A stretch of 64,000 nt of DNA from Raillietiella orientalis (lineage: Eukaryota), in contig JAYWIR010000025.1 in NCBI GenBank assembly GCA_036172245.1, positions 2,914,001 through 2,978,000 on the forward strand, written 5' to 3'. Shown here piece after piece: positions 1 through 64,000 of the stretch. The position numbers and the translations under genes are program-made. The notes below the pieces were generated by a model that did no database searches, was not told where the DNA came from, and saw only the letters and a program-made list of their open reading frames with translations. Within the stretch, counting starts at the first letter, position 1. Every line of letters begins with the position of its first letter.

Positions 1-2949
1 CGATTCTAGAATTTGCTATTCTTTAAAATAAAACTTGTATTTATTATGCACTGAAGATTGCGATTATAATAAGCTGGTTATGGAATTCATGGTTATATAA
101 TTATCCTAAAGAGATTTCCAAGTGCCAATTTACGATTAGGTTCGAAAGAAATCCCACGTTTAAATGGGCCGAATTCAAATTGAACTCCCATTCATTCTCG
201 AGTCTTTGGATATTAATGAAACGTCATTTTTCGAATTCTCTGTTTTGGCTGTTTTAATGACTCGTGTTTTTAGAAACCGCTTGAATCCATTTACTTTCCG
301 ATCAGTTTCCGTTCACACTTCAGCTCATTTTTTCTTGAATCATAACTCACCAATGATTCATTAATGACCACATCAAGAAGTTATTTAGTCCCGAATGTGT
401 CCTGCATCCGGTTTTATTAGCCAGACTCATCTGTATCTCCTTCAGTTTACAGTTTACTCCTCTCTGGCCAATTCAGCTCCGATTTTTAGATAAGAGGCCA
501 GCCGTTTTTGGAAGGAATGCCATCGTCTTGACCAAAGCTACTTCTTTTTAGTGATGCATCCTTTGACAATTCATGCATTTCTTCTTTTCCTTTCATCAGG
601 CATCCACATTTCGTCTTGAGGTTCGTCTTGATAGCCAAAGGTTTCCAAGTCATTAATTAGACATTCCCGAATAACATCATTAGAGGGAAGTGAAACGTGA
701 GCGTGAGCGTGGTCAACAAGTAAGACAGAAGTCATCAGCAGACCACATAAAAATCAGACCTAGCATCGTGGTCTTCAGATCCAATCGTAGAGAAGATGGA
801 TCGCATTTCCATTTCTTGTACTCATGTTTTTGTTCGATTCATATTTTGCTGATGGGGAGCGTATGTGCTATCTTTGCGCTCCTCCATAAACTAAGATGAT
901 TATGGGCCAAAGGAAGGTAGGGACTGATGGCACGAAAAGAAAGATTTCGATCCATCTGTATTTTTCATTCAAGAGCTTCAGTTGGATAATATTCCATCAT
1001 GCCATCAAATCTCTGCAGGCCGGAGGCTTTTCTGGTATTCCATAATCTTGGAATGTCCTCGATTGCTCTTCATTTTCTCAGTATGGCTGTGATTTTTTGT
1101 ATCTTCCTGAAATTATATCTACTATATGTCTGATACTTGGTCCGATTTAAAAATTTGAAATCACCTTGGCTCCATTCACGAGTAGCTGAGGTCGTTCTCC
1201 GTAATGTGAAGAAGCTCACTCCTCTTTATGAATTCTCAAGAACCGACTTTCCGATGCATCGAAGTATTGTCTTGATCGATTCTATTTTAGCTGTTTAACA
1301 CTGATCCATCCCTCTTAAAAAATCTGAATATGGTTTCATCTCTTTTCAAAGATCTGCATTAGAAGTCGCCTTCCGGTATCATTAAAGAGAATGTTCCTTC
1401 TTCCAAGCAACTTAGCAAATATAAGAGTAATTCTGAAGGCAAAAACACATCGAAAAATCAGAAAATTCTCCATTTTTTTTTTAAAAAAAAAACGTAATTT
1501 GATTTTTTTAATGTTCAAAATGAGTGCAGGAGTGCCCAGTTTCCAACTTTTATTTTACATTGTTTTTGCATTCAAAGCGGAAAACAGGTGTAGTGATTCT
1601 TTTCTTCTTTATGAAAAGAAGTTCCCAGCTTTAAAACAATTGAAGAAACTCCTCAGTCTGTATCCTTAGTGTTTTCCACAAGCTCCGAATCGCTAATAGA
1701 GAGGCCTCATTAAAAATCGAAGTAGCACTGAAATTATAGAGTGCTTACAGTCTCAATCTCAATTGGTGTTTTCCGTGTACAAACCTAACCGCAGATCTCC
1801 GTATGGCTCTAGCAGCGGTTTTGTACCTCTGTTCATTTACCTGATTTTCTTCATACTGGAATTTGCAGTCAGAGAGTACATTCCACTGCACTCCGTTGGT
1901 CCAGTGCTACCGGGACTGCCTGTTGCGTTGTCTCTAGTAAAATTCAGATTGGCGCGTCTGCTCTGATTCCAGGAATTTGTTCCAACTGAAAAGTTCTTCA
2001 GATTCATCGATCAGTTGCTTTCTGCTTCCCTGTGTGAAATACTACAATTCTTTCTCAACAACAACTTTGGTGGTTACGGAGGTACCGTTTGGGCAACACT
2101 GAATGACCTGCTCTTTTTCTTGCACACGAAAGTCAGTGGCACGTGTCGCAGATGCTTTGCAGATTGAATTCCAATTTTCTAGAGAGGGATTGAAATATCA
2201 ATTCTGTTTTAGATAACCTAAACCAGTTGCGTCCGTTGTACATGCATGGACTATTTGGCTCATCTTCATTTCTCAGACTCATTCCTCATTCATTCTCCAT
2301 GTTTCCCATCTCAGAAGAAAGCGTTGTCATATGTCTCGACATCATAGCGCACTCCTTTTTGGCACCATTTTCTTTGATTCATCCCTCCAAAAACAACAAC
2401 AACAACGAATCTCAAATCCTCATCTTGCGTTCCTTTCTTCTCCCCAAAAGGATAGAACTGTACTCTTGTCCGGAGGAATTCTCGCTATCATAGCCATGGT
2501 TGTAGGCTGCAATGCTGACCGCCTACAACCCCCTTCAAATGGCAGATCGCATAGAGGAGCGTACATATGCAATGTTCTTGCGCAGTGATTCGTCTAAATA
2601 TCATTTAGGCATACAGAGGCATCCGCAATCGCTCTCATGATATGACACACCAAGAAAATTTGTTTACAATGGATCTATGAGGTCGATTGCAAACGAACTG
2701 CTGCAGCTCGAACGGTTGAAATAGGCAGCTAGGCATCAGTCCAGGAATATTCTGTTTCACGAAAGGTCAATCCGAGAACAGAGAGAAGGACCTGTGTGAC
2801 AAAAGAATAGGACGGATGCGGATGGCGGTGTTCATTTTATCGACTATTTGAGGAAGCGAACTTTATAGATAGGTCCCAGAGAGAGATTCTCGAAACTTCG
2901 ATTTTCTGATTGTGTAGGAAATCAACCGATGAAAATGAAATGATATCTA

Positions 2950-3565
2950 AAGATTATAATCGCCAGATCAGCGATTCCTGGCTTCACGAATAAATCGGAC
3001 GTTAGCTCCGGACACATCGTTACGTCAGGTGCATCATTTTCTCCATTTATCGAACCTTCCTCTTGCACGCCGAGGCGGAAACCGGAAGCGGAGAATCCAT
3101 CCGAGCGAACCCAAAGGAGCTTCAGCTTCCGGTTGCATTCACGAGCCGGTGGTATCCCTCAATCTGCCGCACAGTCTTGTCGATTCCAATGTCAGGAACA
3201 ACATCTCTGACAAACACGGCGGCAGCAGCTTCAGGCAACTTTCAGAGAAATGCCGTCCAAGAGCAAGCACACAGCTTTTTGCAAGACGTAAGTTCCACCG
3301 GAACACCGAAGTCCCCTCATGCTGTCGATCCAGGCCGAAGAAACTTCCCGGTTGCATTTCCCAGCATCAGGAAAAGTTGTTCCGTCTGAAAAAATGGCAA
3401 GCGCAACTTGTGGATGACTCCGTGGAGCGCCACATCCCGCGTTCTAGCAGGTCGGACTAGAGGGCTGACCTGCGAGAAGAGGACAGAGAGGAAGAAAAAC
3501 CGAAACGTTCTCTTGTAGACCCGCCTGCAGGACGAGCAAAAATCCGCGTTTTATAACAAAAATGA
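2950..3565. repeat. Dispersed repeat, inverted relative to 44410-45040
   Basis: The core 3022-3439 is near-identical to the reverse complement of 44551-44960 (near-identical ORFs 3029..3460 and 44388..44954). The flanks align only loosely. Confidence 0.85.
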
Positions 3566-3674
3566 GTAAACTGCGAGCGATGGAATCTTACGTAGCAGCG
3601 AGAAACGGACGAGTCGAAGAAAACTTGCCTAGATGAGTCGCAAAAATCATTCTCTCACTTCTCACTTCCATGCA

Positions 3675-4630
3675 AGCGAATCAGACTCAGAATCAGAACA
3701 ATTAGAAGAGGAGGAGGAGGAAGAGGAAGAAGAACAGGATGATGAAGGAGACGATGATGATGAAACAAGCATTTTTGATGAAGAACAAGAAAACGATGAA
3801 ATCAAGGATTCAGAAACTCTATTTCGTGTACCCTTTAACCAGTTATCTGAAGCTGATGGGGAAGGCATTCTTTTGCTGAATTATCCTGACCCTGCTACCC
3901 ATGGAGTTCTTGTTGAATCAGGACGAAGTGGGGAAACTTCATTCAATACATTTGGGGAAGATGTATCTTCAACACCAGTTGCCTTTGTCAATCATCCACT
4001 TTTGAGCTGGCGCCAGAGTGATGCAGCTCCTGTAGCCATGAGTCGAACCCAACGTGGTAATAGATCTGGGAGGTATCGTTATATTCAGTTGAGTACTACA
4101 GGAAGAGATAATCCACCTGCAATATTACAAAGACTTTTAGGTTCTGCTTTTGTGCATGATGTGTTGCAGCTTACTACAGGACAGGGTCTCAATACTGGAT
4201 TGAGTGAAGCTCGTGTACTAGTGAGTGACAATGATTCCCGTCTGCTAACCGATACTGATGGTATCTTGCTGGACTTTGAAAGTCGAGAAAATGGAGCATA
4301 TGGTGCATCGCATCTAGTTGCTGTGCCCAGTGCCCTTGCTCGTTGGACAGAAGAATCACGTGTTCTGGATAGAGATTCTGCTTATGATCTTACAGTAATC
4401 AAGCCAGAATTGATAAAATTCTTGGAAAAATGTAGAGATGAAGAACTAGCTGAAAGAAAGCAGGAAGAAATTAAGAAGATGCTAAAAATATATTATCAGA
4501 AGCAGTAAGAATGGATGTGACTGAAAATGTGACTCTGCCAGCAACACAGCAAGTGGCAAATGATTCTTCACAGGAAGTGAAGTTACCGAATGAGAACAGC
4601 AACTTAGCTGAAATAACAAGCCCACCCTTA
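3675..4630 (+). pseudogene. HUWE1: Internal fragment of HECT E3 ubiquitin ligase HUWE1 (acidic tract and following region), frameshifted near 4465
   Basis: Glu/Asp tract followed by NHPLL, NPPAILQRLLG, ARVLVSDND, VPSALARWTEESRVLD and LEKCRDEELAERK, matching metazoan HUWE1 motifs as I recall them (NPPLILQRLLG, IPTALTRWTEECKVLD, RDEELEERR). Coding-like sequence continues in another frame (EDAKNILSEAVRMDVTE). No other HUWE1 exons were recognised in the window. Confidence 0.8.
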
Positions 4631-5380
4631 ACATTCGCCCCACCTGCTCCAGTTGAAAATCAGTTTAATGAACGTGTACATGGACCACATCACCGCAGCC
4701 GCATAATCCTTTCAAGCTTCCCCACGGGAACCATCCACTTGACTACCCATTTAAAAAAAGAGTTGTACTCGAATGGCCGACAAACACAAAAGAAATCGTG
4801 CTCGAGCTTGATTTGCAAACGCCCTCCGTTGGTAAGATAGATTTCTAGAATAGCATACTGGCTTCTATTTCCTACATTCACGGTACATATTGGAGCTCCA
4901 ACTTCCGTGTATCATTACACACTTCACGTATCCAGCGGTACTGGCCGCTCTGCGCACCTTTCTTATGGATTTTGTAATACTTCATGTATTCATTGTAACT
5001 GCAAATTTACAATCCTTTAAGGATGCTACTTTTTATAGATCTACGAAATTTTCACGGCACGCTATGAAAGCTGTACAAAATGATTTAATTGTGACGCAAA
5101 CTTTACGATCCATAAAAAAGAAAGCAGATTTTATATCGAGACCCTGAATAAACTTGAAAGTGTATGTTATGATCAAACCTAAGTTAGTTGTACAGAAAGG
5201 GGAAGTTTAGTAGATGGTAACAATTGTGTATACTTTTTCAAGTAAATATTGTTTTTTGAAAACTCATAAGTCACCAGAAGTGGCTTTAGATGTCCATAAA
5301 GCAAAACAAAACGGTTTCCATTGATGGTTTCCAAATGAGAAATAAAGAAATCTTCATTCTTTACAAAGTGTCTATGAGAA

Positions 5381-7491
<2,111 letters not shown>

Positions 7492-8094
7492 TACCATCCA
7501 TGCGAAGACTACGCTGCGACGGACGACGCGTGCCTTCCTGAAGCGGGTAGCCGACAGGCAGTCTGTTTCACAAGTGTGTAGAGTGTAGATACAGCAGCTG
7601 TAGATACAGCGAAGGCTGATTTCTTGCATTTCAATGTAAGTCTACAACAGTCATTTGTTCTATTTATTCATGGAGGCACTGCGCTTTTCACATGTGCATC
7701 TATTAGTTTTTTCGGGTTGTCAGCTCCAGGGATGGGTTTAATGAAAAATGAATAAAAATGAAATTTGTTTATCTTGTTCTAAGCAGCAGTACGTTCATAA
7801 AATATGGGATGAGGCAGCTGTGTAAAGGAACCAAAAGGATTAGAACTCTTAGCAGTGTTATTTCTCAATTGGATCAAAGTTACAGAATTACTAAGTGTTG
7901 AGAAGAAGTTCGTTTTTTCTTTGGTAGATGAAAGTTCTTATTTACACCTCCGAATAAAAAGTCACTCCCTTTATCGTTGTAAAGATATTTGATAAGAAAT
8001 AGAAAATCAGTTCAAATTCATCATTTATGTTTATGGCTTGAATCATCTTTCCATGCAATGTCTACACCCATAGGTACGGATTTAAAAAATGAGA

Positions 8095-8685
8095 TGATGA
8101 GGGGGAGGACATCCTATGAATCCAGGAAGGGGTCCGGAGAAAGGACTCCGTTCCCCCCACGCCTGGGAGCGACCCCGAAGGGAACTTCCGGTTTGTGGGA
8201 GCGCTCCTCATTTCTTTTCCGAAGGGAACCCAGAAAGGATCCGATACTCCCCGAAAAAGATCCGCTTCTTGTTTTCTTCTCTGAAGAGAATCCTGAAGGG
8301 ACAATTTCCTGAAGGGCGGTTCCCCGAAGGGAGCTTCTTGACACCTTGGAGAGGCATCATCAATCCACCAGCTCCATGGTACGAGATGGAAGGAGTTCTC
8401 CACGAAGGGGGGGGGGGGGGACGGCTATATTTGCACAACCGGAGGGGAACTTACAGGAAGCCGACTCCTTGGTTCCAGGAAAAGGAAAGGAACCAGGGAA
8501 AAAAGGGTCAGCTTCCAATCCCGGCCACTCAACGGAGTCACCTGGTTTCCGATTTCACCTGTGCTGCACCGAAAACCTGTAGGCTAACCAGCGTCACCGA
8601 AACCCACGAAGCACCCTCCATTTTTCGGTGTCGATCCTTTTGAGGGTATGATTCGAACCCGCAACGCTTGGTGCCACGGGTATTT
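8095..8685 (-). mobile_element. tRNA-derived SINE-like repeat, copy 1 (in the ADH5 palindrome spacer)
   Basis: B-box GGTTCGAATC on the minus strand (8650-8659), shared body with CCCGAAGGG sub-repeats, and family terminal motif CCTATGAATCCAGGAAGG (8113-8130). Confidence 0.75.
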
Positions 8686-11600
8686 ATCCGAGCTGTTCAT
8701 CAAGTCAGCCACTTTCCATGGCCACATCTCTCCAGGCGGTTCTATCCTAAGGACCCTAGTCTTTTTTTCTCCCACCACTTGGGGCAGATCTACCTCGAAT
8801 GCGCCTCAGTAACTTCTTTCAATGTGAGTAACCTTTGAAGTCCGATCCAGTTCTCAGAGAACCCAGAGGAAACATCCTTTGTCTTCTGTTTGCATGAGAA
8901 CCGCAGTCGTGCAGGCTTCTCTGGCGACCAGGCTATGGGATGTATTTTAGGGTTATCGGTTTTCCAACTTCACGTGCGCGTTCCCATCTAGACTCTTAAG
9001 ACCACAATGAACATCCGATATCAGTAACTTTGATGACTTCATCTACCTCACACGGAAAGATTGTAGGGTCTCTGGCCGTTCTTTTCCCTTTCCTTGAATC
9101 GTTTCTAAAATCTTTAACCTAAACAATAGAATTTGATCCTTCTCGTTATGGGTTCATGCTCACTTGAATTTTTTCCCTTCTGTGCCAATGAATGTGGTTT
9201 CCTCAACGCTTTCTTCCTTGGGAGATGACCTTCCCCGTTCATCTCATGGAGATACGTGCCCCATCAGGTCTGTGATGGTCCTGGCAGTCATGAGGTTTAG
9301 ACTAAGGATCGACATGTGTGAGCGGAACATCTCCTCTCGGTTATCTCAAACTCAAGCAATCGGCATCTGTGCATAGCAACTATCGGGTCTCTCATGTGCG
9401 CCATCTTTGACGCTCCCTTCGATGGCGGGAAAGTGGTCCAGATCACCTTTCGATTTGAAACGGTCTCGAGGGAGAAGCTAGCGGGTGGAGAGGAACGAAA
9501 AATTTTTTTGGAGGTCTGAAAGCTAAACAGCCCTTGGCTTTTCAAAACAGCCCAAAATTTAACGTGGAATAAGTGTTTTTTTTGGTCTTTTTGTTTGACT
9601 TCCTTTCCTCTTTAGGTCGTCTTCTGAGCTGTGACGTAGTTAAAGTTCGGACACTTCCATTTTGGTTTTGCTGTTTGCGAACAGGGTGTGTCAGGTGTGT
9701 GCCTTCTGCCAGTAACTGCTCGTAGACAGCAGACTGCGACGGAGTCGTCGGCAGAATTCAACTCCTTGACGCTAGCTTAACCTGAGGAAAAGACTGAACT
9801 CTTCGGCTAATAGTCGGCTAGCCATCTAGTGGACGTGGCCGTACCGAATAGCGAGCTCAGGGCACGATGCCTAGGGCGAACCTTTTGTATTGCACCACGG
9901 AACAACTGGTAGTCTCCGAAATCTGGACCGCTCCATGCTACCCTTTATACTTCAGCATAAGGTGGCAATCTTCTTGTACCGGGGATTGTCATGAAAACAT
10001 GAAATCAGAGCTGCAGCAGAGGGACCTGGAAGAGTACCTTTCTGGATGACGTGTAGTAGGATCAAAATGATGCTCCACCTCTTGCTGGAATGTGCTGCGT
10101 TTTTTCCGTATTGGAAGAGGCCAGCTGTAGTCCTCTCGCACCCAACCGATACTGAGCTGGACGTGATGAGGGTCTATCCACGGCCGCGATAGTGGCGACC
10201 CTACCGTGCTCGAGACATCCTGACAGCGCAACCACAAGACAGGGAAACCATACTTGCCATCACTGCCTTGGTGCAACGTGCATAGCAATAGCAAGTAGCC
10301 TCACTTCAACTCCGATGACAGGGAAGACATCACCCCCAAAGCAGAACACTCAATGGGGAAAAGACTGGGTTTTGAACGTCCTCTTGATTCCCTTTGGAAT
10401 TCCTCAACCGCTCGTGTAGTTTTGACTCATTTATTGTCCCTTTTCCTTTGTCCGACTAGCCCTTCCCCTGAGAGGAAGTCTACATGGATGTGCGTCTGGT
10501 TTGTTCACCTGTACCTGTTTCGGCAAGAAAATCGCTTCCTTTCTCATTACATCTCTTCGATGAAAGTCCTGGTGCAACAGGGTTGCAAACCATTGATGGA
10601 GCACCGTCTGTAGCAAATCTGCAGGTTTTTCTTTGACTACTTTTATTTCCACTTGGATGAATACCTAACGGTACTTTGAATTGTAATTAGCTGAAGTAAA
10701 TTCTGAGAGATATTCATTTCTTCCCCCTTTCTTCTGATGAAAACTGACGGCTGAAGCGGATTTGCAATATCATTCGTCTCGAGTGCCGAAAGGGAAAAAA
10801 GATTTTTGCGTTCTTCAAACAAAGGGCCCACCAAATCAGTTGCCAACTTGTTATTTCTGTTGCATGCAGTTCTGGGACACAACTACCCTTTTCGAACAAC
10901 TCAACCTACTGCAGAGCTAAAGAGCTTTCATAAGACTTTCATAAGACATAAGCGTGGTTTAAGGTATTCAGCAATTATCCCACTTATTGCAAGTAGTGAA
11001 GCTTGCATTAACAATGCCGTGATTTTCATGTCGAGGTCTGCTTACTAACCGTGACCTCAGTTTCAGAGTTTGCTTCATCGAGGTCAACCACCTTTTCATT
11101 TGGAGCCTCACTGGCAGCATTTTTAAATTCTTTGCCTTTTGCGATAAAATGCATCTCCACGTTACAGCTTTTCGTAGCAGTAACAGATTAGCGGCAAGTT
11201 AAACATACAGATTCTTAAACTGTTAAACAGGTTTGTTTTTTTTTCCATTCTTTCACCATTTCATTTCTTAATAAATGAAGCATCAACCTCCAATCAACCA
11301 TAGTGAGTGTAGGAAGGTTCATGAGATGCTTTGATGAGTTTCTTCTGAATTTATCTCAATTACTTCCCCTAAAATGAAATGTTTGCTTTACATCAAGGAT
11401 CATAACATGACATTGAGACCTACGATCTATATTGTATGAGTAACTCTTGAAGCAACATCTCACTGAATTCTTTAGGGAACTCCGTTTACAATTTATAATT
11501 TCTGCTGAATCTCATTTTTTTTTTTTTTTTTCACTTAGCTGAAAACCAGTTTCACTAAAATATTTTAATATCAAGTCAGGAACTCTTTAGAGGAACATAG

Positions 11601-11969
11601 CATGCCAAAGTAATCCCCGTTCAGCCTGTATGACGGTTTCTAACGAATCGTGAACTTTATTGGGATTTCAACGCATGACAACAGAAAACATCGGATAACA
11701 GCAAGTGCTTTCTGTCCGATTCGGTATAAAGAAGAATTGCAAGTCATGAATTTAGGAACCTGAATCCCGAAAAGGAAAGCTGCCATTTGAAGTGGAGGAA
11801 ATCATGGAAGTGCTCTCGCTTAGGTGCCCAGAGTGAAATTGCATTGCCTTTGCCTTGGCTGTTTTGAAACTCCGCTCCTTATCTGCATCGCCGGTCTGTA
11901 ACCCTGACGGAGGTCCGGTGCGAGGTTCAAGTCCGCGTAAGCGTGTCTCGCACGTGCAAAACGACAGTG

Positions 11970-14079
<2,110 letters not shown>

Positions 14080-15299
14080 CATCTTGTAAAGAATGAGGAT
14101 TTGCTGATGTTTTTGGGGTATTTATGTCAATAAAAGTGGGATTAGCACAAATGAACCATGCATGTTTATTGAAAAATTTGAATATTTTTATTAATAAGGA
14201 TGCATAATGTTTTTTACATAATTAGTAATTAGTTTTCTTGGCATGTCATGTAAGTTGTAGTAAGATTGATCTTGGCCGAGATGGAATTCGTTTTTTAATC
14301 CGTAAAGTGGAGGTTGTTTTGATACAGAGATTACCTTGAAGAAAATATATTGTCGCATCGTAGGTTTTTCAAGTTTGGAGAAAGAGTTAAGTAATTCTTA
14401 ATAGTAGTGCCAAATGCTGTTCAATGTTTAAATGCTTGCATTTTTCTCCATACATGCCGTTTTTTAAATAATGGAACTCAGCAGAAACGGCATTAAATCT
14501 GTTCAGAGCAAAAGAACTTCGAGGGTTGCACATTGCAAATCTGATGAAGAATTTCGAGGATTCAGCGAATTGAATACTTTATGACTTACGGAATACTTTT
14601 TTTTCCCTCCAAAATATGGAAATAATCACAGAAGATTTGTTAAACGTGCGCGTCCCCAGAATATTCTAGTAACTAGTAGGAAGGCTCGAGGGAGAAAAAC
14701 GCGATTTCCGTATTGAAAATTCGTCTGATCTCGAGAAATTTCAGAAACTGTGTTAGCTGCAGCTGTAATGCAGTGTTGCCAAAGTTCGTGGGGTCTCAGG
14801 AAGATGGAAGGGTTCTGCATGCCTTCTTAAAGTGGAGGAGGTGCAAGGGGTATCGAGGCTTCCGCGAATGTTAACGAAGATTTTCACAAAAAGGTGAAAG
14901 TCTTCACGTTGTAACCGAGAAAAATGTACCACAGGCCGTTCGCAGTTTTGGTTTCGCCGCAGTTTTGTCAAGAAGTGGATTTTGAAAGGGACTGTTTGTG
15001 GAAAATTTTTCTCGCCAACGGCGCAAAAGATTTGACGGTTACTCCGAATGCTGGTGCCGGAAAGTACCTACGCGGAATGGTCCCTCTTGTCTCGCAGTCT
15101 TTCACCGCGGTGGCTGAGCTTGTTTTTCCAAGTTGTTCACTCGAATTCCGACTTGTGCAATATATGTGAGCGCCTAATCTGAAGCAGAAATTTTTGGGTG
15201 ACGCTTTGCTTGAGCGTTAGTTTCATTCTTCATTTTCACATTGCTTTTCCTGAAGTCTGGTAAAATCCGGCTATTGCCTGCTGTCCTATCCAGTGGTCA

Positions 15300-15690
15300 C
15301 CCTTTATTGTGTCCGTTTTAGAATCGAAGCGGAACACAAGAGCTTACATTCCTCATTTAGGATCCCACTCATTGGTGGTCAGATTTCCCGGCAGATTTTC
15401 ACCGCTGCTCCTTTCCTGATTTGTCTAATTCTACGCATTTGGCTTTGCACCATCATCACCGATGGGTGGACATGGTACGAAAATGATTGACCCATCAGCT
15501 TGAAATTCTTGAATTTCATCCATCGATCCCAAATGAAAATTCTTTTCTCGCATTGCTTGAATCTTTGGAGGAATATTATCGTCAATTACTGTGCGTTCCC
15601 TCGCAATGCTATAGCTACCCACTAATTGTTTTCCCATCACAGAAAAATCCAAATCTTGGTACTCGTCACCACTACCGTTCTATATTGCTT
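15300..15690 (-). mobile_element. Possible Tc1/mariner-superfamily transposase remnant
   Basis: LVGSYSIARERTV (IGPYF..TV-like), FQADG (FQQDG-like) and *PPMSGILN (WPPxSPDLN-like) occur in order. Badly decayed. Confidence 0.3.
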
Positions 15691-16561
15691 ATCAGACATA
15701 TCCTCAAAAGTCACTGAAAAATTATTCCGATGTTTGAATTCATTGACTTTGTTTGTAGATTAGGAAATCGTCCAGTGATGCGAATATCATCATCGTGCAT
15801 CATGCTTTTCGTCTTGCTTTCTTTGATACTGTTCCAGTGCGATTTGGGCTTAGTTATTCCATTGCATATCATGGCAGAAGGTAAAAACGTCTTAACTTTC
15901 CTGTTTCAATGTGAGGAGATGATCTTTAGGATGATCTTTAGGATGCTCATCCGCTTAGCATCCTTCGTTCTCATCCATTCATTTATATAGTTCAATTCAT
16001 ATATTCATTCATATATTCATGCTCCTAATCTTTACAGCGGCCTATTTATTTTCAATTACCAGCGGGGGGCATAGAAGCCCCACAAAGATTCCTACTTTCT
16101 CTTACCACTTGCGCACTCCTGCAATTTGCATTCTAGGGATTAGCAGAGGAGTGAAAATGTTCTAGGTTTTCGCAGTCGTAAAGCGTTCTAGTAAAAGGTT
16201 CCCGATTATATTCTTGCTTTCCTATGACAGAACGTGCTATGCTCTTAAATTCCATCGAGAGCTTTTCTATTAATGTGTTTATTAATGTTTCTACTAATCC
16301 CTTAATTAATCCGGAACTTACAGTCCATACTGAAGTCCTCGAAATGGTGGAACATTGCTTTGCTCATTACCTGCAGTATTCCTCAATACCTCCCCAAATG
16401 TATTCCTTACAGTTCTTCAGATCTTCAACCGACTGGTCACCCGGAACCACTCATAGGCTACAACTTTCAAACGCGTTCCAGACCCCCACAATTTTCCTGT
16501 TATCCCCACACGATTGAGCAGCCTTGGTGCCGTGCAGCGAAAAATGCCACCTACACACGGC

Positions 16562-16737
16562 GAGACATGCGGTGAGCTGATGTTTCGCCCGCCACATGGA
16601 TATTTGACCTCGATATATATACCAGGATACGATATACCATCAAGTCAACTTACCTTATTTTACTTTAAGTGAAACTCTGCATTTGTGCACCGCAGACGGC
16701 CTTTGGCCGAGACGAAATGGAATCCCAAAGAGTGTGA
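16562..16737 (+). pseudogene. Possible decayed Sushi/CCP-domain exon
   Basis: TCGELMFRPPHG....YIPG, then after a frameshift LCTADGLW, fits the C..P.HG...C..DG.W pattern. Confidence 0.3.
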
Positions 16738-19543
16738 CCCTTTATATTATGCATTCTCCCTGTTTTCCGAAATACAAGCTGTTCTCACTAACCTAATCAT
16801 CTGATACGCCGCCATTTCGCGACCACTATTAAAACTATGCAGGGGGAGAATCATGGTATTTAAGGAAACAACTACGCTGAGCAAAAATATTCAAACATCC
16901 AAGAATGGCCCCAGGCGATGCCTTCGTTCTCCATCATAGTTAAGGGAAGGTCATCAACAAAAACCCTACAACCACGAGGATACTCCCAACTCCGCCCTTC
17001 TGTGACGCCACCTGAAATAAAATGGTCATGGGATGATCGTCTTTGACGAAGCATGTGGTTGACTATGCCGGTGGTTCGGTTGCTAGCAATGACTGGTCGT
17101 TGGCTTGGTTATGATGCAAAGAGGCGTGATATTAGGTTGATGTGAAGTCTTCACTCTCGGTGGTTGATTTGCCTTGGTTTCGAGTTGTCCTAGGATGGGA
17201 TGCCTGATCATGCGAGTAGACATGGATTATCAAGTAAGACTTATCCAATGATACGGATGCATTGTGTGTTTTATGTCCAAAATCAACTGGAGCTCTGCTA
17301 TTCATGGTGAGATTGCTATGAGGCAAGATATATTTTGTGTATCTATGTCTGAGAATTTGAAGAATTCGTCTGCCCCTGGTCGTTTGCAGGAGAATGATGG
17401 TGGTCATTAAAGAGCAGAATAATGAGCCTAGTTCTGGAGAGTATGATAAAAAGAGAATCCAGGGTATCACTGCTGAATAGTTTCATTCATGTTAATGGGA
17501 TTGCCTACACGAGGACACACTACATCTGCTGTTTGAGGGTTCTGTTGGCTGCTTGCCATTTCTATGTTTCAGCCTTGTAGCGCGGCAGAAGGGGTTGTTT
17601 TGTTTTGTTCTGTTATCTTTCCGATGATTTATCGATCCAAGCTGAGTTTACGTAGACCTGGATCCCCATCGGAAAAACGCGAATATCTGGAGCTGTGAAA
17701 CATGTTCAGGGCCCGCCACGCTTGCAGTCGAGAGCAGTCCCTTCTTTTAACTGTTCTATAAATCCGTGTTGTACCGCTTCGCTGCTGTGTTCTCCGGTAA
17801 CGCCTACTGCGTGATTTTTTGTGAATGGCAAAGGCAGACTGCATCACTGTTCTTGCAGCTGGTCAGTTAACATGCTTCTCAAGTCATGTATACTTGAAAA
17901 ATGTTGTTTTGTCTGTACCCATGCTCACGTACCGGTGGCGTTAGTCTGTTGGTGCTCTTAGGTTAGTGAGTGTGGCTCTCCATCATCAGTTCTGTCTCTT
18001 GGTCCGGTATGCGAGTCGAGAATGGTTTTGCAATGATTCAGGCTTTTGGATCTTTGGAGCAGTATGTGATGTTTTGTCATGGTGTGTTTTCCACTCTTTA
18101 TCCACTCTTTCTCAGTGCGTTCTGCTCAGTGGCGCTTTATTTTGATTCGTGCCATAGGTAGGAGGTGTGTGGATCCCTCTTACCATCCTCGAACTTACAT
18201 GGGTACGCTGTTTTCCGAGGAAGAAAACTGTTCGGCAACGAGGTTTGCCCATCCCATCCTCTAAAGTTTGCAGAGTGCTTGCCTGGAATTTTCTCACCTC
18301 TCTAGCAGTCGAGGTGTTTCGTCATGAGACCGAAATCGCGTCACAGCGAAGGAACTTGATGCTCCTGGATTCCCATCCGGCCCGTGCTAAAGACACCTGA
18401 GGATGCTCCCCAAGCAACGGACCGAAAATGCAAGCATCAACGTGAGCCTCTTTTTGAAGACAGACGAGCTTTTCATCGTAGACGGCTGTAGACTTTCCCT
18501 GCTTCTGGTGCATCGATTAAATAACATGGATTGATTCTTGGTGGTCAGGTCAGCGTTCGATTCTGGTAAGGAAAGAAAGGAAGCATCGAGAGTCTACCGC
18601 ACTTGCAGCCAGTGGGGCAGTGAACAGACAAAAAGCTGTTCTGCGATCTTTTTTGGAAACATCTGAAACATTCGGGTCTTCGGCTCCGTGGCCCTCGGTA
18701 AATCCGTCTTTGGAGCTGATATCTATTTATAGTTGATTCAAATCCTCCGGCTATGTGCCCTTTTACTAGTGCGGAGCGATGGCATCGTGACCAACAATGC
18801 ACTCTCAGAGGAGACTTGTCTTCTAGAACGGTTCTTCTAAACCGTGGATTACATTTCCGTGCTCCGGAGCCGGCTGGGATGGCCCACCGGAGTGAAAGCA
18901 GTGCGGGGATTTTCCTTTCTTTTCAAATCAGGAGTCGTTTTTCTAAGGGTCCCTTCGTGAAATTTGGGAACCCCCCCCACACACATACACAGTTGACCCG
19001 TCCTTGGCACGTGTCCCGTGCATGCGAATGTCGGTCAGCTCATCGCTTCCCTCTAACTTTGGGCTATTTCGCAGGGTTAGGAAAGCTCTTTTTTATATAT
19101 AGCTTCAGGCGTCGAAAGTACTACGGGTCACCGTCTGCGAAATCCTCCCGTCTGTAATACTGGAATACAAGCAAAAGCTGCAGGTCTGGGATCACCTCTG
19201 GACGCCGTCGAGCTGCAGCAGAAACCCTCCGAGCGTTGTTCGTGAGCAGGACAGACGCCCTTTCGACTAGCCTCTCTGGTGTTTCTTCTCGCAGGACGTG
19301 AAGCCTGACACTACGCGCGAACCGTTTCTAAAGTGTTGTCCTTGGGTCCTGCCTACCCTCCTCCTTTCGAAGTCTCCTCGAATCCACAATCCAAGGCAAT
19401 GCTCGAATTTTTTCTTTCAGCTCTTCAGCATCACAGTTCCCTTTTCTCGGGATTCTTGCTCATGGACGGCCTGCTTCCGAAACGCATTTGAAATTTTCCT
19501 GGAAGGCTGTTTTCCCACGATCGGGGAACTTTCCCTTTCCCAC

Positions 19544-20710
19544 AGGAAGAGGTTGCTGGACTGTGAACCGAAACAGACAAATCCACCAAACAGCACGCGG
19601 GTAACTCGCACGCGAAAAGAATTGCGTGATCACCGTCGCTTAGGAAACAGCGGGGTGGTGGTGAGCCAAAGCCAAACGAGAACATTCCCAACTCAGCCCT
19701 GAGGGTCAGGCAGAGGTGACTGCTGGTGACGCTAGAATTAAAAAAAGAAAAGAAACAACTGTGCCAAATGTGAGAATTCCACACAAATGCGTAACTGCTG
19801 ACCACGGGAGGATAGTGAGCGTTTCTGGCCAGGTTATGATCATCCCCTTTTTTAAAAAAACAACAGTTGACAACAACCGTAAATCCATTTTTTTTCCCAC
19901 TATGAATTGTTATTTTTTTGACAACAGTGGGTGTGTTTATATCCTGGCAAAAACAATCTTCTTCCTTCTGTGCATGCACATCACAATGGCGGCGTCCTGG
20001 GGGCTACTGGTATTTCTCTCGTTTGATTCCAAGGACTCTCAATTTTTGTACTGAAGCCTATACCGTGGTATTTTCCATCTTCATTAAAGGCTGTAGTAAT
20101 CAAGATCTAAAATGAAGGCGGTGTACTCCGGCAGCGCTGCAGCTATTTCCGAGGACCAGTAAGAGCATCGGTGGGTCAACCCAGCAAGCCCCCTTAACGG
20201 CATTTGAACCTAAGGATCTCCACTCTTTCCGAAGAGGTGTCCTTCATACAATGAAACTTTTTTGGAGAAGAACGGTGGAGAAATTTCATCGCTTCTGCTG
20301 CAAAATCCTGGCAATCCCTGTAGGAAAACACAGAAGTTCACTCCTGCCTTCATCAGGGAAAGAGTGCACGATCGTTTCATCCCTGCGCGTGCCTTCCGGA
20401 AGTGAAATGAAATCAGGAGCAGGGAAATGGAACATGACGTCCGTGGGATCGCTACAACTCAGAAGAAAAGATACGAGTAAACTTGTAGAAGATGAAGACG
20501 GTGAGAACAACCCACGGAAACGCGCCGGCTTTGTCGGGTCCCCAGTCGGACAGCCAGCAGCCAGATTTTCATTTCGCTCTTCCCGCTAGCCAAGATGGGT
20601 TTCCATCGCAACCATACTGTGATCACGCAATTCTTTTCGCGTGCGAATTACCCACATGCTGTTTGGTGTATTTTTTTTTATTTCGGTTCGCAGTTCAGCA
20701 ACCTCTTCCT
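19544..20710. mobile_element. MITE-like non-autonomous DNA transposon with ~90 bp terminal inverted repeats (19544-19633 and 20619-20710)
   Basis: AGGAAGAGGTTGCTG...TCGCACGCGAAAAGAATTGCGTGATCAC is mirrored on the right. The interior has no credible ORF. The TSD is unclear (possibly a mutated TA). Confidence 0.6.
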
Positions 20711-21819
20711 ATTGAAGTTCCAAGATACCCACAAGGATATTAGACAGGCGCTCTTATTGAAACGCGATTCATTAGACACAAGACTTTCAGGAAAAGAAGG
20801 AAGAAATGGTGTGTACACCTTAAGAGGTGAGAACATTTTTGGAGGTCCTAAGATGCCCTCCTGCATACTCGTGGGTAGCGAGAGATCAACACGAATCTTT
20901 GCAGTCCATGAATACCTTTCAACACCACCGAACTCGACCTACGGGAAGACAGGAGCTCGAACTGTACAGGAAAACTGCAACCAGTGCACACACTCAGGGA
21001 TGCGATGAACTGGAGGAGGTTGCTTGTGTGACAAATTCCAGAATCCGTGGCAAAATCTTCTTATGGCATTCCTTCTTGATGGGAACATGCGGCATGGATG
21101 AAGAGACTGTGCTTCCATTAGAGATGCTAAAACTGAGACCAGATGGGGAACACACCATTTATGAAAACGCAGAACGGTCAGTGAATAGAGCACTCGAAGT
21201 TTCATCCCAATTGGGAATTTCAATCTTGAATTCTCCATCTTTTCAGCAGCAGTAACTCGAGAGAAAGTGCATGCGCTGGGCTCAGTCTCGCAAAAAAATG
21301 GATCATAAATTTCTGATTTCTTAGACCAGAGAGAAAAGCTCATTACATCTCTGCAAAGGCTGATATTCTGTCCCCGTTTTTTGTTCTTAAAACAAGTGAA
21401 AACAACAAAACAAAGCAAAGAGCAAACAAACAATACGAGGCAGGAATGCCGCCGACGATGTGAAATCGCGTTGCTGTCGAAGGTTCAGTAGAAGGTTCTA
21501 GGCTTTAGTGATCGATCCGCAGATTGTTTTCAAGAAGGCTTACTTCCGCCGTTCTTCCCACAAATCTTATATGATTCTGGAAGTCTGTAAATTCATGACA
21601 ATCCATGCCTCGACCTTGGTAAAGAGAAGATCGATAGAAATCTTTATCCGAAATTGGTTCCAGCGTTCCGGCTCCTCTGTAGATTTCTCAACGCTGAACT
21701 TCTTCCTCAGTCTCCAGAATACTTAGGCGCGTTGAGGAAGCTGTTCGAGATAATCCAGGCAATTCCTTCTCCCCCACAAGGACCAACCTCTCTCAAATAA
21801 GAGGCGATTCTGTTTTCGG

Positions 21820-22140
21820 TAAGTAGAGACCCTTGCAGTGTCCATGGCTACGGAGCTGCTTTCTCTAATTCTGAGTGTGTAATCCATGGACAGCCAAGGA
21901 TCATGAAACTTATCCCTATGGTCCAATCTTCCAGTCTGAGTACACCAAGCCCAGAGAAACCAAAAGGAAGTCGCTCGCACGAACGCAATGGAATGCTGCG
22001 CTCCTTGTCGGAAGTGGAGGATCTTTTGAAGTCCATCAACGCTTCCTGAACTCACGTTTAGCCTGCATCCTTGCGCAATGCAAGAAGTAATAGCATCCCC
22101 GAACTGACTCGTGGCGGGGAAGTGCAGGGTTCCCAGTTCC
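21820..22140 (+). mobile_element. Possible LTR-retrotransposon integrase core remnant
   Basis: YGAAFSNSEC (DNG..F.S-like), HETYPYGP (PY.PQ-like) and ASPN*LVAGKCRVP (SP..L..G..R.P-like) occur in the right order across frames. Confidence 0.3.
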
Positions 22141-25100
22141 GTACTCATCCATTTCGCCCATCCTCTGAGCCTTCTGATGCCAGGCACCACTATCGATCAG
22201 AGAAGATCATGCTAATAAATGCCAGTTTATGTCAACAGTCGAGCGATCGATCACTCTGCAGCATGTGCTGCCAGGAGAGGGAGAAACCACACATCTCGAC
22301 AGCGGTGCGCGTGCGAGCACTGGTGGACCTGCCGCAGCGTCGGGTTGGAAGAAAGAGGAAGGAGCGAAAGTGCAGGCGATTCGGAGCGCCCGAACCGGCG
22401 GGCTATGTCCGGTTCTCGAAGCGGCGTCCGATTTTGCGGCCTTTCCGCCTCCCACGCTTGTCTGGATTTGATCCCACCCTCGTGCATCGGTCACCTCCAT
22501 GTGCTCATTCTGGGCTCACTCCTCTCGGTAAAGAAAATCGCTCGATTCGATGGTCCGCCGGCATAGGTGAAACACCAGATGCAATAGCGGAGAGCAACAC
22601 GGAAGAAGGGGGGGATGAGAGTTGGGCCGAAAGGCGGGGCTTCTGTCCCTTGGTTTGATCCATCTCTTCCTCATCAACCAGAAGCAGCAGACAGTCGAGC
22701 CTTTTGCGGTGACTGATCGCCGGCGCGTGCCACGTTACCTGGAGGCTGAGGATGCGGATCTATATCGTAGACTGCGTAGCTGCCAGACGCCCGATCCGGA
22801 ATGCGCCGAGAGCCCGGTGCTTGGTGGCATTGCATTCTGTGAACTCCCGGTGCTTCCCGTTCGAGGGAACACGTGCTCAGGTCATGATGGTAAGGAACCT
22901 TCGTCCCTAAAAATGAAAAGAGAAATCCATCGGGAGATGGGGGGGGGAGGGGAAACGATTCTCGGGAAGAGCGGAAATGCAGTTCCGTGTTCTTCTGAGT
23001 CACCAATCCATGTGGAGTGTTCACCAGTCAAAGATACGGTTTCTGACCTTGGAAGTTCAGTTTCGAGACCTTATGGATTCGCCTCCCTGCTTATAGAGAG
23101 TGAGGAAGACACGGGCAAAGAACAGAATACGCTCCAGAATGCTTGCAAGGACATGGCGAATGACAGTCCGGACAGTCTTACCGGCTCCAATCGAGACCTC
23201 GGAGGACTGATACCAACCGCGTATCGGACATGGCATCCCCGCGAATAAACGACGGAGAGGTGAGCCACACAGACAGTTTCTCTCTCTCCGCATCCGCCTA
23301 GATGCTGCTATGATGAACTGATGGGAAATACTGTGGATATGACAAACGGCGTGAGAACAGATGACCGCTGGAATTAAGAGCTGTAGAGGAATTCGCAATC
23401 TGACCACGGATCGCGGTTCTCTTGGACAAACGAAGGAAAGATTAAAGTCCCCATGGACAGAGGATTTCATCACGTCTATAAACGTCATGTCTTCCAGTAA
23501 ATGGATTGGAGAGATTGGTGTCCATCGTTTCATCTGACATCTTCGCATGTCATCATCAATCCAACAGTCTGAATGAAAATGACATCGGGATGTTCCCTAC
23601 CCATTCTTTTTACTGATACTGTCCCAGAAGTGTCGCTAGCTTTGGGAATAAAGAGGCGAGCCTATGGCAAGCGTTATGCTCTGAAGTTCGCTTTCAGCGC
23701 TTGCAGAGACGTGTTGAGTCCGGAAGTGAGGATTCATCTACAGTCAGGTCGAATCGATCTTTTCTCTGAAGCAAGGAACCTCCTCCCAAACGAACGAACT
23801 AAGACGAATTCGATTTTCGTTTCGAAAGACTGGTTGCTTTCACAGCGTGTGGTTGAATCACAGGTGAACAGGAAATCCTTGAGGGAGGATCACAAAACTC
23901 CCCAGCAGCTACGGAGAAACTTCCCGCAAGAGAGTGCAACACGATGTCAAACCTGTTCCGTAGTATGAAACCATCCTTTCGATCCGAGAAACCACTCTGA
24001 TGAAAGAGGATCTGCTGCAGCATGAGGCTGGAGGAGTCAAGGATGAGTGAAGGCAGCAGGTTCACTTTCTGCACAACCACCTTTATGGAAAGAGATATGG
24101 ATCTTCCGTAACTTGACGAAAGATCCAGTTGATGCATTTTCCTGATGCAGATGCTGAACAGGCGTGCTTTCTTTGTGGGTCCCTAAACCCTTTGGGGGAC
24201 TGACAAGCCCTTCGCTCTTGAATGCTAACTCAATAATAGCAACGATTCTTATTCGCTTCCCGAAACTTCTGAATTTGTAAACACACACGCATTCCTTATT
24301 TGCAGAATCACACAATGCATGAATTCGGTTCATAAATATTACATGTTTCGATGAATGCATTCCTTCTGCTTTAAAAAATTGCCATTTGTAGAAGTCGGAA
24401 CAGCTTCTAAAACCGTAAAGCTTCCCACGTGGCGAAGAGTTATGGAGTGACTTGCAACGACTTTGTTCACAGGGTGTGCAAAGATCAATTCTGTTTGCCA
24501 TCAGGGAAAACAAATAAGGGAAACTAGGAAACTAAAATCCATAAAAATGGGATTGACCAAGCGCATTAAAAAGGAAAGGAAAAAAAAATAAAAAAAACAG
24601 GAGGAATCGCCTTCAAGTTGAAAAAATATGCCTGTTTCCCAACATGATATTACAATTCAATAAAGGGAGTTTCAAAGATCCAAGACTATGTTAATCGTTG
24701 AAGAGATGCGGGCAAGGGGGAGGATTCGTGCGAAGCAGCAGAGCAAATCTCTTCTGTACGAGTGCGGCTGAACACTTCCGCGTTTTGATGAGTGGGAGGT
24801 CCGCCCGGCACACAGCAAACCTCTGATTACCACTGCCAGGGACCATCAAGAAATTCTGGCTGTCTCTGAGGCGGATTTCACCTTCCCTTCCTCCAAGTGC
24901 ATCGCTCTGTCGCGAACCAAAGGTAGGAATCGGAACATACACCGGAGATGTCGCTCACATCGGTCGCTTCCAGGCAGCCGATGTCAGTGCATTTATGACC
25001 CGAATGTCTCTCGACTGCGAATACTCACTGCCGACAGCGAATCTGGCCCCTGCTTTTCGCACATGGATTCACCTTTCGGCCCGCATATTCTGGGAAAACT

Positions 25101-28100
25101 GAGAGATACCATGTAGGAGATACGCGCTCGAGATGGCTAATATACACTCTCTAGCATAGGAATCTGGGGATCTCTTTGAATCTTTGTTCAAATCGAAGGA
25201 AGTGCACAGGCAAGGACTTGGTGAGGCAGATCGTCGAAAGAGTTTTCGGGTTCAAGAAGTCTAAGAGTATTGTTGATGATGCTGACAGAGACTCAAGTGA
25301 CTGGGAATGCTGTCTGATATTTCCTTGCAATGACGGGAGGTGTTAGTACGTGATCTTGTACAGCTTTCAGGGGGTCCCGAATCAACATTTTCTGCCTGCT
25401 GTGCGAAGAAATCCACATATTCGTAGAATAAGCTCTTCGTAATCATGCTGCTGCTCACTGAAATTATAATTTCTCGTGTCCTTGTTCTTAACTGTTGGTA
25501 GTGTACCCCTTCTAGGATGGATGAACGCAGCGGAGCACGACCGGTGTGATGAAGTGTGAAGCAGTGTCTTCTCGCAGACTCTGGAAGTCTCTGACATCCA
25601 TTTTCTGATGGTACTCAAACGAGCTAAACAGAAAATCACCATGGATCTGCGCGCAATCCAGCATAAGAAAGCTTGACCTTTGCCCATGGAAAATCTCTGG
25701 ACGGAACAAGGAAGGACCTCGCCCTGAGCGAGACACAGCGCCGTGTATCGGCTCATTCTTTGTTCAGAGGCGAGTCGAGAAGACGCCTCTGATTAGAGGT
25801 TTTTGGCAGAACTTAAATTCGACGCCTGAGCTGGCAGCTCCCACCAGGGACGGCTGTGACCAGGAACCTCAGGAGCAGCAAGCGCAGAGTGGTATGAGTT
25901 CCTCGACTACGTCCTTGGAATGCTACTGCTGCATCTGGAACCGGAAAATGGCCACGAAGAACCTGATCATTGGATTCGCAGCCCGGATCAAAGAAGAGAC
26001 TCAAGAAACGTGGGAACCGGTGGAAAACTGATTTTTCAGCACGGCCTGGTCTCAAAAGCGGATTCGATCAGACGGGGAAGCAGCAGCGATGGACATCGCA
26101 CCTGCCCACGAATCTTCTGTCGATGAACTAGAGGAGGCAAGATGGATGAAGGAGGGCACGGTTGACTCTTCACTATGCTGATGCAGGAGAGCACTGGCGG
26201 TCCATTGGAGCGATCGTCGAGTCCTTAGGAAGGTGGAATTCGGGAACGGACGAAGTATCAAGGGAACTGAAGACCCTTTATCAACAGTTGCAGCACGTCA
26301 GGGAGGATATAATGTACTCCAGCGTGCTTTACTCCACAGGCGCCTATTGATGCACATGTGGGACCGCCGCTTAAGGCAAAAGAGCCCTCCCAAGGCTACA
26401 GCTTCAAGTGGAAGAGGAAACGGCAAGGACAGCCAGACAGAGGGTCAGTCAAGTATCTGTTATTATGAGTCTGTCTTCTTCTGATTATTGGTCCTGCCCC
26501 TGGCACGACATTTGCATACCGTACAAGCGAATGAAATGTCATAGGTTCTGGAAGCTCAGACATCGCGGGATAGGATGACGTTTGCCGGCGAAAGTGACAC
26601 GGAAGTGCTTGGAATTGGGATGATTTCATCGCCTTTCGTGCTAAGAGCATCCTCTTCATCTTTCCTGGAAAACCTTCTGAGGGCCGCGAGATTGTTTGGT
26701 TACCACAGAGAATTCAGTCTCCTGGGAGCTGCAATCGGAGGTTCGGGGTGTTTTGTAAGTCCGAAAGCCATCCGTGACACCGCTCCACGCCGCGAGGCGG
26801 CGAAGAGGTGGCGTGCAGCTCTGCTTGGGTGGGGGTTGGGGCTGAACGGATGGACGCGGGGGTGCAGAGTGTTTGCTCTGGGCGACCCGGCCCGATCCGA
26901 GGTGACCTTGTTGGTCTGTGGTGTCTCTCTCAGTCACAATGCCTGTGTGTCGGTATTCTTCTTCTTCCGACAGCTCCTCACTGCGTCGCATAAACCCACT
27001 CTCGGTTCCTTCCAGGCTTTCTCCGGTTAGCGAGCAAAGTCTGTAGCCGACGCGAAGGCGGCCCTTTTCCAAGGGCCGCCTTCTCGCCTCGAGCAGACCT
27101 CATGCAGCCGCAGCCGTGCTCCCTAGGACGCCCGTTTTCCAAAAGTGTTCGGACATCCAATCGTCCTCCCTGTGGTACAGAAGACTTGATGTCTTCCGAA
27201 AGTACACGGAGGCGGGCGAAAACGGGTCTGGGCAGAAGAATTGCCGCGCTCGTGGGTGGGGACGGCACTTCTAGATGAGAACGGGTGATCGAGAAAACAA
27301 CCCTTAATGCTTCCGGGTTCGTTCGTTTCGATACCCCAGTTCCATCATGCGATTCAAACCGGGACTCTCTGCCTTGCTGATTCGAGCAGCAAATGGACCA
27401 CTGCATGCTGCTCGCGCGAACTGGCCAACCGCCGCCTGGAAGGCAGTGCTGCTTCCCGCCCGGTCACCGTCGGGCATCACTGCAGCGGCAGTGTGTTGCC
27501 CCGCTCCAGGGCTCCCAAACGTCAGAGGGCGCACCCTCAGGAAATCAATGCCGCTGACTTCAACTGCCTCTCTCCGGTGGGTGGCTTCTGTGATTGCGAC
27601 TAGTATAGTCCCGGTCAGTAGCTCGTGGTCCTGCAAGTCACGTCAAGGAAGAGCATTGATCTCTTGAATGAGTGCGAAGTACTTTGGTCCAGAACTTGCG
27701 ACGAGGAACAGAGCTGCTGAAGAATGCTGCAGATACCAGAGCTTTCAGGAACGAGTGCGAGAAAGGGGTTCTCTTCCTCCTCTATCCCCTTTTCCCCTCG
27801 ACTAGTGGCGAAGGACTGGTCCGCAGGGGTGCTCAACGGCACGGCTGCTTCACGCCGAGGTGAGTATGGTTGGGCGGGTTCGAAACCTCAGTCTCCACCG
27901 CGACACCATGAGTCTTCTCCGCCCGCTGCGCCAACTTCGCTTCCTGCGCTCCCTGCTCTTAAAGTTTGTTGGTCTTCCGGGGTGCTCCGGCCAAAGTTGC
28001 AGCACTCGTTTCGCTTGCGATCTGCTGACAGACGGCAGAGCAGGGGCGGATGAGAGACAGGAAGCAACCGTACAAGTCTCCGCCCCGGAGGCCATTCTAG

Positions 28101-28489
28101 TCGGTGTCCCGAGCAGACCTGCTGTGGGTTCCTGGCAGCGCCATCGTCTGGCACGATTCTCGAAATTTCCAGTTCCCTCAGAGCATCGCCGTCCTGAAGC
28201 CCCCGGGGTCGCAACGGACTGCTGTCACGGCACGGATCGGTGCCGGCTTTGAGCAGGTCGCTGCTTTCGTGGCCAGGGCGCGCGCGCTCGCCAAGATCTC
28301 GAGCCCTTCGGCAGCCCGCGTGCTTTGAGCTGCCCGTGCACAGAATGAAAAATGCGCTCTTTGCGTGCTGACCGTCTAACAGGAATTCTGGGGGGCAGGA
28401 AGACCACCTTTCTCTGAGGGAGAAGGCGCACTCGTGATGGCACAGAATCGAGGGCTTGACTAGAAATCCAGATGCCGAAATCTCGAAAG

Positions 28490-29350
28490 ATCATGAAAAA
28501 AAAAAAATTAATCGGATCATGAGTCTGTTTTTTACAACTTAAAGTATATATTTCCATCTTGATTAATATATATCATCAAGATTATAAAAAAACAAGCACG
28601 TATCCCTATTATGTATATTAATATGCATATTCATATATAGATTAATATGCACATTTAACATACATATTTACTGATATTCAGTCATCCAGATATCGACGTA
28701 ATTAATAAACTATATTAATATATATTGATAATCATAGAAATATATCTTTCTTATATATATAAAGATTAATGCATCTATATTTCTTAATGCTTATTATACA
28801 TACTTATACATAGATCATCATACAAGTTTATTTCAACATGCACATTTATTCATATAATTAATAATATGTGGCAATATATGATTTATCTATATCTATCTAT
28901 ATCAAGAATCATGAAAATACATGCTTATTATACATTAAATGAATCTATAAATGTCGAATTATAAACATGCATGTTGATCAAACGACCGAAATCCCGGAAA
29001 TGGAATTCATCATTTACCGAGAAAGCGTCATTTAAGGAGTGTTGGAAACATCAGTAAAATGATATACGAAATTTCTTCTTTTTTTCTTTTTTCATTTTTT
29101 TGCTTTTTTATTTTCTCCCATTATTTTTAACTGTCGCCGCTATACTTATTTCATTTTTCACCATTCGATCTTTATATATTCATTTAATATATAATAAACA
29201 TATATTTTCATGATTCTTGATATATGTATATATATAAATCATGTATTGATACTTGTTATTAATTATATGAATAAGTGTGTATGTTGAAATGAATCTGCAT
29301 AATAACCTACGTATAAATACATACATTAATGTATGTAATAAACATGCATC
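28490..29350. repeat. Very AT-rich low-complexity tract (degenerate TA/TATA/CATA repeats)
   Basis: Dense ATATAT, TATTAAT and ATGCAT words, with fairly sharp boundaries against GC-richer flanks. Confidence 0.75.
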
Positions 29351-31100
29351 ATAGTTATTTTTCACGTTCTTTCGAGATTTCGGCGTTCGGGATGTCGATG
29401 GACACCTCGGTTCCGGGCATTTTGCGGCATCCATCCTCTTCTGTGCTTCCTCGGGAAGTCCTTCCCGCACGTGTTTCCCAGTGATTCGCGGACACGCCGC
29501 TAGCTTCGAACGGAAAGAACCGTCCCTGTCCAAAGCCAAATTGCGAGGTCTGCAAGGGAATAGCCGATGGGCATTTCAGTGCCTTCCGAAGATCAAGAAA
29601 GGCATCCGATTTGTTGAAAGCTCTCTGGCGCAAGATAAATTCTTCGTCTTTTGGGAACAATGCACCTTTTAAGAAAATCCATCTCCAAAAAATCTCTCCT
29701 AAGAAAATTTTCCCCTGGGGTTTTTGGAAAGAGTGTTACTCTGATTCATGATATAACACAAGGAACCCGATGTAACCCTTTCCTTCTCTGGGAAATGCGA
29801 GTATTTCCGCGTTTAACGGATCCATACGCAGGCTCTCCATGAAGATGAGTTCTGGCAGAGCGATAGCACTGATGAGAAGACGTCGTGCGACTGGACCACC
29901 CTCAGTTGCGAAATGATCCTAATGCAAACTGAGACCTGGTGAGGGAATCGTTTACTTTCCTCACTCTGGAGGAATTGCATTCGTGATCGCAATATGAAAA
30001 CCTCGAAGCCAGGTAAGGTTTACTTTCCTCTCTTCCGTTTATATCCTTACAGACCCCATAATCAGTTCGGACCTATCATCTGGATCCACTTCACCCTTTG
30101 ATACCGGAGTCCACACGCCGACCCCTACCAACTAATCGAATGGCACGGAAAGGCCGAAGAAGAACCGAAGACTTTATAAGAAACTCCTTCTTCAAGAAGA
30201 ATGAGGAGGGAAGATTCTGTAAGATCAGAAAAGCTTTTCTAAAGACGTATGGGTGGTCCAACGCCACACGCGGTTGCTTTCGATCGGTACAGCTCCTGCA
30301 AAAAGGACCGAAAAGCGTCTCCGAGGTCCCTTTGTTTTCGGACTTTCCGTCGGAACGTGCAAAGATGCCTTCGAGCCTAGAAACTTCCATCCAGGCAGGT
30401 TCTGAAAAGCTGGAGATGTTGCCAGAATCTAAGAGGTAAGTTGGAGACTTTTTTTTTTTTTCCTGTGAGCATCCGTGCGGACTGCTGACGAAAACGGCGG
30501 ACGAGGGTCCCTCGCCGCCTCCGCAGCCGGCATCGAAGGCCGGCTCCCCACTCCTCCATATTCCGATGATGAGCACTCGTCGCGATATCCCCCGGGGGTA
30601 CGATGGTCGAAGGTGGAGCAGATGAGCGTCCTTAGGGGTCGAGCAGAGGACGTCAGGAGCTAGACGGTGCGTGTTTCATCGCGAAGCACCCCCGCGCTCC
30701 TTCAGCATAGGACCTCTGCGGAGGCGGATCTCTCCGGGATGAAAGGTGTTGATCAGCAGTAGGGAATTATTCAGTCTCCGGCTCGCCAACCGCCTTCCCC
30801 TCCCCGATGCGGGGGACACCGCCAGCATGCGGGCGCGGGCTCCAAGCATTCGGGCGCCGCTATTCGGAACCCTTGAAAAGCTTGACCGGCATCCCACGCG
30901 AGTGGTCAACAGTAGCAGCGCGGTGAGCACCTGCTCTGCTCTGGAGGGGAAGTTTATCCTTGGGGGAGGAAGGTACACTGACGCTGGTCACAACCACCTT
31001 CCTCGAATTCTGGAAGCACGAGCTCTGCACCTCCTCAAGGGAATCCCGGAGTGTGTTTGTGCTTTTTTTTCTCTGGGGAGTGGGATGAATTTTGCGTTGA

Positions 31101-31570
31101 GATGGATTTCCGTCTCTTTGCACGACCCACTTTCACGAGTTGACGGCCTTCGCACACGGCCTGAAGACAGCCAGCAACCTTTATGTGGAGGCACTCGCAG
31201 CGGACGGATCGCTGACCCTGTTGTGTCAGGTCACGCCCGGGACGTGCGACCGGAGTTTCGGCGTCAGCGTAGCAAAACTCTTGCAGCTCCCGAAAGAGGC
31301 GATCGAGTCGGCGAGGGAGACGGCACAGAAGCTGGGAAGGTGCGTGAGAGGCGGAAGCAGGCTGTTGGATTGCGTCTGGACCGAAGGCGAATCCTCAGAG
31401 AAGGAAGCCGCGTCCATCATGCAGAGGTACGTGGACGAGCTGAGGTGCACAGTCCTGGAGGAGGACATGCCCGACGCGGGATTCCGCGACCTCCAGATGC
31501 AATCGCAAGCCGAGGTCGTATCCCATGACAACCCGTTTATTATGAAACTCCTGCAGAGCAACCCTCTTAG
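31101..31570 (+). pseudogene. MSH2: C-terminal fragment of mismatch-repair protein MSH2 (MutS ATPase C-terminus)
   Basis: TTHFHELTA...NLYVEA...LTLLCQVTPGTCDRSFGVSVAKL...PKEAIESAR...EVVSHDNPFIMKLL matches the MSH2 pattern ATHFHELTAL...LYQVKKGVCDQSFGIHVA...EVIAKNNSFV. There is an in-frame stop at 31098. No Walker A/B exons were recognised upstream, and the frame runs on to 31700. Confidence 0.78.
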
Positions 31571-32275
31571 ACACGATCTGGGTTGCAATTGGATGCTGCC
31601 GTCGCGGCCTCCTCTTGCTTCTGTCGGACAATTTCCACGATATCATGCAGGAAAGCGCGTCCGCAAGCGCATCCCGCCGTTCAGCCCTCCGGCCATGTGA
31701 TGTCTTCCCTGCTCCTCATTCTGTCACCTCGCACCGTGCTGGATGCACTCGTTGACGCTGCGGTGAGGGAGGGCACTCGGCCGTTCTCACCCAGCGGGCC
31801 GGCACCGACGGGGGAGAAACCTCTTAAACGCGTGCTCCAGAGGGCGTCCATGGCTCTGAAAGAAAAGTAGGAAACCAAAAAAAAAGAAAAAAAGATGGAT
31901 TTCTCGCTCTCTGGCACGATCCACCGAAGCGTGAAACGAGGGTCCACCAAATCATTCAGCGAGCTCACACAAATCATCCTCCGATCGTTTGCGCGACCGG
32001 CGTTCCAGACGACACGCGCTGAACCTCACTGATCAGCTGGTTCGCGGGTTTCTTGAGAGAAGAGAGGCTCTAGAATGCTGAAGCTGGGAAGCGACTTCCC
32101 GATCTCTTGTGCGGGAGAACGGTCCAACTGTTGCGGAAAAAAAAAAGAAACAGCTCTTTCAGAGTCTGTTCTTAGCTTGGATTCTTCCCGACACGCCCAT
32201 CGGAAGGAACGTTCTTCGCGGAAGGAAGAGAGAATCGCATCACGTCTAAGCAAAAGCACGTGCAATTCTTTAAGA

Positions 32276-32980
32276 TGAGGGGTACCACGGGAGGAAACCA
32301 CCCTATGAATCCAGGAAGGGCTCGGAGTCCGTCCCTCTGACGCCTGGGGAGGGATCCCCGGAATGGAGATCACCTCCACCCTGCTTGTCTTGGAAGGGGA
32401 CCCTGAAGGGAATGCCTTCCTTATTCCCTCCGGAGGGAACATCCAGTTTGTGGGGCCGCTCCTCATTTCTTCTCTGAAGGGAAACAGGAAAGGATACGCC
32501 ATTGGGAATTCCTTCTCCGCAGGGAACCTGCAAGGGAACCTCCCTGTTTTCTCGTCCTCCGAAGAGAACCCCAAAGAAACGCTTCCCGATTTCTCCCTGA
32601 AGAGCGCTCCTCGGAGGAAGTGGCACACTTCTCTGCACTCTCTGGAGAGGTACCATCAGTCCACCAGCTTTCATGGTGTGTATCAGCTTCTTTGCACAAC
32701 TGGAGGCGAACCCCGAAAGAAACCGGACTCCTTGATTCTGCTTCCTGGAAGGGCCCCGGAGGGTCGACTCCCAATCCCGGCCACTCATCGGGGTCAATCC
32801 CATCCGGCGCCGCCGCACCCGAATGAGTCGAGGCCAGCCAGAGTCATCCTGCAGGAGGAACTCTAACCCACAACGCACCCCTATCCCTCGGCGGCGGCGA
32901 TTCTTTGCGAGTATTCGAACCCGCGCCTCCTGGTGATGCCACGCGCCGAGACCTCAGCAGACACATGGCCTCCTCAAGGG
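32276..32980 (-). mobile_element. tRNA-derived SINE-like repeat, copy 2
   Basis: ATTCGAACCCGC at 32913-32924 and CCCTATGAATCCAGGAAGG at 32301-32319. The body is collinear with the other copies. Confidence 0.75.
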
Positions 32981-34356
32981 CAAAACCATCCCGAATCGCC
33001 TTCCATGTCCTCCCGAAGGACAATGGCTTTCGAGTATCCAGAAAATTCTGGGCACCCTTGCTATTTCGGCGGAACAGATGGCCGCGAGAGGGAGCACGCG
33101 TTCGAGGCGGAGGGGGAGACCTCCGTGGCGCAGCCAGCCCATGTTCGGAAAGACGAAGGGAGCTTCTTCAGTGCTGATCCGCGAGCAGAGGCTGCACTTC
33201 TTCTGGCAGTTCCGGTAGCGGGTCAACTTCGGGTCCGGGTGATTGATTTTGCTCCGAGGAAGAGAAGGAACCTCCGTGGGAGACACCCATTCGCATTCTT
33301 CGGTTCTCTGGAGAGCGCGTCAACCTTCGCCGCTCTCTGGACAGGTGCTGGGCAGAAGGCACCCTTGTCCGGCACAGGAAGTTGGTCACAGGAGGTTTCC
33401 TCTCCGATCCGGAGAATCTTTTGTGAGTGCCAAGAGGTTTTTTTCTCACTGCCTCTGGCGGCCGCAGGGATCCAGCACGGCCTCCGCCGCGATCCTCTGC
33501 TCAACGCGCCTCTTCCGCACGCCTTTTTCCTCCTCGAGATGTGCAGAATCCTTCCTCGAAGGTAACTTCTTGAAGCTGCGTGAAGTGCGCTTTTTTCACA
33601 GCTCTCCCATCGCCGAGCCACATTCGGTTTAGGAGAAGCCCGTTGTCTTAGAAATTCGGGTGACTCTCCCGACCCTCCTTTTCCACGACAGGATGAGCGT
33701 GGGGAGAGCTGGCACGGGGTGCCTGCTTCCTCGCAGCGACAGGCGGTGGGAGCCAAGGGACGACAGGAGCCTGCCCCCCAGACGTGCTGCTCCTTGGTCA
33801 AGAGGAGGAACTCCATCCACGAAGTTTCCGGTTTTCATCTCCGAGCCTCATGCGTGCCGTTCCGATCTGCTAGAGCCCTCCACTTCCGTTAGCGTCCGAC
33901 GCCCACCCTGACACGCTTCAGTTCACCCCTTGGCCCGGGGAGCGTTGACTGCCGATGAGATGAACGGGTTCGGAGGGCGCGCCCCCGCCGAGCCGCCCGC
34001 CTTCGGGGCTCAGGAGGAGGCGGAAGACCACACACGGGACGCCGAGCTTCCCGCGAAGGTTCCGAAGGAATTCCGGCGTCTTCGCGGAGAGGCATCCAGC
34101 GCTCCAATAGAAAGGGAAAGTGACAAAATCGGCGGCATTCCCCCGCGCAGGCAACCCGAGGGCAGCTTTTTATCTGATCCAGAGAACGTGACGCGCTCAT
34201 GATTTCTTCATTCTGTTTCTTCGAATACGGCATCTTCGCAAGTTCTTACGGAAAGTCGGAAGGAGGAACAGGAAGGTCGGCAGCCGACTCGAAACTCCCC
34301 ATTGCAGAGGGCGCTGTCTCCGGGATCGACGGCGAAGAGTGCCAGAGAAATATACA

Positions 34357-34943
34357 GCCGTCTCCGCGCGTGGTGCCAGGCGCTGCGGGTTCGAATCCCA
34401 GTCGGGGAAGAATCGACCCTCCGAGAAATGGAGGGAGCGTCGTGCGTTTCGTTTTCCCCCCCTCCCTCCCCCCCGCAAGAAGACGCTGGTTGGACCATTC
34501 GGTGAGGCGCTGTCAGAAGCCGTAAATCTCCGGATGTCCTCGTCGACTGGCCAGGATTAAGAGTCGACCCTCCAGGATCCTTCCAGGAATCAAGAGGTGG
34601 GTCCCTTCGGGGTTCCTCTCCGGTTGTGACAGTGGAGCCGTACCGTCACGTATCATGGAGCTGGTTGACAGCCTTCTTGGGAGGTCGCCTCTCTAGAGTA
34701 TCCAGAAGCGCGCTGCTCTCTTCGGGGAACCGTTCTACAGGGAAACGTCCTTTCAGGATTCTCTTAAGAGGAGAATGATGCAAGGAGCGGCTCCCTTCGG
34801 AGAAGAAGCGAGGAGTGACTCCCTTCGTCTCCCCTCCGGAGACGAACAGAGGTCGAGGGTTCCCTTCCAAGCGTAAGAGGAAATGACTCCTTCCTCCGGA
34901 GCCTTCCTGGATTCATAGAATGATTCCTCTGGGGTACCCCCCA
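34357..34943 (+). mobile_element. tRNA-derived SINE-like repeat, copy 3
   Basis: GGTTCGAATCCC at 34388-34399, CCCTTCGGG sub-repeats, and 3' end CCTTCCTGGATTCATAG...GGGGTACCCC. Confidence 0.75.
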
Positions 34944-37900
34944 TAAATTGAAGAGTCAGACGCATGTGGCATAGGAGGTGCTCAAGCATTTTGTAAGTCC
35001 TCCCCAAGGAGGCAAATGTTCTTCAGTACTTTGCAAACTAAAAAAAAAAAAGGAAATCGGGAGGAGTTCAAAGGAAGTCCTTTGTTTCCTACCACCTTTC
35101 TTCGGCAGACTCCCAGGAGTTAGCCGCATCCGTCTTCCTTCTTGAAGCAGTGGGAACTTTCTTCTCCCGCTTTCACAACATTGTGCATGTTGGTGGTCCA
35201 CGCGCCTTCGACTCTGGGAGGAAATCTCAGTCTGTGGGCGGTATCCGAGGTCCGCCTTATGAAACGAGCTTGCTGCTTCAGTCGTTTCTTCCTCCTCAGG
35301 CTTGGGAACCTCTGGAGTTTCACCTATCGAAGAGTCCCCGGCATGAGGTGGCGAGATCGGGTCCTACGCTGCTGGTGCCGCTGCACTTCCCCAGTGCGTT
35401 CCACGCCCTTTCGGAAATCTTTAGGTCACGACTGTGGCACTACCGATCATCCACGGCATCGGAATGGCAGCGGCATCAGCAGCGTCTTTGTCCTTCCGAG
35501 GTCGAAATTCTTCTCAGCTCAGGGAAGTTTGCTTCTCCCCTGCTCGGTTTCCCTTGGACATTTCATCCCTCCTGAACCACATCTCCTTTTGTGCAGCAGC
35601 CTGCTCAGAACCCCCAGGACAATACTTCCAGATGATCTATCCTTTTCCAGCTGGTTGTTCTTGACTCAATCTGCTAGGTATGCGCCGCCCGACCGGTTCT
35701 TCGGAAGACCAGAAATCGTCTCGGTCGCGGTCGCCTCTGCAAGCTGAGTGTGCAGTGCAGATGCACCAAAACAAAAAAGCGAACACGGAAGAACCCCAAA
35801 AGGATTTCCGTCATAGTAGGACAGTAGTAACCATCTCCCGTTGAGGTTGCTAATGACCACTTTTTTTTCCAAAAAAAAAAAGGAAAGAAAGAAAGAAAGT
35901 AGGAAGGAAATTCAGCCTCGCCCTCTGTTTGGCAGGGTTCGAGCATTCTCGGTTTTATCTACGAGGTGTGGTCACTGCCAGGTCGCAGTAGAGAAGATTT
36001 TTCCGTTATCTCTGTTCAGCTACAGTCAGCATCTTTGCAAAGTTCACGAATGCCTCGTTGCCATCTCTGCGGCCCCTCCGCTCACGAAACTTGCGAACTG
36101 TGAAGGTCTCTCCTTCATCGGTTACCCTCATTTCGTCTTAGAGGAAGGGAAAAGGGTGAAGCGGATTACTCGTTGCGTACGTCTTTGCTTTCTTCTGCTT
36201 TCGATCAAAAACCGAAAGCGCGGGAGTTTACCCTCGGCAGCACGACCGAGGTTAAAAAACGTCTTCCTGTAGCCTTCTGCTGGTTTCGCTCTGCTCGTTT
36301 CATCCCATCCCGTCGATGTCGAGAGCGCGGTCTAAACAAGAGGGGGGAAGTCCACGAGCCAGCTATTTCGCTCTTGGGTTGTTGCTCTTCGCAGCCCGCG
36401 TGGGGCGCGATTGGGGCGCCAATCGCGCCAAGGCCAACGTGGCATGAAATGCCCGCTCTTCGGCAGGGACCGTAGGGGGGGGGGGACAGTTGTTTCCTCG
36501 CTGCTGCGCATCCTGCGGCAGAGATGAGCGCTTCGCCACGGCACCTTCCCGCAGAGGAAAGGCTAGCAGGAGAGGCGAGCTCCTTGCTTCTCGGAGCCGT
36601 GAAAGAGTGCGTGTGGTTCTCTGGCGCAGCGCGCAAAGTGCGCGAGCTGCCCAGCACGAACGGCGGACGGAAGATGAATGCAAAGAATGTCGATTCCGAT
36701 TCCGGCGTTACGTGGACGGACGGATGGCCTGCGCTGCCTTTCGTAGAATGCAAACATCAATTAGAACTTGATGGCAGCGTCTGGCGAAGGTGAGTTCGGC
36801 TGCAGCGGGCACCGCAAGGGGCATTGAAAACGATGAATGGTCCTCTGTTCATTGGAAGCGGTCGTTTTTTTTCGCGTCGCGATCGACCGCGATCGGCCGG
36901 AATGGCATCTCGGAGGGCATGGCTTCTTTCAGAACTCTGGAGCACCTTTCGAAATCACATCATAAAAACCTCACTTCCCTCAGCATGACCAATGAGCGAA
37001 GAAATTATCTTCGCCGCTGCAGATTCGCTGATGGAGATACAGGGGGAGGCAAAGCAGCTGCTTTTCCTGATAGGTGGAAATCGGTGAGCACCTGCTACAC
37101 GGCACGGCGTTCCCTGAATTACAGGTGCGACACCATAAGTGGCGCGGGTATTGTAGCTTTCAGGGATAAACAAGCACAAAAGATTTATTTCCCTTTGTTG
37201 ATTCATCCATCCATCTTTGGAGGAGATCCACCTCGTAACTTACAGAGACAGAAGGTCTGCGCGGGGGAAGCATTGAGGAGATGAAAGGGTAAGAGGTCGT
37301 AAGGGTGAGGAGAGAACAGCTCGTTGGGTTCACCTCGCTCGAAAGCAAATGTTTGGTATTTTTGAGGGTGGATGCGACTTTAGTATCAGGTTGGCTGTGT
37401 CCATCAGTGGCTAAAAATAGCCACAGGGACGTACATTTTAACTTGGGTCACGTTCGAACGGTTCATTTCACGTCGTATTGTTCTTTGCGCCCTTGCTCTT
37501 CCTCGCAGGAGTCGCCCTTCCCCGGCGACACCTCGATTCTTCCTTGCCCTTCAGCCCAGCTCCCAGAAGTCACGTTAGTTGTGCCTCAAACTGATGTTGA
37601 GATCGTCTCCAGGTTGCGAAATGCTTGGAAAGGCAAAGCGACCGAACACCAGGCTACACTTCTGGCTCAGGGCGCTTATTTGTTTCCGGTGAGACGTTCG
37701 TTCGGCCCCACTCAAACGCCAATTAATTGAGTCGGTGGGCGGAAGGAGTGAGCATTCGAAGTGGAGACGAAGGGGAGACGCGAATCTTTCCCTGCCCTGT
37801 GGGAGGCGAACTTGAAATGGTGCGGCTTACCAACGATCCATCGCGCCTTCTTTCTATGAGATCTGCTTTCGATTTTCGGCGTGACCTGCCATGATGAGAT

Positions 37901-38679
37901 CTCAGAAGAGAAAAAAGAGATCATAAGAAAATCATCCCGAACCCATATTAGATTTATGGATTAACTCTTTCTTTTTCATGAATATTCAGCAGTTGTTCAA
38001 AGACACACCACCATCTTCCCCTTGATAGCGGATCAGCCACACTCCACAATCTCTTATGCCTTTTCAAGCACTTGGTGGTCATCAGCCACTTGACAAGAAA
38101 AAGGCAGCAAGAATTGTGGATGTTTCTGCATTTTTTTTTTTTTTTGTGATGATGAAACCATTTTGAGGCCACCATCCTCGGTTACTCTCATCGTCTGTTG
38201 AAGAAAGGCAACGCCGAAGCAGCGAAGATGGAAATCCAGGGCCAAGTTCCCATCTGTTCAGTCACAAAACTGGGGGTTTCGCTTTCATCGGTCGAATACG
38301 CAGGTTGCCATGGTCGTTGCGCAAAGTACGCACCCATCTGTCGAGGTCACGCGGGTCGACCACGCGTCGCTGAACGCTTTAGCTGACGTCGATGGAAGGA
38401 GCACCCTTTAGGAAGAAAATCCTATCTCGTTCACTAATTAAGGTGAGCGCAGCTGGAAAAGACGCTGGAATCGTAAAGAATGGTCCACAAACAATCTGTC
38501 CACTAATCTCTTGTGGAAGGATCCGCGAACAAAGAATGGTGAGACTGTTAGAATCAACGGATAAAGTTACGTGCGAAAGTGGACATGATCCAAGATGAAT
38601 CTAGAAAGATTAGAAGCGCAAACCTCGCCTTGACCGCTGATTCAAGGCCTCGAAGAAAATAGATTTGATGCATCCTTCT

Positions 38680-39630
38680 CTATGAGTTCCTTGACCAACA
38701 GTCATTCGCAATAGATAGAAAGAACGCGATCTTCACTGGGTTGATCCACTAGTTGCTCCAGATCAATTCCTGCTAAATTTGGATGGGATGCACCAGAGCA
38801 GTGGCAGCAAAACTCAGTTTTGGTTCCTTTGATCCCACTTTGAGGAGGGCAAAGGTCACTTGGTCGAGAGAAAGATTTCGGCTGGTGCCCCACTTTCCCC
38901 AAGGATTTCCTTCTTCATCTTGAGCATCCATGGAGGAGCTGGAGGTACCACGGATCCAAGCAAAGGATCTCAGAAAAGAGATGTTGGGTTCCAATATGCA
39001 GTACTCTTGCACCTTCTCGGCATAAGCTCGAGGCATTGGTTGAGCCACAAACCTTGATAAGCGGTCACCCCAGAAATCATGACCTCATCTGGAGGATCAG
39101 ATAGGTTCACGCTATGCTTCCAGAAAATTCAGGATCACCATGTCTTTATCTGCTGACAGCGCGCTCATTCTAAAGCTCGTGAAAGCCACAAGGTTTACAT
39201 TTGTGGGGATTTGGCGAAAGTCCCAAGCCGTGGTTTCCCTCTCACGGCTTTCCAGCATGGGAGGAAAGGCAGAGTTTCTAAAAAGAGGTCACTGGGGATT
39301 CAGGTGCTTGCATCGTAGACCTGCATCTGAACATTCCCGAAAGGATACCTGAGCACTTTTTGGATTGCTTCTGCATCTGAAATCCAAGATGGAATCCGGA
39401 ATCGATCGAAGACTTGCCATCAAATGTTCGAAGAGGTGACCCACTCGCATTCTTTTCTCCCCGAGGTGACGAAGACCATGTTGGTTGAGATTCTTGGGTG
39501 CATTAATCAAGCAGCAAGTCAGTAGAATGACACAGCTGCCACTCGAGTTTGAGCTTGTTGTTCTTGGAGACATGAAAGGAGAAATGGTCTCGCTGCTCTT
39601 AGGCTTTCATCGTCGTCTTCCAAGACACCC
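38680..39630 (-). mobile_element. Heavily decayed L1/Tx1-like RT remnant
   Basis: Motif remnants across frames occur in L1 ORF2 order: RPFLLS, NQHG/FVTSGR, FWGDRLSRF (compare AWSDRLQKAL in the 50720 LINE), VVPPAPPWMLKMKKEIL, WGK...DLCPPQSG. Confidence 0.45.
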
Positions 39631-40044
39631 CCAAATTCTTCCTTGATTTTGCAGACGTCTTGGGAGCAGCGAGATCGAAATCTCGAAGTCAGGAATAAGC
39701 GTTCTAGCATTCTAGGGATTGTTGGCGCGCCTTTACTTGATGCACACACATCTTTCCTTGATTGCAATTTGATTCGGATGGCGCGCGGCGTTTACTTCTC
39801 TGAGGAGAGGATCTTTCGAAAGGATCGCTTCTTAAGGTCCATGAATGTGTGTGTATATATTTTGTTTCCATAGCTTTTCGAAGGTATCCATCATTTTAAT
39901 AAGTCCACATGATCAATTACATTGGACTAAATTCAGATGCCTCTTAAGCTTGGAGTGGACCTGGATTTCGGTTTTGTGTCTCCGTGGATTGTTTGTCGAG
40001 GAAGAGTTCATTTGACATGATCGCATGTAGTCAATGCAATTTGC

Positions 40045-40410
40045 TCGCCTTGGGAACCGTGCGGCTGCCGTCTCTGCGCGCGTAGCACCAAGCATTGCGG
40101 GTTCGAATCCCACCCGGAGGAAACAGTCGAAGCCGAGAAATGGATGCGCCATGGGTTTCGAGTCCTTCATCCCGCAGGACGACACTGGTTGGCCCACGGG
40201 CTTCGGGTGTGGCACCGGTGGAAACCGTCTGCCTCGATGACTGCTCACCATTGAAGCCTAATCCTCCAGAATCCTTCCAGGAATCGAGGAGCAGGTTCCC
40301 TTTGACTTTCCCCTCCGGCTGTCAAGCTGGAGCCGTCCCCACCTCCTCGGTGGAGGAACCTCTATCGCGTACCATGAACTTGGTTGATACGTCTCTCCAG
40401 AATCCAAGAA
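40045..40410 (+). mobile_element. tRNA-derived SINE-like repeat, copy 4 (3' part missing)
   Basis: GGTTCGAATCCC at 40100-40111, followed by GAGAAATGGA, CTGGTTGG and TCCTTCCAGGAATC as in copy 3. Confidence 0.7.
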
Positions 40411-43400
40411 TAAATGTGTGTGTGTTTTGGACATGGAGCATGGTCGGTCCTTTTTAGCTACGCTGAGAGAGGAGCCTTCAGATCTAATCTTCTGTGCTTG
40501 ACAACATACGACGTACGGGTCGCAGCAAACTTACCTTTCGGGGCGGCATGGTATCCGCGAACTGTTGGAAGGAATGAACGAACCTTGTCCTTATAGCCTC
40601 TTTGTGTCTACGACTGGATGTCAAATCTGGGTCCAAGGGAGTTTGCTGTGTTTACTCGACTACCCTACTGGAAGGATCGTAGATGCTCCACACGGAGAAC
40701 AGCTGAAGTCCGAGTCCGTTTTTTGTGTCATGTGGCGTTAACGGTAGCTGTAGAGACATCCCTGGAAAAGGGTGGCTCTCTGCTTGCCCAGCACAGGACT
40801 GATGGCTCCAGTCTGCGGAGGCACTTCCCAAGTGCTGCTGCTCGTGCGGAGCGTTCCCCCAACGTTGGAAACTTCGCGATCCTCTTCAGACGTCGCCGCT
40901 TCTGCGAGGGAGAGAGGGAAGCGCTTCCGCGGCGGCGCTACGGTGAGGATGTGCGTGCTCTGTGCGCCGTCCGCTTGCGGGTGCAAAGTCTCCCATAGCG
41001 GGTAGGGAGGCAAGCGCCTTAGTGTCGCGCCCGGAACAGATTCTCCAGTCACGGAACCCCCCGGCAGGAATTTCTTCTCGCCGACTCTTGCAAAGTGCCC
41101 GCGTCCCAACGGACAGCACCGGAAGAGATGCGGAGGGCGCGGAGAGGAGGAAAAAATGCCCTTTGGAGAGATCGAAACTCGAAGGTCAGCACGTTTGGCT
41201 TCCGGGGAAAAGGCAAGTTCCCTGGAGGAGCGATCCTTGCAAAAGATCCTCTCCGACCCTCCCCCACCCTACCCCTTCCTCAGATCAGAGGGAAGTACGA
41301 GGGAGCTTCCCCTAGCGGGAGCTCCGGGAATCCGAGGAAACGGACAGCGGGAAAGGAAAATCCGGGTGCGAGTGAACGAGAAGTCTGATAGCAAGGTAAG
41401 TCACTGTTTCCTCCTGGAGGACCACTTCCTGGATCCTTGGGTGACTGGAGCAAGAAGCCCTTCGCCTTGATGATAAATTTGCTCCCAGAAACTTCTTTGC
41501 TCTTCTGAACGATGTGATGGAAATCGCAAATAGGGAACGAGCACTCTGTCTGCTTCTTTCCTCCAGGACTCGCTCCTGTGCCTTCTCCCCCGAAGGAAGT
41601 CGAAGCAGTATTCACATGAAGACTCAACACCTGAAGACTCAGTGCGGCCTCCAGAGACACCGTGCTTCCGTGCTGTCACCTCCCCATCGTGTCCCTCATC
41701 CAATTGGCTCAACCATTTCTGGGGACAGCATGACAACTACTGCCAAGTAGGTTCCGAGGGGCAGCAGAACGCCGAGAGGCAGTCTCGGCCCTTGGCACCT
41801 TAGAGGCGGTTCTCGCCTGGTGATGCGCGCGAGAACGAGTCTGCCATGACTGCTTCGGGCTCCATAAAGCCCCGTAAGGACACGTTCGCGCGCTCCGAGA
41901 CGCCCTTTGCATTCACTCCCTTCCTGGAAGGGTCGGAAAAGGTACCTGAGCCGCGCTCTAGCTCCGTGAGCTCGGTTGGCCGTGTCCCTCGTGCCCTCCT
42001 CCACGAGGGATCTTGGATTCCCTTCTCGTGGGTCAGAGGTGCAGGCGAAGTCTCCTGGAGAGGTTAGGGGCGAGGTGTAAGGTGTGTCGCGCGAATTTGT
42101 GCCTTCCAGGGCCTCCTCTGAAAACGCGACAACGTCAGGAACTGTGTGGTTTCTGCTTCTTGTTCAACAGTGAAGAAAAGTTGGCCCTGGAGGAAGTATG
42201 AGAGCCATAAATCATAGAGGACGCAGTCAATTCAGATGTCTGTTGAATTTCAAGGCGCTGCTTGATAACAGCGTTCGTTTTGGGTTGTAATAAACGTTAG
42301 AAGGAACAGCTAATAGTGGCTCCTACTAGGCGAAGAACGAAGAATGAATTGATTAACATTAATGGGACCCTTCATACGCCGCTCATGTGTCAACCACTGG
42401 CATCTGCGACCACATTTCTTTAAATCTCCTCAGTTTTCAAAAATGCCATTCTCCATCCACTCGGTTGTTACGACTTCGGTTGCCGCTTCCAATAGACCCT
42501 CTTGTCTTTTTGCCTTCGAGAATGTTCGATACCAGCCCGGTGGCTGATCGTACTGCTTCTTGCCCGTGGTGGCTTCCTGTTGAATCCCTCACTCGGGAGA
42601 CTCGGGCGCACCGCCAGCAGCTCGGGGCTCACGGAACCGTGGCTGCCGGTGCGTGATGCTGGAGTCAGGGTGGCCTGGATAAGGAGAGAGTGGGTTCCGT
42701 TCGGCAGGCTGCTAAGAGCTCCAACTCATGGGTGGAGTCGCACACGTCCAGCGAGCCTGACGAACGGAGAAAGATGGGGAGGAGCCGGCGTGCCGTTCGA
42801 GAAGTCTCGCTCTCCGAAGGGCAGATGTCTGCAAATCACCAACAACCCCAAGCAAAATCTTTTCCTTCCGCTTGTGTCCTGGCTGTCCGGGCGCAGCCCC
42901 CTTTCCGAAATCAATGGTAAGTTGGACGGATTCTCGCGGAAAATCTTGGGAAGGAGCATGGAGCATGTGGCTGAGGTGATGGCAGTCCACGGAAGTGTTC
43001 CAGAATCAATCCTGGGAAAGCGGTCTTACGAATCGCTGCCTCTTTATCTAGTTCTTCTCGTGTTTCTAATCAACGCTGCGCGTTTACTGAGGTAGTGTAC
43101 GGGAGCAGAACCGTAGTTCAAAATCCAAATGATGAGGAAATAATATCCATAATGTTCCTAGAGTATTAATAATAGAGGGCTTGAAGGGTTTGATGATGGA
43201 GATGATCAGCATGTTGCTCTCAAATAGGATATCCAATGTTGTTTGGGTTTGGGCCTGCCAGTTTGGGTTCCACAAGGATGCTGCTCACTGCGTTGTCCTC
43301 CCACTGCGCGGTCGGATCCTGTCTCTTCTTGGCAAAGAGAGCGCGGGCCCGTCTCGGGATCACGGGACGGATTAACGTGCAAGGTGAGGTATCATGAGGA

Positions 43401-44409
43401 GGCGGGCCGGGAATCTCCTCCCCTCTTTCCGGCGACCACATCTCCCCGTCCGCTCGGGGTTCGGGTCCTATCCGACGAAGGGGAACTAATCTTCACCTTC
43501 ACTTCCTTCGGCCGCATCCACTTGTACGAGTCGAGGGGACGACACCGTAGCGACCGTGCCGCCAGCCGCCGCCTGCGTGATGCTGCTGGCGTCGCTGTCC
43601 CGGTCGGGGGTGCTGAACTGCATCCTCGCGTGGCACGCGAGGGAGTCGGGGGCGTTCCCGGAGCACCTTCCGATGGCCAGACGGTAATCGTCCGCGGCGG
43701 GCACCGTCTGGAACAGAATCGAGACGCTGTTCAGCAAATTTCTGTGTCCATCACAAGATGTTTCTTCGGAGAAGGAAGTGCTGACGAGACGGCAGCACTC
43801 AAGCAAACCACTTCCCGCCCACCCCTCGCCAACCCAAGGACAAACAAAGCGGCAGCAAGTTCGAAATTCTCTGGCTGTCACGAGGAGCTGTCCAAAGCTG
43901 TGAGAGACAAAGCAGCGTCTGCAAACACTCGAAGAATATGGACTGCCGGAACCAGGAGGAAGGGTCCAAGTGTCAAAGGAGGAGGGAATCCGTAAAGTCC
44001 GCAGGGAGGAAATCCCGAACGCGTTGCACCTCTCTCACCAAATTCGGTTCCTCCCTCGAAGCCCTGTGTGGTCGCAATTTTTGCGTGGCCACAAGCTCTC
44101 CCTCACGAGAGAGGTGACAAATTCACTCGTCGTCGTAATCGGCCGACTCCGAATGACGCATCCCGCGGCAGTCGGATCAATCACTTGGAGGATGATGAGC
44201 AGTGAAAGCGATGCTGAAGGACTCGCAGACGTGAAAATTGCATGTTCCCCTAAATGGTGTCCCTGGGAGGCAGAAGACTTCCATCACTGCGCTTCGGTAG
44301 CTCATGGGTTTCCGCAGCAACATCTTTGCAAACATTTTTTCTGGAAGCATTCCCCTGCACGAGAGAGGGTCAGAGAATGTTCCACAACTAGTAGCCGTTG
44401 GCCTCTCGC

Positions 44410-45040
44410 ATCTTTGTCGAGGAACGCAGATGAAATGGTTCGCTCTTTTCCCTTGGAACGGGCCTGCAAGAGGCACTCGAAGGATTTTCGGTTTTCCTCC
44501 TTCCTCTGCGTGTCCCATTCTCGCAGTTCAAGCCGATTGAGATCTCTTTCGGGATGTGGCGCTCCACGGAGACATCCACAAGTTGCGCTTGCCATTTTTT
44601 CAGACGGAACAACTTTTCCTGATGCTGGGAAATGCAACCGGGGAGTTTCTTCGGCCTGGATCGACAGAATGAGGGGACTTCGGTGTTCCGGTGGAACTTA
44701 CGTCTTGCAAAAAGCCGTGTGCTTGCTCTTGGACGGCATTTCTCTGAAAGTTGCCTGCAGCTGTTGTCGCCGTGTTCGTCAGAGATGTTGTTCCTGACAT
44801 TGGAATCGACAAGACTGTGCGGCAGATTGAGGGATACCACCGGCTCGTGAATGCAACCGGAAGCTGAAGCTCCTTTGGGTTCGCTCGGATGGATTCTCCG
44901 CTTCCGGTTTCCGCCTCGGCGTGAAAGAGGAAGGTTCGATAAGTGGAGATGCACCTGACGTGGCGATACGTCAAGACCTGCTGTGCGATTTATTCGTGAA
45001 TGGATTCAGGAATCGCCGCTCTGGCCATTCTGAAATCTCT
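44410..45040. repeat. Dispersed repeat, second copy of 2950-3565
   Basis: Reverse-complement match to 2950-3565, with a high-identity core at 44551-44960. Confidence 0.85.
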
Positions 45041-48000
45041 GCTGGGGGAGGGTCGAGCGCATTTCGATCCCTTTTGATTCGCCTGAGACGCCCTCTGCAT
45101 GAGCTCTCCCTGCACCACACCTGCCAGTGGTAGTTATTGTCAGCCACAGTGAGCGCTCTGGGTTGCTGCAATGCCTACTACACTTAGAGCTTCTCAAGAG
45201 AGTGCGCGTGGTTGACAGACGTGGGATGACGTCCTGAGAATAACTGTCTGTGGCGATGTGCAAGTGGGCTTCGGTTTTTATTGATGCACAAGAGATCTTT
45301 GAGAAATGCGTGGGCGGGGCTCGAGAAAAACCTCGGAAAACGGACGAAAGTTTTCCTTTCTTTGTCAATTTGTCCGGGATTTCGGAGCGAATCTTCCGGG
45401 GATTTTCCGAGACGCAAACAAAAGATCGCGTTCGCGAGGGCAGCTTTCTGGTGCACTGGCGCGTTAGGCTGTCGGCGAGCTTTCCGCATGCTTTCAGGGA
45501 GGCGTCGGGTCATATCCAGGAGGTATCACTCGTTCGGCTGGCTCCGAGACATCTGATACGAATTCCGGGTGCGCCTACCCCACGAGTCTGGGAATTCCTT
45601 GGGTCGGATCTGTTGGTTCGCATCTCTCTCGCGTCAGCAAGTCCTCTCACCTCTCCCACAACCAAAACAAGCTGCAGAATGAAGGAAAAAAGACCATTCC
45701 TCCTGGTTTCTGGTATGGACAGAGGATTCTGGCAACATTGCAGCTCTCTGGGCGCTTGTATGGAAGCCCTACTCGGAGCTTCCGCGCAGAGAGCGATGGA
45801 TCTTGACCTAAGTAAGATGCCGGCACTTGTGACGAGGGCCGCAAGGAGTCAGCATTTCGATCATCTCTATGCCTACGGGCAGCAGCATCTATCCTCATAG
45901 CTTGGCTCCAGCTTCGGACAGACACGAAAGCTTCACAGACATCACTGCTGACGGGGCCGTTTCTTGGCCGACTGCTATCCCACTGATCTTGGAACGACTC
46001 CTTCCGCGTGAAGCCTTAGTGGTCCGCAACAAAAAAATTTCCAGAAAAAAAGAAAAAGAAAAGGGAACACATCTTCTACATTCGAATCATTCAAACTCGT
46101 TTCTCCGCGCCCATCAATAATCGCTGCTGTCTTCCAGCTTTGGGAGATCTCAGGTCCCCCAAAAGCTCTTCCAGACGAACGGAAGAGGTTGACCTGATGA
46201 AAATATCCAGGGTGCAAGCTTTCTCAAATTGTGTCCTCCACCACTTTGCTTCCCCGCAAGATCCTGAGCCTTGAGGTACAAGGAAAGCACCGTATTCAAG
46301 GAAGCACGAATGAACGCGTGCCTTGACTAGGTCACATCAAGGGTATTTCTGGCGACCTCTATTTCAAAACAGAAGGGAATGGTAAGATTTAGTTTCTGTC
46401 TCTTTGAAGAACATTTTTCTCTCTCTTTCATCTGATTTTTTTCTCTTCTTTTTCTTCTTCAGGCTGCAATGTTTCACCTTATTAACCTGAAGCGAACCGG
46501 GCTCTCACCCCGTCCAAGAGATGCCCGCAGAAAGAATGTTGAAAGATTGTTCCCCAGAGACGATATCCATCCATCTGGAAGCACTGGAACCAAAGCGACA
46601 CTGACTCTGACCCGAAAGGCTGTTTTGCTGATCATTTGGTTGCATTCTTTGTTTCGTGCAGAATGAAACGACCTCATGTTGACAGCGGGGGACACGTTTT
46701 TGACCGCAAGAATCTTCCGATAAATTGCCCTCATCAGTTATTAGCCCTCGCGAGGAGGAGGGGAAAGGGGAGGGAGGAACTACCCAATGACCAGCTTGGG
46801 AAAGGTTAAATATCGAAAGATGCTTCTTTTATTTATAGCAACCCATTTTGGGTGGTCCGAAACAGGTCCAGCCTCCCTGCCTTGCTTGGGCTTCCCTGTT
46901 CCTTCTGGGAGCGCGGCAGTGAACGCTGCTGCCTGACTGCCTAAGACGGATCGCTGATTTGCATCGCAGTCGTCTCCTGACTACCTGCGTCTTTCCCACG
47001 TTGTTAAGAGAGACACCGGATGAAACTCGCCAAAAGTGGTTCGTTCGCGGCGATTTTTTTCACGGGATCCGAGTGCCTGCCAGTCTCCTGACTCCTCTTT
47101 TTTGAGGAACGACCATAGCGGAGAAAAAAAAATCCCCGTGGTCGGCCTTGCTCTTGAGGTGGTCCGCAGAGCGATGCACGGCGTGCAAAAATCAGGCACA
47201 GAACACCTTCATTCCAGCTGACTTGCACCCGCGGTTTTCTGCGCTTGGGAAAAGGTCAAGAGTGCTGAATTTTTCCGAGAGGAGGAAGGGGGAAGCCGAA
47301 AGAATTGCGCGCTCTTCCGCTGGAAGAGTGAGAGCACAATGGAGATGCGGCCGTGCAAAGGGAGGGAATGGTGCGTCTGCGAAGAAAAGCAGGAAAAAAA
47401 AAAAAAAAAAAGAAAAAGAAAAGAAAGAAAAGAGGGAAAAATGAGAGTCCTGAGGCGGCAGAAGATGTGGCAGGAAGGCGTGTCTTCGAGCTCCGGGCTG
47501 GAACCAGGCGATGATGACTCGAGGAAAAACGCGGCCAACGAATCGGCTGGGGCGGTCATCTCGCCTGCCCGCACACGCGAATCCACGAGCGGCGAGGGTA
47601 GGAAGGAGGAGAGAATTCCTATCAGCACGTAGCGATCGATCGTTTGCTTTCTCTTTTTCATCTTCTTCTTCCTCTTTCCCTCTCCCCCACTCCTCCCCTG
47701 AGAAAAAGAGGAGGAGGAGAAGCAGTCGCATGCAGGGAGTGTTCTCATCGAGACACCTTGAAAGGGTGGTCATTAGAGCAGTCGCTGTTGTCATTTGCTT
47801 GTGATGAAAGGGAGCGTACCAGCCGCGTCTCGCGTCGCGACCTCCAGCACGCAAGGGCTCGTCAGCAAGTGCGCGCGCTGCCCGTCAACTCTCAACTGAG
47901 CTCCTTTGAATCCCGAAGCTCTCTTTCGGGGAGTTTTCGCTGCTATTGCTGATTCTCAGCTAGCATCTCCCCCCCTCCCTCTCATGTGATCCCGTTGCCA

Positions 48001-50203
48001 GGGTGCATCCTTTGCATGGGGACGAGACTGCAGCGGCTGCAGCGGTCAAGCCGACCGGGAGTCATCTCACGCGCGACGGCGGCGGCGAACGGAGGAGTTC
48101 CGCTGCCAAAGAGATGCTCCTGGGACGGAGCACTTCGCGTGGGAGGGAAGGCGGTTTCCCCGAGGTTCGATGCCGGAGGCGATTCGCTGGAAAAAGGCGT
48201 GGTCTGCCTCTTGTGGCGTGCCATCGCTCGGCAGAAGGACTCGTTCCTGCGCTTGGTAAACCCTGTGCCCGGTAGGGTGTCCTTGCTGGGCTGTCTGGAA
48301 ACCTCCTCTCCTTCACCTGCTGCCTCTGCCCGCGTCTTCGTTGTAGTAGTAGTTGTAGTCTCTCTTACGCGCGGCGCCGCGCAAAAGGTCGTCCCAAGGT
48401 CATGAGGAGCCAGAGCGCGCCAATTCCTGAAACCTGGTCTGATCGGCTGCGGAAATCGCGTCTGCGGAGCTCACCGCGCCTGCGCGCGAGCAGCGCGTAG
48501 TGGCTCCCAGTTTCGCTGCAGTCTACCAATTTTCCGGGAATTGCCCGCGCTCGGGGTGACGACTCTGGGATTAGAGGCGCCGTCGATCCTGCTGCTGCTG
48601 CTTCTCGAATGCTCCTCCAGAGACAAAACGCAGCCAAAGCGGGAAATGAAGAACGGACTGGGGAATTCCAGGGCAGACTCAGGACTGCAAGGAGCTGGTG
48701 ACGTCAGCCACGCATTGAGGCTCGGGCAGACGCGCTGACGTTACCACCTACGTCGCTCTGCTCGCATCTTTCGGAAGTGGCACGCGCCCGATGCGGAAGA
48801 AGATTCATTGATTTATGGGGGACCGTCCCGTCTCCAGTTGCCAGGTTGGGGGCCGAGCCGACCTTTCGGTTTCGCTCTGGGGCTTTGGCTGCTTACCAGA
48901 AAGCACTGCCGCTTCAAACATGGCTTCAAGGCCTTGGCTCCCCCACCCCCAGTTTCTACGCATCCTCGATTGATAGCTGTACTCCAGCACGATTATTGCT
49001 AATTGAAAACTTCGCAAGAGAAGGGGGAGGTGACCGCCACCGACGACGCTACCACAACCATAGCCGCAACGGACATCAGGGAACCACGCGCTTGCCGTTA
49101 AGAGCGTGCAGGAAGCCCAGCTGCCGACTGCCCAGCCAAGCCAATCTGCATCTCGATGCAGCAGCTGAACCAGAGTGAAGGCGGTGGAGCCGGACATTTC
49201 GATGCGGGCGCGTCGGAAACATTCCTGTGGGTGCGTCCGCAAAGAGGTCTGCAGATGAGGTCGCCTCACATCTGGTCTGTTGCCTCAGAGGGGGATGTGT
49301 CCTTCCTTCGTCCACTCTCCACGAGGGTGGGCACGCTCGCGCCTGGGACCCATCTCCCGCACGGTTCGGCGTCCTCCAGTGCCGGAAGTGCGTGCGCGGG
49401 CCACGCTCGCGAGCGACCTCTCAAGGGTCCGGTGGAGGTCGAGTTACCGTTCGGAGAAAACCGCGAGATCGGCACGAGGAACGTGCTCTTTTGCGCTCAG
49501 GCTTGCGGGACAGCTGTTGCCACGCAACGCTTCTGAGGAGCGACTGCTTTCCTCACAGACTGCTACCTGAACGCTTCCAGCTTCACTGCTTGGCCCGTGT
49601 GGAATTTAAGGCAGGTCCTTTGGAATCGATCGGTCAGTAGCAGGAAACCAGGATGCATTCCACCCCTCTTCTTTGAGATCTGAAGATGCCTGTGGTGAAG
49701 ACGGACAGTTCAACCCTCTCTCCAAGCGGCGGGAGTCGGTGCTACATATGTTGCGTCGATGCCTTCCCTGGCAACTCTCGCCGGCACCACTGGGCCAGAG
49801 GAATCTGTGACGGGTGCCAGTGAGTGGAATCTGTCCCGCGCAAGCTAGTCGACTGTGCTGCCCTCCAGACAGTGTGAGAACTCCTCTTGGGGGGTCCTTC
49901 TGACGCAAGTCCCCGAAGACGTTGCCAAGAGCCTCTTCGTGCCGCCGCGTCCGCACCAGCCGTTTATTACCTTTTCTGGATCACGGAGGCCTGGAGAGAT
50001 AGAGCGAAGAGGAGGACGATGGAGATGTCGTCCCCTCCGCGCTCCTCTCCATGAAAGCAGAGACACGATGGGTCCACCTGGAAAGGTGAGGGTAGAGGAG
50101 GGACCTGCTGGCATTCTGGTCGGCATGCGGAGCGCAGGGCAGGACGGACAGCGACCTCTTCCTACTTCAGAGGGTGCAACTCACTCTTCAAGCTATAGGC
50201 ACT

Positions 50204-53200
50204 GACCCCATAGGGACCACCCTATGACCCCAGACAGTCTCCATCTTTTCTCCATCTCATCTCCTCGAGAGAAAAGAGGGTCCGCTCCTTTTGCACTTGG
50301 GAGGGAATTCCAAAGGGAAGTCTCCAACCTGGTTGTCTCCGAAGGGAACTCCCGGTTTGTGGGGCCGCTCCTCGTTTCTTCTCTGAAGGGAACCCAGAAA
50401 GGATCCGTTCCTGAAATTTCTTATCCAGAAGGAACGCCCTCAAGAAAACCGCCACTTGTTGGTGCTCCTTTGAAGAGAACCCCGAAGGGACGCTCCCAAA
50501 TTTCTCTGGAGAGCATTTCTGATCTTCTGAAGCAGCATCAACCAGCTCTACGGCACGCGATGGAGGGTTCTCTTTCGAAGGGAGGAATGGCTCCGGCTTC
50601 GAGACCGGAGGGGAACCTCGGAAGGAATCGATCCCTTGATCCCCGGGAGGACCCCGAAGGGTTTACTTCGATCCTGACCAGTCAACAGGAACATCCACTT
50701 CCGGAATCCACCAGTGCCGAAGCCTCGTTTCGCTCATCTAAGCTGCGGCTCCTCTTCAAAGGAGGAGAGCTACAGAGCATTGACAACTGGCGACCGATTA
50801 CCGTGATAAGTGCGAACGCCAGGTTGCTAGAGAAACTGTGGGCTGAATGTCTGGGGCGGGTAGCGGAAAGCTTCATTAGCCCGGGACAGCCGTAAGCTGT
50901 TCCTGGGCGGACCATGGGCGCCAACCTGTTCTGCCTTAATACCTGGTTTGCCCTCCAACAGGAAAGGGAGATGATGGGCAGCCGGAGCGTCCGTTGACCA
51001 GGAGGCTCTTCTGGAGCTGCTGGAACGCTTAAGCTTTCCGGACTAATTGCTGGCCTATCTGCGTTCCAGCTGGCGCCACGCGTTCATCAACATCTCTTTC
51101 AGCGGTCAGATGGTGCATGGCGTGCCGGTGCGACGCGGCATAAGGCAGGGTGACACCCTGAGTCCCCTGCTCTTTAGCACCTATTTCGCATTGGTGCTGA
51201 GAGCATACAGGGATACTCTGGTCTCCAGTCCCGGTTATGTCCGGATGCGCCTGCCATCTCAGTACACGCGGACGATCTGCTGCTGCTCCCCATGTTCACC
51301 CCATGCTCACTCGACGGCTTCTTTGAGTTGCTCAGCCGCGGGACGGACCCACTGCTAAACAGGGCGAAGTCGTCCGTGTTCCCGTTGGTGCGGCGTGGAC
51401 AGGGCTTCGGACTGGATTCGCCTGGGGATCCCCATGGGCCGACACTTGAAGAACCTCGCCGTTCCGTTGGGGGACTTCTGCTCCGCAGAAGCCTGGTCCG
51501 ACCGTCTTCAGAAAGCACTGCAGGCGCTCGGCCCGTTCCAAAAAGACGGGTTTTTCCTGCCAGAACGGGCTGCAGTGTGGAGCGCTTTCGTGGCCCCCCT
51601 CCTCTGCCCCTTGATTTTGCTTGCTCCCCGCAATGCAGCATCAGAAAGTGGAGAAAGGATCTCCTCCGGATAGCCCTCTGGGGCAAAGGGAGACCCCGAA
51701 TCTCCCTAAAGGACTTGTGTGCTCCGCTCTGGGACCGGCGGCCTAGGCCTTCTGACGCTGAAGCGAATGGAGCTGCAGCTCCAGTTTGGAACCGTTGCTC
51801 TCGTGGCAACCCTCAACGATCTCTCTTAACGACTGACGAATGCACCCTCTGTTCCGCAGGCAGGTGCACTCTGCCTCGCTTGTGCTGTTCATTTCACCCC
51901 ATGCGAAAACGGGAATCCTGCAGCCAAGAGGACGGAGATCCAGGGATTTCGCTGTACCAAAGCAACCATTTGGCAAAGTTGAGAACCAAGATGGTTCAAG
52001 CTTCGTTCGGTGGCCACGGCGATCGGAGTCAATCCCTCGCAGCCAGTTGCTCGTTTGGAGAGAATTCTCGCCGGAGAGCACGAAGGCGTAGTCCAAAGAG
52101 CATAGTCTAATGGAGCAACGCCAGGTGCCAACCTGCACGTCTTCTCGTGCAGCAAGCCACGGCAGCCTGGAACCCGCGTCCTTCCTTGCGCATCGGCCAT
52201 GCAGTCTCATCCGCTGTAAACTGCACCTGCGGTAGGTGGCCACGCTGGCTAGGAAGAAAGGATGGATCTCATACCACCCGGCGAGTGGTAGTGCATTGTT
52301 GAAGGAGCCAAGAGTGGAAGAGGTACGATGTTTCCTGTATGCGCACAACAGCAACTGCATGCTTCGGTAGATCCTAGAAGATCCTGCGAAGAGTGCATGG
52401 GCAAGCAGAACCTCCCTCGCTGCCGCACTGCCATCCCTTAGGGAAAAGGCAGCATCCTTAGGGCCAGATGGGAGGTTACTGTGCAAATCTCCGCAAAGAG
52501 AAAAGGACTAGATGAGTGAACGACGGACCAGCTCACTGACGCTGCGACCCCGAGTCCTCGACCCCATGGACTTTTGCGCTGGGACGTGCTACTGGGTATT
52601 CCAGAGGAAGACCTGCAGTGGCCTTCCGATGCTCATAAACACGCTTCTTCTCCCCTTAAAGTGGCAGGAGTCGGCGTTTAGGCTGCTGCACTAGGGCCTC
52701 CCGGGCAATGCCCACCGTCATCACTGGACGCGGGAGAGTATGGACCCAAACTGTGCCAGTTGCGGGCAGCGAGAATCCCACCTGCACCTCCTAGCGGACT
52801 GTATTGCCTTCTGATCCCTTTAGGGATATTTTGCTGCGACCCTTGGAATCTCCGCAGCAGCTCCAGACACGTTTTCAATCACCGTTTCCTGTGCGACGCC
52901 CTCACGCCGACCGCATTCTTAGCAGCACTTTGCTGCCCACGCGGCGGGACCGTGGCTGCATGGAGCAGCAACTCCAGAGGAGGCAAGGACGACAGGGACG
53001 CCATCTACTTTGCTGTCCTTTTCATGAGGACAGCTTCAAGATGGACCTATTTGAAGATCATAAAACAGGAACTTGCCGGCATCCTTAGAAGGATGAAGAG
53101 GACATCCTCCAGCACGCAGTGATGCCTTTCCAGACCCCCCATTTTTCTGACTGCATTTTTTGTTTTATTTTTTTTTTGTCTCTTCCTTTGTGCTGCCGAG

Positions 53201-53512
53201 GAGAAACTCCCCTGCTGGACAGCGTGCCAGTTCCCGGCAGGTTCCCCCTCGTAGTTATAAGTATTGTGGCAGGATCAAACGTCCTGCTACAGACGTGTCT
53301 GTTTATTTTTTATAAATAAACGCCCCGGAAAGACCGGGTGTCAATCAGAGCAGCACCCGAATAGGGAAACCAGCGCCACCATGCGTGGAGAAACTTGAAA
53401 CCCACAACGCATCCCCATTTCTCGAAGGGTCGATCCTTTCCCCGGCGGGATTCGAACCCGCAGAGCTCGGTGTCACGGGAGGAGACCGCAGCCAAACATC
53501 CGCCAGCGAGGG
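50204..53512 (-). mobile_element. tRNA-derived SINE-like repeat, copy 5, split by the LINE (body 50204-50719, head 53321-53512)
   Basis: On the minus strand the head reads TGGCGGATGTTTGG (A-box-like) ... GGGTTCGAATCCC (B-box, 53447-53459). The body matches copies 1 and 2 (GTTTGTGGGGCCGCTCCTC, CTCTGAAGGGAAC). Confidence 0.75.
50720..53320 (+). mobile_element. 5'-truncated, decayed non-LTR retrotransposon of L1/Tx1 type (RT, C-terminal zinc finger, 3' UTR), inserted in SINE copy 5
   Basis: RT motifs LLFKGG..IDNWRPITV, Q..VPGRTMGAN, GIRQGDTLSPLLF and (Y)ADDLLL across a frameshift. L1-like post-RT motif LWGKGRPRISLKDLCAPL/GGLG. CCHC finger CASCGQRESHLHLLADC at ~52773-52803. Stop at 53120-53122, and the 3' UTR ends TTTATAAATAAA. 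Several stops and frameshifts. Confidence 0.9.
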
Positions 53513-56395
53513 CAAGAGAAGGGGTCAGGAGCCAAATCTAAACCTTCGGCTGCATAGGTACTGCCCCCATCCCTACCTTGTCGAGCCACGAAGGGACCCC
53601 GCTCCTGGATGAGGGATCGTTCCCGGACGGACGTCTCTTGGAGCAGCCCGCGTTCGCATGAGCTGCTCCTCTCGCATGGATCTCCGTGGAGTGCTGCCGG
53701 CACGCTCCTCCCCTCCAGGATGCTGCGGGATTTCGTAGAGGAGTGGATGCCCGAACCTTTCCGGGAGAAACCCCCACTGAAAAATGCCTCGCTCTCGAAA
53801 GGGGCAACGGCAAACGAGGAGGCGGCGGCACGGAGGGAAATCTTCCGCGTAAGAAAGCATCCACCTCTGGTGAAAGGAATCAAACCGGCAGCACTCCCGG
53901 GCTCCAGAGGCAACCGTCCCTTGTCCCACGGCCTGCGGATCCGAGGAGCAGCCATCCGAGGACCATCGGAGTGCTGCCGCGAGAACGCGCTGGTTCACCT
54001 GGCCCGAGACACCCAAGCTGCTCGGGTAGAACCTTCCCGGAAAGTTCCTTTCTCCTCCTCGGCGCTTCCGCCCCCGTCTACCCATCCACAACCCGTGCGC
54101 GCTCACGTTCCGACCCAACGGATGGACGTTCCGGGCGGCGGTTCCGAAAGCGCGTCGCGGGAGGAAGATCAAGGGTGAGCCGTTGTCCAGATCTTCGGTT
54201 TGTCCGGCTCGTGAAACGCCGAGTCATCCGAGTGATGTCGGACAACTGCCATGTTTCCTCCGGTCCCACTTTAAAATCTCCACAAATCACTTCGACCAGC
54301 TTCTCCTCCTCCCCCCCCCCTTTTTTTCCTCCTCTTTTTCCTTTTTTTTTGTCTGCAGAAAGAGGATTCGCGGGTTTCCGCTTTTTGCAAAAGATTTATT
54401 GCCTTTTGTTCCGCCAGACAACAGAGAAGAAGATTCGTCAGAATTCTTCCCCCACTCTTTCCTGTCTCTCCATCACGTGTCATCTCCTTGATGCGGAGCA
54501 CGCTGCAGCTTCCATCCCGAAAGGAAGGACAGAATTTATGGCTCAGGTTCGGCAGCATCCGATTCCGAGCAGCTCTCGGCAGAGGATATGCGAAAGGAGG
54601 GAGTGAAGGGAAAGGAGGACAACCTGAGGGGCGACGTCCGGAAGGACATCTGTCATTCCTCCTCCTTCCCGAGCGCGGCCGGGAACGATTTTCGGGCCTC
54701 TGCCGTTCCAGGGATTCTTCCGCATCCATTCCGCACTTCGTCGTCGCCGTGCAGCTTTCGAAAGCCTCGGGGGCGGGGGAGAGCTGAACAAGGGGTGACG
54801 TCACCGTGTCAGGCCAGCAGCGGCGAGAGTGGTCCGCGCCCGCTGCCTAATGACCTGAATTTTGTTGTCCGCCAAGACCAGCTCTCTCCGGGATCCCCTT
54901 GTCGACTGTTTTTGTTTGTCTGCATGGGCACCGGGATTTTGGGAAGGGATCAGACAGTTCCGCTCTGAAGGATCTTCCAGGCGCTTTTCCGGAAGCGGCG
55001 GTGATCTGCGGACGGTTTTTTAGAGGCACCCTCCCTGCATCCCACGCACTGCGGATCCGAGGGACAGCAACCAGACGGCTTCCCCTGCCCCGCTCCCTGT
55101 TTTCGAGGATCCCTTTTCGTCTTGTCAGAGGCAATCGAAACCAACGCTTTCTTCTTCCCGGATGTCCCGAGCGGTGAAACCGAGCGTCCACGAGACGATA
55201 CTCGCGGCCTTCTTTCCAGGTTCGAGGCGACCGGATTTTTCCGCCTGGAGGCAGCAGCAGCGGCAGCTCCGTTTCCAGGAGTTTGGAGGGCGAGAGATGT
55301 CGGAAGTGCCCCCGCGAGAGGGGGTGGGTGCTTTCGCTCCCGCTAGAAATGTGCCTTTCACTCGCTGGAAGATTTTTTCCCCTTTTCTTTCTTTTTTGTT
55401 TTTGGCGCCTTCCCTTCGGCGCCGAGTCGGGATCGGCCACGCCTCCGGAAAACCTGACTCACGCCCCGGAGTCCTCACCGTTTCGGCGGCTGTCCTGAAC
55501 CTTTCCTCCGACAGCTGCTAAGGAAGGGGATCTGCAAGCCAACCCTCCACCCTCTCCCAAGATCCTGACCCTGCGCACTCTCGATCTAGCAGAAAGTGGG
55601 AGCGGCCCCACCTCCCAGTGGCTTCTCGGACACTGGCGTAGGTCGCCGTCGGTAGGTCTTCTGTCCCTGGATGGGCAACCGGTTCAGCAGCAGGGAGGAG
55701 TTCGTTGCCCGGGACGTTCGGGGCCGGAACCATCCGGGATGCATCAGTCCCTGCATGGGACTCTCTGTTGATGGTCGAGCTGCCCCTTATGGGGTCGAGC
55801 TGCTACAGGAGCGTCAGAGACTTCCTGTCTCCCCGCTTGCAGTTTCTCTGCCTCCCGAACGAAGTCCCAAGGCCTACTGGGAAGAAGCAACACAAGTCGA
55901 GGTCTTTGGATGCGCTTCTGGACCGGCCGTCACCTCTTAGACAGCCAGTTCGGCCATGGGGTGCAAACCCACGAGAATTCGTTGCTAAGAGACGCGTCGC
56001 GGAGTCAGTTGAGCGACAAAGCCACCGCGGCAGGCGGATGAACCCAAGCTCGCTACTGAACGTAAGGATCAGCAGGTGCTGTGATGAGGGTGGAGGGAAG
56101 GTCCAGAGGTGATTTTAGAGGAGAGAGCTTTCTCCGTGCGAACAAGACGGGCCGGAATGAGTCGCGCTTCGGCCCTACGCATCCCGTTGGCCTGAGGTGC
56201 GTCTTGCCCTTGCTGCCACGTTGAATCGTGCGGTTTCGCAGAACCCGGAACTTTCATCTGACCACCCCAAGCTCTTGGTTCTCCAAGACGAGTTCCCAAA
56301 GAGTTGGCAACTGCGATGATCGACTCGGGAGAGTCGGAACGGACCAAATCGCTCACCAGAGACGCACACCTCCCCTCCCTCCAGAGGAGCCGTCG

Positions 56396-56426
56396 TAATA
56401 AATAATAATAATAATGATAATAATAA
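56396..56426 (+). repeat. Imperfect (AAT)n microsatellite
   Basis: taataaataataataataatgataataataa. Confidence 0.8.
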
Positions 56427-56910
56427 ATGAGACATGGAGAAAAGCAAAAAAACCTGTGAGCCAATGAGAATTCGAGCTCTGCCCAGACTCCAGGCGAAGC
56501 AGCGAAGTGGTCACCTGTCAGGAAAAAAAGAAAAGAAAAAAAGAACGCACCAAATTTGCACGTCGCCGTCACACTGGGCGACACCTCCCTACATGATCCG
56601 TCTGCGTATTCCACAGCTCGATTCTGGCTGCATCAAGGCGCTCTGCGCGGGCGGCAAGATCTTTCGACGTGTTGGGTCTTGGGTGAGTGCCGGGCACTGC
56701 GTTGAGGTTCCGTGATGATGATGGAAATCCTTTTCGGGCTCTTCTCTGCTTTCTCTTTTAGCCTTTTTTCTTTTTCCCCTTCGGGTTTTCTTTCCTTTTT
56801 GGTTCGCAAAGTGCTGAAAAAGAACCGTTCGCCTTTTTAGGGGGGGCTCACGAAGTTCCTCAACGCTCTCCACGCCGCCACCCGAAGGTGTGCGTAGCTC
56901 TTCAAGTTTT

Positions 56911-57912
56911 GGGATGCACCCAGGGAGGTGACCACCCTATGAATCCAGGAAGGCTCCGGAGGAGGAAGGAGTCTGTTCCTCGCTCATTCGCTCTCCCTTA
57001 TTTCATCCGAAGGGACTACCTAGATGTGACCGCTCCTTGTTTCTCCTCCAGGGGAACCCGGGAAGGATATGCTCCTTGTTTCCTCCTCTGTAGAGAACCC
57101 CGAAGGGAAGCTCCCAAATTTCGCTAAAGGGCAGTTCCCCGAAAGGAGCAGAGCGCTTCTTGGCACTCTGGGGAGGAAACCCCCCCAAGGGGAGAAGATG
57201 GCTCCATTTTTACAACCGGAGGGGGACCACGAAGGGCTCCTTGATTTCTGGAAGGACCACGGAGGGTCAACTTTTCATCCCGGCCACTCGACGGGGTCAT
57301 CTGGCTTCCACCAGTTACGCCCTCACGCCGGCTGACCGTATACCTAGCAGCACTCTGTTTACGCGGCGGGACCGTGGCTGCATGGAGCAGCAACTCCAGA
57401 GGAGGCAAGGACGACAGGGACGCCATCCACTTTGCTGTCCTCTCCATGAGGATGGTCATATCAAGATGGTCCCATCTGGAAGTCTGGAAATAGGAACTTG
57501 CCGGCAACCTCACAAGGATGAAGAGGACACCCTCCAGCACGCAGTGATGCATTCTCGAGCCCCCCCCGTTTTTTTGACTGCATTTTTATTTTTTTTTCTT
57601 TTTGTTTGCTTCCTCTTCCCCTGTGCTGCCCAGGAGAACTTTGCTGGTCTGAGTGCCAGTTCCCAGCAGGTTCCTCCTCGTTGTTATAAGGAACATGGCA
57701 GGATCAAACGTCCTGCCATAGACGTTCATATTTATTTTTTATAAATAAATGCCCCGGCGTGACCAATGCCGTCGCACCCGAAGCCTGAAGGCTTTATCTG
57801 AAGGAAGGAGAGGACTCGAAACCCATCTCGGGGCCGATCCTTCTCCCGGCGAGATTCGAACCTGCAACGTCTGGTGCCACGGGCGGAGACTCCAGCCACA
57901 CGGCCGCCAAAG
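56911..57912 (-). mobile_element. tRNA-derived SINE-like repeat, copy 6, split by the short LINE (body 56911-57315, head 57750-57912)
   Basis: CCCTATGAATCCAGGAAGG at 56935-56953, ATCCCGGCCACTC shared with copies 1 and 2, and B-box GAGATTCGAACC at 57851-57862. Confidence 0.75.
57317..57749 (+). mobile_element. Short 5'-truncated copy (3' end only) of the same L1/Tx1-like LINE, inserted in SINE copy 6
   Basis: Aligns with 52896-53320 (GGGACCGTGGCTGCATGGAGCAGCAACTCCAGAGGAGGCAAGGACGACAGGGACGCCATC is shared exactly) and ends at the same TTTATAAATAAA. Confidence 0.9.
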
Positions 57913-57949
57913 TGCATGTTGCTCGTGTCGATGACATGAGAAACATGAT

Positions 57950-60650
57950 GAATAGCTGACCATAGCAATCAACTGCAGCAGATCACGCCAGTTATAACTG
58001 GGCATTGGTGAGTTCGACCAAGTTGCCTTCTCCTTGCAAAACTCCCAGTTCGCCACCACAACCCCTGAAGGAGGGAGCGGCAAAGGCAGACGGGCTCGCT
58101 GTAGGCCTTTCCACCATAAGCGGGTATTCGAGGGAACGTGGATGTTGCGCATGCGGATCGCACTGCGTTTGGTGGATGAAGTGGAGCAACGTCTGAGGAA
58201 ACGTCACGATGACCTCAGTCAATCGCACTTCAGGATTTTGAAGCTGAACTGGATGCCAGCTCCAGCAAGAAATAGCACGAGAACCTCCTCGCCGCGCTTC
58301 CGCGGCTGCTTGCGAGTCGAAGTGAAGTCTGAGGGCATGCCTGAGTTTCTGAAGGTCGCTTGAAACTGTACGCCTCCGTCGACGCCGAACCGCATTGTTC
58401 CGTCGGTTGTGGGTTCCAACCAGTCCATCTCAGGAAGTACAAAGGGAGCAACTGGAGCACTTCACGAAGCTGCTGCTGCCGCTGCAGCTTTCGTTTTTCT
58501 TTTTTTTGCATAAGAACGCCCGGTCGCAATTGCCACACTCCTTGACTTCTTTCCTTCCTCGAGGAAGAAATTTCGACCTTCAAGATGCTTCTTGAAAACC
58601 CTCTGAGGATGTTCTCCTCCTCATTTTGCTCTCAAACCAACTGCCATTTCTTCCCACTTCTGCTTCCTCGGGTCGGTGCTCCCTTATTCTGGCTTACCAG
58701 TTGCTTTCTTACAACGAGCACGCATCCTGTAATTGCCGGACCTTGAAGTGGGTGCACCCGTTAGCCACACAGCCCTTTCCATGCAGCGCAGGATCACTGA
58801 AACTCCATACGAAAAAAGGGAACACTTTCTCTCAAAAGTGTGGCTCATGATCCTCGGCAGTGGATCCTCATCGGGATCCGCAGTTTGAAGTCCTCTCGTA
58901 AATTCATTCTTTCGGGAGTACCCATTGAAAAGATCAACTTTGTTTGTTCGGAACACACTCTCATGGATTCTGTAGTTTCTTCTTCTCCGGAGGGAACCCT
59001 GTTTTCAGTGTGAAAAATGGCTACGTCGCCTTCCGGTATTTTCTTCTGTGTGCCTCCAGAATACTGGATGCTTATGTAGGCCTCTCCTTCATCGTGCTGT
59101 CTCCCTGTCTGCTTTTACAGGATCTTCAGTGTCAGTCTCCAAATCCCACGAACCCAAAGATCCAGCGCTGATTGTCTTCCCTGCAGTCAGAAGGGATCTC
59201 CTCTAAGGGAAAGGGAAGGAGTCAGTCCCGGCAACTGCTCTCCTTTTCTGCCTCGCGTCTTCCATCGTCTCGGCGGAGTGTCCTCTTGCGTTTACCACTT
59301 CTACGGTGATGGCCACAGCCTCTTCTGTAGTATCAAATCCGGTCTCATCTACCTGGAAACCATTCTTGAGATGGACTGGTTGAAAGACACGGTTTTCCAT
59401 GGTTTAATGGTGCCCTTCGAGATTCTTCCAATGAATCCGTTGATATTGTGGTTCGACAGTCATCGCACTCCTTTCCTTGGTGATTGCAAACCCCGCTGGT
59501 CGCAGGAACGCTTCCTTTCTTTGCAGAGGTGTTTCCCCTTCCTCGTGTCCTACTAATTTTGAAGGTATTCAGATGCTGGGCTACATTGGAGGAGTCATTT
59601 CCTTCCAGATGGTGCTTCGCCCATTTCCTTCACGCTTGCTCTTTGGTTCTTCGTTCGTTTTGCTTTGGGGTATTCCAGGAAATGGGGACAACGTTTTGAA
59701 GGTGTTTTCGTTATTTTTTGGAATCCGTCGCATCGGCTGCTTACTTGTGGTGTCTTGGTGTTTCTTGCACTGTGCCAATTAGAAGTTTCTTTTTGCTTTC
59801 CTTTTTTGACCCATTTAAGCCGATGGTTTGCTTTGTTTGCCAGCGTGATGTCAACGTCGGTGCATGCTGAATTTTTTTTTCCACTGGCTGACCCATCCAC
59901 TGCTATTCCTCCCATTTGAATGTGGTAGGTGGTGATTCTGTGTTGGTGTCCGGTGGACAGCCCAACTTTTTCTTTGCCACTGGATTGTGCTTCTTGTGAA
60001 TTCTCTCTTTTATCTCTCCTTTCCCACTTCCTCGAATGAAGGACATTCTAACTTGCTCAGTTATTGAGTACGCTGGAAATGTCTGATCTTCCTTCTGTTC
60101 AGAACATGTTCGCTCTCTAAAACCTACGGATTTAAGACGAATCAACCACTCTCTGGATCTTTTCTTGGGGTGAATCTGGTGAAAGCTGCACAGAGCTCCA
60201 AATTCTGGCGCATTGGGACGATTCTTGTAACGGAGAGGTTCAGGAAGAAAAGATGCTGGAAACGGTTATGGCAGACATGGCAGCGTTGGAGCATGTTCTG
60301 CGAAATGGTGACCTCTGACTTTGAGTGCACGAGAGGGACCTGAAAGAGCAGCTGCAAAGTTGTGCATTTTTCAAGAGTTTTCCTGCGAAAATCGCGAAGC
60401 CGCGAGTCCCGACTCTCTGGCTGCTGCAGCCAGCATCCGAAATGACACCTGCCAAGGAGGAGTAGAAAGAAGGGACGACTGGAAAAATGACCTTTCCGAA
60501 ACCAGAGTTCAACCTTGGCCGGACGACTCCGCATCCCGGTGAACAAAGGAGGACCGTGTATCCTGCCCGTATACCAGGTGGTACTCCAAGACCCAGGCCT
60601 ACCATTTCGTTGGTCACTATCAAAATCATCGCTGCCGCAGCAGTTTGGGA
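57950..60650 (-). mobile_element. Heavily decayed 5' half of an L1/Tx1-like element (ORF1-like and endonuclease-like remnants)
   Basis: RIHGPPL../LNSGFGKVI and QRCHVCHNRFQH (ORF1 zinc-knuckle-like, ~60250-60570). GDVAIF, VDLFNGYS and SQGVWQLRPGVL resemble the L1 endonuclease and its GxWKLN linker (~58520-59030). All are frameshifted. Confidence 0.35.
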
Positions 60651-63600
60651 TGTAACGTAAGGATTCTTTACATCTGTACATTCGGTCAGCTCTACCCCTG
60701 GCAGAGGCAGCACTCATCGGCAACAGCTGGATCCACGAATCCATCAGCAGTCAGACTAGAGATGCGTGGACTGAAGCTTACCTTTTGAGACCCTGTGTCA
60801 GCTCCTCAAGTGCAAAGAAGGTCAAATTCGACCCAATCGCTTCTCAGTTGAGCGATGTTGCCATGCCCTTTCGATGGCTTCCCTTTGAGATTTTTTGCAG
60901 GGCCCCCATGGAACACTGATCATTAGTGCCTCTGCAGAGTTCACCGAAAAAAGAGGCTTCACAACGAGAGTTCTTAACTGGCAAGCAGAGGAGCCGAATC
61001 TTCGAAATCCGTTTTACTGACTCGTTCCAGGACGACGCGGTGAGGGTAACCAAGGGCGAACCGTCGCCGTGTATTCCGTTTCTCGGTTCACGGTCGGCGG
61101 ACAAAGATTGACCAAAATCTTCGAAATCAGACTCATCTTCTGAGCCTAGCGATCCCATCTTTTAAGAGTTCTTCAGGTCAATCCACGTAGGGAACCCTAG
61201 CGATCCCACCGACTGTTGCTGCGAGGGCGCAGCTCAGAAACCAGACAAGGATTCTTACTTTGCACCCATCGAAAAGAGCATCATTCTTTCCGTGATGCAG
61301 CATCCTCATCGGTTTTCTGGTCGTCCTGCTTCCTGCAAGATTACCGACAAGGTAGGTTTTTCTTCTTGTATTCCGGATTGAACATGTGGCTAAAGAATAG
61401 AAACCACAATTAATCCTCCCTTGTGCTGTCGACTTGTGCGACAGAAGACCCCGGCAGTCAGAGGCATCGAGGCTTCTGTCGCAGAGGTGCGTGCGTTTCC
61501 CCTCACTGTTCCCAGTCAAAACATGGGAAGTCGCTTCTTCGTCACAACTGCCTGCCAGGGTTCCCTTTGCTCCAGTCACCACCGAGTTCGCGTCTGCCGT
61601 CTGCTCCTTCCGTTAGGGCTCCGCGATTACGGTGTCAGCTGCAGAATCCATCGACGCTCATTTCTGAAGTCGACCTCGGTCAAGGTGGCTCCCGAGCTCG
61701 AGCGAATCACGGCGATTTCACGCGGCTGCTCCTCCGTCGGCTGTGAGGGCCCCGCGCCGGCGAGCGCGCTCTTTGCCAAAGAATTTTCCAGCGTTTGTTT
61801 CCGCTGTTCTCACCACGCCAAGAAAAACGCACACGCCGATTACAAGCTTGAAATTTGTTTAAATGGAATTTTCTTGGCTTCGGGCTGATGAATCCCGGGC
61901 ATGTTGCTTTCAAAAGAAGAATTTCCCTGGATAGCGAATTTCTTGAGAAACACTATCTGGAGCTGATCTGAAAAGCGTTCCAATAACACGACGAGTCCTG
62001 AGATCTGTTGTCCGGAATGAGGACCATCGTTGTTGATTCGACTGCAGGCGCTCTGCTCTCCTCCCGCGTCCGGAAAACTTCGGAAAACACCTGCAGTCGA
62101 TCCTGAAGGAACAATCCCGAGCAGAAGCTATCAGTCACAAAGTCCTGTTTTCGGCAAATCCCCACGCGGCCGGATTCGTCGAGAGATCCTCCCACTGGCA
62201 TATCCAGTTTCCTTTTACGTGGGGGGTCGCAGGCGGAGCGACGTGCTCGAGATCAGCCAGCAGAGAGATGGACGGGCGTTTCCTGCAGCAGCACGTACGC
62301 ACTGCTGCGGAATGAAAGAGAAGTGGTCCACCCTCGGACTCAGTCAACCGAAGAGACGGCGAGTCTTGGATTTAGTCCGTTCCAGTCGGTGACTCCCACT
62401 CAGATGGAATTTCCTCCTGCCGTCGCTCACGGGAGTGGAGGAAATCCAGGAATCCAGGAAATTCCGGACTCCTCCTAGCCGGTTGGCGAAAGTCGCTTGC
62501 AGGAGGATTGGGAAACGCTTCCCAAGGGCGTTGTCCAGCTGCTTGGCCTCCATTCCTGGGATGAGTTCAGGCACGCGTCAGAGCACCTCCTAGGAACCGT
62601 TGCCGGAAAAAAGCCGGCCGGTCCATTTCTCAGGCTGGCCTGCCCTCGTTCGGTGCCCGCGGCGAGCAAACTGCGATCCGAAATCTGCTGTGCATATTGG
62701 AGGTGTTGCCGTGGAAGCTGAGAAATGCAGAGCGGCTCCCACTTCTAATGCATCCGTCTCCAAGGACATGCTAATGGTACGAAACGAAGGACATCATCCC
62801 GTGGTCGACCTGCCAGGATTGCAACTCGACTGTGCGCCGCAGGCACCCAAGTAGTAGTAGAATCGTTAAGTCCTCCACTGGTGCATGCCTTTGTCTCGGT
62901 AATCTCGCTGCAGGAAGTTGCCAAGACAACAGCTCCCGCACACACTGGTGAGGTGCTGGACGCGCAGCTGGACGAGACTTTGCTCGCGCTCCGATCTGCG
63001 GGACGCGCCAACAGCGACTATGCTGTTGGCGCGAAGGAGGAAGGAAGAAGTTTGTATATTGGAATAAGGAAGAAGTAAGTAAGTGGAGGGGGGGCAGGGG
63101 GGAAGCAGCTCCTTCCCGAGCTTTCGCTGACGTCCTAGAAAAAGTACCGACCTGCGAGTGAGGGTGGTGGCGGCACGGACGGGACAGGTTCCTTGGGAGA
63201 AATCTTCTGACCGATGGACCCCTGGAACTCACTGTCCCTCAACGCCGCAGAAGCAGAGTTCCAGCGGAGTTCCCCCAGCGAGTTCGATTCATCCATCTAC
63301 GTGAATTGCTCTCCATCGGATGACCTTACCAACCTCCTGCGGGAAAGAGGGAAGCTACGGGTCCAGGATGCGACTGAACATGCCCCTCGGGCACGGTCAT
63401 CACTGCCGAAGGGGAGCAGGAATCGACTGCTGCAGCCTCTGCTACTCCCGCCGAGGTTCGCGTGCGGATTTCCGGAGAACGATGCGAAGGGAAAGGCCCT
63501 CCCTCCCCCCCTCCAAGGCAGCGACGCGTCCAAGAGAGGCTCTGCCTCCCCACCCGAGGGGCGCGGCCTGATGAGCCACCAAGCGAAGGTGTGCAAGGCC

Positions 63601-64000
63601 TTCCCTTCAGCCGGTTCCCCTGCTCCTCCACCGGGGAGCTTCCTTGATCAGTCCGCGGTCTCCTCGGCATTTTCGCTGCTGCTCATCTTCGCATCCATTG
63701 ACCGTTTTGTCGTAATAAAAAGAAGAGGAGGGGGAGGAAAAAAATGATGATGGATGGTGATTGCGAAGGCGGGCGTGACTGATCGACGACTAATGCAGTG
63801 GCGGCGGTGGTGAGGAAGGAAAGAGACGGAGGGGGGGGGGGCGCTAGAAAGTCTGGACCAAGTTCATCACTCGTCGACCAGCAGTCGGGATGCGGAGGAG
63901 TGTGAGCTCTCGAATCCTCCGGGACTGCAGAGAAATACCACGGCTTCAAGGACAGCGCTGCACCGTCAGTGATTTTTCTCCTTCACAGTCATACGCGAGG

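What the first reader, a model, noticed from the sequence alone, without database searches (positions are those of the whole stretch)
50204..57912. Candidate sequence-specific L1/Tx1-like retrotransposon that targets a tRNA-derived SINE
Seen: two copies of one LINE (50720-53320 and 57317-57749) share the same 3' end (TTTATAAATAAA) but have different 5' truncation points. Both lie antisense inside a copy of the same SINE family, at the same position about 100-130 nt downstream of the B-box. That position is a motif that uninterrupted copies read roughly as TTCCACCRGTGCYGCACCCGAA (for example 8554-8573, and the reverse complement of 40201-40224). Each insert has a degenerate duplication with copy-specific bases: ccggaatccaccagtgcc (50701-50718) / ccggaaagaccgggtgtc (53325-53342), and ctggcttccaccagt (57301-57315) / ccggcgtgaccaat (57754-57767). 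Known: Tx1-group elements use an AP-type endonuclease to insert at fixed sites in multicopy targets (Tx1L into a DNA transposon; Keno into U2 snRNA genes; Dewa near tRNA genes). A fixed 3' junction with variable 5' truncation is the hallmark of target-primed reverse transcription. Inference: these are independent site-specific insertions that use an abundant SINE as a safe harbour. I am not aware of such a SINE-targeting family, but I cannot check the databases.
Basis: partly seen in the sequence, partly recalled or inferred. Interest (0 to 1): 0.85.

Follow-up and report, generated by a model that had tools for sequence, protein, structure and literature searches.

The report
LINE inserted twice at one SINE site
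Two decayed copies of one L1-type retrotransposon sit, apparently through separate insertion events, at the same spot and in the same orientation inside two different copies of a SINE, which suggests a target-specific LINE of a kind already known for other repeats.

Summary
LINE copy E (50720-53320) and copy F (57317-57749) share a 3' end and have different 5' truncation points. Each lies antisense in a copy of one ~700-bp SINE with a B-box head. Their 3' junctions fall at the same SINE position and their 5' junctions about 3 nt apart. Four other SINE copies in the window are uninterrupted there.

- The SINE halves around E and F are 64.8% identical (355/548). The LINE tails are 85.1% identical (355/417). 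Fisher p = 5e-13, and transversions alone show the same gap.
- E and F are not sister SINE copies in the tree, although the AU test does not reject that grouping (p = 0.078).
- No similarity extends beyond the SINE ends.

So two independent insertions at one site is the best reading.

The element belongs to the L1 superfamily. Tx1 membership could not be tested. Family-wide specificity rests on 2 of 2 scorable copies, because no genome, sequencing run or related contig could be obtained.

Tx1-clade families that target other interspersed repeats are already published, so this would be a new target type, not a new principle. Interest is moderate.

The parts
50201..50719 (-). SINE copy E, 3' (tail) part, to the left of the LINE insert
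   Evidence: nhmmer SINE profile positions 187-694. Aligns with the uninterrupted copies A-D.
50720..53320 (+). LINE copy E. It is 5'-truncated at the start of the RT domain and decayed by frameshifts and stops. It runs through RT, the C-terminal CCHC knuckle and the 3'UTR, and ends in TTTATAAATAAA.
   Evidence: weak RVT_1, E 0.0014, below Pfam's cut-off; 53% identity to P0001.
52752..52802 (+). C-x2-C-x7-H-x4-C zinc-knuckle motif in the C-terminal part of ORF2 of copy E
   Evidence: Read directly in the frame-2 translation. tblastn places P0157 residues 995-1028 on 52698-52802, 40% identity, E 3e-4. Pfam zf-RVT was not detected in the window copy.
53123..53320 (+). 3'UTR of LINE E. Includes the hairpin at 53266-53290, which is 57695-57719 in copy F.
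   Evidence: RNA folds of the last ~120 nt give z -4.4 (E) and -5.4 (F) with the same three hairpins. The base of hairpin 2 differs by a G-C to A-U double change.
53321..53597 (-). SINE copy E, 5' (head) part. B-box at 53451 and an ARAGORN tRNA-like call at 53436-53514.
50701..50718 (+). Left copy of the degenerate target-site duplication of insert E. The right copy is 53325-53342.
   Evidence: 11/18 identical ungapped. Head and tail pieces overlap on the SINE profile at positions 187-213.
53325..53342 (+). Right copy of the duplication of insert E. It is preceded by CGCC, so the flank starts CGCCCCGG.
56916..57316 (-). SINE copy F, tail part
   Evidence: nhmmer profile positions 199-694.
57317..57749 (+). 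LINE copy F. Only the last 433 nt remain (end of ORF2 and the 3'UTR), with the same 3' terminus as E.
57750..57985 (-). SINE copy F, head part. B-box at 57855. The flank starts TGCCCCGG, and the right duplication copy is 57754-57767 (left copy 57301-57315).
8103..8756 (-). Uninterrupted SINE copy A (empty target site around 8540-8573)
32283..33002 (-). Uninterrupted SINE copy B
34282..34933 (+). Uninterrupted SINE copy C
39981..40560 (+). Uninterrupted SINE copy D. Its empty site at 40202-40223 has one mismatch to TTCCACCGGTGCCGCACCCGAA. The tail beyond about 40560 is not homologous.
49715..50130 (+). Third, older LINE-related fragment G, matching E at about 52650-53100. It has no recognisable 3'UTR and abuts the 3' end of SINE E, so its insertion site cannot be scored.
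   Evidence: nhmmer E 2.3e-14 with E as query and 2.1e-6 with the tail profile. Alignment.

Best explanation
A stringent-type non-LTR retrotransposon of the L1 superfamily inserted twice, in separate events, at one defined position of an older, abundant SINE of about 700 bp with a B-box head. Both inserts are antisense to the SINE.

The likely mechanism is target-primed reverse transcription started by a sequence-specific nick.
1. The element's endonuclease nicks the strand that primes cDNA synthesis at a fixed point. On the LINE-sense strand this is just 5' of GG(A/C)(A/T)TCCACCRGTGCCGCACCCGAA, a site that contains the palindrome CACCGGTG.
2. Reverse transcription starts from the structured 3'UTR.
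3. The cDNA is left incomplete at a different point in each event, which gives the different 5' truncations.
4. The second strand is cut 13-24 bp away, which produces the short target-site duplication.

Shown here: a common 3' end, different 5' ends, the same SINE position and orientation, overlap of head and tail on the SINE profile, SINE backbones much more diverged than the inserts, and conserved 3'UTR hairpins.

Inferred: an AP-type endonuclease (both copies lack the 5' half), that this endonuclease sets the specificity, that the preference holds across the whole family, and that the SINE acts as a harmless landing site.
For: 1. Same element, common 3' end, different 5' ends. E 52896-53320 and F 57317-57749 are 82% identical by BLASTN and 355/417 by MAFFT. 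E starts at about ORF2 residue 500.

2. Same site.
- nhmmer puts the head pieces' ends at SINE profile 213 and 211 and the tail pieces' starts at 187 and 199.
- Both 3' flanks begin YGCCCCGG.
- Both 5' flanks end in CCACCAGT plus 4 nt (E) or 1 nt (F).
- Four of the six SINE copies are uninterrupted at this site.

3. Independent events.
- E-F identity is 355/548 (64.8%) in the SINE flanks against 355/417 (85.1%) in the LINE, Fisher p 5e-13.
- Transversions alone are 14.8% against 4.8%, p 2e-7, with similar CpG observed/expected ratios in both.
- In the six-copy alignment E-F identity is 65.5%, lower than E-C (69.2%) and F-A (70.3%).
- In the ML tree E groups with C and D, and F with A and B (support 87/89). 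E+F form a clade in 4% of bootstrap trees.
- Self-BLAST shows no similarity between the two loci outside the SINE and LINE.
- A deletion origin of F would need a breakpoint within about 4 nt of the old SINE/LINE junction.
- The bases after CCGG/CTGG are copy-specific in each duplication pair: AA/AA in E and C/C in F.

4. Divergence between the two LINE tails is clustered. The longest perfect run is 67 nt, and 0 of 20000 permutations reach it. This fits differences between source elements rather than uniform decay after a duplication.

5. L1-superfamily identity.
- P0001 is 53% identical to the window's read-through translation, E 1e-55, and has RVT_1 at E 4.7e-24.
- Its best solved relative is human L1 ORF2p (E about 1e-39), against R2 at 7e-17.
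- Of the 12 proteins scanned, 8 carry Exo_endo_phos and 8 carry zf-RVT.

6. The 3'UTR folds give z -4.4 and -5.4 with the same hairpins in both copies.

7. Precedent. Tx1 families target other interspersed repeats (PMC4494074, passages read).
Against: - Only two scorable copies exist, and they lie 3.3 kb apart.
- No genome-wide tabulation was possible.
- The AU test does not reject E+F as a clade (p 0.078), and the SINE tree is star-like with no starred branch.
- The duplications are degenerate (11/18 and 10/15). In E, about 10 extra nt sit between the right-hand duplicate and the rest of the SINE.
- Both 3' flanks share GCCCCGG, whereas the uninterrupted copies and each insert's own left duplicate are T-richer at that place. 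This could be identity by descent rather than a LINE-borne terminus.
- There is microhomology (GTGCCG against GTGCG) between the E left junction and the LINE sequence just 5' of F's truncation point. This would also allow a deletion origin for F.
- A third LINE-related fragment (49715-50130) is not in a recognisable SINE site.
- No endonuclease domain is present in either copy.
- Pfam RVT_1 in the window copy is below the curated cut-off (18.8 against 29.6 bits).
Confidence: 0.66

Rival explanations
1. The LINE has only a loose or short-motif preference, for example for a GC-rich palindromic or structured site. The SINE position is then one of many possible targets, and two hits in this window overstate the specificity. 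The family would not be SINE-specific genome-wide.
For: Only 2 scorable copies exist. The third fragment G (49715-50130) is not in a recognisable SINE site. The site contains an 8-bp palindrome, CACCGGTG. Crocodilian Tx1-Mar families use two unrelated hot regions within one transposon (PMC4494074 passage).
Against: The 3' junctions coincide to the nucleotide, and the 5' junctions differ by about 3 nt. This occurs in a SINE that fills only 6.3% of the window, so chance is about 2e-4 by my estimate. GCCCCGG occurs 5 times in the window, yet only the two at the SINE site carry a LINE.
Confidence: 0.2
2. A single ancestral LINE insertion into one SINE was followed by local duplication of the composite. 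An internal deletion then removed 2177 nt of LINE from the copy that became F.
For: The two composites are neighbours (3.3 kb apart) in the same orientation. Both have the identical 3' junction, AATAAA + YGCCCCGG. There is GTGC(C)G microhomology at the putative deletion ends. The AU test does not reject E+F as a clade (p 0.078).
Against: - The SINE flanks are 64.8% identical against 85.1% for the LINE (p 5e-13), and transversions alone show the same gap (p 2e-7). A duplicated block should show equal divergence throughout.
- E and F are not each other's nearest SINE copy.
- No similarity extends beyond the SINE ends.
- The deletion would need a breakpoint within about 4 nt of the original junction.
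- Mismatches in the LINE are clustered rather than uniform.
Confidence: 0.08
3. Pure coincidence: a non-specific LINE landed twice in the same SINE position by chance.
For: The finding was picked after the fact from a very large scan. SINE copies are locally dense, with 6 in 64 kb.
Against: The probability is about 2e-4 for the second hit alone, by my estimate. The target is GC-rich and does not resemble the A/T-rich sites of non-specific L1 insertion (recalled knowledge).
Confidence: 0.04

Closest known systems
Tx1-clade target-specific LINEs that insert into other interspersed repeats: Tx1L into Tx1D (piggyBac), Tx1-Mar into Mariner-N4_AMi, Tx1-9_AMi into Harbinger, Tx1-8_Crp and Tx1-4_AMi into LTR elements (Kojima 2015, PMC4494074, passages read)
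   Same: An L1-superfamily LINE sits at a fixed position and in a fixed orientation inside a multicopy mobile element. The 3' junction is fixed and the 5' truncation varies. The idea of a 'harmless' multicopy target also applies.
   Different: The target here is a SINE (a retroposon) with a B-box head, not a DNA transposon or LTR element. Tx1 clade membership is untested. The evidence here is 2 copies, against dozens to hundreds in the published cases. The nearest proteins apart from P0001 and the 132-aa fragment P0007 (70% over that fragment) are only 24-38% identical.
Keno (U2 snRNA genes), Mutsu (5S rRNA genes) and Dewa (spacer of tRNA-Leu), which are target-specific elements of zebrafish and other animals (PMC3706591 passage; PMC4494074 passage)
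   Same: Sequence-specific insertion into multicopy Pol III-type or small-RNA-related sequences.
   Different: Those targets are functional gene arrays. Here the target lies about 100-130 nt downstream of the B-box, in the non-tRNA body of a dispersed and decayed SINE.
Human LINE-1 ORF2p (PDB 8c8j, 8uw3, 8sxt)
   Same: It is the best solved relative of the RT of P0001 (E about 1e-39 over residues 3-397). ORF2 is colinear, and there is a C-terminal cysteine-rich motif.
   Different: Human L1 ends in poly(A), has relaxed 3' recognition and inserts at loose A/T-rich sites (recalled knowledge). This element ends in TTTATAAATAAA without a poly(A) run, has conserved 3'UTR hairpins, and sits in a GC-rich site.

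Membership tests
Non-LTR retrotransposon (LINE) | Encodes a reverse transcriptase of the non-LTR type | tested here: met
   Read-through frame 1 gives RVT_1 at E 0.0014, below Pfam's cut-off. It is 53% identical over 95% of the query to P0001, which has RVT_1 at E 4.7e-24. tblastn places P0001 residues 108-483 on 50704-51726.
Non-LTR retrotransposon (LINE) | Copies share the 3' end and differ in 5' truncation; flanked by target-site duplications | tested here: met
   The common 3' end and the different 5' ends are clear. The duplications are present but degenerate: 11/18 and 10/15, with profile overlaps 187-213 and 199-211.
L1 superfamily (L1/Tx1: AP endonuclease + RT + C-terminal CCHC) | N-terminal AP-type (Exo_endo_phos) endonuclease | not testable with these tools
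   Both window copies and P0001 lack the 5' part. Of the 12 proteins scanned, 8 carry Exo_endo_phos, but they are only about 30% identical.
L1 superfamily (L1/Tx1: AP endonuclease + RT + C-terminal CCHC) | RT closest to L1-type RTs rather than R2 or other types | tested here: met
   In the PDB search, L1 ORF2p scores E 7e-40 to 5e-39, against R2 proteins at 7e-17 or weaker.
L1 superfamily (L1/Tx1: AP endonuclease + RT + C-terminal CCHC) | C-terminal CCHC zinc knuckle | tested here: met
   The motif C-x2-C-x7-H-x4-C is read at 52752-52802. A colinear tblastn hit places P0157 residues 995-1028 there. Pfam zf-RVT itself was not detected in the window copy.
Tx1 clade | RT groups with Tx1 reference elements in a non-LTR phylogeny (RTclass1/Repbase) | not testable with these tools
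Named hits are generic, and the one hit named 'Transposon TX1 ...' is a plant protein named by similarity.
Tx1 clade | Target-specific insertion (more than 20% of flanks are one sequence type; criterion in PMC4494074) | tested here: inconclusive
   2 of 2 scorable copies in the window are at the SINE site, and a third fragment cannot be scored. No genome-wide data were obtainable.
tRNA-derived SINE (SINE2) | Head derived from a tRNA with Pol III A and B boxes | tested here: inconclusive
   The B-box word GGTTCGAA is present in 6 of 6 copies. ARAGORN calls a tRNA-like gene in 1 of 6 copies. Rfam gives no tRNA match at gathering score in the window, nor at E<=1 on the E head. The A box is only partly recognisable by eye.
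tRNA-derived SINE (SINE2) | Short, dispersed, multicopy, non-autonomous; 3' tail shared with a partner LINE | tested here: inconclusive
   There are six dispersed copies of about 600-720 bp, 64-70% identical among five of them (lower against copy D). No similarity between the SINE tail and this LINE's 3' end appears in self-BLAST, so this LINE is not evidently the SINE's partner. Coding capacity was not tested.

The most novel reading that the evidence does not exclude
This is a so-far undescribed L1-superfamily lineage in a poorly sampled eukaryote. It is strictly specific for one position in the body of a SINE with a B-box head. Its RNA carries a few target-derived nucleotides at its 3' terminus, seen as the shared YGCCCC(GG) after AATAAA in both copies. 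These nucleotides would anneal to the nicked SINE and fix the 3' junction, as read-through does for rDNA-specific elements. If so, this would be the first LINE family whose dedicated landing site is a SINE.
Probability: 0.3. Interest if true: 0.55.

Novelty: new variant of a known kind. Interest (0 to 1): 0.4.

Why it matters
If family-wide specificity is confirmed, SINEs would join the multicopy targets that sequence-specific LINEs use. The known targets are rDNA, snRNA, tRNA spacers, microsatellites, DNA transposons and LTR elements. The case would also provide a GC-rich, partly palindromic recognition site for an AP-type endonuclease, and so a further example of how target specificity shifts within the L1/Tx1 group. 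It would show one retroposon class parasitising another's copies as neutral landing pads. It does not open a new principle, because the behaviour is well documented for other repeats. The evidence here is two copies.

Tried and rejected
Genome-wide test of 3' flanks (could not be done)
- No whole genome is held for this window.
- The look-up of sequencing runs listed no run, so read laying could not be used.
- The metagenome scan with the 3'UTR hairpin 20-mer gave one contig, L001. It is a bacterial small heat-shock (Hsp20-like, my reading) gene with a terminator hairpin, so a chance match.
- The search for related loci with P0001 in genome contigs gave only L002, a 26%-identical LINE fragment in a Rickettsia MAG contig.
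- The search for related loci in viral contigs returned no locus.
- Two further pattern scans of viral contigs found nothing.
- The search of earlier findings by genome and by sequence returned nothing.

Naming relatives and finding the host
- The third protein search, with the MutS_V fragment, gave one unnamed hit at 43% identity.
- The Atlas look-up gave only bacterial MutS clusters.
- The host organism therefore stays unknown.

Readings considered and rejected
- Composite SINE+LINE amplified as one unit. Rejected because the two inserts have different 5' ends against the same SINE junction.
- Gene conversion spreading the insert between SINE copies. Rejected because it cannot create the novel left junction of F.
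- Uninterrupted SINE copies as clean deletion derivatives of a larger element. Rejected because all four would need exact excision, and because E and F show duplication of the site whereas A-D have it once.
- This LINE as the SINE's partner. No tail similarity was found.

Other negative results
- TRF finds no internal tandem array in the SINE body.
- Literature searches for a LINE family that targets SINEs found no such report in the held library.

Full report
**What is there**

The window looks eukaryotic, with split ADH class III exons and a MutS_V fragment. Its GC content runs from 38% to 60%.

A self-BLAST and an nhmmer profile define one repeat family of about 600-720 bp with exactly six copies:
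- A 8103-8756 (-)
- B 32283-33002 (-)
- C 34282-34933 (+)
- D 39981 to about 40560 (+)
- E, split into 53321-53597 (head) and 50201-50719 (tail), both (-)
- F, split into 57750-57985 (head) and 56916-57316 (tail), both (-)

All six carry the B-box word GGTTCGAA near their 5' end. ARAGORN calls a tRNA-like gene in one of them, at 53436-53514. Rfam finds no tRNA match at gathering score in the window, nor at E<=1 on the E head. 'SINE with a tRNA-like head' is therefore plausible but not proven. Five of the copies are only 64-70% identical to one another, and copy D is more distant (49-59%), so the family is old.

**The inserts**

E (50720-53320, +) is a decayed non-LTR element.
- Its three frames show RT motifs, a C-x2-C-x7-H-x4-C knuckle at 52752-52802, and a 198-nt 3'UTR.
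- A read-through of 50975-51640 is 53% identical (E 1e-55) to P0001, a 619-residue JGI protein. P0001 has RVT_1 at E 4.7e-24.
- tblastn with full-length relatives shows that E begins at about ORF2 residue 500 and runs colinearly to the C-terminus.

F (57317-57749, +) is the last 433 nt of the same element.
- BLASTN gives 82% identity to E over 441 columns. MAFFT gives 355 matches, 62 mismatches and 23 gap columns.
- Both copies end in TTTATTTTTTATAAATAAA.

The last 120 nt of both copies fold far better than shuffled controls (z -4.4 and -5.4). They form the same three hairpins, and a G-C to A-U double change sits at the base of the middle hairpin. This is what a LINE that recognises its own 3'UTR would show.

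A third, older LINE-related fragment, G (49715-50130, +), matches E at about 52650-53100. It has no recognisable 3'UTR and abuts the end of SINE E. It cannot be scored for its insertion site.

**Same site**

- On the SINE profile, the head pieces of E and F end at positions 213 and 211. The tail pieces begin at 187 and 199. Each insert is therefore flanked by a short duplicated stretch of the SINE.
- In LINE orientation both 3' flanks start YGCCCCGG and then run into ...GCACCCGAA.
- Both 5' flanks end in CCACCAGT plus 4 nt (E) or 1 nt (F).
- Copies A-D read straight through this place. D matches TTCCACCGGTGCCGCACCCGAA with one mismatch.
- The LINE is on the plus strand and the B-boxes are on the minus strand, 127 and 103 nt away.

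With SINE sequence at 6.3% of the window, I estimate about 2e-4 for a second random insertion to land at the same position within +/-2 nt in the same orientation.

**One event or two?**

- If one composite had been duplicated, the LINE and its SINE flanks should be equally diverged. They are not. Identity is 355/417 (85.1%) in the LINE against 355/548 (64.8%) in the flanks, Fisher p 5e-13.
- Transversions alone give 4.8% against 14.8%, p 2e-7. CpG observed/expected ratios are similar in both compartments, so CpG decay does not explain the gap.
- In the six-copy alignment E and F are not nearest neighbours: E-F 65.5%, E-C 69.2%, F-A 70.3%.
- The ML tree puts E with C and D, and F with A and B (support 87/89, not starred). 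E+F form a clade in 4% of bootstrap trees.
- The AU test does not formally reject the E+F clade (p 0.078). I report this as evidence that stays open.
- Nothing outside the SINE and LINE is shared between the two loci.
- Deriving F from an E-like copy would need a deletion whose left breakpoint falls within about 4 nt of the old junction.
- Mismatches between the two LINE tails are strongly clustered. A 67-nt perfect run is reached by 0 of 20000 permutations. This fits divergence between source elements rather than uniform decay of a duplicated block.

Points on the other side:
- The two loci are neighbours.
- They share GCCCCGG right after the LINE, whereas other SINE copies are T-richer there.
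- There is GTGC(C)G microhomology at the ends of the putative deletion.

On balance I read the data as two independent insertions.

**What kind of LINE**

- Among solved structures, P0001 is closest to human L1 ORF2p (E about 1e-39), well ahead of R2 (7e-17).
- An exhaustive HMMER search of 1.84 billion representatives found 328 proteins at E<=1e-30. Apart from P0001 itself and a 132-residue fragment at 70%, the listed hits are 24-38% identical.
- Of the 12 proteins scanned, 8 carry Exo_endo_phos and 8 carry zf-RVT. Named hits come from ticks, lizards, frogs, plants and fungi.

The element is therefore a distinct lineage of the L1 superfamily. Neither window copy contains an endonuclease domain.

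**Mechanism proposed**

A sequence-specific nick at the SINE site primes reverse transcription from the structured 3'UTR. The cDNA is left incomplete at a different point in each event. Second-strand cleavage 13-24 bp away yields the duplication.

The junction geometry and the independence of the two events are shown. The endonuclease, its specificity and the 'safe harbour' benefit are inferred. The shared YGCCCC after AATAAA could be the true end of the LINE, target-derived nucleotides carried by read-through RNA, or identity by descent. Two copies cannot decide between these.

**Comparison with what is known**

Passages of Kojima 2015 (PMC4494074) state that many Tx1-clade elements are target-specific:
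- Tx1 inserts into the piggyBac-type Tx1D.
- Keno inserts into U2 snRNA genes.
- Kibi and Koshi insert into microsatellites.
- Crocodilian Tx1 families insert into Mariner-N4_AMi, Harbinger transposons and LTR retrotransposons, at fixed positions and in fixed orientations.
- The paper uses a 20% flank criterion to call a family target-specific.

A passage of PMC3706591 gives Dewa's target as the spacer of tRNA-Leu. My three searches of the held library found no report of a LINE family whose target is a SINE. Repbase and Dfam could not be consulted. A SINE target would therefore be a new variant of a known behaviour.

**What could not be done**

The decisive genome-wide table of 3' flanks could not be made.
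- No genome is held, and no sequencing run was listed.
- The single metagenome scan returned a chance bacterial match.
- The genome contigs and viral-contig scans returned nothing related.
- The host remains unidentified.

**Verdict**

Independent insertion at the same site is well supported. Family-wide SINE specificity is likely but rests on two copies. Tx1 membership is untested. Interest is moderate.

Noticed in passing
window 5348-7494 and 11967-14102: A 2.1-kb inverted duplicate at 99.4% identity. It carries exons of a class III alcohol dehydrogenase (ADH_zinc_N at 5577-6074 on the minus strand; an [14 protein letters not shown] exon at 13527-13883). It may be a recent inverted duplication or an assembly artefact.
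   Followed up: no
window 49715-50130 (+): An older fragment of a related LINE, matching E at about 52650-53100 with a decayed CCHC region. It ends where the ORF2 stop would be and directly abuts the 3' end of SINE copy E, as if the SINE had landed in or next to it.
   Followed up: partly
window 53321-53328 and 57750-57757: Both LINE 3' ends are followed by the same YGCCCCGG. Uninterrupted SINE copies, and each insert's own left duplicate, are T-richer at that place. It is unexplained: it could be the LINE terminus, read-through target sequence or shared descent.
   Followed up: partly
window 31101-31340 (+): A MutS domain V fragment with a THFHELT motif (Pfam E 3e-14). Its best database relative is only 43% identical, which suggests a poorly sampled host lineage or a pseudogene.
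   Followed up: partly
window 2958-3439 and 44550-45029: A 486-bp repeat, 92.6% identical, in inverted orientation and 41 kb apart. It belongs to another, younger repeat family.
   Followed up: no
window 19544-19636 / 20616-20710 and 28769-28959 / 29163-29349: Two pairs of close inverted repeats (87% and 80% identical, about 1 kb and 0.2 kb apart). They may be the ends of small DNA transposons.
   Followed up: no
window 52939-53005 and its counterpart in copy F: A 67-nt stretch at the end of ORF2 is identical in E and F although the tails differ by about 15% overall (0 of 20000 permutations reach this run). This hints at a constrained RNA or protein segment in the source elements.
   Followed up: partly
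L001 1097-1116: The LINE 3'UTR hairpin 20-mer matches exactly an intrinsic-terminator-like hairpin after what reads as a small heat-shock (Hsp20-like) gene in a bacterial metagenome contig. This is a chance match.
   Followed up: yes
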